In this document: one piece after another, positions 1 through 64,000 of the stretch
Numbering within the stretch: position 1 is the stretch's first letter
How the letters are laid out: every line of letters begins with the position of its first letter
Assembly (NCBI GenBank): GCA_963740355.1
Contig: CAVUDW010000003.1
Location: forward strand, 448,001 to 512,000
Origin: an uncultured Gemmatimonadaceae bacterium
GTDB lineage: Bacteria > Gemmatimonadota > Gemmatimonadetes > Gemmatimonadales > Gemmatimonadaceae
Length of the DNA: 64,000 bases
Direction: 5' to 3'
Notes under the pieces: model-generated
Seen by the model: only the letters and a program-made list of their open reading frames with translations
The model's database searches: none
What the model was told of the DNA's origin: nothing
Made by a program: the position numbers and the translations under genes

Positions 1-563
1 TGTTCGCGGGCGTGCTGGCGATGCTCATCTGGCGACAAATCACCGCCGAGACGTTCCAGCCAGTGCGCAACTCGGCGACAATCATCGCGTCGACGATCGC
101 CGGCACGACGCTGGCAGATCCGGCGACGCGATCTCTCGGACTCGGCTACTGAGGCGGGTCGCTGCTGCTCTTTCGGTGCGTCGTCGCGTCGCTGACGATA
201 TGGTGCGCGGAGCTGTTCTACTGGGTCACGATCACATTTTCGCAGACGCTCGGAACCGCGCTGGGTGACTGGACTACCGACACCGGCGGACTGGGGTATG
301 CCGGTGCGGCCCTCGTGTTCGAGGCCGTGCTGGTGGTGATTGCAGGGCTGTACTTCTCGACATCACTGCGCCGAGTCATGCTTTTCTGGGCCGCGTTCAC
401 CCTGACACGCCCGCTGGGAGCAGGCGTGGGCGACCTGATCGACAACCCCGGCGCGCAGGGCGGTCTGGCCTTCAATCGCCTGGTCGCCTCCGCTGTTATT
501 GCGGCCGCAATCCTGATCCTGATCATGGCGCTTCCGCAGCGCGCGACTGTGCAGAAGCGATGA
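1..563 (+). pseudogene. COG4705/DUF347-type membrane-anchored protein, 5'-truncated by the window edge, with an in-frame stop
   Basis: The frame from nt 3 reads ...IASTIAGTTLAD..RSLGLGY*GGSLLL...FYWVTITFSQTLGTALGDW...FWAAFTLTRPLGAGVGD, which are typical family motifs. In-frame TGA at 150-152. Confidence 0.75.
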
Positions 564-846
564 GCGCCACATCTACCGGGTCGATGGAACGAACCGCCGC
601 GCGATGACCGCTGCCACGCTGTCACCGAGCGTGTACAGCACTGCCTCCGGTGCGGCCGACGAAATTCGCATCGGCCCCGCGACGCCGATCACGCGGCCCA
701 AGCTCGTATCGGTCACGTCCGACACGTTCTCGAAGGCAGTCCCGGCCGGGAGTATGGCACCTGTGACGGCTAGGCCGGCACCGGTCTGCGACAATGAGCC
801 CGCGGCGCTAAACGTGGTATGCGCCGCGACAACAACGCGATCCGAT

Positions 847-2310
847 TCAGAAACTCTGCCCAAGGCCAAAGAACACCAACTGATCCTCCCGCGAGCGGCC
901 GACATCCAACGAGATCATCGTGCTCTGATTCCACGCGATACGCGCGCCTGCGCCATAGGACCACCGGACACGGTCCAGATTCAACGACTGCCATCGATCT
1001 CGCACCGTCCCGGCATCCACGAATGGTGCGACGCCTAGCGCGAACCGCTGCCGGCCAACGGTGAACTCCGTGAGCCGGGCACGCACCTCGGCATTCGCAA
1101 ACCACAGCGCACGTCCGAGGAACCGGTTCGCGCGGTAGCCGCGCAGTGAGCGCGAGCCACCGAGCGCGTTCACGCTGCCGTCCGGGCTCCACTGATCCTG
1201 GAACTCGAAGAACGGCGCATTCTCGCCGAAGATGTTGCCGACGCCGACACGACCAGCCAACACCGTGCGCGGCCCGACGGCGACGCGGCGAAACGCCTTG
1301 ATCTGCGTAAACAGCTTGTTGAAGGTGAAGTCCGACCCGATGGCAGGATTCGACCACTCGTTCGCGAGCTCGAAGTACACGCCACGTGTCGGGTCCGGCT
1401 CGAAATCGCGCGTGTCATACAGCAAGGCCTGCTGCAGGAGCGACACGCGCCCGCCGTCCAGCCCGACCGCCAGCCCCTGGCTCGCATCGCGCGCCAGCAG
1501 CGAGATCCCGTTGGGCGCCTTCGACTCGGCCCCCGTCATGGGGTCGACCGCCACCGCGGAGCGACCCGCAAAAGTTCGATAGCGCAACCGCTGGATCTCG
1601 TAGCCGCCGAGCACACGCCAGCGACCCGCCCCCAGCGCGCGGTCGGCCTTGAGGTTGAGCATCAGCTCCTCCTCACCGAACCGGTTGCTCAGGGCGTCCG
1701 TCACGCGCGCGGCTTCGCCGGCGCCACCTGCGCGCAGGGTCTTCCGGGCCTTGTCGTAGTCGGCATAGGTCGCGAAGGTCTTCGCACCGCCGGACGGAAG
1801 ACGGAGATCAGCCAGCGTGGCCTCTGTCAGCCCGAAGTAGAGCTTCGCCGGTGTCGTTCCCGCCACGGCGTCGGCCTTGATGCGCCAACGCGTGCCGCGA
1901 ACGAACGGCACGTCGAGACCCACGAGCAACTCCCGCTGCTCCGCCGTCGTGTTGTAGGCGCCGATTCGCAGCTTCGCCCGATATGGGGTGTACGCAAACA
2001 GCGGCGACGTGCGCGCGCCATTCCAGATCACATTGACGCGCGCGCCGTAGCCGAAGCCTGCGACGGGGTCCGACGAGAGGTCGGGCAGGCCAGTGAGAAA
2101 CCGGCCTTCGCGCTTCTTCGCGAGATCGGCGTCGGACAAACGGCGGGCGCGGGCGAAGGGCGGCGCGGTATCGGTAGCCGCGGTTTTCGCCGCGGGTGCC
2201 TGCTGCCCCTCTGCACGGGAGGTCGTGATGGTCGCGTCGAGCGAGGCGAGGAACGCGATGGCGGCGGTCGTGGTCGACGCGGTAATCTGGCGCGGTGTGC
2301 GGAACGGCAT
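847..2310 (-). CDS. BamA/TamA (Omp85) family outer-membrane protein
   Basis: Signal-like N-terminus, LGGSRSLRGY motif, FVDAG and YGAGARI strands, C-terminal F (FGLGQSF). Likely start ATG 2310. Confidence 0.8.
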   Translation of the reverse strand: MPFRTPRQITASTTTAAIAFLASLDATITTSRAEGQQAPAAKTAATDTAPPFARARRLSDADLAKKREGRFLTGLPDLSSDPVAGFGYGARVNVIWNGARTSPLFAYTPYRAKLRIGAYNTTAEQRELLVGLDVPFVRGTRWRIKADAVAGTTPAKLYFGLTEATLADLRLPSGGAKTFATYADYDKARKTLRAGGAGEAARVTDALSNRFGEEELMLNLKADRALGAGRWRVLGGYEIQRLRYRTFAGRSAVAVDPMTGAESKAPNGISLLARDASQGLAVGLDGGRVSLLQQALLYDTRDFEPDPTRGVYFELANEWSNPAIGSDFTFNKLFTQIKAFRRVAVGPRTVLAGRVGVGNIFGENAPFFEFQDQWSPDGSVNALGGSRSLRGYRANRFLGRALWFANAEVRARLTEFTVGRQRFALGVAPFVDAGTVRDRWQSLNLDRVRWSYGAGARIAWNQSTMISLDVGRSREDQLVFFGLGQSF

Positions 2311-2471
2311 GCGGTGGTCGTCTCCGGGGTGTGAGCGGATGGCCGGGCATGGCCCGGTCACGACATCAGAGCCCGAGGTCCCATCCGTTCGGCACCTCGC
2401 AAGCTACCCAGACAAGTCTGGCCGGGGCTTGCTCACTCCAGCATCACTGCCCGCGTTGTGCGCGTCGCCGA

Positions 2472-3143
2472 TCAGCGTTTGCCGTCCGGTGACACATCAC
2501 GCGATCGGCGCGATGACTCGTACAGCAACGCACAGCCCCCGGCGGCGACCACGCCGCCGCTCCACCCTGCGACGACGTCCGTCGCCCAGTGCACATCGAG
2601 GTACACGCGACTCATTCCGACCAGGACACTGAAAAGAATCGCCGCGTGCACCGCCCATCTCGCAACGAGGCCTTCGCGATACGATACGTACGCGACCGTC
2701 ACGCAAATGGCCATCGTCTGCAGCGAGTGGCCACTCGGAAAGCTGAAGCCTAGTCGGGGAAACAGCATGGCGCCGGGTGGACGCGTGCGGTGAAACCACA
2801 CCTTGAGCGCCCACGTGACGACCACCGACGACATCGACAGCACACCGGCGCGTGCCGCGCTGCTGTTCGTCCCTCGTCGCCACAGCCCGAACACCGCGAG
2901 GCATGCCACCGGACCGAGCACCAGCAACGAGCCCGCCCATGACAGCGCGGTGAAGACGGCATGCAGCCATGGTGACGGTGCCTCGCGCAGGCCGGCCTCA
3001 CGGATTGCGACGTCCAGCGCCGTGGTCTGGTGCCCAGCGACGGCCATCGCGAGCGCGGCGAACGTCGCGCACCCCGCTGCGCTCACGCCACGCAGCACCG
3101 ACCGGCGTGCCTGCCAGCTTTGCCGCGAGGCCGGAGCGCTCAA
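2472..3143 (-). CDS. PAP2-family phosphatase
   Basis: K...RTRP, FPSGHS and SRVYLDVHWATD motifs. TTG start overlaps the kinase stop (TTGA). Confidence 0.88.
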   Translation of the reverse strand: MSAPASRQSWQARRSVLRGVSAAGCATFAALAMAVAGHQTTALDVAIREAGLREAPSPWLHAVFTALSWAGSLLVLGPVACLAVFGLWRRGTNSSAARAGVLSMSSVVVTWALKVWFHRTRPPGAMLFPRLGFSFPSGHSLQTMAICVTVAYVSYREGLVARWAVHAAILFSVLVGMSRVYLDVHWATDVVAGWSGGVVAAGGCALLYESSRRSRDVSPDGKR

Positions 3144-4663
3144 TGCGTGCCCGTGAGTGGTATCGGCAACACGACGACAAAGACGGCGCCGCACTGCGCC
3201 GTGTTGTCGAGGAACAGCGCGCCCCCATGCGCGTCGGCGATCCAGCGCGCAATGGCGAGCCCCAGCCCGGCGCCTGCAGAGCCAGTCGAATCACCGGATC
3301 CGCGAGACCGGTCGCCACGCACGAAGCGCTCGAAGAGTGTCGCCTGCAGTCCAACCACGACCCCCGGTCCGTCGTCCGCGACGACGATGCGGTAGACCTG
3401 GCGCGCGGGAACGTCACCTGCCGCCGACGGCTCGACACTCAGATGCAATCGCACGGTGCTATCCGCGGGGCTGAACTTGATCGCGTTGTCGACGACGTTC
3501 ATCAGCATGCGCGTCAGGAGTGTCGCATCGCCGTCGAACGGTGCTTCATCGGCAGTATTCGCGGCGACGGTGATACGCCTGGCACGGCCCAACAACCGTC
3601 CGGCCTTCGCCGCTTCAGCGACCAGTTCCTCGAGGTACAGCCGCTCGCGGTGCACTGGCTGTTGCGCACTGTCGGCACGCGCGAGCAGGAAGAGATCGTC
3701 CACGATCCGTGTCATGCGCCGCCCTTCACCCTGCACCGTCGCGAGGGCCTCGCGGAGCGCGTCCGGCGGAGAATCCTCAGTCTGCAACGCGACGTCCGCC
3801 GCGCTGCGGACCACCGCGATGGGCGTCCGAAGCTCATGCGACGCATCCGCCATGAAACGCCGCTGCTGCCCGAAGGACTCCTGCAGCCTGCCAAGCAGCT
3901 GGTTCAGCACGGTCCCCAATTCACCGAGTTCGTCATGGGCATTTGCGACGACGAGCCGTGCCTCGAGTCCTGCGGTACCGATCCGCTCGGCCTGTCGTGC
4001 CATCGCCAACGCCGGCGCGAGACTCTGACGCACCAGCAGGTACCCGAGGGCACCGGCCACGATGAGCGCGAAAGGAATGATCATGTACAGCCAACGCACG
4101 AACGCCGTGCTGCCCTCGGCGTCGTCCGCCAGCTGCCGCGCCACGACGAGCGTGAGTGGTGTGCCGAGGTATGCGGTGCGGAAGGCGAGGACGCGCGTCG
4201 CCGTTGGATCGGTACCGACGCTCGCGAATGCGCGTCCGCTGTCCCGCGCGGTACGACGCAGTTGTGCGACGACGGGAATGCCATCGAGCGAGCGCCCGCC
4301 GAGCGTGAACAGGCCAAGCGGGAGCGAGTCAGACCGGGACAGCACTCGTCCCGAGTCATCGAGGATGATCACGCGCCGATCCCGGTAGCGCACCTCACGC
4401 ACACCATCCTCCACCGCCACTTTCAACTCGGTCTGCTCCTCGGTGGCTTCGTGCTCCAACACTTGCACGACCAGATCAGCCGTCTCGAGCAGCGATGCAT
4501 CGATCCGTTGCGCGTGAGAGTGCTCGAGAAACCGCGACGTGACCACCACGAACAACAGCAACACGACGGCGACGGCGGTCACGTGCCAGAGGGCGAGGCG
4601 CGCACGGACCGGAAGCCGACCAAGCGCGCCCGATTGCGACGCCGTCTGCGGAGCTGTCGTCAC
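3140..4663 (-). CDS. HAMP sensor histidine kinase (CusS/heavy-metal sensor-like)
   Basis: Two TM segments, H-box ADASHELRTP, NVVDNAIKF, DDGPG, GAGLGLAI. GTG start overlaps the regulator stop. Confidence 0.92.
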   Translation of the reverse strand: MTTAPQTASQSGALGRLPVRARLALWHVTAVAVVLLLFVVVTSRFLEHSHAQRIDASLLETADLVVQVLEHEATEEQTELKVAVEDGVREVRYRDRRVIILDDSGRVLSRSDSLPLGLFTLGGRSLDGIPVVAQLRRTARDSGRAFASVGTDPTATRVLAFRTAYLGTPLTLVVARQLADDAEGSTAFVRWLYMIIPFALIVAGALGYLLVRQSLAPALAMARQAERIGTAGLEARLVVANAHDELGELGTVLNQLLGRLQESFGQQRRFMADASHELRTPIAVVRSAADVALQTEDSPPDALREALATVQGEGRRMTRIVDDLFLLARADSAQQPVHRERLYLEELVAEAAKAGRLLGRARRITVAANTADEAPFDGDATLLTRMLMNVVDNAIKFSPADSTVRLHLSVEPSAAGDVPARQVYRIVVADDGPGVVVGLQATLFERFVRGDRSRGSGDSTGSAGAGLGLAIARWIADAHGGALFLDNTAQCGAVFVVVLPIPLTGTH

Positions 4664-5343
4664 GCGATTTCCGCGCTCGCGGTGAGGACATATCCGGCGC
4701 CACGTCGCGTGTGTATCAGCGGCGACTGGCCCGCGCGATCCACCTTGCGGCGCAGGCGATTGATGTACGACTCGATCAGGTTCGAGAACGGATCGTAGTG
4801 GTCGTCCCACACATGGTCCGAAATGTCGGCCCGCCCCACCACCCGCCCGGCATTGCGCGCCAGGTACTCGAGCAGGCTGTACTCCTTGGTGGTCAGCGAG
4901 AGTGGCATGCCCGCGCGCGTCGCGGTCTGCCCCCGCGTGTCGAGCACGAGGTCGCCTATGACGAGTTCCATCGGCAGCACGTCGCCCCGCCGGCGAAGCA
5001 GGGCGCGCAGTCGGGCGAGGAGTTCCTCGAAGTCGAACGGCTTGGTCAGGTAGTCATCCGCGCCGGCATCGAGCCCGGCAACCCGGTCGGTGACGGTGTC
5101 GCGGGCGGTGAGCATGAGCACGCGCGCGTGCGATCCACGCCGACGCAGCTCGGCACAGACGGACAGACCGTCGCGGCGTGGAAGGCCGACGTCGAGGACG
5201 ATGGCATCGTACGGAGTGACGCTCGCCTCGGTGACCGCGGCGGCGCCGTCGTGGACGTGGTCCACGGCGTAGGCCTGCGCACGAAGGCCCCGGGCGATCA
5301 GGCCGGCCAGGGTGTCATCGTCCTCAACCAGCAGGATGCGCAT
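4660..5343 (-). CDS. OmpR-family response regulator (CusR/CzcR-like)
   Basis: MRILLVEDD, LDVGLP, GADDYLTKPF and the winged-helix end IHTRRGAGY. Confidence 0.95.
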   Translation of the reverse strand: MRILLVEDDDTLAGLIARGLRAQAYAVDHVHDGAAAVTEASVTPYDAIVLDVGLPRRDGLSVCAELRRRGSHARVLMLTARDTVTDRVAGLDAGADDYLTKPFDFEELLARLRALLRRRGDVLPMELVIGDLVLDTRGQTATRAGMPLSLTTKEYSLLEYLARNAGRVVGRADISDHVWDDHYDPFSNLIESYINRLRRKVDRAGQSPLIHTRRGAGYVLTASAEIA

Positions 5344-5376
5344 GCGAGCGGGTGGCAGGGAAGCTCGTGTTACGAC

Positions 5377-6417
5377 TCAGTGCGCCACGGTCACGAACCA
5401 CGTCCCCGTCACTGGCCCGCGCGCCGGCCGCGCCCCGGGGGTGCCAGCAGCGGGCGTGGGAGCAGGGCCGTACTCCACCGCGAACACATACGCCCGGTGA
5501 CGCGCCGGATCAACCGCAATCGTCTTCGCACCGGCGACCGTCGGCACGGAGGCCCGCACCGTGTACCGGTCCGGCGCATCTTGATGCACCACGGTAACGT
5601 TCCCTGTCCGGCCGGCGGGGATGTAGATCAACCGCTCGGCCGGATCCCACCCGAGTGCGTCAACACCCTCGCCATTCGTGATCTGCGCCACGACACGGCC
5701 CGTCGTGGCATCGACCACGACCGATGTGCCACTGCACCCCGCGAACACTCGATTCGTTCGCGTGTCGTACGCGATGCCCGTCGGCTCATCGCAGGGCGCA
5801 ATCTGCCAGGTGGTGACCACAGTCATCGTCTTCAGGTCCACAACGTCGATGGCATTCTTGTCCTCGATGTTGATGAAGACTCTGCCGTGGCCGTCCCCTG
5901 CACCACCCTCCGGCGCCACGCCACTCAGCGGGATCGTCCCGACCACGTCACCCGTCTTCGCGTTCACCGCGACCGCCGTCCCGACGGGATGACTGTGGTT
6001 GATCGAGATGATCAGGTTCGACGGCTCGTCGTACATGATGCCGTCTGCGCCATCCGTGCCGATGTGGACTTTCTTCACGACGCTCAGGTCCGACAGGTTG
6101 AACACCGTGAGCGTGCTGTCACCGGCATTCGTCGTGAACCCGTGTCCTTCCTTCGCTGCGAAGGCGATGCCGTGCACGCGCGGTGTGTCAGGAATGTCGC
6201 CCACCACCTGCCCCGTCATGCCATCCACGACCATCACGTGCGTGCCACGCGACACGAATACGCGCCCCGTCGCCGGGTCGGCCGCGAGGTAGTCCGTGCC
6301 ACCGCTGCCGCCGATGCTGTACTTCTGGGTGACGAACTGCTGCGCCACCGCTCCGTTCGCGTGCGCGAGTAACGCGAATGCAACGACCATTCCCGCAGTA
6401 CAGCGACGACCTGTCAT
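5377..6417 (-). CDS. YncE/YVTN-like beta-propeller exported protein
   Basis: Signal peptide (..AVAQ), GGSGGTDYLAADP, IPDTPRVHGIA repeats. Likely start ATG 6417. Confidence 0.8.
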   Translation of the reverse strand: MTGRRCTAGMVVAFALLAHANGAVAQQFVTQKYSIGGSGGTDYLAADPATGRVFVSRGTHVMVVDGMTGQVVGDIPDTPRVHGIAFAAKEGHGFTTNAGDSTLTVFNLSDLSVVKKVHIGTDGADGIMYDEPSNLIISINHSHPVGTAVAVNAKTGDVVGTIPLSGVAPEGGAGDGHGRVFINIEDKNAIDVVDLKTMTVVTTWQIAPCDEPTGIAYDTRTNRVFAGCSGTSVVVDATTGRVVAQITNGEGVDALGWDPAERLIYIPAGRTGNVTVVHQDAPDRYTVRASVPTVAGAKTIAVDPARHRAYVFAVEYGPAPTPAAGTPGARPARGPVTGTWFVTVAH

Positions 6418-6463
6418 GGAAACTCCAGATGGTTGGTGGAACGTGTGACACGCACAGGCGACA

Positions 6464-9400
6464 TCAGCTGACGGTGCGGACGTAGTCCCTGCCGCGAACG
6501 AGCACGAGCAGCGATGGGACGAGGAAGAGCGTGATCGGTGTGGAGAGGGCCAGTCCACCGAGGACGGCCAGCGCCAATGGCTTCTGAAGCTCACTTCCTG
6601 CGCCGAGGCCGAGCGCCAGCGGCAGCAGGCCGAAGAGCGTGCAGAGTGTCGTCATCAGGATCGGTCGCAGGCGCACGCGCGCCGCCTCCCGCAGCGCCGG
6701 TTCGAGTGCCAGCCCGCGCTCCCGCATCACGTGGTCGGTGAAGTCGAGCAGGATGATGCCGTTCTTCACGATCAGGCCTACCAGAAGGATCGCGCCCATG
6801 AAGCTGCTCACGTTCAGCGGCGTGCCGGTCACCAGCAGCGCGAGGATCGCACCGACGAAGCTGAGCGGGGCTGCAAGGAGCACCACGCACGGCTCTACGA
6901 AGCTGCGGAACTGGATCACCATCACGGCAACGACACTCACCGCCGCCAGTGCCAAGACGAGCAACAGGCTGGCGAACGCGGTCTGCTGCGTCGCATACTG
7001 GCCACCCAGCTCGATCCTGACGCTCTTGGGCGCCGGATGTGCAGCGAGCACCACGCGCACGTCCTTCATCACATCGCCGAGCGACCGCGTCGACACGTCG
7101 GCGGTGAGGCGCACGAGTTGCTGCTGATTCTCGCGTAGCAGTTCGGCGCGGACCGTCTGCGGTGTGAAGCTGGCCACCGCGCCCAGCGGCGTGGCACTGC
7201 GACCGGCCGTCGTGATCACCGGCAGCGACGCCAGTGCGCTCGCGTCGAAGCGCACGGCATCCGGTGACCGCACGCGCACTGCGATGGCGCGGTCATCGAG
7301 TCGCAGCTCCCCTGCCGACACGCCGAGCAGCGCGCCGCTGACGCTGGTCGCGACCTGCTCCGGCGTCACGCCGAGCCGCGTCGCCTCCACGCGGTCGATG
7401 GCCATCGACAGCTCGGCACTGGGCTCGGCGTTGCCGTCGTACACGTCCTCGAGCCCCTCGACCTTCCCCAGGTCGGCCGCCAGTACCTTGCCGTAGCGCT
7501 CGAGCGCCAGCAGATCGGGGCCGAAGAGCTTGATCTCCACCGGCTTCGCCGCACCGGCCAGGTCGTTGATGACGTCAGACAGGATCTGCACGAACTCGAC
7601 GCGCAGGCGCGGCATCGTGGTCGTGATCGAGTCGCGCACACGTCCGATCACACTCCTGCGTCGACGCACTCCGGTTCGCGCGCATCCGCACCACCATGTC
7701 GCCCCGGTTCTGTTCCGTGGCGAACAGGCCGAGTTCGGCGCCGGTCCGTCGCGAGGTCGCCTCGATCTCCGGGGTCCGCGCGAGCAGCGTCTCGACCTGA
7801 TGGATCATCCGGTCGGTTTCGTCGAGCGCGGTGCCGCCGGGCGTCCAGTAGTCGAGGACGAAGGCGCCTTCATCCATCTCCGGCAGGAACCCGGTCCCGG
7901 TGAAGCGATACGCCACGATGCCGCCGCATGCGAGGACGACGACCGTCACTCCGACGAGCATCGCGGTGGTGCAGCACGCCGTCGAGTGCCCGGTCATACC
8001 ATCGCTCGACGCGACCCGGCCCATGATCGACAGTCTCCGTGCCGGTCAGGTACGCTGCGCACAGCAGCGGGATGATCGTGAAGGCCAGGACGAGCGACAC
8101 CAGCACGGCGATGGTCAGCGTGAGCGAGAGCGCAGCGAAGAACTGGCCGACCACTCCCTCCAACAGCCGGAGCGGTGCGAAGACGACCACGGTCGTGAGC
8201 GTGGACGTCGTGACGGGCCACAGGAGCTCCTGCACCGCATCGCGGATCGCCACGGAGCGCGTCGGCGTCATGCCGAGGTGCCGCACGATGTTCTCGGTCA
8301 CCACCACGGCATCGTCGATCACCAAGCCAATCGCAATCGCCAGCGCGCCAAGCGTCATCAGGTTGAACGTCTGCCCGAGCAGCGACATGATCCAGACGGT
8401 GATCGCGAGGGTGAGCGGGATCACCGAGGCGCTGATGGCCGTCACACGCCAGTTGCGCAGGAACACCAGCAGCACGACGACGGCCAGTGCGGCACCGATC
8501 AGCATCGCATCACGCACCGAGGCCACCGCCGCGCGCACGAGCACCGCCTGGTCGTACACCGGCTTGAGCGCCACCCCCGACGGCAGCGTCGTCGAGAACT
8601 GCGCCGCCAACGCCGCAATGCTGTCGGCCATGCGCAGCGTATTGCCACCGGGCTGCCGCGTCACGTTCAGGAGCGCGGCCGGCCGACCGTCGCCCGCGAC
8701 GAGCCGCACACGATCCTCACGCCCGAGCGTGACGGTGGCGACGTCACGCACCCGTAGGCCGCCGCCGATTGGCACACTCGCGACATCGTCCGGTGAGCGC
8801 GCCTCGCTCTGCGTCACGATCAGATACTGCTTGTAGTCTCGTGCCACGCGACCCACGGCATTCACGCTCGTGGCCTGACGGATGGCGCTGGCGAGGTCCT
8901 CGTACCCGAGGCCGACCTGCGCGAGGCGGGCCGGATCGGCCACGACCTCGAGTTCCCGGACGCTGCTGCCTTGCACATCAACGCGCCCGACGCCGGGCAC
9001 GCGCGCGAACACAGGCCCGATCTGGAAGCGTGCAATGTCGTAGAGACGTCGCCGCGTCACCGCCTTCGAGGTTGTAACTCACGATGGGGAACACGGACGG
9101 CGTCAGCCGCTCCACCTGCAGCACGATGGCCGCTGGCAGCTGCGACCGCACGGCGTTCACGCGGGCCTGCACCAGCTGCAGGGCGACCTGCATGTCCGTG
9201 GTCGGCTGGAACGTGACGTTGATCTCGCTCCCGCCACGAATGGAGCGCGACTGCACACGTGTGACGCCGGGCACCACACTCACCGCTTCCTCGAGAGGAC
9301 GCGTGACGCTGAAGACCTGCTGCCGCGCGCCGAGTGTACTGCCCTCGGCCACGACGGCGACGCGCGAGAATTCCAGCTCGGGATAAATCGAGCTCGGGAG

Positions 9401-9523
9401 TCGGAGCGCGGCCCACACGCCGGCGGCGGCGCCGAGCGTCACGGCGAGGAGCACGAATCGCCGCTGCGACGCGAGCAACGAGAACAGTCCGCCGCGTGGT
9501 GTCTCCTTGGGCTCAGTCATCAA
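6464..9523 (-). CDS. RND efflux permease (AcrB/CusA-like), split by about 3 frameshifts
   Basis: ORFs 8978-9523, 7870-9060, 7575-8024 and 6464-7669 join into one RND protein (GLVIDDAVVVTENI, FLPEMDEG, GLIVKNGIIL, RLRPILMT). Single-base insertions near 9047 and 7653 look like sequencing errors. Confidence 0.88.
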
Positions 9524-10560
9524 CGCCGGACCGAAACGTGCACGCCGTCGTCGACCTGATACGCCCCGTCAGTGACGATGCGCTCACCGACCGCCACCCC
9601 TGTGTTGATCTCGACGCGGTCATTGCGGCGTGCACCGACCGTGATCGCTCGTGCATGCGCGACGTTTGCGCTGTCGACCACATAGAGGCGGAAGGCGTCG
9701 CCATCGGGGACGACGGCCGCCGCCGGCACCACGACGGCGTTGGCACGTGCCGCGAGCGCAATGCGACCGCTGACCGACTCGCCGATGCGCAGCTGCCGGA
9801 CCGTCTGCAACACACGCACGCGCACCGCGATGGTCCGCGTGGCACTGTCGATGGCCGCCGCGACGCTTGAGACGACACCAGTCCCAAGCGAGTCGTCTGC
9901 GTGCACGGCCCCCGACCCGAGCACCACCATCGCGCCTGGCGTGACGTGCGCTGCCTCCGTGGCACTCACGGCCAGCACGATGTCGGTGAACCGCGGATCG
10001 GCCACCTCCACCAGCGACGCCGTGCCGTCCACGCTGGCGCCGAGCGTGGCGCTGAGACGTGTGACGACGCCGTCGATTGGCGAACGCACCGTCGCCAGCG
10101 TGCGAAGCCGTCGCGCGGACGCGGCGGCCGCCGAGGCTTGCGCAAGCTCACTCATCGCGACATCGAGATCCTTGCGCGGCGCGATCCCTGCCGTCACCAG
10201 CCGCTGGGCGCGCTCCTGTGCGTGCGTGGCCGTCAGGAGCACCGCGGTGGCCCCCTGCACCGCCGCATTGAATGGCGCCGGGTCCAGCTCGACCAGCACC
10301 GCGCCCGCCGTCACACGATCACCGACCGCCACGCGCACCGCACTCACCCGCGCCGCGCCCGGCGCGCCGAGCGAGGCGATGTGTCCTGGCCGCACCGCCA
10401 CGACGCCGATGGCATCGATGGCGTCGGCAAACGTCTCGGACGTGACGGTGACCACGCTCACCGCCACGGTAGGCGACTCCGGCGCTCCGCTCGCCGAACC
10501 GCCTCCACAGGCCACGAGCGTCAAACCGCACGCCACCACTCCCAACCGTCGGGCCATCAC
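9520..10560 (-). CDS. RND periplasmic adaptor (membrane fusion protein), lipoprotein
   Basis: Lipobox LVAC, lipoyl-like VAVGDRVTAG, VRSPIDGVV, IDSATRT; overlaps the permease start. Confidence 0.9.
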   Translation of the reverse strand: MMARRLGVVACGLTLVACGGGSASGAPESPTVAVSVVTVTSETFADAIDAIGVVAVRPGHIASLGAPGAARVSAVRVAVGDRVTAGAVLVELDPAPFNAAVQGATAVLLTATHAQERAQRLVTAGIAPRKDLDVAMSELAQASAAAASARRLRTLATVRSPIDGVVTRLSATLGASVDGTASLVEVADPRFTDIVLAVSATEAAHVTPGAMVVLGSGAVHADDSLGTGVVSSVAAAIDSATRTIAVRVRVLQTVRQLRIGESVSGRIALAARANAVVVPAAAVVPDGDAFRLYVVDSANVAHARAITVGARRNDRVEINTGVAVGERIVTDGAYQVDDGVHVSVRR

Positions 10561-11891
10561 GGGCGCTCCGTCTGTGTCACGAGCCGTTGGGCGGCAATCG
10601 CCGTCCAGAGGGTCGCGAGATCATCGATGTACTGCGTCATCACGTCACGGGCGTTGCGTCGCGCCTCCAGCACACTCGGGAGCGGCGCCGCCCCTTCGCG
10701 ATACGCCTGCACCGCGAGCGCGGCGACGCGCTCGGCGGTCGTCAGCAGGCGTGCATCCCGTTCAACGCGCGCCTCGGCGGCCGTCCGATCCCGGGTCGCG
10801 CGGGCGATCTGGCGCTGCGATTCGAGCGTGACGACCGCCAGGGCGGCCTGTGCACGCGCGCGCTCCGCCTCCGCTGCCTGCACGACGCCAGCGTTGCGTC
10901 CCGGGAATGGGATGGGGAACGCAACCCCAACCGTCGGCAGGCGCTGGGTCTGCGCACCGGTCGGATCACCCTGCTCGAAACCCGCCGTGAGACTTGGCGT
11001 GCCGAATCGCGACCGCTTCTCCAGCGCCACCTGGGCCTCGGCCGCTGATACGGACGCGGCGGCTGATGTGACGCGGAGGGGCGCGCCGTTGCTCGGCCTC
11101 GGTGCAGCGATGACCGGCACGCCGAGCGTGTCGGCCAGGCTGATGCGAAGCGTGTCGGCCGGTTCGCCGATCAGCGTCTGCACGTCGAGGAGCGCACTGA
11201 TTGCTGCGATGGAATCGCCCGCCGCCACGTTGGCCTGCTGTCCCGCGACGATGGTGGCGAGCTGCACGTCGAGTTCACTGGCGTCGCCGGCGTCGCGGCG
11301 TGCTTCTGCGATACGTCGCAGGCTGTCCGCGTCAGCCGCGTTGCGTCGGGAGAGCGTGGCGCGCGAGGCCGCCGCGAGCGCCCGCGTGTACGCGGTGTCC
11401 GCATCAAACGCGATGCTCGCACGATTGTAGGCAAACTGACCGCGCGCGGCGCGTTGCATGGCGCGCGCCACCGCGAGCCGGCGACTGCGCAGCAGCGCAC
11501 CATCCATCGGCAGTTCGCCGATGATGTGATACTGCGGAGAGGATTGGGTGTAGCTCGCCTGCAGGTTCGGCTGAAATCGCACACCTGCCGTGCGGTAGTC
11601 GGCGGCGGCGCGGGCGGTATCCGCGGCGATGAACGCGACCAATGGTCCACGCGTCACCGCGGCGGCGACCGCGTCGAAGCGGGACACTGGTCGCTGGGCC
11701 TGCGCCGAGGCGGTCACGAGACACACCAGGAGCGCACTCGCGAATCTCGCTCGAGGAATACGGTGGCCTGCGGCGCGATTCGCACGGTCGCCGACCATGT
11801 GCCCGTCTGAAGCCAACGGCCGCGTGTGCCGACGCATCAGCAGACGCCACGTCATCTGAACGAGTCGGCGCCGCGACGCGAGCTGCCGCAT
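10557..11891 (-). CDS. TolC-family outer-membrane efflux protein (start uncertain)
   Basis: Helical OEP repeats (RRDAGDASELDV, AYREGAAPLPSVLEAR); coupled to the adaptor gene. Confidence 0.85.
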   Translation of the reverse strand: MRQLASRRRLVQMTWRLLMRRHTRPLASDGHMVGDRANRAAGHRIPRARFASALLVCLVTASAQAQRPVSRFDAVAAAVTRGPLVAFIAADTARAAADYRTAGVRFQPNLQASYTQSSPQYHIIGELPMDGALLRSRRLAVARAMQRAARGQFAYNRASIAFDADTAYTRALAAASRATLSRRNAADADSLRRIAEARRDAGDASELDVQLATIVAGQQANVAAGDSIAAISALLDVQTLIGEPADTLRISLADTLGVPVIAAPRPSNGAPLRVTSAAASVSAAEAQVALEKRSRFGTPSLTAGFEQGDPTGAQTQRLPTVGVAFPIPFPGRNAGVVQAAEAERARAQAALAVVTLESQRQIARATRDRTAAEARVERDARLLTTAERVAALAVQAYREGAAPLPSVLEARRNARDVMTQYIDDLATLWTAIAAQRLVTQTERP

Positions 11892-12868
11892 CAGAACCGC
11901 ACGGAGAGTGCGAGGCCGGTTTGTCCTGCGGGTGCGGCGGAGACCGAGGCCGACATCGTTGGTCCGTGACCGGACGGCAGGAACACGCGGTCGATCCAGT
12001 TGTCGGGTGAGGCGTGCTGACGACGCACCACCGCCATCCCGCTGAGCGTACCAACGCCGGCACCGAGCATCACGTCGCTCAGCCAGTGCTTGTCGTTGTA
12101 GACGCGTGACGCACCAACGAGCGCCGCGGCGGCGTAGGCGATGGGCGCGATGTAGCGGGCGTGCCGCGGCCAGCGGTGGCGCGATTCACCGGCGAGCACC
12201 GCGGCCACGGCGAATGCGGCGGTGGTGTGCCCTGATGGAAACGATTGGTATGCTCCACCACCTCGGAAGCCACGCCCTAAGCCGAAAGAACCCGGCATCG
12301 AGTCGCCGACGGCGTACGGGCGTGCGCGACCGAACGCCCCCTTGAGCACGGATGTGAGCACCGCGCTCGTGACAATCGCGCCCGTCGCGTGCAATCCCAC
12401 ATCCGCCACCGTCCGGTTGTGCAACAGCACGCCGGTGCCGTATGCCCCGAGACTGAGCACGACGGTCCCTGGATCACCGAGCTCTCGGAAGAACGCTGCG
12501 GTCCGTCGCACCGCCGGAGGACGCTGCCACTCCGTCTCCTGCGCCTCGCGCGCTAGCGACCCGTCGAACGGGCTCGCAACAGCAGCGGCGAGGATGAACG
12601 CACCGGTCGTCAGGAGTTCGCGTCGTGTCACGAGCGCGTGTGACGAGTCCCACACCACGGCGACGTGGGGCTGAGGGCCCGTTGGGCCGCGACCGGGCTG
12701 GCGACAACCAGCGTAACGCAACACAGGGTGAGCGAAATTGGGAGGCGCACGACGCGGACGACAGGGGTGATGGCGCCAGCCGCGCGCAGTGCCGCAGCGA
12801 CGGGTAACCGGGCTCCGACCAGAGCTCTGCCGCTGGATCGTAGTCCGCGAAGATGACTGCCGGATCAC
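11891..12868 (-). CDS. PAP2-family phosphatase (5' end probably frameshifted)
   Basis: KGAFGRARP, SFPSGHT, SRVYNDKHWLSDV. A signal-peptide-like stretch (ISLTLCCVTLVVASPVAAQ) lies in another frame near 12680-12740. Confidence 0.85.
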   Translation of the reverse strand: MIRQSSSRTTIQRQSSGRSPVTRRCGTARGWRHHPCRPRRAPPNFAHPVLRYAGCRQPGRGPTGPQPHVAVVWDSSHALVTRRELLTTGAFILAAAVASPFDGSLAREAQETEWQRPPAVRRTAAFFRELGDPGTVVLSLGAYGTGVLLHNRTVADVGLHATGAIVTSAVLTSVLKGAFGRARPYAVGDSMPGSFGLGRGFRGGGAYQSFPSGHTTAAFAVAAVLAGESRHRWPRHARYIAPIAYAAAALVGASRVYNDKHWLSDVMLGAGVGTLSGMAVVRRQHASPDNWIDRVFLPSGHGPTMSASVSAAPAGQTGLALSVRF

Positions 12869-13035
12869 CGCGCCTGCGCGTCTGCCAAGGCTGAGGCGCT
12901 GCCCTGATGCTCGACCGCCGTGATCCTGCCGTCATCTCGGCTCACGTATGCTTGCCCCACACAGGCGCAGCGCATCGCCGCAGATCGCTCTGTGGGCGTG
13001 CGGCGCAACTCACTCATGCTCTGGGGACTCAGACG

Positions 13036-13476
13036 ATGCACACCCTCCGCCTCGATGGCACACTGCACGCGCTCCGGCATGTGATCGCACGCTCGGCGCT
13101 CACCATGGCATTGACTGCCGCACTCACGTCCGCAGCGCATGCCCAGCGCACACCGGGCACGGGTCCGATGAAAGAGGACCGCAAGGGTCAGCTGGCGATG
13201 GCGAGAGTCTCACCGGATTCCGCACGTCGTCTGGCGCGTGCCCGCGTCGCCGGCGCTAGCATCGCCGAGGAGGGGATCGAACAGGAGAACGGCAAGCTGG
13301 TCTACTCATTCGACATGCGGACGCCGGGCCGCTCCGGCATCGACGAGGTGCTGGTCGACGCGATGTCGGGCGCGATCATCTCGGTGGCGCACGAAGGTCC
13401 GAGGGAGGAGGCTGCGGAGCGTGCGCAGGATGCGCGGGAACGCCGCGCGCGCCGGGATTCGGTACGAAAGCCCTGA
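13036..13476 (+). CDS. PepSY-domain exported protein
   Basis: Signal peptide ..AAHAQ and the PepSY pattern IEQENGKLVYSFDM...EVLVDAMSGAII. Confidence 0.8.
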   Translation: MHTLRLDGTLHALRHVIARSALTMALTAALTSAAHAQRTPGTGPMKEDRKGQLAMARVSPDSARRLARARVAGASIAEEGIEQENGKLVYSFDMRTPGRSGIDEVLVDAMSGAIISVAHEGPREEAAERAQDARERRARRDSVRKP

Positions 13477-13564
13477 GATCCACACGCTGATGCGACCCTC
13501 GCTGCGGCGCAACGAGGTGACGCAGGTCGGCGAGCGGCGATGAAACGCACATCGTGCGGTACGC

Positions 13565-15417
13565 CTACGGCCTGGCCGCAGCGCCGGGAGCCGGGCCCGG
13601 CTCTCGGACCACGCGCGGCATGCCGTCCTCCCACGGGCTGTCCGTGAGCGGCCGCTTCCCTGACCCATCGGCATTCATGACGAAGATCCCACCGTAGGGT
13701 TGGAACGTGTTGTCGTAGAGCGACGCCTCGTCCTTGAACCCGTACATTCCGCTGTTCCACAGCAGCTGCTTCCCATCGGCGCTCCAGACACCGTGCGCGT
13801 CGTTGGATGGGCTCGTCGTCAGGCGGCGCAGCCCAGTGCCGTCCGGGCGGATGGTGAAGATGTCGAAGTTGTTCTGCTCATGGCGCCGGGTGAACGTGAT
13901 CAGCGACCCGTCGGGTGACCAGAATGGGAGGTTGTCGTACTCGGTGGTGAGCGTGCGTGTCGACGAATCGCGCAGATTCAGGACGCGCAGCCCCCACGTC
14001 GTGCCACCCCAGACGCGGTACACCAGCTGCGTGCCGTCAGGGGACCAGCTCGGGAAGCCCGCGTTGAGTGTGTCGCCGGTGAGACGCGCGCAACTCGCTC
14101 CCGTCGCGCCGCATCAGCATCAGCTTCGCCGATTGCGTCTTGCGGGCCTGCAGGTAGCCACCGACGCCGAAGGCAATCCACTGCCCATCGGGCGACCACG
14201 TCGGGGCGAAGGCCGCCCCCTGCGCCACCGTGAACACTCGGCGCTTGTTCGACCCGTCGGCCGCCATGACGGAGATGGTGCCATCCGACGCGGCCTTCTC
14301 CGTCAGCACCAGCGTGCCGTCACTCGCCTGCACGGGAAAGACGTCGGTGTAGCGGTACTCGAAGTCTGCATCCCAGCTGTAGAGCGGCGTGTTCTGGGCG
14401 CGCGGACTGAAGTCCACCGTTTCGTACACGACACGCGCACCGTCTGGCGACCACGCGGGCGACCGGAGCGCACGCTGGAATCCGCCGCGTGTTACGCGTC
14501 TGCGCGACCCCCACGGTCGGCCCGGACTTAACCAGGTAGGCGATGTTCGTTGCGTCGAGAAACTGCGGCGCGACCTTCAGTCCCGGTCCCGTGGTCTCCA
14601 CTTGCCGCACGTTCGTCGCGAGCGTGACGGAGACGATCTGTGACGTCGCGCCGGACCCAATGCCCGGGCGCAGTCGTGCGAACCACGTCTCTTCGACGGG
14701 GAGTTCATAGAAGACCAGACGCGTACCGTCAGCCGACCACTTCGGCGAGCCGGCCGCCACGCCCGACGCCGTGATCTGTCGTAGCCCTGTGCCGTCAGGG
14801 TGCACGATGTAGATCGACGACTCCTGCACATGCTCCCACCCTGACCCGTTGCCGTGTCCGCGCCACTCGGTGTTGCGGTCGGAGGAGAACGCAATCCACC
14901 GACCGTCCGGGGACCACGACGGGCGCAGGAACGCGTGGGGCTTCGTCGTGTCACCCTGGATCGCGCGACTCGTCGTCACACCACGCACCGCACGGGTGCG
15001 CAGGTTCATGATCCAGATGTTCGCCGTGCGTGCGCCACGCGTGGACACGAACGCCAGCTGTGTCCCGTCAGGTGACAAGGCCGCCTGGTCATCGAGTGCC
15101 GGGCTGTCCGTCAGCCGCTCGAGTCCCGTGCCGTCGGAACGGACTCGATAGATGTCCGCTTGGCCGCTGCGAGGACGCTCGGAGGTGAACACGATCCAGC
15201 GCCCGTCGTGTGACCACGAGGCGTGGTAGTCGAAGCTCGAGTCCGCGAACAGCCGACGCTCACCGGACCCGTCGGCGTTCGCGATGTGCAGCGTGGACGC
15301 CGATGGACCGATACGGTTCATCAGCATCACACCGGGCTGTGCATGCGCGTGTGTCGACGCGACGACGGACAGCAGCACGACGAAGAGCGGGACGAAGCGG
15401 AAGCGTAGCAGCGTCAT
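13565..15417 (-). CDS. TolB-like PD40-repeat exported protein, about 2 frameshifts
   Basis: Many WSPDG/PD40 repeats across ORFs 14320-15417, 14037-14429 and 13565-14023; N-terminal signal peptide. Confidence 0.85.
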
Positions 15418-15518
15418 GGCGATGGCTCGGCAGCGAGTCTGTCGGTGATGGATCAGCAGGCGTTCCTCTGCATGGTGAGCGTATTACCTCATTCAGCCGC
15501 CGGCAGCCCGTCATGGTG

Positions 15519-15547
15519 TGAGCGGCACCTGGATGTGACGAATGGCA
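15519..15547 (-). promoter_or_regulatory. Putative LytTR-type direct-repeat boxes upstream of the PD40 gene
   Basis: Minus-strand TGCCATTCG and TGCCGCTCA at a 20-bp period, similar to the boxes at 30471-30656. Confidence 0.4.
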
Positions 15548-15794
15548 TCCCGGCCATGCCGAGCACAGGCCATCGGTGCCGCGCGGACGCCACCCCACCC
15601 CCGGGCGCCGCACCCACCGACACCATCGAGGTGCCGTTCACGCTGCCCAGGTGCGATTGGCACGGCACCGCTGGCGCGCAGCCCCGGCTCCACGATTGCT
15701 TTCAATCTAAGGCCAGTCTGCTCACGGCCACATCGACCACCTGCGCCCCCGCCACATCGTGCGTGCCCCACCTTCGGCGACCATCGCTGCGACG

Positions 15795-17024
15795 ATGAAT
15801 GCGTCGACTGAGCCTTCGGTCGACTCGCGTGGTTCGGAGCGCGAACCGCTCCGCCTCGTCGAAGTTGCGGTGGTCTGCGCCGTGTGGGCGTTCTTCGCCG
15901 TCCTCAACCTGCTGTTCGTCGCCTTCACGACGCGCGATGGCGACGCGGGCAGGGGCGGCATCTCGCTCGTCACCGAAGGACGCCACGTCATCCTGCCCAC
16001 GGTGTGGGCCCTGCTCACGATTGTCGTACTCTGGTCGAGTCGGTATGTCCGCCTCGACCGTGCCTTCTGGCGGCAACGTGCACTCGTCGTCATCGGCGTC
16101 TCCGTGATCATCGCCTTCGGCACCGACCTGATCACCGACGCGCTGTGGGATGCCATCGTGCCAGCGTCCATTGAAGATGGGCGTAACACCATCTCCCGAC
16201 GCTTTCGCCCTGGCATTGCCAATTTCAGCTGGCTCGATGACCTCGGAGTCTTCTGGGCCGCGGTCGCCATCGCGTCAGCGCGCGGCTACGTCCTCCGAGA
16301 GCGGGAGCGGCGCCACGCCGAACGCCGTCACACCGAGGCTCTGCGCGCGGAAGCGGCGCAATTGCAGATGCAGCTGGTGGCGGCGCGACTGGATGCACTC
16401 CAGCGGCAGATGGACCCGCACTTCCTGTTCAACACCCTCAATGCCGTCTCGGCGCTCGTCGAGCGGGACCCGCACGGCGTGCGCCAGATGGTCGCGGAGC
16501 TGAGCGACTTGCTGCGGCACAGCATGAGCGCCACCACGGTTCCCGAAGTGCCGCTGCGCGAGGAGCTCGCCCTGCTCGAGCGCTACACCAGCATCATGCA
16601 GATTCGCTTCGCCGAGCAGCTGCGCCTGGTGATGCGCGTCGACGACGATACGCTCGATGCCATCGTACCCAACCTGATTCTGCAGCCGCTGGTGGAGAAT
16701 GCGATTCGCCATGGCGTCGAACACCGTGCCGACGGCGGCCAGATCATCGTCGAGGCACTACGGGATGGCGGGCAACTCGTCCTGCGCGTCCATGATGAGG
16801 GCCCGGATTTGTCGGGAGCACAAGCGGTGACGTCGCCGCGGTCCGATGGTGGCGTCGGACTCCGGAACACCGCATCGCGCCTGACGGCGCTGTATGGTGA
16901 TGCACAGGCTTTGACGCTCACCGCGATTCCAGTTGGCGGGACGGTCGCGGAGATTCGCCTGCCGTTCCGGACGCACGCGCGCCCCAGCGAATTCGCCTCC
17001 CGTTCGGAGACAGGGCATGCCTGA
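15795..17024 (+). CDS. LytS/YehU-family sensor histidine kinase
   Basis: TM region, QMDPHFLFNTLN, EVPLREEL, LQPLVENAIRHG, GVGLRN. Confidence 0.93.
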   Translation: MNASTEPSVDSRGSEREPLRLVEVAVVCAVWAFFAVLNLLFVAFTTRDGDAGRGGISLVTEGRHVILPTVWALLTIVVLWSSRYVRLDRAFWRQRALVVIGVSVIIAFGTDLITDALWDAIVPASIEDGRNTISRRFRPGIANFSWLDDLGVFWAAVAIASARGYVLRERERRHAERRHTEALRAEAAQLQMQLVAARLDALQRQMDPHFLFNTLNAVSALVERDPHGVRQMVAELSDLLRHSMSATTVPEVPLREELALLERYTSIMQIRFAEQLRLVMRVDDDTLDAIVPNLILQPLVENAIRHGVEHRADGGQIIVEALRDGGQLVLRVHDEGPDLSGAQAVTSPRSDGGVGLRNTASRLTALYGDAQALTLTAIPVGGTVAEIRLPFRTHARPSEFASRSETGHA

Positions 17025-17871
17025 CCGGGCGAACATCCCCCATCCGCCCGTGCGCGTCCTGGTGGTCGACGACGAACGGCTGGCGCGCGTTCGCCTCGAA
17101 GATTTGCTGCGCCGAGAACGGGACGTAGACATCGTGGGTCTGGTCAATCACGGCGGTGCAGCGGTGGAGGCCATTCGGCGCCTGCGGCCGGACATCGTAT
17201 TTCTCGACGTCCAGATGCCGGTGATGTCAGGTATTGATGTGCTTCATGCCCTGAGCCCCGCGGAGGTGCCCATCGTCGTCTTCGTCACTGCGTTCGACCA
17301 GTACGCGGTGCAGGCCTTCGATCAAGCGGCGGTCGACTACCTGCTCAAGCCGTTCAGCGACGCGCGGTTCGATGAAGCGCTGCGCCGCGCCCGGCGTCAG
17401 GTGGCGCTTGCCGAACTCGACGCCCATCGCGCGGCCCTGGTTGCCGCCCTGACGCGGTTCCGGCCGCCCGAGGGGGCGGAGGCCGGTGCTGGTGACTCGG
17501 AGCCCGCCACAGCCGTGCCAGCACCCGCCGTCACCTACGTCGAGCGCATCCCGGTCGAGATGCGGGGGAAGGTCATGTCGGTGCCGGTCAGCCGGCTCGA
17601 CTACGTCACCGCCAGTGGTTCGTACGCGGAGCTCCATGTCGGTGACCGCACCTACCTGATCCGCGAGTCGATGCAGGCGCTCGAGGCACGACTCGATCCG
17701 GCGCTGTTCCTTCGGGTGCACCGCTCCGTGATTGTCCGCCTCGCACTCGTCGAGGTGCTGCACCGGTCGGGGGGCGGCGACTACGAGGTGCAGCTGAAGA
17801 CCGGTCTCAGGCTGCCGGTGAGCCGGTCCCGGCACACCGCGCTGGAGCGGTGGCTCGGGCTGTCGCGCTGA
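17017..17871 (+). CDS. LytTR-family response regulator
   Basis: VVDDERLAR, FLDVQMP, FVTAFD, DYLLKP and the LytTR end FLRVHRS..LPVSRS. Confidence 0.94.
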   Translation: MPDRANIPHPPVRVLVVDDERLARVRLEDLLRRERDVDIVGLVNHGGAAVEAIRRLRPDIVFLDVQMPVMSGIDVLHALSPAEVPIVVFVTAFDQYAVQAFDQAAVDYLLKPFSDARFDEALRRARRQVALAELDAHRAALVAALTRFRPPEGAEAGAGDSEPATAVPAPAVTYVERIPVEMRGKVMSVPVSRLDYVTASGSYAELHVGDRTYLIRESMQALEARLDPALFLRVHRSVIVRLALVEVLHRSGGGDYEVQLKTGLRLPVSRSRHTALERWLGLSR

Positions 17872-17877
17872 TATCCG
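17777..17877 (+). repeat. 101-bp direct repeat, copy 1 (3' end of the LytTR gene)
   Basis: Matches 33771-33871 with 5 mismatches by manual alignment. Confidence 0.92.
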
Positions 17878-18027
17878 CGCGCCACGATGCCGGCCCCTCC
17901 AATGTGCGATTTCAACCGGCGCTTTTTTACACTCTCAAATCAGCACTGACTGCGCTCCGCAATTCAGAACAAAACGAACGTGCGATTGCTGCCACGTCGC
18001 AGACCGTGCCGACCGCCCGCGGCGCCG

Positions 18028-18645
18028 TCAGCGCGCTCCGAGCTCCTGCTGCGCGTGACGCAGGACCTGCGCGGCGCCAGAAAGCGAGAGCACTCCCATG
18101 ATCATCGCCACCGCGATGTCGGGCCAGCCCTGTCGCGTCGTGAAGACACCGGCGGCGGCCGCAACGACGGCGATGTTGCTGATGGCGTCGTTGCGCGAGC
18201 AGATCCACACCGACCGCATGTTCGAGTCACCGGTCCGGTAGCGATACAAGAGCAGCGCGACACACACATTGGTGGCGAGCGCGATCAGTCCGATCACGGT
18301 CATGACCATCGGTTCCGGCACACGTCCGCTGGCGGCGACGTAGACGGCGTGTGCAATGACCCAGATGCCGAACGCCCCCATCGTTGCCGCTTTGACGACG
18401 GACGCACGCGCCCGGATCGACACGGCGGATGCCAGGACGAACAGACTCAGGCCGTAGTTCGCCGCATCGCCGAGAAAATCGAGCGAATCGGCCTGCAGCG
18501 CGGACGAACCCGCCTCGAGTCCGCCGACCAGCTCAACGACGAACATGATCGCGTTCACGACGAGGGCGATCCAGAGCGCGCGGCGATACAGCGGGGTCGC
18601 CGCGGTCGCCGTGCCACACTCTGGTCCCTGACAGCATGCGCTCAC
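18028..18645 (-). CDS. Cation diffusion facilitator (CzcD-like) transporter with a Cys-rich N-terminus
   Basis: SSALQADSLDFLGDAANY and SVWICSRNDAISN. GGAGG RBS precedes GTG 18645 (VSACCQGPEC). Confidence 0.88.
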   Translation of the reverse strand: MSACCQGPECGTATAATPLYRRALWIALVVNAIMFVVELVGGLEAGSSALQADSLDFLGDAANYGLSLFVLASAVSIRARASVVKAATMGAFGIWVIAHAVYVAASGRVPEPMVMTVIGLIALATNVCVALLLYRYRTGDSNMRSVWICSRNDAISNIAVVAAAAGVFTTRQGWPDIAVAMIMGVLSLSGAAQVLRHAQQELGAR

Positions 18646-18708
18646 TGAGCCTCCGTCGCCTCGACGCCATGTGTGCCGCAACCACAACCTGGTCACGCGG
18701 GCATCAGG

Positions 18709-18742
18709 AAAGAAAAACGCGGCTCCGGTTCATGGAGCCGCG
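18709..18742 (-). terminator. Intrinsic terminator
   Basis: 9-bp stem CGCGGCTCC/GGAGCCGCG (18718-18742) followed on the minus strand by TTTTTCTTT. Confidence 0.7.
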
Positions 18743-18780
18743 CAGTTCACATTCGTTCCGGCTGCGTCCCTGCACGCGTG

Positions 18781-19052
18781 CGGGGACAAAACGTATCCAA
18801 AAACATATCCGCCCTGCAAAATCGTTGGATACGTCGACCGCCTTAACTCACTTCATTCCAACGGGTTATCCCCATCGGGACGACAGGATTCGAACCTGCG
18901 ACCCCCTGAACCCCATGCTCCGGGTCGGTAGCGCAACCCGTTGCAGTACAGGGGGTTAAGGCCGGAAAATGCGGGTACGTTCCGCCGATTCAGGGGGTTG
19001 CTGGCTCGTGGGGGACAGGTTCGGGGACAAAACGTCGCCGGAAACGTCGCCA
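18781..19052. mobile_element. Integrative-element attachment region (att core plus IHF-like and arm-like repeats on both flanks)
   Basis: CGGGGACAAAACGT at 18781 and 19022; GGGGAC at 19011/19023; AACGTCGCC at 19031/19043; inverted ACGTATCCAA (18791)/TTGGATACGT (18825); CAA-N4-TTR cores at 18859 and 18934. Confidence 0.72.
18875..18916 (-). tRNA. 3' half of tRNA-Pro(GGG), a non-functional fragment serving as att core
   Basis: Minus strand ATGGGGTTCAGGGGGTCGCAGGTTCGAATCCTGTCGTCCCGA gives anticodon loop, T-arm and 3' acceptor strand. The D-arm, 5' acceptor strand and CCA are absent. Confidence 0.9.
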
Positions 19053-19091
19053 CCGAAAATGAAGATACTCGCCTCCGTCAGCCCGCTGCCA

Positions 19092-20512
<1,421 letters not shown>

Positions 20513-20553
20513 TCAGGGCTGAATGATTACGGTGGTCCTGCGAAGATGTCCGC

Positions 20554-21687
<1,134 letters not shown>

Positions 21688-21825
21688 ACCAGCTCCTGCA
21701 TATCGGTGAAATGGACGCGTATCGAATTCTGTATACCGGCGGTCACGACGGGCGACTCGCGCACGCGCCGCCACCCTCGAGTCGAACATGGCGCCCGCGC
21801 GGCATCGCGAAAATGCCTCACCGGG

Positions 21826-21877
21826 CGAACCGCTCATCGACGGCGCGAACGACCCGTGCATGGTGATGAACGGCCGT
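21826..21877 (-). promoter_or_regulatory. Putative LytTR boxes upstream of the Tat-AKR gene
   Basis: Minus-strand GGCCGTTCA, GGTCGTTCG and TGAGCGGTTCG at 21/20-bp spacing. Confidence 0.5.
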
Positions 21878-21901
21878 CGCGCAGCGCGTGCGAACGCCGC
21901 G

Positions 21902-22734
21902 TCACGTGCGACCCAGACGCCGCTCCAACGCCTCGCGTCGTGATCGGCCGACGGGCAAGCGCACCCCACCCTTGAGCTGCACTTCGTAGTCGCTTCCCTC
22001 GTTACGCAACAGCGAGTCCACGAGCGACAGCCGCACGATGGCCGAGCGATGTACCCGAACGAACTCCGCCGGATCGAGCCGCTCCTCGAGGTGCTGCATC
22101 GACTCACGGAGCAGATAGCGCTGTCCGGCGGCATGCAACTCCACGTACTGGCCGCTGGCCAGCACGTATTCCACCTGCGCCACCGGCACCACGCGCAACT
22201 TGCCGCGCATGTGCACGGCGATCCGCTCAAGGTACCGCACCGGTTCTGATGAGGTGGACGACGGTTGTGGCGCGCCGGCCTCCGCAGCGGACGGCTGCGC
22301 CTGCAGCAACGCCATCAACTGCTCATGCAACCGCTCGCGCCCGTCGCTCGCCACGCGTCGCCGGGCGCGTCGCATCGCTTCCTCGAAGCGCTCATCGCGA
22401 AACGGCTTCACGAGGTAATCCAGCGCAGCGCTGTCAAAGGCGTCCAGCGCATACTGGTCGTACGCCGTGACGAACACGGTCGCCGGCATCTGCGCCGCGC
22501 CGATGGTCTGCACCACGTCGAGCCCCGTCATGCGCGGCATCTGCACATCGAGGAACACGAGATCGGGATACAGTGCCCGGATCGCCTCCACCGCCGCCGC
22601 ACCGTCCACGGCCGTGCCCACCACGTCCACGTCGGGTTCCGCCTCCAGCAGGTCGAGCACGCGCTGCCGGCCCAGTGGCTCATCATCCACCACGAGCACG
22701 CGAAGCCGCGGCGTCTCCGGCCCACCCCGCCCCG

Positions 22735-22738
<4 letters not shown>
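21902..22738 (-). CDS. LytTR-family response regulator
   Basis: VVDDEPLGR, FLDVQMP, DYLVKP, FVRVHRS, LPVGRSR. Confidence 0.94.
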
Positions 22739-25106
<2,368 letters not shown>

Positions 25107-25110
25107 TTAG

Positions 25111-25938
25111 TCAGCGCTGAGCGCGGAACACATCGCGCGCCACACCAACTGCCGTGATGGCGTTCGGCCAGCCGGCGTAGAACGCCATCTGCGTGATGGT
25201 CTCGACCAGCTCCTCCTGCGTCACGCCGTTCTGCAAGGCGAGTGCGAGGTGCGACCGGAGCTGGTCGGGACGGTTCATGGCGATCAGCGCGCTGACGGTA
25301 GCGAGACTGCGGTCACGACGCGACAGGCCGGGCCGCGCCCAAACGTCGCCGAGCAACACGCTATCGGTGAGAGTAGCGAGCTTCGGTGCGACGTCGCCCA
25401 TGAGCTGTTGGGCACGCGAGGGTGCGGCGCTCGGCGATGTACCCTGAGCCTCCGCACGCATTCGTGCGTTGAATTCCGCGTCGCTCACCGGCTCCATCCA
25501 CTGCGTCGAGGCGGCGTCGCCCTGCTCGACGATGGCGATGTGCGTCATCGCTGATGCAGGCGCGGCGCCATGCCAGTGCTTCACGCCTGGCGCAATGCGC
25601 ACGACATCGCCCGTCCGGATCTCCTGCGCAGTCTCGTCCCACCGCTGCACGCGCCCCACGCCTGAGGTCACGATCAGCACCTGACCGAGTGCATGCGAGT
25701 GCCACGCCGTGCGCGCACCAGCGTCGAACGACACCGAGGCGGCGTACGCACGCGTCGCCGTCGTCGGACCGAAGAGTGATTCGACACGCGCCGCACCGGT
25801 GAAGTTCGGCGCCGGCGCGACGGACGTCTCCCGTGTGCCGGCACGACTGATCGTCACGCCACGCGTCTCCTGCGCCACGACGGGGCTGACGCCAGCCAGG
25901 CTTGCCAGGAGGGCGACCGTGATGGTGACTCTGTTCAA
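25111..25938 (-). CDS. Cupin plus carboxymuconolactone decarboxylase (CMD) fusion with signal peptide
   Basis: GARTAWHSH and GVKHWHGA, then a CMD domain (GDVWARPGLSRRDRSL..AFYAGWP). Confidence 0.88.
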   Translation of the reverse strand: MNRVTITVALLASLAGVSPVVAQETRGVTISRAGTRETSVAPAPNFTGAARVESLFGPTTATRAYAASVSFDAGARTAWHSHALGQVLIVTSGVGRVQRWDETAQEIRTGDVVRIAPGVKHWHGAAPASAMTHIAIVEQGDAASTQWMEPVSDAEFNARMRAEAQGTSPSAAPSRAQQLMGDVAPKLATLTDSVLLGDVWARPGLSRRDRSLATVSALIAMNRPDQLRSHLALALQNGVTQEELVETITQMAFYAGWPNAITAVGVARDVFRAQR

Positions 25939-26007
25939 TGTAAATCTCCCGTGATCACTCGACCACGAATGCCGCGTGCGTCAGTCATCCTCACGACACC
26001 ACCATCC

Positions 26008-27630
26008 TCACCGCTTGGACACGGGCGGCGCCGCGCGCTGCGTGACGTCCAGTCGGGCCTTCAATGGGTCCGGTGCTGCATCGGGCACGCCCGTGATCGC
26101 GAAGTCGAGGATCACGCCGGTCTTCGGATCGTGCCGCGGCCACGTCGGCAGCCCAGCACCATTCGGATCGCCGGTCTTCGCAAAGTTGGCCCAGTACCGA
26201 TTCATCATGCTGGACACCGCGAGATCCGCCGCGGTCGGTGTCATCCGCGGATCGCCAGCAAGACGGTCGAAGGCGTACGGCACCTCAGCGCCATGCGGCG
26301 CACCGTTGCTCAACTGCTTTCGCATGGCCTCCGGTACGTACGAGAAGCGATACACGTACGCCGGCGCGCCCTTGTTCACAAACGTCGTCGCGATGAAGCG
26401 CGCGGGTTCCGCCTGCACGCGATCAGTACCGGCCATCACGAGGAGCGGCTGCAGTTCGGTGTTGCCTGATGGATCGTACGCGCGCATCGCATCCGCCTTG
26501 CCTGCGCCGAACTGCGAGAACAGCCCATCTTTCGTTTCCGCCGAGATGAACCCGACAAAGTCCGCGCTGTTCGATCCGATGATCAGCGGAATGCGCGGCT
26601 GCCGTCCCGCTTCGTACACACTCTGCGCCGTCTCAACGGTGATGCGACCGTCGAGGATCGGACCGGGATACGTCGGCGGCCCATTCGGCCCTGCGGTTTC
26701 CTGGCCACGGTCCACGATGTCGCCGACACTCAGTGCACGCAGTTGCGCCAGTGCTGCGGCATCCGTACCCGTGATGTTGTGCCGACGTGCGAAGTTCACA
26801 CCAATGGACTCCGCCGAGATCTCACCCGGACGCCCTACGCGCATGGCGCGACCGGTGAGCACGCCATCACGCCCGCCACCCGACTGACTGATCGCCTTGT
26901 GCACGAGACCCTGTGCCATCGGCGACGTGATGAGTGAGTGCACCGACACGCCGCCCGCCGACTCACCGAAGATGGTGACGTTGTTCGGATCACCACCGAA
27001 GGCCGCCGCATTCTGCTTCAGCCAGCGGAGCGCCGCGATCTGGTCCATGTACGCATAGCTTCCCTTCAACTCATCCGGACGTTCCTGACTCAGCGCCGGG
27101 AAGGCGAAGAAGCCAAGGCGACCCAGGCGATAGTTGATTGTGACGAGCATCACGTCCTGCTTGGCGAACTGCGTGCCCGCCGTGCTCGGCCACGCTCCAC
27201 TGCCGAACATGAAACCACCGCCATGAATCCAGACCATCACCGGCAGGCGTGCACCGGCCGTGGTGTTGGCTGGCCGCCAGATGTTGAGGAACAGACAGTC
27301 TTCCGCAGATGACGCCGAGATCGGCGGGGCGTTGGGCCCGAACGCCGCCTGTGGACAGTCGGCGCCGTACTTGGTCGCATCACGCTCGCCTTCCCACTTC
27401 GGTGCCGCGCGCGTCGGACGCCAGCGGTATTCGCCCGTTGGCGGCGCGGCGTACGGAATGCCTTTGTAGCTGACGACGCCGTCGTCGGTCGTACCGCGCA
27501 CGATACCCGACGCGGTCCGCACCGTCTGTGCGTGCCCGGCGCTGACGAGGACAAGTGCCGCAACTGCAGTTGCCGTGAATCGGCAGGACATGGAGACCGT
27601 CAGTGGTGAGAGGGAGTGCGTGCGCATCAC
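26008..27630 (-). CDS. Type-B carboxylesterase (PnbA-like)
   Basis: [30 protein letters not shown] nucleophile motif, HGAEV. Confidence 0.93.
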
Positions 27631-27637
27631 GATCTGG

Positions 27638-29869
<2,232 letters not shown>

Positions 29870-29875
29870 GCGCGG

Positions 29876-30361
29876 TTACCGGTTCGGGGTGCTGGCGCGA
29901 TTCGACGCGGACGGCGACGCCGCCTGCTTTACCGCAGCGCGAATGCGGAGGTACGTCGCGCAGCGACAGAGGTTGCCTGACATCGCGGCATCGATCTGCG
30001 CATCGGTCGGCGACGGCGTCTGCTTCAGGAACGCCGCAGCCTGCATGATCTGCCCCGCCTGGCAGTAACCGCACTGCGCCACGTCCTGCTCCTGCCACGC
30101 GCGCTGCAGCGGGTGCGATCCATCGCTCGACAGCCCTTCAATGGTGGTGACCTCCGCCCCGGCGGCTGCCGCGACCGGGATCGAGCACGAACGAACAGCG
30201 GCGCCGTTGAGGTGCACCGTGCAGGCACCGCATTGCGCGATGCCGCAGCCGTACTTGGTGCCGACCAGATCCAGCGAGTCCCGCAGGACCCAGAGCAAGG
30301 GGGTGTCGGTGGGGACATCGACGGTGATGCTCCTGCCGTTCACCTTCAGCGTCGTGGACAT
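29876..30361 (-). CDS. iorA: (2Fe-2S) small subunit of a molybdopterin oxidoreductase
   Basis: [29 protein letters not shown]. Confidence 0.92.
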
Positions 30362-30470
30362 GGGGCGCGGGCTCCGGATTGCGGTGGGCGTGTCGGCACG
30401 GCGAGCGGGCATGAGGCTCTCGCGCACTTCAAGCTGGATCCGGTGCGGCGCAGCTCAAGAGCGATGTGCG

Positions 30471-30656
30471 TGAACGGCTCACCGGTGGTGCGAACGGCTC
30501 AGCGGCACCGTATCTGGGGGTGCGCCCGCTCGAGGCCCAAGCCGAACGACTGGCAGTGACCGACCTCGGCAAGCACCAGCTGGCATCGCCGCGTTGCGTT
30601 CGCGGACAGCCGCAGATACGCGCATTGAGCCATTCACTCCGCCGGTGAGTCGTTCA
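30471..30656. promoter_or_regulatory. Two oppositely oriented pairs of LytTR/AlgR-like direct repeats (TGAGYCRTTCR, 20-bp period) in a divergent promoter
   Basis: 30471-30501 (reverse complement tgagccgttcgcaccaccggtgagccgttca) versus 30626-30656 (tgagccattcactccgccggtgagtcgttca): 26/31 identical. Confidence 0.7.
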
Positions 30657-30742
30657 CGCCACGGGCGCTGGACCAGCACCCCGCACGAGCCACGTTTCCC
30701 CGCACCAGCACCCGTCCCGCTTCACTGAGGAACACTGACAAC

Positions 30743-31210
30743 ATGACCCGCGCCCTTCTCCGGCTCAGCGCCCTGATCACGTTTATCGCCGCGCCACTCG
30801 CAGCACAGCAGGCGGCAACGCCGACCGCCGCGCCCGCCACCAAAGCTGAACAGGAAATTCTCGACCTCTCGCGCGCCAAGTGGCGCTGGATGGCCGACAA
30901 GCAGATCGACTCACTCGCGCCGCTGTTTCATGAAAAGGCCAGCTTCGTGCACATGAGCCGCACCATGACGCGGGATCAGGAGCTCGAGGTCATCCGCAGC
31001 GGCAACATCCACTACAAGCACGCCGAGATCTTCGAGTCGTCGGCGCGCTTCATCGACAACACCGCCATCGTGCTGCAGCGCATCCGCCTCGATGCGGTCG
31101 TCGGCGGCAATGAGGTGACCACGATGTTCAGCGTCACCGAAGTGTACGTGAAGCAGCGTGGCGCCTGGAAGCTCGGGGTGCTCGCCTTCAGCCGATTGGC
31201 GCAGCAGTAG
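30743..31210 (+). CDS. NTF2-like (DUF4440-type) exported protein
   Basis: Signal peptide and SnoaL/NTF2-type C-terminus TEVYVKQRGAWKL. Confidence 0.8.
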   Translation: MTRALLRLSALITFIAAPLAAQQAATPTAAPATKAEQEILDLSRAKWRWMADKQIDSLAPLFHEKASFVHMSRTMTRDQELEVIRSGNIHYKHAEIFESSARFIDNTAIVLQRIRLDAVVGGNEVTTMFSVTEVYVKQRGAWKLGVLAFSRLAQQ

Positions 31211-31262
31211 ACGTGTTCCCGCGCGCGTTCACTCCCGCGTCATCACTCCTCGCGACTCACCC

Positions 31263-32420
31263 ATGCCAATGTCGAAATATCTCGTACTTGCCGCGCTCGC
31301 CGGCAGCGCACTCGTGCCCATCGTCACTGCCTCGGCGCAGGCCGCAGCCGCTGCTCCGATTAAGTGGGAGGTGCCGGCGGGCTTCGTGGTGTCGGTGTAC
31401 GCCGATAGCGTCGAGAACGGACGCGCCATGGCCATCGGTCCGCGCGGCACCGTGTTCGTCGGCTCGCTGCGCGCTGGCAAGGTGCATGCGCTGATCGACA
31501 CCAACGGTGACCAAAAGGCGGATCGCGTGGTGCTGATCGCGAAGGGGCTGGCCATGCCGTCCGGCATCGCGATGCGGCGCGGTGCGCTGTATGTCGCGAC
31601 GACCAGCCGCATCCTGCGATATGACGACATCGAGCAGCACCTTGACGCGCCGCCCGCGCCGGTCGTCGTGCGTGACAGTCTCCCAAACCCCAGCGCCGGT
31701 CACATGTGGAAGTTCATCGCTTTCGGGCCTGATGACCTGCTCTACATGTCCGTGGGTTCGACGTGCAACATTTGCCTGCCGGCCGCAAACACCGCGACCA
31801 TCATGCGGATGAAGCCGGCCGGCACGAACCTCGAGATCTTCGCCTCCGGTGCGCGCAACTCGGTGGGCTTCGACTGGCATCCGGTCACGCACGAACTCTG
31901 GTTCACCGACAACGGGCGTGACATGCTGGGAGACGATGTGCCCAACGACGAACTGAACGTCGCGCCGCGCGCCGGCATGCACTTCGGCTTCCCGTATTGC
32001 CATCAGGGTGATGTGTCGGACCCTGAATTCGGCGCGCAGCGCGCCTGTTCCACCACCGAGCCGCCAGCACAGAAGCTCGGTGCACACGTGGCCGCCATCG
32101 GCATGACTTTTTACACCGGCACCATGTTTCCCGCGCAGTATCGCAACGCGGCGTTCATCGCGCAGCATGGCTCGTGGAATCGCTCCAAGCCAAGCGGGTA
32201 TCGCGTGATGGTCGCCCGCACCGACGGACGTCGTGTGACCGCGTATGACACGTTCCTCGACGGCTTCCTCGGCGGCCCGCGCGACAGCATGCCTGGGGGC
32301 TGGGAGGCAGGTCGCGCGGCGCGTGGTCGCCCGGCCGACGTGCTGCAGATGCCTGACGGCGCGCTGCTGGTCAGCGACGATTCCGGCAATCGCCTCCTGC
32401 GCATCAGCTATCGGCGTTGA
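31263..32420 (+). CDS. Glucose/sorbosone dehydrogenase family (PQQ-dependent) protein
   Basis: LYMSVGSTCNIC, GARNSVGFDWHP, WFTDNGRD, HFGFPYCH, HGSWNR, GRPAD. Confidence 0.9.
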   Translation: MPMSKYLVLAALAGSALVPIVTASAQAAAAAPIKWEVPAGFVVSVYADSVENGRAMAIGPRGTVFVGSLRAGKVHALIDTNGDQKADRVVLIAKGLAMPSGIAMRRGALYVATTSRILRYDDIEQHLDAPPAPVVVRDSLPNPSAGHMWKFIAFGPDDLLYMSVGSTCNICLPAANTATIMRMKPAGTNLEIFASGARNSVGFDWHPVTHELWFTDNGRDMLGDDVPNDELNVAPRAGMHFGFPYCHQGDVSDPEFGAQRACSTTEPPAQKLGAHVAAIGMTFYTGTMFPAQYRNAAFIAQHGSWNRSKPSGYRVMVARTDGRRVTAYDTFLDGFLGGPRDSMPGGWEAGRAARGRPADVLQMPDGALLVSDDSGNRLLRISYRR

Positions 32421-32492
32421 GGCATGCGGCGCCGCGCACACGTGAACGCGTCCAGCATCCTGATCATGCCGTCCATCTCCACCACGCGAGCC

Positions 32493-33380
32493 ATGTCTAC
32501 GATCCTTCGCGCACTCGGTGTCGCCGGTCTCATGTCGGCGACCAGCCTGCACGCGCAGGCCCGCACCACCATCACGCTCAGCGACACGGCCGTCTCGCCG
32601 GAGAACGTCACGTCGAGCCGAGACGGCACCGTGTACTTCGGCAGCATGACGAAGGGCACAATCTATCGAGCGCTGCCCGGTGCGGCGCAGGCCGAGCCGT
32701 GGATCCTCGCCTCCGCCACCGGGCTCACGCGGGTGCTCGGTGTGCTGGCCGACGACCGCAGCAACACGCTGTTCGTCTGCCAGAACGCCACCGACGCGCG
32801 CGGCGGTGCGCCCGCGTCGGGGCAGACAGCGCTGCGCACGTTCGACCTCAATACCGGTGCCGCGAAGGGTACGTATCCGTTCCCGGCGAACAGCCGCATC
32901 TGCAACGACATCGCGGTCGCGGACGACGGCACGGCGTACGTATCCGAGTCGTACGGGGGCAAGGTGCATCGGCTCAAGCCCGGGGCGACGGCGCTCGAGG
33001 TGTGGGCCAGCGACGAGCAGATGAACGTGATCGACGGGCTCGCGCTGCTGTCGGATGGGCTCTACGTGAACGACTTCGCGAAGGGGGCGCTGTTTCGGAT
33101 CCCGATCAAGACTGATGGCAGCGCGGGTGTGCTGGTTCCGATCCAGGTCTCGTTGCCGCTGGGCCGGCCTGATGGGCTGCGCAGTGTGGGACCGCGCACG
33201 CTGGTGCAGACCGAGCAGGCAGGTCGCGTGGCGGAGCTGACGGTCACGGGGGATCGTGCGGAGGTGCGGGTGTTGCGGGAGGGGCTGACGCGCGCGTCGG
33301 GGGTGACCCGGATCGGTGATGGCCTGCTGGTGCTGGTGGAGTTCGCGCGTGCCGTGGTGGTGCCGTACACACGGCGCTGA
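32493..33380 (+). CDS. SMP-30/gluconolactonase-like beta-propeller
   Basis: Signal peptide and PE..., CNDIAV, IDGLA, PDGLR blade motifs. Confidence 0.72.
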   Translation: MSTILRALGVAGLMSATSLHAQARTTITLSDTAVSPENVTSSRDGTVYFGSMTKGTIYRALPGAAQAEPWILASATGLTRVLGVLADDRSNTLFVCQNATDARGGAPASGQTALRTFDLNTGAAKGTYPFPANSRICNDIAVADDGTAYVSESYGGKVHRLKPGATALEVWASDEQMNVIDGLALLSDGLYVNDFAKGALFRIPIKTDGSAGVLVPIQVSLPLGRPDGLRSVGPRTLVQTEQAGRVAELTVTGDRAEVRVLREGLTRASGVTRIGDGLLVLVEFARAVVVPYTRR

Positions 33381-33692
33381 CGGACTGACGACTCGGAAGC
33401 TCGGTCAGGGTGCAGTCTAGCCTTCATCGCGTGACCATCCGATGCCACGGTCGTTGCGCGCCCACGCTTGTCGCTCACTCGCGGGGCACAGGTGCGAAGG
33501 GACAAGAACACGCCAGACAATCGGGCCTGCTTGTGCCATGGATGCAGCCAACCTGCGGGGTGTCGCCTATACCCGACCTGAAGCAGCGCCTCACGCCGTT
33601 GTACTGTCTTGCCCTGCGCCGTCTGCGCGACTGCATCATCTCTGCCGCAGCCAATCGCCGGCCTGCAGCCCGACGCATATCGCCCGCAGAAC

Positions 33693-33773
33693 TCAGCGTC
33701 GCAGCGCGCGGATGACGACGCCCGCCGTCACCATGCCAATCCCGACCCAATCGCGTGCGCTCGGCCGCTCGCG
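33693..33773 (-). pseudogene. 3'-terminal remnant of an EamA/DMT-family transporter
   Basis: Minus strand reads RERPSARDWVGIGMVTAGVVIRALRR*, a typical EamA C-terminal helix; the rest of the gene is absent. Confidence 0.6.
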
Positions 33774-33871
33774 ACTACGAGGTCCAGCTGAAGACCGGTA
33801 TCAGGCTGCCCGTGAGCCGGTCCCGGCACACCGCGCTGGAGCGGTGGCTCGGGCTGTCGCGTTGACATCCG
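33771..33871 (+). repeat. 101-bp direct repeat, copy 2 (orphan LytTR 3' end)
   Basis: Encodes DYEVQLKTGIRLPVSRSRHTALERWLGLSR*; 96/101 identical to 17777-17877. Confidence 0.92.
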
Positions 33872-34153
33872 TTGGCTACGGTGCGAGCGCGCGAATCCAC
33901 GGGTGACTGATCGCATCGGCAGCGCTGCCGCAGACCTCGCTGGGTGCGGCCGAGCGCTCGGATGCGCCGGCTGCCGCGGTCCCCGTGAGGGCAGGTGCGA
34001 AAACGCGCGACCGACCAGGTTGTAGCCTTCACCGGCGAGTTCGCCGGTCGTGCTGAGGAGGCGCTTCGGGCACCTACGGTCCGCTGACCGCGGTCCGTGT
34101 CGTGTGATAGCGCCCCCACGGTTGTTGTCAGCGGGCCAAGCTACCATTCGTGC

Positions 34154-34975
34154 ATGAACCACGTCCCGCAGCAGCCACCCGCCCCTGCCCGACCGCGGCG
34201 GCAGTTCGATTCCTCCCGGACCCGCGTCGGGCCGGTGTTCGGGGCTCTCGCCACGCAGTGTGGCGAAGATGCGTGGGTTTGTCGACTGCTCGATCTCGCC
34301 GCCGGTCCAGGCGAGCACTCGTGGCACGACCAGGATCTGCGGATCATCGAGCGCCACCATCAAGCGCCGCCCGGCGCTGATTCACCGACGGAGAAAGGGC
34401 TCGCACCGCCTGTCTCGCTGCTGTCGTGGCTCCTCGATCACTTCACCCCGCCCAAGAACGGCAAGTACGGGTCGGGCATCGTTGGCGACAAGCGACGCGC
34501 GCTCGCCGACCGCGACCCGCAGGTGATCGCGGAGGCCCGCGAAGCGCTGGCGCGGTCGCGCGCCGGGAAGGCGTGGTACGTCCTAGAAGGCCACACCTCG
34601 CCGGACGTGTATTTGGTGACGCCGGACGCCTTGATCGTCGTCGAGGGCAAGCGCACCGAGGCGGGACCCACCACGTCCACGACATGGATGGCGGGACGCC
34701 ATCAGATACTCCGGCACATCGACGCCGCGTGGGAGATCCGTGGCAACCGGGCCGTCTACGGCATGTTCATCGTCGAGGCCATGCCGGGGACCGAGGACGT
34801 CCCGGAACTCTGGAAGCAGGCGGCGAAGGACACGCGCAGCGATGCGGCAATCGAGTCGAGCCTGCCACACCGCTCTGCGGAGGACCGGGAGGGCATCCGC
34901 AACGCGATGGTCGGCGTCACGACGTGGCAGCGGATTGTGTCGGCATTTCAGCTGCCGCCAACTGAGCTGCCATGA
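34154..34975 (+). CDS. Putative PD-(D/E)XK nuclease-like protein
   Basis: EGHTSPDVYLVTPDALIVVEGKRTE matches PD...E-x-K, followed by an RHQILRH helix. Confidence 0.62.
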   Translation: MNHVPQQPPAPARPRRQFDSSRTRVGPVFGALATQCGEDAWVCRLLDLAAGPGEHSWHDQDLRIIERHHQAPPGADSPTEKGLAPPVSLLSWLLDHFTPPKNGKYGSGIVGDKRRALADRDPQVIAEAREALARSRAGKAWYVLEGHTSPDVYLVTPDALIVVEGKRTEAGPTTSTTWMAGRHQILRHIDAAWEIRGNRAVYGMFIVEAMPGTEDVPELWKQAAKDTRSDAAIESSLPHRSAEDREGIRNAMVGVTTWQRIVSAFQLPPTELP

Positions 34976-35083
34976 CGGTGTCGGTCAGACCGTCCTTTCC
35001 TACCAACCCTAACTCCCCATGGAGCCATGTCACCACAGCGCTATGCGATTCTGCCCTGCCGCTCACGATCACAGGCGGCGATC

Positions 35084-35539
35084 ATGACGGCCTTGATCAC
35101 GCAGCTCACGTCCGAAGGATCGGAAGACTTGCGCCGACTCGCGCAGATGCGGGAGTCGGTGCAAGGAGTCCGAGGCACGTGGCACGTCGACGGCACTAAG
35201 CTCGGCCTGCGGTTCTGGACCATCAACATCTCCGCCGCGATGGCAGACGATGGCGGCATGATGCGTGACTTCGCTCACGCGATGGTATTACCAGAGATCG
35301 GCACATCTCGCGTGTACAAGATGTTCGACGTGCTCCTCACTGGCCCTGGGGTGATCGTCGAGGGCGCAATGCGGGGATACCTCGGTGGATGGGGAGCGAA
35401 GCCGTTGACTGATCCTGCGAGTGTGTTGCTGTCGCTGAACTCGAAGGGCGCAAAGTTCCTGATCAGTGACATGGCGACGACGAGATGGCCGACGGACGCG
35501 CTGCTCGGACCTCCGACCGAAGCGACGCATTCGTTGTAG
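35084..35539 (+). CDS. Hypothetical protein
   Basis: Clean ORF with protein-like composition, co-oriented after the nuclease; family not recognised. Confidence 0.55.
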   Translation: MTALITQLTSEGSEDLRRLAQMRESVQGVRGTWHVDGTKLGLRFWTINISAAMADDGGMMRDFAHAMVLPEIGTSRVYKMFDVLLTGPGVIVEGAMRGYLGGWGAKPLTDPASVLLSLNSKGAKFLISDMATTRWPTDALLGPPTEATHSL

Positions 35540-35686
35540 AGGGCTCAGGCTGCCGCAACCTAAGGCGGTGGTTCCGCGCATGAGCTCTGACGGCGGCAAC
35601 ACGGTGTGCCACGCATGCACGGACTCGCTGGTCGCACCTAGCGCTCGCAATCAGACGTCCGACCCCTGCCTGCGATTACGGGACCG

Positions 35687-37042
35687 CTAGGTCCGCAGAT
35701 TGCATTCGCCCTCGACCGTGATCACGTCTGGGTCGCGGTTCGTGTACACTCTGCCGCGCTCGCCCTCGAATCGGATGGACAGTGTGTCTGGGCCAGCGAA
35801 CTGGATCTCCAGCCTCCGCACGAACTGCACGGTGCGCGTCAGCACGAGCCACATGCTCGCGACCAGCTTTGCAACGGCGAGGAAATCATTTCTGCCGTTC
35901 GCGGCAGTCTTCCATCCGCGATACAGCGCGGTGAACGGCGACCCCTCTACCGCGCCAAGGGACGGCTTGCTCCCGACAAAGGAGGTTGATCCGCTGATGA
36001 GCGACTCGGTAAGGCTATCGGTCGCTGACGGCGATGGGGCTCCATCCCCACGCGCAGACCGCGACGCGCCGGGCACTCTCCGCTCGTCGAGGAGAATGCG
36101 ACGCGCCCGCAATTCCGCGATCTGCGCCGCCGAGAAGCTGTTCACCGTCATGTCGTCGTACAGGTTCGGCTCCGCGCGCTGCGCGCTCCCAACAAGCCGC
36201 CACCTCGTCAGCCCCCCGCCGATGCGGTGCGACAGCTCACGCACGTCGAGCCAGATGGCCGTGGCGGTAGGCACTGAGCCGAAGGCGACCGCGATGTGCT
36301 GTGCGCCACGGAACGATCCCGGTTGGACGAGATGGTGCAGGCGCTGCAACTGCTCGCTTCCGCCGTCAGCCACCGCAACCAACTCGAGTGTGACCTGATC
36401 AGCGACTTCGATGCGCTCTGCGCCGAACGCGTGAAGACTGCCATCGCCGAATCGGATCACTACGACATCCCTGCCGGCGAACGTCACGCCGGGAGGCGCC
36501 GCCTGGCGATGTGGCGGAGTGAGGCTGCCGCTCGACCCAACCTGGTCCAGCATCGGCGTTCCGAGCGGAGGCATCGGAGTCGCGTGCACACCCAGCAGAC
36601 AGTCGCGTAGTTCCGTGTAACCGGATTCGTGGTCCAGCTGATAGCGCGTTGCATCTCGCATGAACACAGGGATGTGCGCCGCATCACGCCTGTCGAACAC
36701 GACGGGGAGGCAACGCCGTCCGCGCCCCTGCTCCTCGTAGAGCAACTGAGTGATGATGCCAGCCTCCCACGTGGCGCCGAGTCCCACCCCCGGCGACTCG
36801 CGACGCAGCTGTCGACGCTCATACGTCTCCGTGCACACGACGAGCACGAAGTCAGCCATGTCGATCTCGTCGTGCATCCAGATAGGCCACCCACGGTCCG
36901 GCGTGCCCGACTGATACTGGTCGATGCGCGCGTCGATGCCATCACCTCGCAACCTGTTGGACAACGCGAGCACGCGCTCCTTGTGCTCGAGCGAATCGTG
37001 GCTGTAGCTGATGAAGACGCGCGGCGGTGAGGGTTCGGTCAT
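35687..37042 (-). CDS. SEFIR/TIR-domain protein with an uncharacterised C-terminal domain
   Basis: RVFISYSHDS..HKERVLALSNRLRGDGID..IDQY, W..WM..EI..ADFVLVVCTETY, GATWE. Confidence 0.85.
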   Translation of the reverse strand: MTEPSPPRVFISYSHDSLEHKERVLALSNRLRGDGIDARIDQYQSGTPDRGWPIWMHDEIDMADFVLVVCTETYERRQLRRESPGVGLGATWEAGIITQLLYEEQGRGRRCLPVVFDRRDAAHIPVFMRDATRYQLDHESGYTELRDCLLGVHATPMPPLGTPMLDQVGSSGSLTPPHRQAAPPGVTFAGRDVVVIRFGDGSLHAFGAERIEVADQVTLELVAVADGGSEQLQRLHHLVQPGSFRGAQHIAVAFGSVPTATAIWLDVRELSHRIGGGLTRWRLVGSAQRAEPNLYDDMTVNSFSAAQIAELRARRILLDERRVPGASRSARGDGAPSPSATDSLTESLISGSTSFVGSKPSLGAVEGSPFTALYRGWKTAANGRNDFLAVAKLVASMWLVLTRTVQFVRRLEIQFAGPDTLSIRFEGERGRVYTNRDPDVITVEGECNLRT

Positions 37043-37130
37043 GAGCGCCACCAAGAGGCACCAGTTCGTTCACAGAACACGGGCTGCAGGCGTGAGCTTG
37101 GCCGCAACGCTTCGGCCGAGGTGGCCCGTA

Positions 37131-37952
37131 TCAGATCGTCCATGGCGTCAACACTTGGTGCTTGCCGTCGAACTGGAACGCGCTCCGGTTCTGAGTGAGC
37201 ACGGCGCTCGGCAGCGTGCAGGCCACCTCAGCGAGGCTCCGCTTGAATTCCCCCTGTGGCGGATCGAGTTGCACCGCGTCGAGCGCCAGTAGCAGGTACG
37301 ATAGGACATCGGCCACCTGCACCATTATCGAGTCCTTACTGTCTGCAAACGCCGCCTCTCCCAGCAGCTTCACGTACGGGTCGGCTCGCCCGAGGGAACG
37401 CCCGGGGCGCGGGTACACTGCACGGACGAACTGCTGCATCTGAACGAAGCGTGGAATCGTCCGCTTGATTTCGTTGTTTCCATCGTCAAACACCACCGCA
37501 ACGTGCGCGTGCTCGAGGACGGGCGAGAGCAGGTCCACGAGGTTCATCCAGCAGAAGAGGTATCGGTCTCCCTCCGTACGCAGCGCAACCTGTTGCGCGT
37601 GATCCATGCTGAGGCACACGCGGAAGACCGTGAGCCCTGAATTGACCACAACATCCACCACTTTCTGACACGCGATCACTTTCTCCTCATCGTCGCGGTC
37701 CGGAAGGAGGCTGACCCCGTGGAGTTCAGGTGGCGGCTCATTGATCTGCATGCCGTCCGCAATGCGAAAGCGCCGCCCCTCTCGTGTCGTGACCTCAAGC
37801 CCGCCAACGTCGACACGTTCATGCAGCAGGGCGTAGAACCGCTTACGAGCGTCGTCATGTCGGTCAGCTGGTACAAGGACGCCTGTGAGTGAGTACAGGT
37901 GCTGCCCACTCTCAAATTGCCGGTGAGACTCGTCGACGTAGAGGATGTTCAT
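37131..37952 (-). CDS. DUF3800-domain protein
   Basis: N-terminal YVDES, ELHG, central FDDG and C-terminal DSKDSIMVQVADVLSY. Confidence 0.8.
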   Translation of the reverse strand: MNILYVDESHRQFESGQHLYSLTGVLVPADRHDDARKRFYALLHERVDVGGLEVTTREGRRFRIADGMQINEPPPELHGVSLLPDRDDEEKVIACQKVVDVVVNSGLTVFRVCLSMDHAQQVALRTEGDRYLFCWMNLVDLLSPVLEHAHVAVVFDDGNNEIKRTIPRFVQMQQFVRAVYPRPGRSLGRADPYVKLLGEAAFADSKDSIMVQVADVLSYLLLALDAVQLDPPQGEFKRSLAEVACTLPSAVLTQNRSAFQFDGKHQVLTPWTI

Positions 37953-38030
37953 GTCCGCTTTGTCAGGTGTTTGGGGGGTTGTATGGCTACGACCGCATGC
38001 CCTGTCCGTTCCCGTCCGCACGTGCGCACC

Positions 38031-39497
38031 CTAGCCACCGGTGCGAGCTCCGAGGCGTGCAGCGCTGCGGCCGAGAAGGCGCGATTCCGCCGAGCACACA
38101 ACGAGCCGATGTGCGCCTCGAGTCATCGCCACATAGAGATGCGCCGCATCCATGCGCGATGCGTCAAGGACAACCGCGATGTCCGCCTCCAGCCCCTTCA
38201 TCAACAGCGTGCTGCCAACGGCACGCCGCGCCACGCGGCGATGACCCGCGCGAATGTCGTCACGGATTGTGCGGGCGGCACTGCCGAATCGCAGCGACTG
38301 CGTCTGACTGCATGCGCGCAGCATTGCGAAGCACGCGCGCAGCACCGCCGGCCGGAACACATGCACACCATCCTGCCGATTGAGTGCCTCCAGCAGATCA
38401 GCAACGTGCTTTGCTGACGGGCTCACCTGCAGTTGCAGAGCCGCCCGCTCGGCGTCACTCGCGGCGATCCGAGCAGTCCCGCGCTCGAGAGAAGCCACCC
38501 GCGGCATGAGCTCCGCGGGCCTGACCGTTGTCATGATATCCGCCGCGAACTGAACAACACGGGTCAGGACAGCAAGACCGTCGGCATCAGCATCGAGACC
38601 GTCGGCGAACGCAATGAAGTCCTTCAGGTCCACGCTCTCGACCGTGGCCGCGCCACTGAGCTGGCTGGCAAACTGACGCTGCTGGACCGGCTTCGTACTG
38701 TCTGCAAGGATCAGCGCAGTTGCTTTCCTCCCCGGCAGCTGCGTGCGGGCAGCCCGGAGCTGAAGCTGCCTGTCGCGCGTAGCATCGCCGGTCAACTGTA
38801 CCCACTCGACACTCGGTGGCGCCGAGGCAAGGTCCACCGCGTCACCAGCGCGGAGCGGACCGCGGGTGTGGAGGAGCCACTCGCCAAGTTCTTGAGAGTC
38901 CGCGTTGATCCAGCGCCACGGCGTGTTCAGCGTCATCGCCACTGGGAACTGGCCGCAGACGACCGAGTCCCAATCAGGAAGCGTATTGCCGCCGAAGCCG
39001 AAGATGCCCTGAAGCGGATCGCCTAGCACCACCGTCGGCACCGCGTCCGCAGCGTGACAAACCAGACCATGCTGCACGACATTGCAGTCCTGGTACTCGT
39101 CTACGAGCACACGGTCGTAGGTCGACCGCAGGAGGTCCGCGATGTGCCCCTCGCACAGCAGCTGTTCTGCAGCGGCACGAATGTTTGGATAGTCCCGTGC
39201 CGGATTCCGGAGTTCGAGCGTACCGGAGCGAAGCCCGCTGCGCAGGGGGAACGTGGACGCGAGGCGCATCGCCCAGCCGTCTAGTGTGTGCACCCGGTAC
39301 GCTCGCGGACGGACACCCGCGCGCTCGAGGCGGCCGCGGAGCGCCGCGACACCAGCATTCGTGTGTGTCAGCACGAGGATCGGCCGCCTACCAGTGTGCG
39401 CAGCGACCGCATTGGTCAGGAGCTGCGTCTTGCCGCATCCCGCAGGTGCGACGACGGCGCCGCGCGTGACGTCCAGCAACGCCTCAGGCGACGACAT
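38031..39497 (-). CDS. gajB: UvrD-like helicase, Gabija B-like
   Basis: APAGCGKT, LTHTNA, LVDEYQD, LGDPLQGIFGF, KGLEAD, LYVAMTRG; overlaps the OLD nuclease gene. Confidence 0.82.
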   Translation of the reverse strand: MSSPEALLDVTRGAVVAPAGCGKTQLLTNAVAAHTGRRPILVLTHTNAGVAALRGRLERAGVRPRAYRVHTLDGWAMRLASTFPLRSGLRSGTLELRNPARDYPNIRAAAEQLLCEGHIADLLRSTYDRVLVDEYQDCNVVQHGLVCHAADAVPTVVLGDPLQGIFGFGGNTLPDWDSVVCGQFPVAMTLNTPWRWINADSQELGEWLLHTRGPLRAGDAVDLASAPPSVEWVQLTGDATRDRQLQLRAARTQLPGRKATALILADSTKPVQQRQFASQLSGAATVESVDLKDFIAFADGLDADADGLAVLTRVVQFAADIMTTVRPAELMPRVASLERGTARIAASDAERAALQLQVSPSAKHVADLLEALNRQDGVHVFRPAVLRACFAMLRACSQTQSLRFGSAARTIRDDIRAGHRRVARRAVGSTLLMKGLEADIAVVLDASRMDAAHLYVAMTRGAHRLVVCSAESRLLGRSAARLGARTGG

Positions 39498-41199
39498 CGC
39501 GTGCCCAGACGCGGAGCGCATCCAGCGGTACACGAAGGTCGTCGCCTGCCTCCGAAAGTGCGGGGCCGACAACCGTCCGCGCAGCGACCTCCATATCGGA
39601 GACCGTCTTGAACCACGTCCCCTGCTTCGACTTGGCCGCCGCGCCGAGCACCCTACGCGCATCCTCCGTCATCGCGGCGCGGCACGCTGCGATCCCCAGA
39701 ATGTTAGAGCTGCGCGTGCGTACCTGGGCGTCGACGGTCGCCTCTGTGAGATTTTCGACGGCGAGATCGAGCAGTTCACCGACTGCCGATTCTGGCAATG
39801 CGGCGAACAGCGCATCCTCGAGCGCCTGCCCCGTGGCCCATGTGAACACGCGTCCACCGCCCTCGATGAAGGCGCCCTCGCCTGCAGGTGCGGTGCGCAG
39901 ATCACTGTCCCGCAGGATGGCTGTTGCGAAACCGAGTGACTGAAGGGCGGAGGCTTTCGGCACGACCTTGCTGTCGCCGCCACCGTCGATGTAGACGACG
40001 CCAGACGCCGAGAGTGTGTCGCGACCGCGGTCATCCTCGTGCTGGTCGAGCCCACGCAACAGCCCGACCTCGGTCGCACCCTCGCACACAACGATGGCGC
40101 GTGCGAGGAGCGCCTCGGGATATACGCGAACCGTTCCCTGAACAGCGTCCGACGAACCGACGTGACGGCAGATATGCTCACCGCTCACCTCACGGCGGAG
40201 TACGAAGAGTGCATCTCCGGACATTTCACGGATCGCGACCGGTGAGTGGGTCGTCAGGAAAACCTGCGCAGACGGCTCCCGATCTTTCGCACCGAGGGCA
40301 TCAAGTAGCCTACAAAGGCGAAACGGCTCCAGACCATGCTCGACCTCGTCGACGAGCACAATGGACGCGCCGCCGTCCAGCTCACGTTGTAGACCCGCAG
40401 CAAGGAGCCGCAGCGATCCCGTACCGAGTGCCTGCAGCGGGACGCCGTCGCTGGTGTGCAAAGCGATGGTACCGCGACCGAACGCTACGGACTCAGCGTC
40501 TAGCATGGCTCTGAGCCCGCTCCCCACCCTGATGCCAAGGCGCGTCGCCTGAGCCAGAATTGCAACGAGCGCACTCTGGAGCTCCGGCGCATTTTGGTCG
40601 CCAAAAGCGTTGCGAGCTTCGCGAGCCGCGGTGGCAAGCGCCGCGGCCGCGTTCGGGAGGTCGGTCGTCATGCGGCTGAGGAGGGAGCCGTGTCGCCAGG
40701 CAAAGTGGTATCCAGCCCCAGCCCCGATACGCATCGGCGCGAGTTGCGCGCGCTGAGCCCAAGGTAGCCCGCGCTGCTGGTCCAACGCGGCCGCACGATC
40801 CGAGTAGAGCGCCCACGTCGGTTCGAGAGACTGATCGACCGTCAGGACGAGAGTGACGACGGTCTCGTGTCCGACACCAGGCTCGTCAACGACGCGGCTC
40901 TCGGCCACGTCGAAGCCACGCAGATAAATGCCGAATGCATCGATGTCGAGGAGCGCCTCGGGCAGATCACCAACCGTGGCAGCGATCCGGATCGGCTGCG
41001 ACGCATCAAGCCCGTGGAAGTCGGCGTCTGTAAACGTCAACGAGCGTCGCGCACCAAGACAGTAGTCAAGGGCGTCGAGCACCGTCGACTTCCCCATGTC
41101 GCCCGGTCCGACCAAGCCATTGAGACCAGGGCGCGGCACCCACGAAAGACGGCGAATGCAGCGAAAGTTCTCGATTTCCAGCAGCCGAATGCGAGGCAT
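39484..41199 (-). CDS. gajA: OLD-family ATP-dependent nuclease (ABC ATPase plus TOPRIM), Gabija A-like
   Basis: IENFRCI, Walker A GPGDMGKST, Walker B LVDEVEHGL, TTHS, TOPRIM VCEGATE and RDSD. Confidence 0.85.
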   Translation of the reverse strand: MPRIRLLEIENFRCIRRLSWVPRPGLNGLVGPGDMGKSTVLDALDYCLGARRSLTFTDADFHGLDASQPIRIAATVGDLPEALLDIDAFGIYLRGFDVAESRVVDEPGVGHETVVTLVLTVDQSLEPTWALYSDRAAALDQQRGLPWAQRAQLAPMRIGAGAGYHFAWRHGSLLSRMTTDLPNAAAALATAAREARNAFGDQNAPELQSALVAILAQATRLGIRVGSGLRAMLDAESVAFGRGTIALHTSDGVPLQALGTGSLRLLAAGLQRELDGGASIVLVDEVEHGLEPFRLCRLLDALGAKDREPSAQVFLTTHSPVAIREMSGDALFVLRREVSGEHICRHVGSSDAVQGTVRVYPEALLARAIVVCEGATEVGLLRGLDQHEDDRGRDTLSASGVVYIDGGGDSKVVPKASALQSLGFATAILRDSDLRTAPAGEGAFIEGGGRVFTWATGQALEDALFAALPESAVGELLDLAVENLTEATVDAQVRTRSSNILGIAACRAAMTEDARRVLGAAAKSKQGTWFKTVSDMEVAARTVVGPALSEAGDDLRVPLDALRVWARDVVA

Positions 41200-41282
41200 G
41201 AGTGAGTCTTAGGGGTTCTACTGCACGCAGGCGATCATCGGACGAGGAAGGCACGCGGCGCTGAATCAGAGCTTGACGCTCA

Positions 41283-44200
41283 TCACGCCGCCCACCGCTC
41301 CGTCAACAACTCCGCCTGCTCGATAACCGTCTTCACCGCCATCTCCTGCTTGTCCGGCGGGTACCCGTACTTCTTCAAGATCCGCTTGACCATCAACCGC
41401 AACTTCGCCCGCACCGACTCGCGCACCGACCAGTCCACCGTCACGTTGGCCCGGATCGTCTTCGTCAGCTCCTGCGCGATCATCCTGAGCTGCGCGTCCC
41501 CCAACACCGCGACCGCGCTGTCGTTCACCTCCAGCGCCTCGTAGAACGCCACCTCGTCATCCGTCAGGCCCAGCGCATCACCGCGCGCCTGCGCCTCCCG
41601 CATCTGCTTCGCCAGCGCGATCAACTCCTCGATGACCTGCGCTGTCTCGATGGCCCGGTTCCGGTAGGCGCCGACCGACCGTTCGAGCATCTCGGCGAAC
41701 GACCGTGACTGCACGAGGTTGCGCCGCGACCGCGTTTTGAGCTCATCCTGCAGCAGCTTGCGCAACAGTTCGACGGCGAGGCTCCGCTGCGGCATGTCGC
41801 GCACGTCGGCCAGAAACTCGTCCGACAGGATGGACAGGTCGGGCTTCTGCAGCCCGGCGGCCGCGAACACGTCCACGACCCCCTCGATGGCCACGGCGCG
41901 GCTCACGAGCTGGCGGATGGCATGCTCCATCTCGGCCTCGCTCCGGCCCGGCCCGACCGTGCTCTTGGCCAGTGCTGCCTTGACGGCCTGGAAAAAGCCG
42001 ACGTCGTCCCGCACACGCAGTGCGTCGGGGTGCGGCACGCTCAGCGCGAACGCCTTCGACAGTTCCGCGACCACCTGGTAGAACCGCTGCTGCCCGTCCT
42101 GCTGCGCCAGCACGTGCTCCTGTGCGGTCGGGAGAAGCGCCAGCCGCTGCGACGCGGTGCCGGCGGCCCAGGCGCCCCAGTCGAAGCCGTGGAACAGCGA
42201 GCAGCAGACCTCGTGCTTCTCCAGCAGCACTGCGACGGCTTCGTTCTGGTCGATTGTCGCCCGCCCCTTCCCGCCCCCCTGCGTGTAGTCGGCGAGGGCG
42301 CGCTTGAGCTGGTCGGCGAGGCCGAGGTAGTCGACCACCAGCCCACCCGGCTTGTCCTTGAAGACGCGGTTCACGCGCGCGATGGCCTGCATCAGCCCAT
42401 GCCCGTGCATCGGCTTGTCCAGGTACATCGTGTGCAGGCAAGGCGCGTCGAACCCGGTCAGCCACATGTCGCGCACGATCACGATCCGCAACGGGTCTGC
42501 AGGATCCTTGAGACGCTCGGCCAGCTTCTCGCGCCGCGCCTTGTTGCGGATGTGCGGCTGCCAGTCGAGCGGATCGCTGGCCGAGCCGGTCATGACGACC
42601 TTCACGACGCCGTGCTCGTCGCCGTCGGCATGCCAGTCAGGCCGCAGGGCGATGATCTCGCGAGAGAGCGCGAGGCAGATCCGGCGGCTCATGCAGACGA
42701 CCATCGCCTTACCGTCCATGGCTTCCAGCCGCCGCTCGTAGTGGGCCACCAGGTCCGCCGCGATCTGTTTCAGCCGTGGCTCTGCGCCGACCAGCGCCTC
42801 GAGCGCCGCCCACTTGGTCTTCAGGCGTTCCTTGCGCTCGACTTCCTCGCCTTCGGTGGCCTCGTCGAAGGCCTCGTCGAGCGTGGGCTTCGCCTCATCA
42901 CGCAACACCAGCTGGGCCAGCCGGCTCTCGTAGTAGATCGGGACCGTGGCGCCGTCCGCCACTGCCTGCTGGATGTCGTAGACCGAGATGTAGTCGCCGA
43001 AGACGGCCGTGGTGCTCCGGTCATCTGCTTCGATGGGCGTTCCGGTGAAGCCGATGAAGCTGGCGTTTGGGAGCGCATCGCGGAGGTGGCGCGCGAAGCC
43101 GTCGATGAAGTCGTACTGACTTCGGTGTGCCTCGTCGGCGATCACCACCACGTTCCGGCGGTTGGTCAGCACCGGGTACGTCTCGCCCTGCGCAGCGGGG
43201 GCGAACTTCTGCACGGTGGTGAAGATCACGCCACCGGACGCCCGCTGCAGCAGCGTGCGCAGTTCATCGCGCGAGCCGGCCTGCTCCGGCTCCTGGCGCA
43301 GCAGCTCCCGACACCCGGCGAAGGTGCCGAACAACTGATCGTCCAGATCGTTCCGGTCCGTCAGAATGACGAGGGTTGGGTTCTCCATCGCCGGTTCGGT
43401 CACGAGGCGCCCGGAGTAAAAGGCCATCGTGAGCGATTTCCCCGATCCCTGCGTGTGCCACACCACGCCGACACGCCGATCACCCGTTGGCCGCGCCGCG
43501 GCGACGGTGGCGCCCACCGCCGTCTCAACGGCGTGGAACTGGTGGTAGGCGGCCAGCTTCTTGGCGGGCTCGCCGTGGGCCCCCTCCTCGAACACGATGA
43601 AATGCCGTAGGAACGTCAGCAGCCGCCTGCGGTCGAAGAGCCCGCGGAGCAGCACCTCGAGCTCCGGCAGGGTGCTCGGCGCCAACGTCGCGCCGTCCAC
43701 GGTGCGCCATGGCATGAAGCGCTCGAAGTCCGCCGTGAGCGACCCGACACGTGCCTTCAGACCGTCTGACGCGACCAGCAACGCGTTGTGGTGGAAGAGC
43801 GACGGCAGCTGGGACTTGTAGGTCTGCAGCTGCTGGTAGGCGCCGACCACGGTCGCCTTCTCGTCGGCCGGGTTCTTCAGCTCGACGATGGCGATGGGGA
43901 GACCGTTGAGGTACACAATCACGTCGGGTCGACGCTTGTGACCGCTCTCGACGACCGTGACCTGGTTCACCGCAAGCCAGTCATTCGCCTCTGGGTTCGT
44001 GAAGTCCGCGACGCGCACGAGTGCCCCGCGGATGGAGCCATCGGGACGCACGGTCTCCACCGGCACGCCGTGCACCAGGAGATGGTGCAGCGCGTGATTC
44101 GCGTCAACGAGAACGATGGCGTCGGAGCGCGTGAGCCGGCGATGCGCTTCGGTGAGCGCTGCCGCAGGCAGACCGGGGTTGAGCCGGGCGAGTGCTGCTC

Positions 44201-44369
44201 GGAGGCGGTCGATGAGCACCACGTCACCGTACGATGCGCGCTCGGGTGCCGAGCCGTCCGGGGCGAGGTCGGGGCCATGCGCGATGGCGTAGCCGAGGTC
44301 CGCGAGCAGGTCGAGAGCGACGACCTCGACTTCCGACTCGGTGAAGAACGACGGGGAGGCGGGGGTCAT
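41283..44369 (-). CDS. hsdR: Type I restriction endonuclease subunit R
   Basis: [56 protein letters not shown] overlap with hsdS. Confidence 0.96.
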
Positions 44370-45595
44370 GGAGTTTGCGCGAGCTCGCGTTCTTCGTAGC
44401 GGACGCGAAGGTCGCCTGAGAGGAGGCACGGCAGCAAAGTGTCGCGCAGCTCGGCAAGGGTCCGGTTCTCGTCCCGTGCCTGCTGGATGCGCTCAAGAAG
44501 TGGTGCTCCAACGGCGTCGAACTGGGCCAGCGCCAGTCGTGAAGGAAGACTGACGTGAATGGCGAGTACATCATCCGGGCGCACTCGCTGATGGCTGTTG
44601 GAGGTACCCGTGACCGTCGAGCACAGAGCAGTCCGAAACGGAGTGCTTGTGAGTAGTCCGTACAGATAGGCACGCGTCGCGCAGCTCTGCGGGACGAACA
44701 CCAAGAACTCGGTGGAGCAAACTGCCGCGTCAGCATCGTTGACGTTCGGCACCCACACGCGCTCCGTGCTCGGATTCAGCTTGGAGAGGAGCACACTTCC
44801 GGCAGGAACCACGAACTTGTTGCTGAGAATGGCTGCACCGGTCTCGCGCACGGGCTGCAGTTCAGCATCGAAAGCCGGGATGCTGAAGTGCGAAAACATG
44901 CGATCAGGTTCGCGACCAGGAGAGACTCCGTCACGAACTAGTTGCGCGATGTCACCAAGACAACGTGGAGGTCTTGGGCTGTCGTGCTCCAATTCCATTC
45001 GCGCGAACAGCATGCGAAGCATACAGTCGAGCGTGTCTATCGTGCGCCAGTTCAGTTCGATCTTGTCGTCGAGCGCACCAAGGACCTCCGCTATTCGGCG
45101 CTGTTCAGCGAGCGCCGGCAGCACTAGTGGCAGTCGACTGATCACGTCCGTGTTCAAATTCGGCATCACAGCGCCAACTGCATGTGCCTTGAGCCAGTCG
45201 ATGGCACTTCGATCCGCAAGCGCGAACGAAACGAAAGACGGATCCACTCGCTGACGATCAACACGAAGAAGGATCGCACCTGTGCCACACAGCCATCCCG
45301 CGTGACGGCTTTGCACCAACGCTGACAGCCCTGTGGCCTGCACGCCTCGTCGCGCGAACAAAATGTCTCCGTCGCGGACAACGTGGCGAGCGAGCCGCTC
45401 CACTGTTGCCGGCGAGACTTGCGGCAGGCCTTGCTCCATCAGCGTGCGCCTGCCTATGGCCTCGGTCGGTATGACTGGGGTGCCGGAGGCGACATAGTCG
45501 TGCGCATGCAGCTGTGAGCCGAACGGCCCCGTCTGCAACGACGCTGCGCCCGATGCGATCATGTCGCCGATGGTAGTTTCGCGCCAATCGCTCAT
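44366..45595 (-). CDS. hsdS: Type I R-M specificity subunit
   Basis: Two TRDs with conserved spacers [24 protein letters not shown] and [15 protein letters not shown]. Confidence 0.93.
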
Positions 45596-47205
45596 GCGCT
45601 CTCGTCCATCGACGTCGCACGCGCCGATGACGGTCGTATGGGCAGCGAAAAACCGACCGACGCCAGCCCATGGCGCAACCGGTCATTCAATGCCGCCGCC
45701 AGCTCAAGCTGTGTGGCGAGCCGGTAGGTGAGTTCGGCCATGCGGGTCTCGGTTGACTCAGGGTCTTCGTCCATCACCGACGTACCGACGAACCGGCCTG
45801 GCGAGAGGGCATACCCATGCTTCCGCACTTCTTCGAGCGTAACCGCCCGACAGAAGCCCGCCGTGTCCGAGTACATCGCCGCGCCCGTGTCACCGCGCCA
45901 TGCATGGTACGCCCCGGCCACCAACGCTACGTCTTCCGCGGTCAACTCTCGGTGGACCCGTGACGCCATGCGCCCGAGCTGCCGAGCGTCGATGAAGAGC
46001 GTCTCAGTGCGCCGATCCCGAAATCGTGGGTCACGCTTGTCGCGCGCCAGGAACCAGAGACAGACTGGGATCGGCGTCGAGTAGAAGAGCTGACCCGGCA
46101 GCGCCACGATGCAGTCCACTAGGTCTCCCTCGACGAGCGCCTTTCGGATCTCTCCCTCCCCGCCCTGCTGCGTGCTCATGCTACCGTTGGCGAGCACGAA
46201 TCCAGCGACGCCGCGCGGCGCGAGGTGATGCACGAAATGCTGCACCCAAGCAAAGTTCGCGTTCCCGGCTGGCGGCACGCCGTACTCCCACCGCACGTCC
46301 TTTTGGAGGAGCGGCTGCCCCCAGTCCGAGATGTTGAACGGTGGGTTCGCGATGACGTAGTCCGCGCGCAGGTCACGGTGCAGGTCCTCGTGCAGCGTGT
46401 CCGCGGGCTTCAGCCCAAGGTTGGAGTCGATCCCGCGAATGGCGAGGTTCATCTGCGCCAGCCGCCACGTCGTCGAGTTCAGTTCCTGCCCATAGACGCT
46501 GATCGCGCCCACACGCCCACCGTGCGCCTGCACGAACTTCTCGCTCTGCACGAACATTCCGCCCGACCCGCAACACGGGTCGTAGATGCGCCCCTCGTAC
46601 GGGGCAAGCATCTCCACCAGCAGCTGCACCACGGAACGCGGCGTGTAGAACTCGCCGCCGTTCTTGCCCTCGGCACTGGCGAACTGCCCCAGGAAATACT
46701 CGTACACGCGCCCCAGCAGGTCCTTGGCGCGGCTCTCGGCGTCGCCCACCCCCACACCCGAGATCAGGTCCACCAGCTCGCCCAGACGGCGCTTGTCGAG
46801 CGACGGGCGGGCGTACTCCTTCGGCAGCACGCCCTTGAGCCGCGGGTTGACCAGCTCAACGGCGTGCATGGCGTCGTCAAGCAGCGTCCCGATCTCCGCC
46901 GTCTTGGCCTTCGCCTGAAGCGCCGACCACCGCGCCGCGACCGGCACCCAGAACACGTTGTCTGCGGCGTACTCGTCGCGGTCCTCGGGGTCCGCGCCGT
47001 TCGCCGCGTCGGCCAGCAGCGCGTCGTACTTCTCCGCGAAGGCATCGGAGATGTACTTCAGGAAGATCAGGCCGAGGACGACGTGCTTGTACTCGGCAGC
47101 GTCGAGGTTGCCGCGGAGCTTGTCGGCGGCGGCCCAGAGGGTGGCCTCGAGGCCGAGGGGGGCGGCGGCGCTCCCATTCTTGCGACTGCTGGTACGTGGC
47201 GGCAC
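45592..47205 (-). CDS. hsdM: Type I R-M N6-adenine methyltransferase subunit M
   Basis: [31 protein letters not shown]. Likely start GTG 47205. Confidence 0.96.
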
Positions 47206-47418
47206 AGGCGTGGCTGATGGGGACGGTTGCGGCGAGGACGACCGTGTGAAGGTATCCGGCGGCGGCGCGCCCCACAGCCTCGTCGCGGGCGCTTTCGGAT
47301 GTAAATGCGCCCTGTCGGAAATCGTACATTGGCGGTCGCCGGCCATGTCGATAGGAGGGATCCCGCCGGGCAATCGCGTTCGGCGATCCTCCCAGACGGA
47401 ATCCTCGCAGCGGAGCGA

Positions 47419-47591
47419 TACCGGTACAGCCGACCGCCGCAGAGGGGTATGACGCCGCGTTCGTCTCCGAACCGGTACGGACTGCAATTGAGCCGTGAAA
47501 GAACGCGTACCGGTATGACGGACGTCCCGAATTCCGGTACGCGGGTGGCTGTACCGGTACATCGTGACGTCGGCTGCAAGCGTACCGGAAC
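47419..47591. repeat. Cluster of six GTACCGGTAC-like palindromes
   Basis: CCGG cores at 47421, 47472, 47510, 47534, 47554 and 47585; perfect TGTACCGGTACA at 47550-47561. Confidence 0.8.
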
Positions 47592-47830
47592 GACGCGGCA
47601 GCGGGAGCGGCTGTGCTCGCTATCGGGGAGCCTGTATTGTCGCGCTCGGTTGAAGGACGGCTGCACGTCGCCCGGACACTCGGCCGCCCACCTCCATGCG
47701 CAGTGAGCCAAGCATAAGAGGGGCGCACCGACCCATGGGACCAGCCCGCCGGAAGGACCGCGCCAGCCTGCCCCCCACCACCGACTCCTAGGCTCTCCGC
47801 ACGAGGTGCCCCCTACCGGAGAGTCGCACG

Positions 47831-48469
47831 ATGAGTCGTCCCCCCAATATCCCGACCACAGTCTTGCTCGCCACGGCGCGCTGGCTCAAGTGCGTCGCCA
47901 AGCTCTCGGTCCGTGCCCTGCGCCTCTGCCACAATCGCACCGCGACTGACCGGATCGCCGCCGTCTGCCGCTTCGTGAAGGACGAGGCCCGGCAACGCGT
48001 GCAGGATGCCGTCGCACACGGCGTCATCGCTGAACGACCCGCGCGCTCTGCGGCGCGTCGGCCCGCACGCCCTCGGCCCACAGCGCAGGCACCCGCGCAG
48101 CGCGCGCGATCCCCGAGACACACGATGCGCGCGCAGCGCCCAGCACCCGCCCCCCGCAACGCCGGCGCTCCGCATCGCGCGGTGCCGTCACCCTCCGGAC
48201 CACGCGACGCGGTGATTGCCGCGCTCAGCGCCCAGGCGAAGGTCGCACATGAAGAGCGGCTCAAGCAGATCGCGGAAGAGCAACGCCGGCTGCGCGAACG
48301 GATCGATGGCATGCAGCGTCAGATCGCTGCGTCGACGCCCTCGCCGATCATGCAACCTGTACCCACGGCGCCGATGGTGACGACGAGGGCCGTACTGCCT
48401 GCGCTAGTTCGGCGGGGCATCGCCCATGCGCGGTCAGTCCTGCGATTCATCTGGGGGACACGCCCCTGA
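47831..48469 (+). CDS. Hypothetical protein with a basic linker and C-terminal coiled coil
   Basis: GGAG RBS before the ATG; helical segment AHEERLKQIAEEQRRLRERIDGMQRQ. Confidence 0.5.
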   Translation: MSRPPNIPTTVLLATARWLKCVAKLSVRALRLCHNRTATDRIAAVCRFVKDEARQRVQDAVAHGVIAERPARSAARRPARPRPTAQAPAQRARSPRHTMRAQRPAPAPRNAGAPHRAVPSPSGPRDAVIAALSAQAKVAHEERLKQIAEEQRRLRERIDGMQRQIAASTPSPIMQPVPTAPMVTTRAVLPALVRRGIAHARSVLRFIWGTRP

Positions 48470-48575
48470 CAGCAGTGGACGCCACCGCACGGGACGCGCG
48501 ACGACGCAGTACACCGGGTACGAACGGACCCGTGCGCATCAATGCAACCGTCGCCGGCGTCGGCACTAGCGACGG

Positions 48576-49062
48576 ATTTTTCCGGCTTCGGCGGAACGGG
48601 TGGCACCGTGCCGCCGGTAGGATTCTGATCCCGTGCGGCTTGGTGGCGGCGCTCTCCGGGCTGTGGATGGCACGGTCCAGTCCATGGCCTGCTGGCGACG
48701 GCCAGATCCTGTATGTCGAACGTCTTGTCTTCGGCTCGGCGATGGTGCTGTCGATTGCGCTGAGCGTGGTAGCGGTCAGGCGCATCAACTTTCGGGCGCA
48801 CGGCCGATGGATGTTGCGCGCGTACGCCATCGGACTTGGGTCAGGCACGCAGGTCCTCACGCATCTGCCGTGGTTCCTGATCATGGGCGACACGCCAAGC
48901 GAAACCCCGCGCGCCGTGTTGATGGGCGCCGGCTGGGTGATCAATGTTGTCGTCGCAGAGTGGATCATTCGCCGCGAAGTCGCACGTCCAGTGGCCGTAG
49001 CAGGACCCGAGCGCTGGGATGGTGAGCACTGCCCAAAGGTCGTGCGAGGTGCGGTTCACTGA
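48576..49062 (+). pseudogene. 5'-truncated DUF2306-type membrane protein
   Basis: WHRAAGR...SGLWM...AHGRWMLRAYAIGLGSGTQ; the expected N-terminal helices are replaced by unrelated sequence. Confidence 0.6.
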
Positions 49063-49189
49063 CGCGTGTCGCGTGATCTGAGTCGCACGCACTGCGCACG
49101 CCATGTGCACACTCGGATCGCCCGAACGTCCTGCCAGCCGAGAGTCAGCGCAACCGGAAGGTCGGCGAAAACGGGTGCAAGCCAGCAGC

Positions 49190-50026
49190 TTATTTCACCT
49201 TCGGAAACTGGTCGTCCTCGGTCGCGCGCGTGTTGCGCCATAGCAATTCGCTTGACTGCACGTCCTTGCGGCCCGCCAGGAACAGATTCCAGCCATTGAT
49301 GATCATCGCCGCGACCGACGGCCCGCGCAGCTGCGTCTTGGCGCCCTTGCCGCGCATGCTGAGGAGCCGCTTCCGCAACTCGAACGCTGGATTGCCCTTC
49401 CCGATGTTCTCGCCTTCCTGGATCAATTCGATCCATTCCTCGGCCCTCCTCGCGTGTTTCTCGTGCGCGAGACAATACACCATCGCCAGCTGCGCATGCG
49501 GCTGGATCACGCTGCTCTGCACCACCTGCTCCACGGCATCGGGCAGGAACGGGTGCGCCTTGATCGTGCGCTGCAGGGCGGCATACGACACCGCCGGTCC
49601 ACTACTCGCCAGTTTATCCAGGTCGTAGTAGTAGAGCGATTTGGCGGCGGCTGCCAGCTTCCTCGCATTGGCGACGCCGTTGATCTGCATCGCATCCGCC
49701 ACCGACCGCGGTTTGTTGGTATCGATGACGGCCATGGCGCGCGGATCAAGATTTCGGGCCACGTAGACGCTGATCGACCGACCGCTCTGCACGACCGCCG
49801 TCAGCCGGTGCTGGCCGTCGATCAGCTCGCCCTTTCGGTTGAATCGCACCGGGTCAAAAGTCTGCCGCCAGTCGCCGCGGCGAATGTCGTCGGCGAGCCG
49901 GTCCACATGCGTGGCGTTCAGACGACGATTCGCGCCCATGGTCGACAACCACTCGGTCGCGAGTTCCGGCGTGACCTCGACGAGTTCGAGGCTTGCATCG
50001 GTGCTTGCAGGGGGCACGGTGATCAC
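49190..50026 (-). CDS. ParB/Srx N-terminal-like (DGQHR) protein of the phage/mobile-element type (start uncertain)
   Basis: VTPELATEWL..NRRL....V.RLADDIRRGDW...DPVRF...GELIDGQHRLTAVV..IDTNKPRS. Confidence 0.8.
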   Translation of the reverse strand: MITVPPASTDASLELVEVTPELATEWLSTMGANRRLNATHVDRLADDIRRGDWRQTFDPVRFNRKGELIDGQHRLTAVVQSGRSISVYVARNLDPRAMAVIDTNKPRSVADAMQINGVANARKLAAAAKSLYYYDLDKLASSGPAVSYAALQRTIKAHPFLPDAVEQVVQSSVIQPHAQLAMVYCLAHEKHARRAEEWIELIQEGENIGKGNPAFELRKRLLSMRGKGAKTQLRGPSVAAMIINGWNLFLAGRKDVQSSELLWRNTRATEDDQFPKVK

Positions 50027-50451
50027 CTGAGCGTGGGGTGGTTGGCCGCAGCGAGACCGGCTGCGTATGACCGCGCCGACACTGGGGACGCTGTCATGCT
50101 CGCAACGTACGGCGACGCACGTCTGCCGGTCAATTCGCGGCGCGAAACGAAGCCCGCAACCACCACGACGGCTCGCAGGCGACAAAGCCGCTGTCTCAGC
50201 GATGATTGCGGCCTGGCGCTCAGGAGACATCGCCGTCTACAGACCTGGTATGCGTCGAATCACGTGCGCGGGAAGGTCACCACAGAGCCAGGTCGCGACG
50301 GCATGGAGGCCCATCGTCTCGGTGGCGACGCGCGTCGAATGCGCGCGGCTGGCGCTCGCGCCCGCCAGCGATCACTGCATCATCGGGGCAACGCGACGAA
50401 TCCGCCGTGTGTGCACGCCGCGCGGCGAGCCTCGAATTCCACGCACAATTG

Positions 50452-50601
50452 CAACGTGTTGCGTGCCTTTGACTTACCCTACGAGTCCCAACGTGTCCTC
50501 GCGAATGTGTGCGGGATTCAGTCGCTGAATACGACCACGATCAACGACTCGACTCCGCACACGGCGACGCTGTAAGTCCCCGTATGTCCCCGTGTGTCGC
50601 G
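50452..50601. promoter_or_regulatory. IHF-like site, palindromes and 10-bp tandem repeats upstream of the recombinase
   Basis: CAA-cgtg-TTG at 50452, ATTCAG-tcg-CTGAAT near 50516, and GTCCCCGT at 50576 and 50586. Confidence 0.5.
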
Positions 50602-53201
50602 TCCACGTGACGCCGATTGCACATACGATGGCCGCCCTCGTGCAGGGCACCGCGGCCCCCAGCGGCCTGCACACAGCCTCCGGTACGCTCGCCGTACAAC
50701 CCGATCCGAGGCTGATCATGCAGACCACGCACGCACCGCTCGACCCGTCGCACCCCATCACGCTCCCGATGCTGCGCGTCGCGGCGTCCGTGCTCGACGA
50801 AACCGTCATTGCCGCCGCAACGCGGCGCTCCGCACTCTCCGATCTCGAACATACGCTGGCCACGCAGCTCAACGCCCATCTCCAACTCGGCTCTGAACCC
50901 GAAGCGCGCATTCAGTTGGACCCACCTGCGCATCTGGGTCGCGCACCGATGGACATCCGTGCCTTTCTGCCTGGCAGCGCGATGGCCGCACACGCCCGGG
51001 CGAAGCGGCTGAAGCACGAGCGGCCCGACAACGCGCGTCGTCGGATCGAACGACTGCTGACGGCGCTCGCGCCGTGGGCGCTGTCCGCACGCGCGTCGGC
51101 AACGCCCTGCCCCGTGCTGACGGAGTTCCACACCCTCGCCAACCGCGTGGGAGACGTGAGCGCGGTCACCGGGAAAGAGCAGCGCAGGATCGGACATCTG
51201 CAGCTCGGCATGCGCCGTTTCGCGCGCATCGCGGCTTCACACGGCGTCATCACCGTTGCGGAGCTCCCGACGACCACCGATGCGATGATCACGATGCTCG
51301 CCACGTGGGGCCTGGCACCCTCGCTGCGCAACCACATGATGTGGACGCTCCGCGCCGTACGGCGGCTGCTCGCTGACGACATCGTCGCGCCACGCCTCCC
51401 CTCGTGGTCGCCGGTGTCCATCGGCGACAATCAGCAGCAGCGCATCGATGAGCGACTCCCTGAACTGGCGCGCGACGTGGAGACCTGGGAGTCGCTGTCG
51501 TCGATGAAGGTCGGCGACCGCGCCGCCGGGAATCGCTCGCGCACGGCGCATGAGGCGCTCACCGCCAAGACGCAGTACGTATACCGCGCCGCCATGCGGC
51601 AGTGGGCGTCCGCGCTGCTGACGCTCGTCGACCGTGGACTGCTCACGATTCCGGACCTGCCTGCGCTGAACGTCGAATCGTTGTGGTCGACCAGCGCTGA
51701 AGGGAGCGCACCACGACCGCTGCCAGGCAACGCGGAGGCGCTGTTGGCGGAACGTCGTGCGCGCCGTGGGCGGCCCACAAATCGAGCGGACGTTCGCGTC
51801 GTCCGCCCCCTCGCCCTCGCGGTGATCGATCTGGCACTCGACCATGGCCTGTTTGAGCGCGCCGCGCGCGATGCTGACGGACACTGGCCGAAGTCTGCGG
51901 CGCAGATGGCATTCCGACTGTGGAGCATCACGGAACGGGTCGCGCTCGGCACTGATGGCGACGAGGCATCGGAATTGCTCGCGCTCCGAGCCATCTGGAC
52001 GGCACACCTGCCATCGATGAAGGACATCCTTACGAAGGAGTCGTTTGTGAAGGATCACGTTCGCATGCTGCAGATGGTCACGCTGCCGCAGGTCGTCTGT
52101 TTGATCCTCCCGTGGTGGACGCTGCACGAACTCCCTCGTCTCGAGCGCGAGGCAATCCAGCTGCGCATCCGTGCCTCACGGCCGGGTGCATCCCAGGCGT
52201 CAGCGGCCCGTGCACGTGAGGCGCATGAGGCATTCATCGCTGGGCTCGATGCGTACATCGCCCTCGCGACGTTCGTGGCCGAGCCGAGCCGGATCACCAA
52301 CGTCACAAATGCACGCACGGGGAAGGAGGTGATGATCGACGCGGAGTGGTCTCACAGCGGTGACCTGCTCGCATTGCACGGCATCGGGACGAGCTTTCCC
52401 GGTCGTGATGAAGGCGAGATCGCCGAGGTGACGACCAAGACTGGTGAGGCCCGGCCGACGTGGCGCTGGTCGCCGACGATCATCGACCGGCGCTGGTTCG
52501 CGCGGTACCTCAAAGAGTCGTGGCTCCCCGCGTTGCGCGCCACAGGACACGTGAAGCACGACGAGACGCTGCAGTCCGCGGTTGCCAGTGGACGATTCGC
52601 GTGGTTTGCCAATGCCGACCCGCGCAGTGATCGCGCACAGGCCGTCGCGGGTGCGTTCCGCGCCACGAGCAGCGTGGCGGAGCGATTCGGTTACGCCCTG
52701 CTGCTGGGGCTGCGCGCGATGGGTCGCACCGATCTCCCGACCAGCGTCGACACGGCAGCAGTCGAAGGATACGCGTACATGTTCCGCCCCCATGCCGCTC
52801 GGCTGTGGTGGGGCACGTACTGGTTCATGCGAGGCGAGCACGGTCCGAAACGCGCACGTCCTGATGGTGGCGTCGATGCGGTGTCGGGCTGGCAGGTCGC
52901 GATGCGGGCGACGTGCGACAAAATGGTGACGCTGGAGAAGCACTATGTGAAGCTGAGCGCCACGATGCAGGAACTGATGCGAAGCCCGCTCACGTCGGTT
53001 GAGCATCCCAACGCGTATGATCATCTGCTCGACCGGACGTGGTGGCACGATGCGCCAACCGATTGGAAGCGCGTCTGGCGCGACCCGAAGACGGTGTTGC
53101 CCGGCAACCTTCGCGCACTGGTTGAACGCGACGGAGCGACACCACCACCGTCTCGGCCGTCGTGCCGCAGCGGCACCCGACGCCGAGCTATGGCGGCGTA
53201 A
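50592..53201 (+). CDS. Very large divergent tyrosine recombinase-like protein (likely start ATG 50718)
   Basis: Catalytic residues in the expected order (869-aa numbering): R567 (AEPSRITN), K616 (TTKTG), H734xxR737 (RPHAARLWWGT), D776 at Y-9, Y785 (TLEKHY). Confidence 0.72.
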   Translation: MCRVHVTPIAHTMAALVQGTAAPSGLHTASGTLAVQPDPRLIMQTTHAPLDPSHPITLPMLRVAASVLDETVIAAATRRSALSDLEHTLATQLNAHLQLGSEPEARIQLDPPAHLGRAPMDIRAFLPGSAMAAHARAKRLKHERPDNARRRIERLLTALAPWALSARASATPCPVLTEFHTLANRVGDVSAVTGKEQRRIGHLQLGMRRFARIAASHGVITVAELPTTTDAMITMLATWGLAPSLRNHMMWTLRAVRRLLADDIVAPRLPSWSPVSIGDNQQQRIDERLPELARDVETWESLSSMKVGDRAAGNRSRTAHEALTAKTQYVYRAAMRQWASALLTLVDRGLLTIPDLPALNVESLWSTSAEGSAPRPLPGNAEALLAERRARRGRPTNRADVRVVRPLALAVIDLALDHGLFERAARDADGHWPKSAAQMAFRLWSITERVALGTDGDEASELLALRAIWTAHLPSMKDILTKESFVKDHVRMLQMVTLPQVVCLILPWWTLHELPRLEREAIQLRIRASRPGASQASAARAREAHEAFIAGLDAYIALATFVAEPSRITNVTNARTGKEVMIDAEWSHSGDLLALHGIGTSFPGRDEGEIAEVTTKTGEARPTWRWSPTIIDRRWFARYLKESWLPALRATGHVKHDETLQSAVASGRFAWFANADPRSDRAQAVAGAFRATSSVAERFGYALLLGLRAMGRTDLPTSVDTAAVEGYAYMFRPHAARLWWGTYWFMRGEHGPKRARPDGGVDAVSGWQVAMRATCDKMVTLEKHYVKLSATMQELMRSPLTSVEHPNAYDHLLDRTWWHDAPTDWKRVWRDPKTVLPGNLRALVERDGATPPPSRPSCRSGTRRRAMAA

Positions 53202-53289
53202 GCCGGCACCGTGCCCGCAGTGCATTCTGCGGGCACGGTGCCGGTCTCACTGGTGCTCCGCGCACGGCTTGTTGCACGTGCCGCGAACG

Positions 53290-53553
53290 TCAGAGGCTGT
53301 CGTCGACTCCGCGGATCGTCGACAGATGCTGTCGGATGAGGCTCGCATCACCATGTACCAGACCATGGACGCCCGTCTTTCGTTTCTTGAGGTCGAGCGC
53401 CTGCACCCAGTAGTGACGCAGCGCCGCATCATCGGAGGGAAGGAGCCGACGGCGGAGCGTCTTCACGCACACGCCAACGAGGACTGCGATTTCAGACAGC
53501 GTGAGTCGGCCTGGGCCGGCGGAGCGCCTGCGGCGCGGATTCTGTGAGGGCAT
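53290..53553 (-). CDS. Small HTH protein (excisionase/RDF-like)
   Basis: LTLSEIAVLVGVCVKTLRRR HTH pattern; basic, 87 aa, convergent with the recombinase. Confidence 0.6.
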   Translation of the reverse strand: MPSQNPRRRRSAGPGRLTLSEIAVLVGVCVKTLRRRLLPSDDAALRHYWVQALDLKKRKTGVHGLVHGDASLIRQHLSTIRGVDDSL

Positions 53554-53630
53554 GGTGAGGGTGTACGGGGGCTGACGGGCTCACCGCAACAGTCACCCGG
53601 TCCACGCGCTCGAGGGGGCGCAGAGGCGCG

Positions 53631-53912
53631 TCAGCTACGGGCGCGACGGAGCACCATGTTCCATGTCGTCGCGCCCAACAGCGCTGCGGCACCGGCGTAA
53701 ATCATATGCATCGCCGGAAAACCGTGGACGAGGATCACCCCGCTTGCCATCGAGACTCCACCCGCCGTGCCAAGCAGCAGCGGGCCGACCTTTCCATGAC
53801 AGCGTTGCCCGTGCCAGAATCCCCATGTCGCAACGACCAGCGAGGCGAGCATCAGCGGCCAGAGCACCGCATCGTTCCGCAGAAAGTCGAGCCCCAGCGC
53901 CGTGACTAATCG
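53631..53912 (-). pseudogene. merC: 5'-truncated MerC-like mercury transporter
   Basis: TALGLDFLRNDAVLWPL...HGKVGPLLLG...ATTWN. An in-frame TGA lies upstream and the N-terminal Cys-containing helix is missing. Confidence 0.62.
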
Positions 53913-54034
53913 TCAGTGCGTATCGCGAACCCTGCAACGAAAGGGCAACGGAGTTCGAGTGCGCCGGTTGGACGCTGAGGCGCATCGCTGCAGGAGCGTA
54001 TCGGCCGCATGGACCGATGCGCCCCTGAACTCGA

Positions 54035-54406
54035 TTACGCCGCCGCCATCGTGCGGCAGGCCTCCGCGCACTTACGGCATGCTTCGGCACAGATGCGGCA
54101 ATGGTCGTGCTGCGCCGAGTGCTTCTCGCACTCAGCCGCGCAGGCATCGCACGCGTCGGCGCACGCGGCACACATGATTGACGAGAGTGGGCCGCCGCGT
54201 GCCATCACACGTACAGCGGCCGAACACACCTCGGCACAGTCGCGGTCGAGACGGATGCACGCGAGCAGCATGGCGTTATCCGACTCCGCCAGACAGGCGT
54301 CGGAGCACATTTCGCACGCGACGAGACACGCTACGCACGCCTCGATGCACTCATGGTTCTTCGCTCCAGCGCCGTGCAGATACGTCTTGAGTTCGATTGC
54401 CGTCAT
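54035..54406 (-). CDS. Four-helix-bundle copper storage protein (Csp3/DUF326-like)
   Basis: 19 Cys in CxxC/CxxxC spacing, ending HDHCRICAEACRKCAEAC; no signal peptide. Confidence 0.9.
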   Translation of the reverse strand: MTAIELKTYLHGAGAKNHECIEACVACLVACEMCSDACLAESDNAMLLACIRLDRDCAEVCSAAVRVMARGGPLSSIMCAACADACDACAAECEKHSAQHDHCRICAEACRKCAEACRTMAAA

Positions 54407-54477
54407 GAAATGCTCCGCAGTGAATCGTGATGTGATGTCGCTCTATGTGGTACGAGCACCGCCGTGATCAGACTGTA

Positions 54478-55005
54478 CTACTTCCTGTGCTTCATGGCCT
54501 CCTCATGGATCGCGGCGAGATGCGTGATGCGCATCTCGTGCGCCGGCATCATTGCAGCCAGCCCCGTCGCACTCATGCCTGACATCTGCTTCAGATCGGT
54601 ACGGAGAGAGTCGCTGAGCGCACTCCACGCTGGCGTGCGGGTCATCTTCATGCTGCGCATCTGCTCGGTCATCTGCGACAACATGCCGTCGACCATCTTC
54701 TTGTGGTCCGGCAGCATGGACTTCATCATCGCATTATCGGCACCCTTCATGGCGGCCATGTGCGCGGTCATCGCGGCGGACATCCCAGGCATCGACGACC
54801 TGGACGACATTGCAGACATGCTGTCGGTTCCGCGTGGCGGCATCATGCCATTCATGCCACCCATGACACCCGAATCGCCGCGCATGCTATTCGCGGACAT
54901 CGCTGCTCCGCTGTCCGTTCGCGCGCCATCGTTCTTGCCGCACGCGGCCATCAGCGGCAGCACCGCGACAATCGTCCAGCTGAGAAGGCTTGATCGTGCC
55001 ATCAT
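54478..55005 (-). CDS. Met/His-rich lipoprotein, putative Cu(I) binder
   Basis: Lipobox MAAC; about 31 Met in 175 aa; helical His residues near the C-terminus. Confidence 0.7.
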   Translation of the reverse strand: MMARSSLLSWTIVAVLPLMAACGKNDGARTDSGAAMSANSMRGDSGVMGGMNGMMPPRGTDSMSAMSSRSSMPGMSAAMTAHMAAMKGADNAMMKSMLPDHKKMVDGMLSQMTEQMRSMKMTRTPAWSALSDSLRTDLKQMSGMSATGLAAMMPAHEMRITHLAAIHEEAMKHRK

Positions 55006-55617
55006 GTTATTCTCCGGTCAAAAGACTGCGAGACCGCATTGCCCGAAGGCGTCAGTATGACGCCGTGCGTCGACGGCAGGTGCGATGCCTGGCAGGGAGA
55101 TCCACGCTCGCCTCGACATGCTTCTTTTACGACGCATAAACGCGGCCATCGCTTCACATCCGTACATGTGCACCGGCCCCATGTGTCCGTCACGGCATCG
55201 GTCCGCATCATGTACGCACGCCGAGATAGGTGCGCTCCGGCATGCGTCTGGTGTGCTGGGACCTGAGACGTGCAGCACGTGCACACCGGAAGGCCGAACG
55301 GCGAGCCGGCATCGGTGACGCCAACGCTGCGCGCGACGCACAGCGAACCTCGTATCGCAAGTGCATATGGACATGTGCGCTGGGGAGATCGCGACCACGA
55401 GCGCGGATGGCTTTGGCGTTGACCACCGGCGTCAGCAGCACACCAATGGTGCAGGCGCAGACGCAGCAAGCGGAAGCGCAGCATGAGTGAATGGTGCGTC
55501 GCGCACGAGCGCATGACTCATCATCTCGTTGACGAGTACGGTGACCGACGTCAGTGGTGGTACGATTCGAGTATGCCTGCCCTATTGCCTCATGGGACGA
55601 TTCGCCCACCGACTACC

Positions 55618-56960
55618 GTGTGACGACGACGGTAGCTCAACCCGACATCGACGACGCGCTGCTCGACACGATTGAATGCCGCGCTCTCTGCTACTTCCTC
55701 GACATGGCACATCCGCTGACCGGCTTGGTCGCGGACAGCACGATGCCCGACACCGTCTGCAGCATTGCGGCGGTCGGCATGGCCCTCGGGGCGTACCCCG
55801 TCATGGTGGAGCGTGGACTGCTGTCGCGGGACGAGGCGGTCGAGCGTACCCTGCGCGTCCTTCGCTTCTTCCGCGACAGCCCGCAGGGCGAGGCTGCGGA
55901 CGCGACCGGGCATCGGGGCTTCTACTACCACTTCCTCGACATGGAGACGGGCCGACGGGCGTGGCGCTGCGAACTCTCGACCATCGACACGGCCCTGCTC
56001 CTCGCTGGTGCCCTTGCCGCTGCGTGCTACTTCGATGGGGACGCCGGGGGCGAGCCGGAGATTCGCACCGTCGCCGACGCGCTCTACCAACGAGTGGATT
56101 GGCACTGGGCACTGAATGGCGAACGAACGCTCACACACGGATGGCGACCGGAGTCGGGTTTCCTGCCCTACCGCTGGCGTGGATACGACGAGGCGCTGAT
56201 TCTGTACGTCCTTGCACTCGGCTCGCCGACGCACCCGATTACCGCCGACTGCTACACGGCGTGGTGCGCGACGTATGCGTGGAAATGCATCGACGGCCAC
56301 TGGCTGCTCTACGCCGGCCCGCTCTTCATTCACCACTTCTCCCACCTCTGGATCGATTTCCGTGGGATCCACGACGCGTTCATGCGTGACAAGTGTGCCG
56401 AGCTCGGCACGCCGTTCGACTATTTCGAGAATTCCCGCCGCGCCACACTCGTCCAAGGAGGCGTACGCCGTCCGCAACCCGCTCGGCTTTGCCGGCTATT
56501 GCGACTGCTGCTGGGGATTCACTGCCTGTCATGGCCCCGGCCCGGTCACGGAGGTCGTAGACGGCGTGGAGCGCCGGTTCCTCGGGTACAGCGCGCGCGG
56601 TGCGCCGTACGGGCCGGACGACGGTACGATTGCGCCGTGGGCGGCGGCCACCTCGCTCCCATTCGCCCCGGAGGTCGTGCTCCCCACGCTCCGCCGATTT
56701 CATGCGCTCCATGTTGGGGAGCGCAGCCGCTACGGGTTCGAGTCCGCATTCAACCCCACGTTTCCGGGGCAGGATGACGACGGAGGCGGCTGGACATGCC
56801 CCTGGGTCTACGGCATCGACCAGGGCGCGCTCGCGCTGATGTTCGAGAACCACCGCACGGGGCTCGTCTGGGATCGGCTACGGCGCTCGCCCCACCTGCG
56901 GGCCGGACTCCGTCGCGCCGGGTTCGACGGCGGGTGGTTGGACGCGCTGGCCGACTCCCG
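55618..56960 (+). CDS. Glucoamylase-family (GH144-like, putative beta-1,2-glucanase) protein, frameshifted near 56457; 3' end uncertain
   Basis: SIAAVG, GFYYHFLD, ELSTIDTALL, WRGYDEAL, GPLFIHHFSHLWIDFRG, then in the next frame DDGTIAP and YGIDQG. Confidence 0.82.
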
Positions 56961-57042
56961 CCAGCGCCGTCAGTCCAGCTGCACAACCATCGCACTCGAC
57001 CTTGTCCTCGTCATCCTCACCACTCCTTCAGGCTCCATCGCC

Positions 57043-58122
57043 ATGACTGATCCTCGAACCATCCGCGTCGCCGTCAACGGCTACGGCGTCATCGGCAAGC
57101 GCGTCGCCGACGCAGTCGCTCTTCAGAACGATATGACGCTGGCCGGCGTCGCCGACGTGGCGACGGACTGGCGCGTCGCCGTGGCCCGCGCCAAGGACTA
57201 TGCACTATACGGTGCAACGCCCGAGCACACCCTAGCGATGACGGAGGCCAAGCTCGACCCGCCGGTCCCCTCGATGACCTGCTGAACGCTGCTACATCGT
57301 CGTGGACTGCACGCCGAAAAAAGTGGCCGCCCAGAACATCGCGCGCTATCGCGAGCGCAAGATTCGATTCATCCTGCAAGGTGGCGAACAGCACGCGGTC
57401 ACGGGGCACTCGTTCACGGCCAGAACGAACTACCACTCCGCACTCGGGCGCCACAGCACGCGTCGTGGTCGTGCAACACTACCTCGACGGTACGGACGCT
57501 CGCCGCGCTCAAGCGGCAGGTCTGCTCAAACGAGCGCGCGGCACGTTGCTGCGCCGTGCCACCGACCCGTGGGAGGCCACGCTCGGCGGCATCGTGAACA
57601 CCCTCGTCCCCGAGCCGGAAATTCCCAGCCATCAGGGTCCCGACGCGCAAACCGTCGACCCCGATCTCGATGTGGTGACGATGGACGGTCGAGGTGCACG
57701 GAGACCGTTGCGCATCTGCACTACTCTGGGCCGTGCAACTCACGCGAACGGCCTCGAAGGATGAGGTGCTCGCTGCCTTCCGCACCTCGACCCGCATTGC
57801 GTTCATGCACACGTCCGACGGTCTCGTCGCACTGAATTCAGTCAAGGAGCTGATGTCTGATCTCGGTCGACCCAACGCCAACCTCTACGAGGTCGCACTC
57901 TGGGCGGACATGCTGACTGTGCAGGGGGACGAGGCGTTCTACGCGTACATGGTCGATAATCAGGCCATCGTCATCCCCGAGACCATCGACGCCATCCGAG
58001 CGCTCACGGAACAGGAGGCGGACGGCGCGGAGTCGATCCGGAAGACCAATGCCGCCCTCGGTATCACGGGGCGATTGGTGCCCGAGTCAGGGCGTCACGT
58101 GGGCCCAGCGACGGTGATCTAG
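57043..58122 (+). CDS. Archaeal-type (class II) glyceraldehyde-3-phosphate dehydrogenase, several frameshifts
   Basis: [51 protein letters not shown] across 4 or more frame segments. Confidence 0.85.
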
Positions 58123-58162
58123 CCACGACTACCCCGCGTTCGATGCCAGCATAGTCGTCGTG

Positions 58163-60440
58163 TCAGCGGCTCTGCCACGGCGTCCACCGCCAGTCGCGCA
58201 CCTCTTTCATATCCTCGCCATGCTCGATCACGTACTCCCTGTGGCGGGCGATGGTGGCATCGTATCGCGCCGTGGCCCCGGCAACGAGATGCTGCAGTCG
58301 TGGAATGCGGCGGATCGCGTCCAACGCCAGGCGGTAGCGATCGACCTCGTTCAGCACGACCTGATCGAACGGTGTCGTCGTCGTGCCTTCGTCGATGTAG
58401 CCGCGAACGTGAATGTTCGCGTGGTTGGTCCGGCGATGCGTCAGCTTGTGGATCATCGCCGGGAAGCCGTGAAACGCGAAGATCAGGCGTGTCGGTCGTG
58501 AACAGCGCGTCGAACTGGCGATCGTCCAGGCCGTGGGTGTGCTCGCTGCCCGGCTGGAGCACCATCAGGTCGACGACATTGACGACGCGGACGCGCAGGT
58601 CGGGGACATAGTCGTGCAGCAACATGACGGCCGCCAGCGCCTCAAGCGTCGGCACGTCACCGGCGCAGGCCATCACGACCTCGGGCTCGCCCGCATCGCT
58701 GGCCCAGTCCCAGATACCCGCGCCCGCGGTGCAGTGGCGGACCGCTTCGTCCATCGTCAGCCACTGCCATTCGGGCTGCTTGCCGGCGATGATCAGTTGA
58801 CATAGCCTCGGCTGCGTAGCGCGTGATCGGCGACCGACAGCAGGCAGTTCGCATCCGGCGGCAGATAGATACGCGCGACGTCGGACGTTCGGTTGGCGAT
58901 ATGATCGATGAAGCCGGGGTCCTGGTGCGACTGGCCATTATGGTCCTGTCGCCAGACGTGAGAGGTCAGCAGATAGTTGAGCGACGCGACGGGCCTGCGC
59001 CACGCGATCCCGTTGCTGACCTTCAGCCACTTCGCATGCTGGTTGACCATCGAATCGACGATGTGGACGAACGCTTCGTAGCACGAGAACAGCCCGTGCC
59101 GCCCGGTCAGCAGATACCCCTCCAGCCAGCCCTGGCACAGATGCTCGCTTAGTACCTCCATCACGCGGCCATCCTGCGCGAGGTTGATATCAAGCGGCTG
59201 GGTTTCGGCCATCCACGTCTTGCCCGACACGGCATAGGTTGCGTCAAGCCGGTTCGACGCGGTCTCGTCAGGGCCGAACAGGCGAAAGTTTGCCGCGTCG
59301 AGGTTGAGCTTCATGACTTCGCGCAGGTACGAGCCGAGCACTCGGGTCGCCTCAGCCGACGTCGCGCCGGGCGCAGGGAAGCGCAACCGCATAGTTTCGA
59401 AAATCGGGCAGCGAGAGTGGCTTCAGCAGCGTCCCGCCATTGGCATGCGGGTTCGATCCCATCCGCCGTCGTCCGGTTGGCGCGAGCGAGGCATAATCCT
59501 CGCGCGCCTGTCGTCGTCGAACAGCTCGCCGTGCCTGTAGCTTTGCATCCAGTCTTCGAGCAACTCCAGGTGGCCGGGCTTGCTGAAATCCGAGATGGGT
59601 ACCTGGTGCGATCGCCACGTGCCCTCGACCGGCTTGCCGTCGACAAACTTCGGGCCGGTCCAGCCCTTCGGCGTTCCAAAGACGATCATCGGCCAGCGCG
59701 GGCGTCAGCGCAACTTGTACCGATCCCGGCCCAAGCGCCCGGCTGACTCGCGCTTATCTGCGCCAGTACGATGTCGAGTGTTCCGGCCAGCTGTTGGTGG
59801 AAGGCGTCGGATCGTCCCTTCAACAAAATGCGGCTCATAACCGTAGCCGCCAAACAGGGCGATCAGTTCGAGGCGGGGGATACGCTCAAGCATCGTCGGA
59901 TTGGCGATCTTGAAGCCGTTGAGTGCAGGATCGGCAACACTGCACCATCGCGGGCTGGGTTCAGGAATTTGTTGGAGTGCCAGCTGCCGGCCAACGCAGC
60001 CGTCTCAGCCTCGCCGTCACCAATAACGCAAGCGACGATCAGGTCCGGATTGTCAAACGCAGCGCCATAGGCATGCGCAAGCGAATAGCCGAGTTCGCCA
60101 CCTTCATGGATAGATCCGGGAATTTCGGGCGACACATGGCTCGATACGCCACACGGCCACGAAATTGGCGAACAGGCGATGCATACCGTCGCGGTGGCGC
60201 TTGATCGCCGGATAGGTCTCGGTATAGGTGCCCTCGAGATAGGTATTGGCGACGAGCCCCGGGCCGCCGTGACCGGGTCCGATGACGTAGATCATGTCCA
60301 GATCGTGCTCGACGATCAGCCGGTTGAGATGGACGTAAAGCAAGTTGAGACCCGGCGTCGTACCCCAGTGGCCGAGCAGACGCGGCTTGATGTCGGCCAG
60401 CGTCAGCGGCCGTTCGAGCAGCGGATTGTCGCGGAGGTAT
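58163..60440 (-). pseudogene. xfp: Phosphoketolase, heavily frameshifted and lacking its N-terminus
   Basis: [82 protein letters not shown]. Confidence 0.9.
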
Positions 60441-62642
60441 CGCGACGACGATGGTGCTCACGGACATCAGAATGGCGCCGACCGCCGGCGTCAGCACGAT
60501 GCCCCACGGCGCCAGCACACCCGCTGCGAGCGGAATCGCGACAATGTTGTAGCCCGCCGCCCACCACAGATTCTGGCGCATCTTGGCATACGTGGCGCGC
60601 GAGAGGTTGATGATGCGCGGCACATCGCGGGGATCGCTGCGCACCAGCACGATGTCGCCTGCCTCCACCGCGACGTCGGTCCCCGCGCCAATCGCGATAC
60701 CCACATCAGCCGTCACCAGCGCCGGTGCATCGTTCACCCCGTCGCCGACCATCGCCACGCGCTTGCCCTGCGCCTGCAGCTTCTGAATCTCCGCCGCTTT
60801 GCCTTCCGGCAACACCTGAGCAAGGACCGTGGTGATGCCAACCTCGTGTGCCACGGCGTCGGCGACGGCCTTTGCATCACCCGTCATCATCACGACCTCG
60901 ACACCCGCGTCCTGCAGCTGCTTCACGGCATCTGCGGCCTCTGGACGAATCGCGTCGGCCACGGCAAAGCTGGCGAGGACGACCGTGCCTTCGACGAGCG
61001 ATATCACGGCTTGCCCGAGTGCCGCCGCCTCGGTCGCGAACTCTCCGAACTCCGGTGCCGGCGAGACCTTGAGATCCGCCAGGAGGTTGGGGCCACCGGC
61101 CGACAGCGACCCGCCGGACACAGTGGCACTCACGCCACGGCCCGGAATCGTCGTGAAGTTCGTCGCAGCAGGCACCTCGAGCTTCCGATCCGCCGCGCTC
61201 TGCACGATGGCCTTCGCGACGGGATGCTCGGCATCGCGTTCCATGGAGGCTGCCAGACGCAGCGCCTCGTCCTCGCTGAGTCCTGACGTCGTGCGCACGC
61301 CCACGACACGGTGCTGGCCAAGTGTCAGGGTTCCCGTCTTGTCAAACACCACCGCCGTCAGGTTGCGCGCCTCTTCGAGGCCACGCCGGTCGCGAATCAA
61401 CAAGCCGTTCCTGGCGCCCATCGTCGTGGAAATCGCGAGCACGAGTGGCACCGCGAGGCCGAGCGCATGCGGGCACGCAATCACAAGCACCGTCACCAAT
61501 CGCTCGACGGCGGTGGCGAGCGTCGCACCGGACAGCAGCCACGCGGCGAAGGTGATGGCTCCGGCACCGAGCGCGACCCAGGTCAGCCAGAACGCCGCAC
61601 GATCCGCCAGCACCTGCGCGCCCGACTTCGACTTCTGTGCCTCAGCGACGAGGCGCATGATACCCGCCAGCGCGGTACGATCACCGGTACCCGTCACCGT
61701 GACCCGCAGAGAGCCGGCGCCGTTCACCGTACCGGCAATCACCTTCGCCTGTGCGGTCTTCTCGACCGGTGCCGATTCACCAGTGATCAGCGACTCATCG
61801 ACCTTACTCGTGCCGGACACCACCACACCATCGGCCGGCACATTCGCGCCCGGTCGCACGAGTACGGTATCGCCATCGTGCAGCTCGCTAATCGGCACGT
61901 CCTCGGTGGTCTCGGCACTGCCTTCACCGGTCACACGGACGGCCGTTGTCGGCAGCAACTTCGCGAGTTCGCCGAGGGCGCCTTCTGCCTGCGCCACCGA
62001 GCGCATCTCGAGCCAATGCCCGAGCAACATGATCGTGATCAGTGTTGCCAGCTCCTCCCACAACGGCATGGCGGGAAAGCCGAGGGCGACTGCTGCGCTG
62101 AATACAAAAGCCACGCTGATGGCGAGCGCAATCAGCGTCATCATGGCGGGCTGGCGATCCTTGATCTCGCCGACAGCACCGCGCAGAAACGGCGCGCCGC
62201 CGTAGACGAACAGCGCCGTGCCGAAGAGCGCCGGGATCCAGTGCGACCCAGTGAACGACGGCGGTGTGAAGCCCAGCGCGTCCGGGAGCATGTGCCCCCA
62301 GATCAGCGGCGGAATGGTCAGTGCAAGCGAAATCCAGAACTTGTCGCGGAACATCGCGACCGAGTGGCCAGCATGCTTGTCGTGGCCAGCGTGTTCGTCG
62401 TGCCCACCGTGCCCGGCGTGCGGATCAGGCGTCGTGTGCGTCGCCCCCCGTTTCATGCCGTGATCGGTGGCCATCTCGTGGCCCGCGTGCGTCTCTTGTG
62501 CGGTGTCGGTGTTCGGACTCGCCGTCGCGACCGTCTTCGGGGCCTCGGTGTGCCCGTCATGATCCGCATTCGGCGACACGCCGGACGCATCGACCGTCGA
62601 CGGAACGTCAAGCACGTGCGGTAGTCCATCTGGCTCACTCAT
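60440..62642 (-). CDS. copB: P1B-type copper-exporting ATPase (CPH type, His-rich N-terminus); last few codons replaced
   Basis: [28 protein letters not shown] and MSVST; N-terminal HAGH repeats. Confidence 0.92.
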
Positions 62643-62868
62643 GCGCTCGCCACCGGCAGAAGAACATGATGCGCGTCGTGCGGCCAGAATGCTCGGCGCG
62701 CGACGGCAGCAAGACTACCAGTCTACACGATGACGAGACGCATCCTTGGCTGTGCTTGCCACACTCACGCGCGAAGATGCGTCGCGGAGACTTATCGGTG
62801 TAGGTGCGCGAGTGCGTCCACGTCATCGCGCGCGACGACGACCGGATCGACGGGACGAGCACATTGAT

Positions 62869-63138
62869 TCATCGCCCCTCGATATCCCGTTCCCCTGGGA
62901 CGACACGCGTACGCCGGCCTTCGCCCGGGTGACTGATCGCCTCGTACAGGCGTTCACCTTTGAGCAGCAACTCCTGCATCAAGCCGGTGAACTCGACGGG
63001 CGTGAGCTCGCTGGCCGTTTGGGGGACCAGGCCTTTGAGCAGCGCGATTCGGTCCGCGAGCGGGAGTTGATTCGCATGGTCGATCAGCGCACGCAAGGCG
63101 GTGTAGTTGAGATTCGCGGTCTCTGCACTCGTCGTCAT
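62869..63138 (-). CDS. Small hypothetical protein in the copper operon
   Basis: 89 aa, starts 6 nt after the copZ stop, helical composition. Confidence 0.65.
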   Translation of the reverse strand: MTTSAETANLNYTALRALIDHANQLPLADRIALLKGLVPQTASELTPVEFTGLMQELLLKGERLYEAISHPGEGRRTRVVPGERDIEGR

Positions 63139-63144
63139 CGTCGC

Positions 63145-63351
63145 TTACCCCGCCGCGACGGCAAATCCCGCCTGCACAATCGCGTCACGCAGCGCGGCAG
63201 GATTCGTGGATTCGGGGTCATACGTCACTGCGGCGGCACCAACTGTCACGTTCGTGTCGGTCACACCGGGCACGTTCGTGAGCGCGCGACGAACACTGTT
63301 CACGCACCCGCCACAACTCATTCCTGTGATCGATATTGTTGTCTGCTCCAT
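63145..63351 (-). CDS. copZ: Heavy-metal-associated copper chaperone
   Basis: GMSCGGC HMA motif, 68 aa, GGAG RBS. Confidence 0.9.
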   Translation of the reverse strand: MEQTTISITGMSCGGCVNSVRRALTNVPGVTDTNVTVGAAAVTYDPESTNPAALRDAIVQAGFAVAAG

Positions 63352-63631
63352 TGCTGTCTCCGGTCGTGACGCTGGATGAGCGTACAGGCACTAACACGGC
63401 TCTCGCCTCAACAAGGTACCGTCTGCAGCATTACCCGCTCGTCACGAGCTTCGGTCCACGACGCATCATCCGCGGTCATGAACAATGCATGTGCACGCTG
63501 ATCTGGCGACGCGTCGACGGCGAACGAGCCCTACCGCTGGAATCGCGTATCGGTACGGCTGCCACGTGGAATACCCGCAGCGGTGGCCGGCAGCATCGTC
63601 GCGCACAAGACGACGCGAGGCTCTCCAGCCC

Positions 63632-64000
63632 TCAGCGGTCGAGATCGCGGATCAGTTCCTTCATCTCGGCGATCTCGCGCACCTGTGCCTCGATGATCCC
63701 GTCGGCCAGTTTCCGGACGCGGGGATCGGAAATGTGCGCGCGCTCGCTCGTCAGGATGGCAATCGAGTGATGTGGGATCATCGCCTTCATCCACGACACA
63801 TCTGTCACCGTGGCCTGGCTCCGCACGAGCCAGAGCGCGACGGTAAACACCAATGCGCTCCCGCCAAGGATCCAGGCGTTCAGTCGAGTATAGCTGTACA
63901 TGCCGCGCATGGACACGAGCATGATCACTGCCATGGTGGCGCCCATCACGACTGCCATCCAGGCGCGTGTCTGGCTGAAGAACACATGGTCCAGCGCATA
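63632..64000 (-). CDS. DUF305-domain (CopM-like) membrane protein, 5' end beyond the window
   Basis: WMKAMIPHHSIAILTSERA...IIEAQVREIAEM after TM helices. Confidence 0.85.
   Translation of the reverse strand, partial: YALDHVFFSQTRAWMAVVMGATMAVIMLVSMRGMYSYTRLNAWILGGSALVFTVALWLVRSQATVTDVSWMKAMIPHHSIAILTSERAHISDPRVRKLADGIIEAQVREIAEMKELIRDLDR

Follow-up and report, generated by a model that had tools for sequence, protein, structure and literature searches.

A candidate recombination module of two genes and one conserved upstream site in Gemmatimonadaceae

Three neighboring open reading frames (ORFs) in the 64-kb stretch of DNA analyzed here (the window) raise the question of which of them belong together and whether they form the core of a mobile element. 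The ORFs are confirmed at 49190–50230 (−), 50592–53201 (+) and 53290–53553 (−), and their coordinates bear out the geometry given in a preliminary description of this DNA, the first two being divergent and the last two convergent. The starts of the ParB-like and recombinase-like genes are 700 nt apart, and 88 nt separate the recombinase-like gene from the small HTH gene that converges on its 3′ end. Domain content also confirmed the described setting between a defence island (bSEFIR, GajA/GajB and a type I restriction–modification (R-M) system) and a copper island (encoding a Cu P-type ATPase and a CopM-like protein). A scan of the 55 larger ORFs detected no domain of relaxases, replication proteins or phage structural proteins, and for these ORFs the earlier statement that such genes are missing holds.

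We propose, at slightly better than even confidence, that the unit is a site-specific recombination module made up of one site and only two of the three genes. The recombinase-like gene, a cis region of ~300 nt and the gene for the small protein recur together in Gemmatimonadaceae, and their surroundings differ each time. The comparison set comprises four related Gemmatimonadaceae loci (L001–L004) from ~3 lineages, all distant (35–38% identity). All four cover 8–10 kb downstream. L001 covers 7.1 kb upstream, the L002 contig ends 17 nt upstream of the first motif copy, S1, and the L003 contig ends ~650 nt upstream of it.

The conserved region upstream of the recombinase-like gene (50407–50691, +) was located by motif offsets and local alignment. 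Four TGTG[C/A] copies, S1 (50407–50418, +), S2 (50505–50516, +), S3 (50553–50564, −) and S4 (50615–50626, −), are ordered → → ← ←, and their offsets to the start codon match between the window and L001, L002 and L003. Across these loci, S1–S2 is 98 nt, S2–S3 is 49 nt and S3–S4 is 61–62 nt. An extra copy, S5 (50665–50676, −), is present in the window only, and the block GGTACGCTCG occupies 50682–50691. The motif variants are concerted within a locus, with TGTGAC at all four sites of L001 and TGTGC elsewhere. Local alignment of the upstream regions gave z = 10.9 for the window versus L001 and z = 10.5 for L001 versus L003, in + orientation only, and the regions align over 220 columns without gaps. 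Upstream nucleotide identity is 0.43–0.56, compared to 0.35–0.40 at the gene's third codon positions. The region is kept in three of the four related loci, namely all three that retain the 5′ end of the gene.

Exact GTGTGC/GCACAC matches number 67 per 64 kb; four fall within 50409–50674, where ~0.3 are expected, and nowhere else in the window does a 300-nt stretch hold four or more of these motifs. Nested inverted repeats and a four-copy 9-mer, GCGWCGAAT, are also found in the intergenic region, so it was aptly described as repeat-rich. The positional conservation of these repeats across loci, absent from the preliminary description, is the most informative feature. The conserved part begins ~390 nt from the start of the ParB-like gene, and it is the recombinase start, rather than that gene, to which distances are constant across loci. 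Each locus has one such site, with no second copy.

S2 and S3 form the main stem of a hairpin, an imperfect palindrome of ~105–116 nt (50469–50584, +), with an outer stem of CTTAC/GTAAG and a conserved apex, ACGACCAC(GAT), at 50531–50541. One hairpin is present per locus. The structure is predicted by RNAalifold, and single-sequence folds are alike in the four loci (z −2.8, −3.3, −1.2 and −4.1). Counted on the same four sequences from which the structure was derived, the 28 pairs show 91% of cells paired versus 73% in shuffles, and 14 of them change on both sides, a count reached in 0 of 500 shuffles; slid controls gave 23–44% pairing. A gap of 40 nt separates the S2 arm from the S3 arm, much wider than the canonical 6–8-bp crossover spacer, a point against the proposed module.

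The hairpin could instead be transcribed, as a 5′ leader or a small RNA controlling recombinase expression, with TGTG as mere stem sequence and the recombination site elsewhere. Its position 134–249 nt upstream of the start codon, its constant orientation to the gene in all loci, the + strand conservation and the compensatory changes, which include stems outside the TGTG motifs, are consistent with such an RNA. However, S1, a direct copy of S2, and S4 lie outside the hairpin and yet vary with S2 and S3, and such concerted change is better explained by a single protein reading all the sites than by stems that vary independently. The compensatory count also has the circularity given above, an Rfam search with the hairpin returned no match and no promoter evidence was found. 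We consider an RNA leader unlikely.

The recombinase-like frame is open from a GTG at 50592, and its public annotation begins at 50628. The ATG at 50718 is most likely the start, because homologues are 824–841 aa long and a GAGG lies 7 nt upstream, which would give a protein of 827 aa (50718–53201, +). The family is rare and patchy, with 46 representatives in 1.84 billion proteins. Its closest homologues, P0004 and P0005, are at 88–90% identity, and no homologue of any kind was found in plasmid and phage records. Among 38 family members, with identity to the window protein down to 17%, R525 and K574 are kept in all 38, H692 in 35, and R695 and Y743 in 37 each. The residues are set in canonical local context (KTG, HxxRxxxAT and TLxxxY); compared with phage integrase sequences, TTK574TG resembles SK235TG of lambda, and H692xxR695xxx[A/G]T resembles HALRHSFAT of P2 Int. 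In distant relatives, the alignment is confined to the C-terminal 350 aa, which fits a protein whose catalytic domain is conserved while its DNA-binding parts vary. A second adjacent recombinase gene is present neither in the window nor in the related loci.

Protein-language-model neighbors were taken as leads, not tests. For the whole protein, 18 of 30 ESM Atlas matches were in PF00589-bearing sets (best score 0.97). For residues 470–827, 20 of 30 named matches were in such sets (score 0.96), and ResT-TelK_cat also appeared (score 0.93). The neighbors are Pseudomonadota proteins of 584–758 aa with partial PF00589 labelling. Direct searches gave no sequence match to the 827-aa protein in Pfam, NCBIfam, PHROG, PADLOC or PDB, where neither profile nor single-sequence searches had a recombinase among their matches. 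PF00589 matched 0 of the 38 family members, hhalign against four and then nine canonical recombinases reached probabilities of only 0.1% and 0.44%, and the family HMM ranked Cre and P2 Int no higher than unrelated phage ORFs. The fifth pentad residue (H/W) is absent, with D734 or T732 instead. The protein is plausibly a tyrosine recombinase. The label it was first given finds support in the near-invariant R/K/HxxR/Y set and the PF00589-bearing neighbors, and is not matched by any family model.

These negative profile and profile–profile tests, the missing H/W and the status of the Atlas neighbors as leads would all be expected if the large protein were a DNA- or RNA-binding protein co-regulated with the HTH gene, and the R/K/H/R/Y residues a coincidence. 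Five residues in canonical order and local context, invariant or nearly so in 38 sequences, argue against this, as do Atlas matches that agree for the whole protein and its C-terminal part, and we find a coincidence quite improbable.

In L001, L002 and L004, tblastn placed homologues of the putative HTH protein of 87 aa (53290–53553, −) beyond the 3′ end of the recombinase gene and on the other strand; L003 has none. Between the two genes, L001 has 81 nt, L004 has one gene and L002 has four. Two further short contigs (2029 and 2873 bp) appear to pair recombinase fragments with HTH homologues, because contig size and source are identical for the homologues of both proteins. Only five homologues of the small protein were found in 5.8 billion proteins. 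Gene order thus supports the small convergent protein as a probable conserved partner of the recombinase. Its assignment to the HTH type is tentative. The family has the conserved pattern TL.EIA..LG....TLRRR, an Lrp/AsnC HTH was matched in PDB (E 0.03), and HTH_24 was weakly matched in two of eight family members and HTH_23 in relatives, so the HTH label finds some footing in relatives; the window protein itself has no family match. The term excisionase-like is not sustained, with a lone HTH_17 match in one of eight members (E 0.084). Between the convergent stop codons is a perfect 18-6-18 hairpin (53203–53244; z −6.4 and −8.4), and in the same place L001 carries a 17-6-17 hairpin whose sequence is unrelated. 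The window hairpin resembles a bidirectional terminator; a consensus scan finds no terminator there, because the hairpin has no T-run.

The flanking genes, which include metal efflux, R-M and regulators, are unrelated in every locus. In L004 the copy is without its N-terminal third, has no cis region and lies directly beside a type I R-M cluster. Unrelated, cargo-rich contexts for the recombinase/HTH pair are the behavior expected of a mobile module, and support the view that this one may be mobile. A tRNA search was negative, no att-type flanking direct repeats surround the module in the window or the loci, and no transposase is consistently nearby. The proposed minimal integrative element therefore lacks a tRNA, flanking direct repeats and a second site copy, and since no att repeats or tRNA were found, integration and excision can still only be inferred.

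The recombinase might act only on the inverted repeats beside its own gene, without integration, either by inverting the ~200-nt S1–S4 segment as a phase-variable promoter or by resolving dimers or cointegrates, like TnpI at the Tn4430 IRS. The four motif copies beside the gene, with inverted pairs S1/S4 and S2/S3, recall that IRS, which in the excerpted account (PMC2847244) packs four motifs bound by TnpI into 116 bp, and a single site copy per locus without att repeats would suit local action. Yet the S1–S4 segment has the same orientation in all four loci, inversion leaves the unrelated genomic contexts and the truncated L004 copy unexplained, and there is neither a homologue in plasmids or phages nor a consistently nearby transposase. 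Purely local action is, in our judgment, decidedly unlikely.

The ParB-like frame carries IDGQHRL and is open to 50230. Its public form (P0054), homologue lengths and codon-position GC (0.64/0.44/0.82 in the gene versus 0.69/0.63/0.66 in the 5′ extension) make GTG 50017 the likely start of a ParB/Srx-like DGQHR protein of 275 aa (49190–50017, −). In 39 homologues, G, H and R of the motif never vary, and conservation of D and Q is at least 90%. The protein matches phrog_5931 strongly (7e-55) and ParB-like PHROGs weakly (2.5e-4); Pfam and NCBIfam give no match at E ≤ 10, and Pfam on the 39 family members gives one GmrSD_N and one DndB match, both weak. The motif and the weak PHROG matches give the ParB/Srx-like label slight backing, and Pfam and NCBIfam give it none for the protein itself. 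Records with a member of the phrog_5931-type family comprise 90 from phages and 20 from plasmids; two phages encode a member directly after cro/repressor genes, in an early operon, and a fused plasmid homologue is annotated ParB/RepB/Spo0J. As a module member the gene was rejected: the four related loci, over the upstream and downstream stretches given above, have no homologue, and the contigs of its close homologues (76–79% identity, contigs up to 142 kb) give 36 lengths, none of them shared with the 14 lengths of recombinase-homologue contigs. The family is also far commoner, with clusters of 26, 15 and 4 members versus 2, 1, 1 and 7 for the recombinase. From these distributions, we take the gene to be an independent phage/plasmid-type neighbor outside the conserved unit, adjoining the module in this genome alone. 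The three-gene core of the preliminary description, in which a ParB-fold accessory would act at the shared intergenic region, can appeal to the divergent arrangement beside the motif array and to a family typical of mobile DNA, found after cro/repressor in phages, but it is largely refuted and very improbable, since checking the neighborhoods of recombinase homologues recovered the HTH gene in three of four loci and the DGQHR gene in none, contig sizes and family abundance differ, and the conserved sites keep their distance to the recombinase start alone.

In the preferred two-gene, one-site module, the 827-aa protein would belong to the tyrosine-recombinase superfamily, though extremely divergent. 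Its N-terminal ~470 aa are mostly helical and specific to the family, and its C-terminal ~350 aa would be the catalytic region, carrying R525, K574, H692-x-x-R695 and Y743. The motif copies may be bound by the recombinase, alone or together with the HTH protein, and a higher-order complex could assemble on the site, as on the attP arms with lambda Int or the IRS with TnpI. The module may move or rearrange adjoining cargo DNA, which would be the defence island in the window and metal-efflux and R-M genes elsewhere, and the HTH protein may be a regulator or directionality factor.

Among known systems, the ParB/Srx-fold DGQHR proteins include DndB and the GmrSD N-terminal domain (DUF262; see PMC4507180 and PMC4619093). 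The ParB-like family resembles them in its DGQHR motif and weak GmrSD_N, DndB and ParB-like PHROG matches, but no Pfam or NCBIfam model reaches threshold for the window protein, and the window has no dnd, GmrD or ParA partner. The integrative elements SE, GInt, Tn554 and RIT encode large (>550 aa) proteins of tyrosine-recombinase fold missed by standard searches, which the large, putatively recombinase-like window protein resembles. As excerpted in PMC10214605, these elements have operons in which three genes encode recombinase-fold proteins (intA-tfp-intB-srap, ginABCD, tnpABC and ritABC) and in which Tfp and GinC are without catalytic residues, whereas the window has a single gene, conserved catalytic residues and a different phylum. 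Integrons likewise combine a tyrosine recombinase, IntI, with an imperfect palindrome of ~60–140 nt, the folded single-stranded attC site, whose structure is conserved above sequence (excerpts of PMC2727003). In contrast to a cassette array and the attC sites of that account, there is one hairpin per window-type locus, without the R″/R′ consensus, upstream of the gene and in the same orientation, and the protein has no IntI-type sequence similarity.

Lambda Int/Xis and P2 Int/Cox, heterobivalent integrases with Xis-type directionality factors, share with the module the catalytic R…K…HxxR…Y set and a small DNA-binding partner gene beside the recombinase gene, and the several motifs over 200–300 bp by the gene in the module recall the attP arm sites annotated in the lambda and P2 records. 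Their integrases are 337–356 aa, however, and the 827-aa protein is more than twice as large, without a PF00589 or hhalign match; the partner is not detectably Xis or HTH_17, and no core with a 6–8-bp spacer, att duplication or tRNA target was recognized in the window. TnpI of Tn4430 is a small canonical recombinase, unlike the large and divergent window protein, and no Tn3-type transposase lies near the module. In the excerpts of PMC2847244, TnpI needs no other enzyme on the IRS, which spans 116 bp with IR1 and IR2 4 bp apart, compared to an array of ~220 nt with its inverted pair 40 nt apart around the hairpin. Like that array, the IRS is a compact site of four motif copies, two inverted and two direct.

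At this locus, two genes and one site form a real and conserved module around a giant recombinase-like protein without a family. The preliminary description had placed three genes here, and all three ORFs are present in the orientations it gave, in a window with a GC content of about 0.62–0.72. The recombinase ORF spans 50592–53201 on the plus strand. Its most likely start is the ATG at 50718, giving a protein of 827 aa; homologues are 824–841 aa long, their alignment begins at the residue of this ATG, and a GAGG lies 7 nt 5′ of it. The small-protein ORF (53290–53553, minus strand, 87 aa) is convergent with the recombinase gene, 88 nt separating the stop codons. The ParB-like ORF (49190–50230, minus strand) contains the motif-bearing segment IDGQHRL and is divergent from the recombinase gene. 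Its 5′ 71 codons look non-coding, with a codon-position GC of 0.69/0.63/0.66 compared to 0.64/0.44/0.82 in the remainder. Because of this break and the 275-aa length of a public form of the protein (P0054), the ParB-like gene most likely starts at a GTG at 50017 and occupies 49190–50017, leaving a spacer of 700 nt to the recombinase gene.

Related loci were collected in one scan of species-representative genomes, queried with an alignment of the ten closest members. The scan returned four loci, L001–L004, all in Gemmatimonadaceae assemblies, which makes this the probable family of the window as well, and with recombinase homologues of 35–38% identity; the locus comparison covers these four distant loci. 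DNA upstream of the recombinase genes was aligned for the window, L001, L002 and L003. Local similarity reached z = 10.9 between the window and L001 and z = 10.5 between L001 and L003. It was confined to gene orientation, with reverse-strand controls at z −1.4 to 1.7, and the alignment ran without gaps across 220 columns. Four copies of a TGTG[C/A] motif, S1–S4, sit at matching offsets from the start codon in these four sequences. The plus-strand copies are S1 (window −308, L002 −299, L003 −300, L001 −317) and S2 (−210, −201, −202 and −219 in the same order), and the minus-strand copies are S3 (−161, −152, −153, −170) and S4 (−99, −91, −92, −108). Spacing is 98 nt for S1–S2, 49 nt for S2–S3 and 61–62 nt for S3–S4. 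The motif variant is constant across all four sites of a locus, TGTGAC in L001 and TGTGC in the others, and the window's TGTGC copies are preceded by G rather than T. The cluster occurs once in the window. Between distant loci, the upstream region is as similar (nucleotide identity 0.43–0.56) as the gene (0.48–0.50) and more similar than the gene's third codon positions (0.35–0.40). The repeat-rich intergenic region of the preliminary description is thus real, a four-copy array with a hairpin, both conserved in position across loci. It is more informative than any other part of the locus and goes with the recombinase gene rather than with its ParB-like neighbor. A 9-mer, GCGWCGAAT or GCCTCGAAT, also occurs four times at 50252–50437, between the ParB-like gene and S1; the other loci do not share these copies, which may be due to chance. 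The contigs of L002 (1–20) and L003 (1–650) end 17 and about 650 nt upstream of S1, and strain-variable DNA may lie just upstream of the cis region.

The hairpin, of about 105 nt (window 50469–50584), is predicted by RNAalifold. Its main stem is formed by S2 and S3, its outer stem by CTTAC/GTAAG, and its conserved apex is ACGACCAC. In the four sequences, 91% of cells are paired, compared to 73% in shuffles and 23–44% in slid controls, and both sides have changed in 14 of 28 pairs, a count reached by none of 500 shuffles; these counts are inflated, as the structure was derived from the same four sequences. Single-sequence folds are alike, with z-scores of −2.8, −3.3, −1.2 and −4.1. Rfam 15 gave no match at E ≤ 1 in 50150–50800 and none at gathering score in the whole window. 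A covariance model of the element (R1), run over 129,612 bases, recovered nothing beyond its four training sites (both strands). A second copy serving as the other end of an element was rejected on this result, there being one copy per locus. The frame ending at a conserved TAA (50573–50575) appears peptide-like (…TTTI..S..H….*). A small ORF was nevertheless rejected, because in L001 an in-frame TGA interrupts it eight codons ahead of the TTT motif, and the 11-codon remnant has no shared start codon in front of it. With paired changes in its favor and no Rfam match, the reading of the hairpin as a leader RNA, which is partly compatible with a recombination module, is rather doubtful.

The surroundings of the recombinase gene vary. 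In L001, a small-protein homologue lies 81 nt from the recombinase gene. In L002, four cargo genes (PepSY, a two-component pair and a TonB-dependent receptor) stand between the two, and in L004, one 470-aa ORF without a known match. L003 has no small-protein homologue; fragments of the 470-aa ORF are followed by CDF, ArsR and RND metal-efflux genes. The 470-aa ORF (L004 11656–13068, overlapping the recombinase stop codon; fragments at L003 3211–4127) has no match in Pfam, PADLOC, PHROGs, NCBIfam or PDB. Besides it, in L003 and L004, and the small-protein gene, no flanking gene is common to the window and the four loci, and no other conserved neighbor was found at E ≤ 1. In L004 (257–9580 and 10130–11659), a shortened recombinase homologue of 509 aa, which lacks both the N-terminal third and the cis region, adjoins a type I restriction–modification (R-M) cluster with RhuM, SocA/Panacea and DUF4357 genes. 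L004 also contains IS630-type transposases (15337–16443 and 19946–21013), four tandem 57-nt units just past the small-protein homologue (13665–13899, 63–70% identical to the reference copy) and, at 19711–19820, a 55-nt sequence duplicated exactly in tandem. Contexts of the closest homologues were deduced from coinciding contig sizes. Two recombinase fragments of an 84%-identity cluster, P0183 and P0186, are on contigs of 2029 and 2873 bp, and small-protein homologues P0176 and P0223 match them in source and in both sizes. Given these equal sizes and the shared source, the fragments and the small-protein genes probably share contigs. Between the convergent stops in the window lies a perfect 18-6-18 hairpin (53203–53244). 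It was rejected as a recombination core, since its L001 counterpart is a 17-6-17 hairpin of unrelated sequence, and L002 and L004 have no such intergenic hairpin where genes abut. We read it as terminator-like.

The recombinase gene therefore occurs in different genomic contexts with variable cargo in the window and the four loci, as a minimal integrative element, the proposal of the preliminary description, would be expected to. Integrative elements are often flanked by att direct repeats at a tRNA or gene 3′ end, but there is no tRNA in the window, and no direct repeats bracket the module in the window or in L001–L004. An integrative element is thus a putative reading here. A purely local inversion or resolution switch would suit the oppositely oriented sites, one array per locus; set beside the changing cargo, it is unlikely.

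The only att-like repeat in the window lies elsewhere. The last 35 codons and stop of a LytTR response-regulator gene (16933–17871, plus strand) are repeated 16 kb downstream (17777–17877 and 33771–33871), with 95% identity over 101 nt and 88.6% at the protein level. This repeat is the signature of a ~16-kb insertion into the gene's 3′ end. The segment encodes a CDF transporter, aldo-keto reductases, a paralogous kinase/LytTR pair, a carboxylesterase and a Mo-hydroxylase, and contains no recombinase. A link between this repeat and the module was rejected, as no third copy lies near the recombinase gene. The right repeat (33771–33871) adjoins the defence island that was described next to the module and is indeed there (35687–47562, all on the minus strand): bSEFIR (35687–37054), DUF3800 (37131–38021), Gabija GajB (38031–39662) and GajA (39484–41199), and type I R-M hsdR/hsdS/hsdM (41283–47562). 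On the other side, the copper island label is backed by a copper-type P1B ATPase that scores above the TIGR01511 cut-off (60039–62642) and, at the window edge (63632–64000), by a fragment of a CopM-like metallochaperone. Many genes of the window are frame-split (55554–59689, 6464–9060 and 13565–15417), among them a glucoamylase, a type II GAPDH, a phosphoketolase, an AcrB-type pump and a PD40-repeat protein. Since the breaks occur throughout the window, they may equally well be assembly indels or real pseudogenes.

The large protein belongs to a rare family. A word-indexed search of 5.8 billion clusters yielded 6 proteins, 46 representatives were found at E ≤ 0.001 among 1.84 billion, and every named member is "hypothetical". 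The protein has no Pfam or NCBIfam match at E ≤ 10 and no PHROG match at E ≤ 1, tblastn against plasmid and phage records gave no homologue, and PADLOC matched neither it nor the small and ParB-like proteins. Literature searches, supplements aside, on large or giant tyrosine recombinases, on those of Gemmatimonadota and on RNA-guided ones turned up no description of the family. The tyrosine-recombinase catalytic set is, according to PMC8138268, the pentad RKHRH plus Y. An alignment of 38 family members (A1), with identity to the window protein down to 17%, conserves R525 (38/38), K574 (38/38), H692 (35/38), R695 (37/38) and Y743 (37/38). The large protein thus has a candidate nucleophile Tyr, R, K and H-x-x-R in canonical order, with spacings that exceed the canonical ones (R–K 49 aa, K–H 118 aa, R–Y 48 aa). 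Its TTKTG resembles SK235TG of the lambda integrase and its PHxxRxxx[A/G]T resembles HALRHSFAT of the P2 integrase, both taken from phage records, and it has a TLxxxY. The second His/Trp of the pentad, expected ~9–11 residues before the Tyr, has no conserved H or W counterpart in the 38 members; Y−9 is D734 (36/38) and Y−11 is T732 (38/38).

Protein language-model searches point the same way. In the ESM Atlas, 18 of 30 matches to the whole protein fell in PF00589-bearing sets, the top one at 0.97, and 16–57% of the members in those clusters carry PF00589. For residues 470–827, 20 of 30 named matches were in PF00589 sets at 0.96, with protelomerase catalytic domains lower, at 0.93. All alignment-based tests of a link to tyrosine recombinases were negative: PF00589 matched none of the 38 members at E ≤ 0.1, PDB searches with profile and single sequence gave no recombinase, a family HMM, run on 176 ORFs, placed neither Cre nor P2 Int above unrelated phage ORFs, and the hhalign probabilities were 0.1% with 4 canonical recombinases and 0.44% with 9. 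Based on the residue pattern and the language-model neighbors, the large protein is quite probably an enzyme of the tyrosine-recombinase superfamily. That it is not a recombinase, as the alignment-based results would allow, is improbable. Tyrosine recombinases are the usual markers for integrative elements, and surveys depend on their sequence profiles. A family with catalytic residues but without detectable profile similarity is invisible to such surveys.

Only 5 homologues of the small protein turned up in the large protein collection; its conserved core is TL.EIA..LG....TLRRR…P..D…W…LD. A PDB profile search gave weak matches to Lrp/AsnC-type HTH regions (E 0.03–0.15), and Pfam gave HTH_24 in two of eight family members and the excisionase-type HTH_17, weakly, in one (E 0.084). 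In the window and, as a homologue, in 3/4 loci, the small-protein gene lies downstream of the recombinase gene and is encoded on the other strand. No conserved DNA was detected upstream of the small-protein genes (z ≤ 1.6). The gene had been called excisionase-like. Its adjacency to the recombinase gene is borne out, but the term excisionase derives from position only, and we consider a DNA-binding partner of the recombinase a plausible role for its product.

The third proposed component behaves differently. The DGQHR motif is conserved in 39 ParB-like homologues: G68, H70 and R71 never vary, and conservation of D67 and Q69 is 90% or more. The protein matches phrog_5931 (unknown function) at 7e-55 and ParB-like PHROG families weakly (2.5e-4). 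Neither Pfam nor NCBIfam matched the window protein at E ≤ 10, and a PDB profile search gave no match; in the family, Pfam found GmrSD_N in 1/39 (0.0029) and DndB in 1/39 (0.0054). Full-length homologues occur in 90 phage and 20 plasmid records. The early operons of mycobacteriophage DeadP and Pseudomonas phage phiAH14a carry the gene directly after repressor/cro genes; in phiAH14a it adjoins a ParBc-like nuclease and a replication gene, and a fused plasmid form is annotated ParB/RepB/Spo0J. None of its neighbors in the window is phage-like, and PHROG, NCBIfam and PDB searches of the flanking unknown ORFs gave no match. A ParB-like homologue is present in none of L001–L004, with upstream DNA of only 0.3 and ~0.95 kb in L002 and L003. 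None of 36 contigs with close ParB-like homologues, which include ones of 142, 34 and 13–17 kb, equals in size any of 14 recombinase-homologue contigs, and ParB-like clusters have 26, 15 and 4 members compared to 2, 1, 1 and 7 for the recombinase. The gene is best read as an independent gene of mobile-DNA type. Neighborhoods of recombinase homologues, suggested earlier as a check for co-occurring DGQHR and HTH genes, thus retain the small gene (three of four loci) but not the DGQHR gene. The three-gene element is very unlikely on this count, despite the pairing of two of its genes, and leaving the ParB-like gene out keeps a wrong three-gene "system" out of annotations.

The remaining parts co-occur, and their cis site is conserved. 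We somewhat favor a recombination module made of the large recombinase, a cis region with several sites and a small cofactor or regulator that binds DNA. The recombinase or the small HTH protein would bind the motif copies, and a higher-order complex would assemble, as at the lambda attP arms or the TnpI four-motif IRS. Adjacent cargo may be moved by the module, possibly anti-phage defence genes here and metal-efflux genes elsewhere. As the cis site is conserved with exact spacing and covariation, binding and recombination assays are straightforward to design.

Folded single-stranded DNA sites are used by known recombinases, attC by IntI and the CTX attP by XerCD. A structure-directed recombinase, in which the hairpin would be a folded ssDNA site or an RNA cofactor for DNA-partner choice and the ~470-aa N-terminal region would read it, is a highly improbable form of this enzyme. 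If true, tyrosine-recombinase systems would gain a new class outside integrons, in Gemmatimonadota, and a hairpin that is a true substrate or cofactor would extend structure-specific recombination beyond integrons. The recombination module can be compared with several known systems. Integron attC, as described in PMC2727003, resembles the hairpin, but here the hairpin occurs once per locus and without the attC consensus. SE, GInt, Tn554 and RIT elements have three recombinase-fold genes in an operon, according to PMC10214605, whereas the gene here is single, with no second recombinase-like ORF adjoining it in the window or the loci. TnpI acts at an IRS with four motifs (PMC2847244). By sequence profile, the module falls outside PF00589. 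In its presumed mode of action, it comes closest to a heterobivalent integrase module or a TnpI/IRS-type system.
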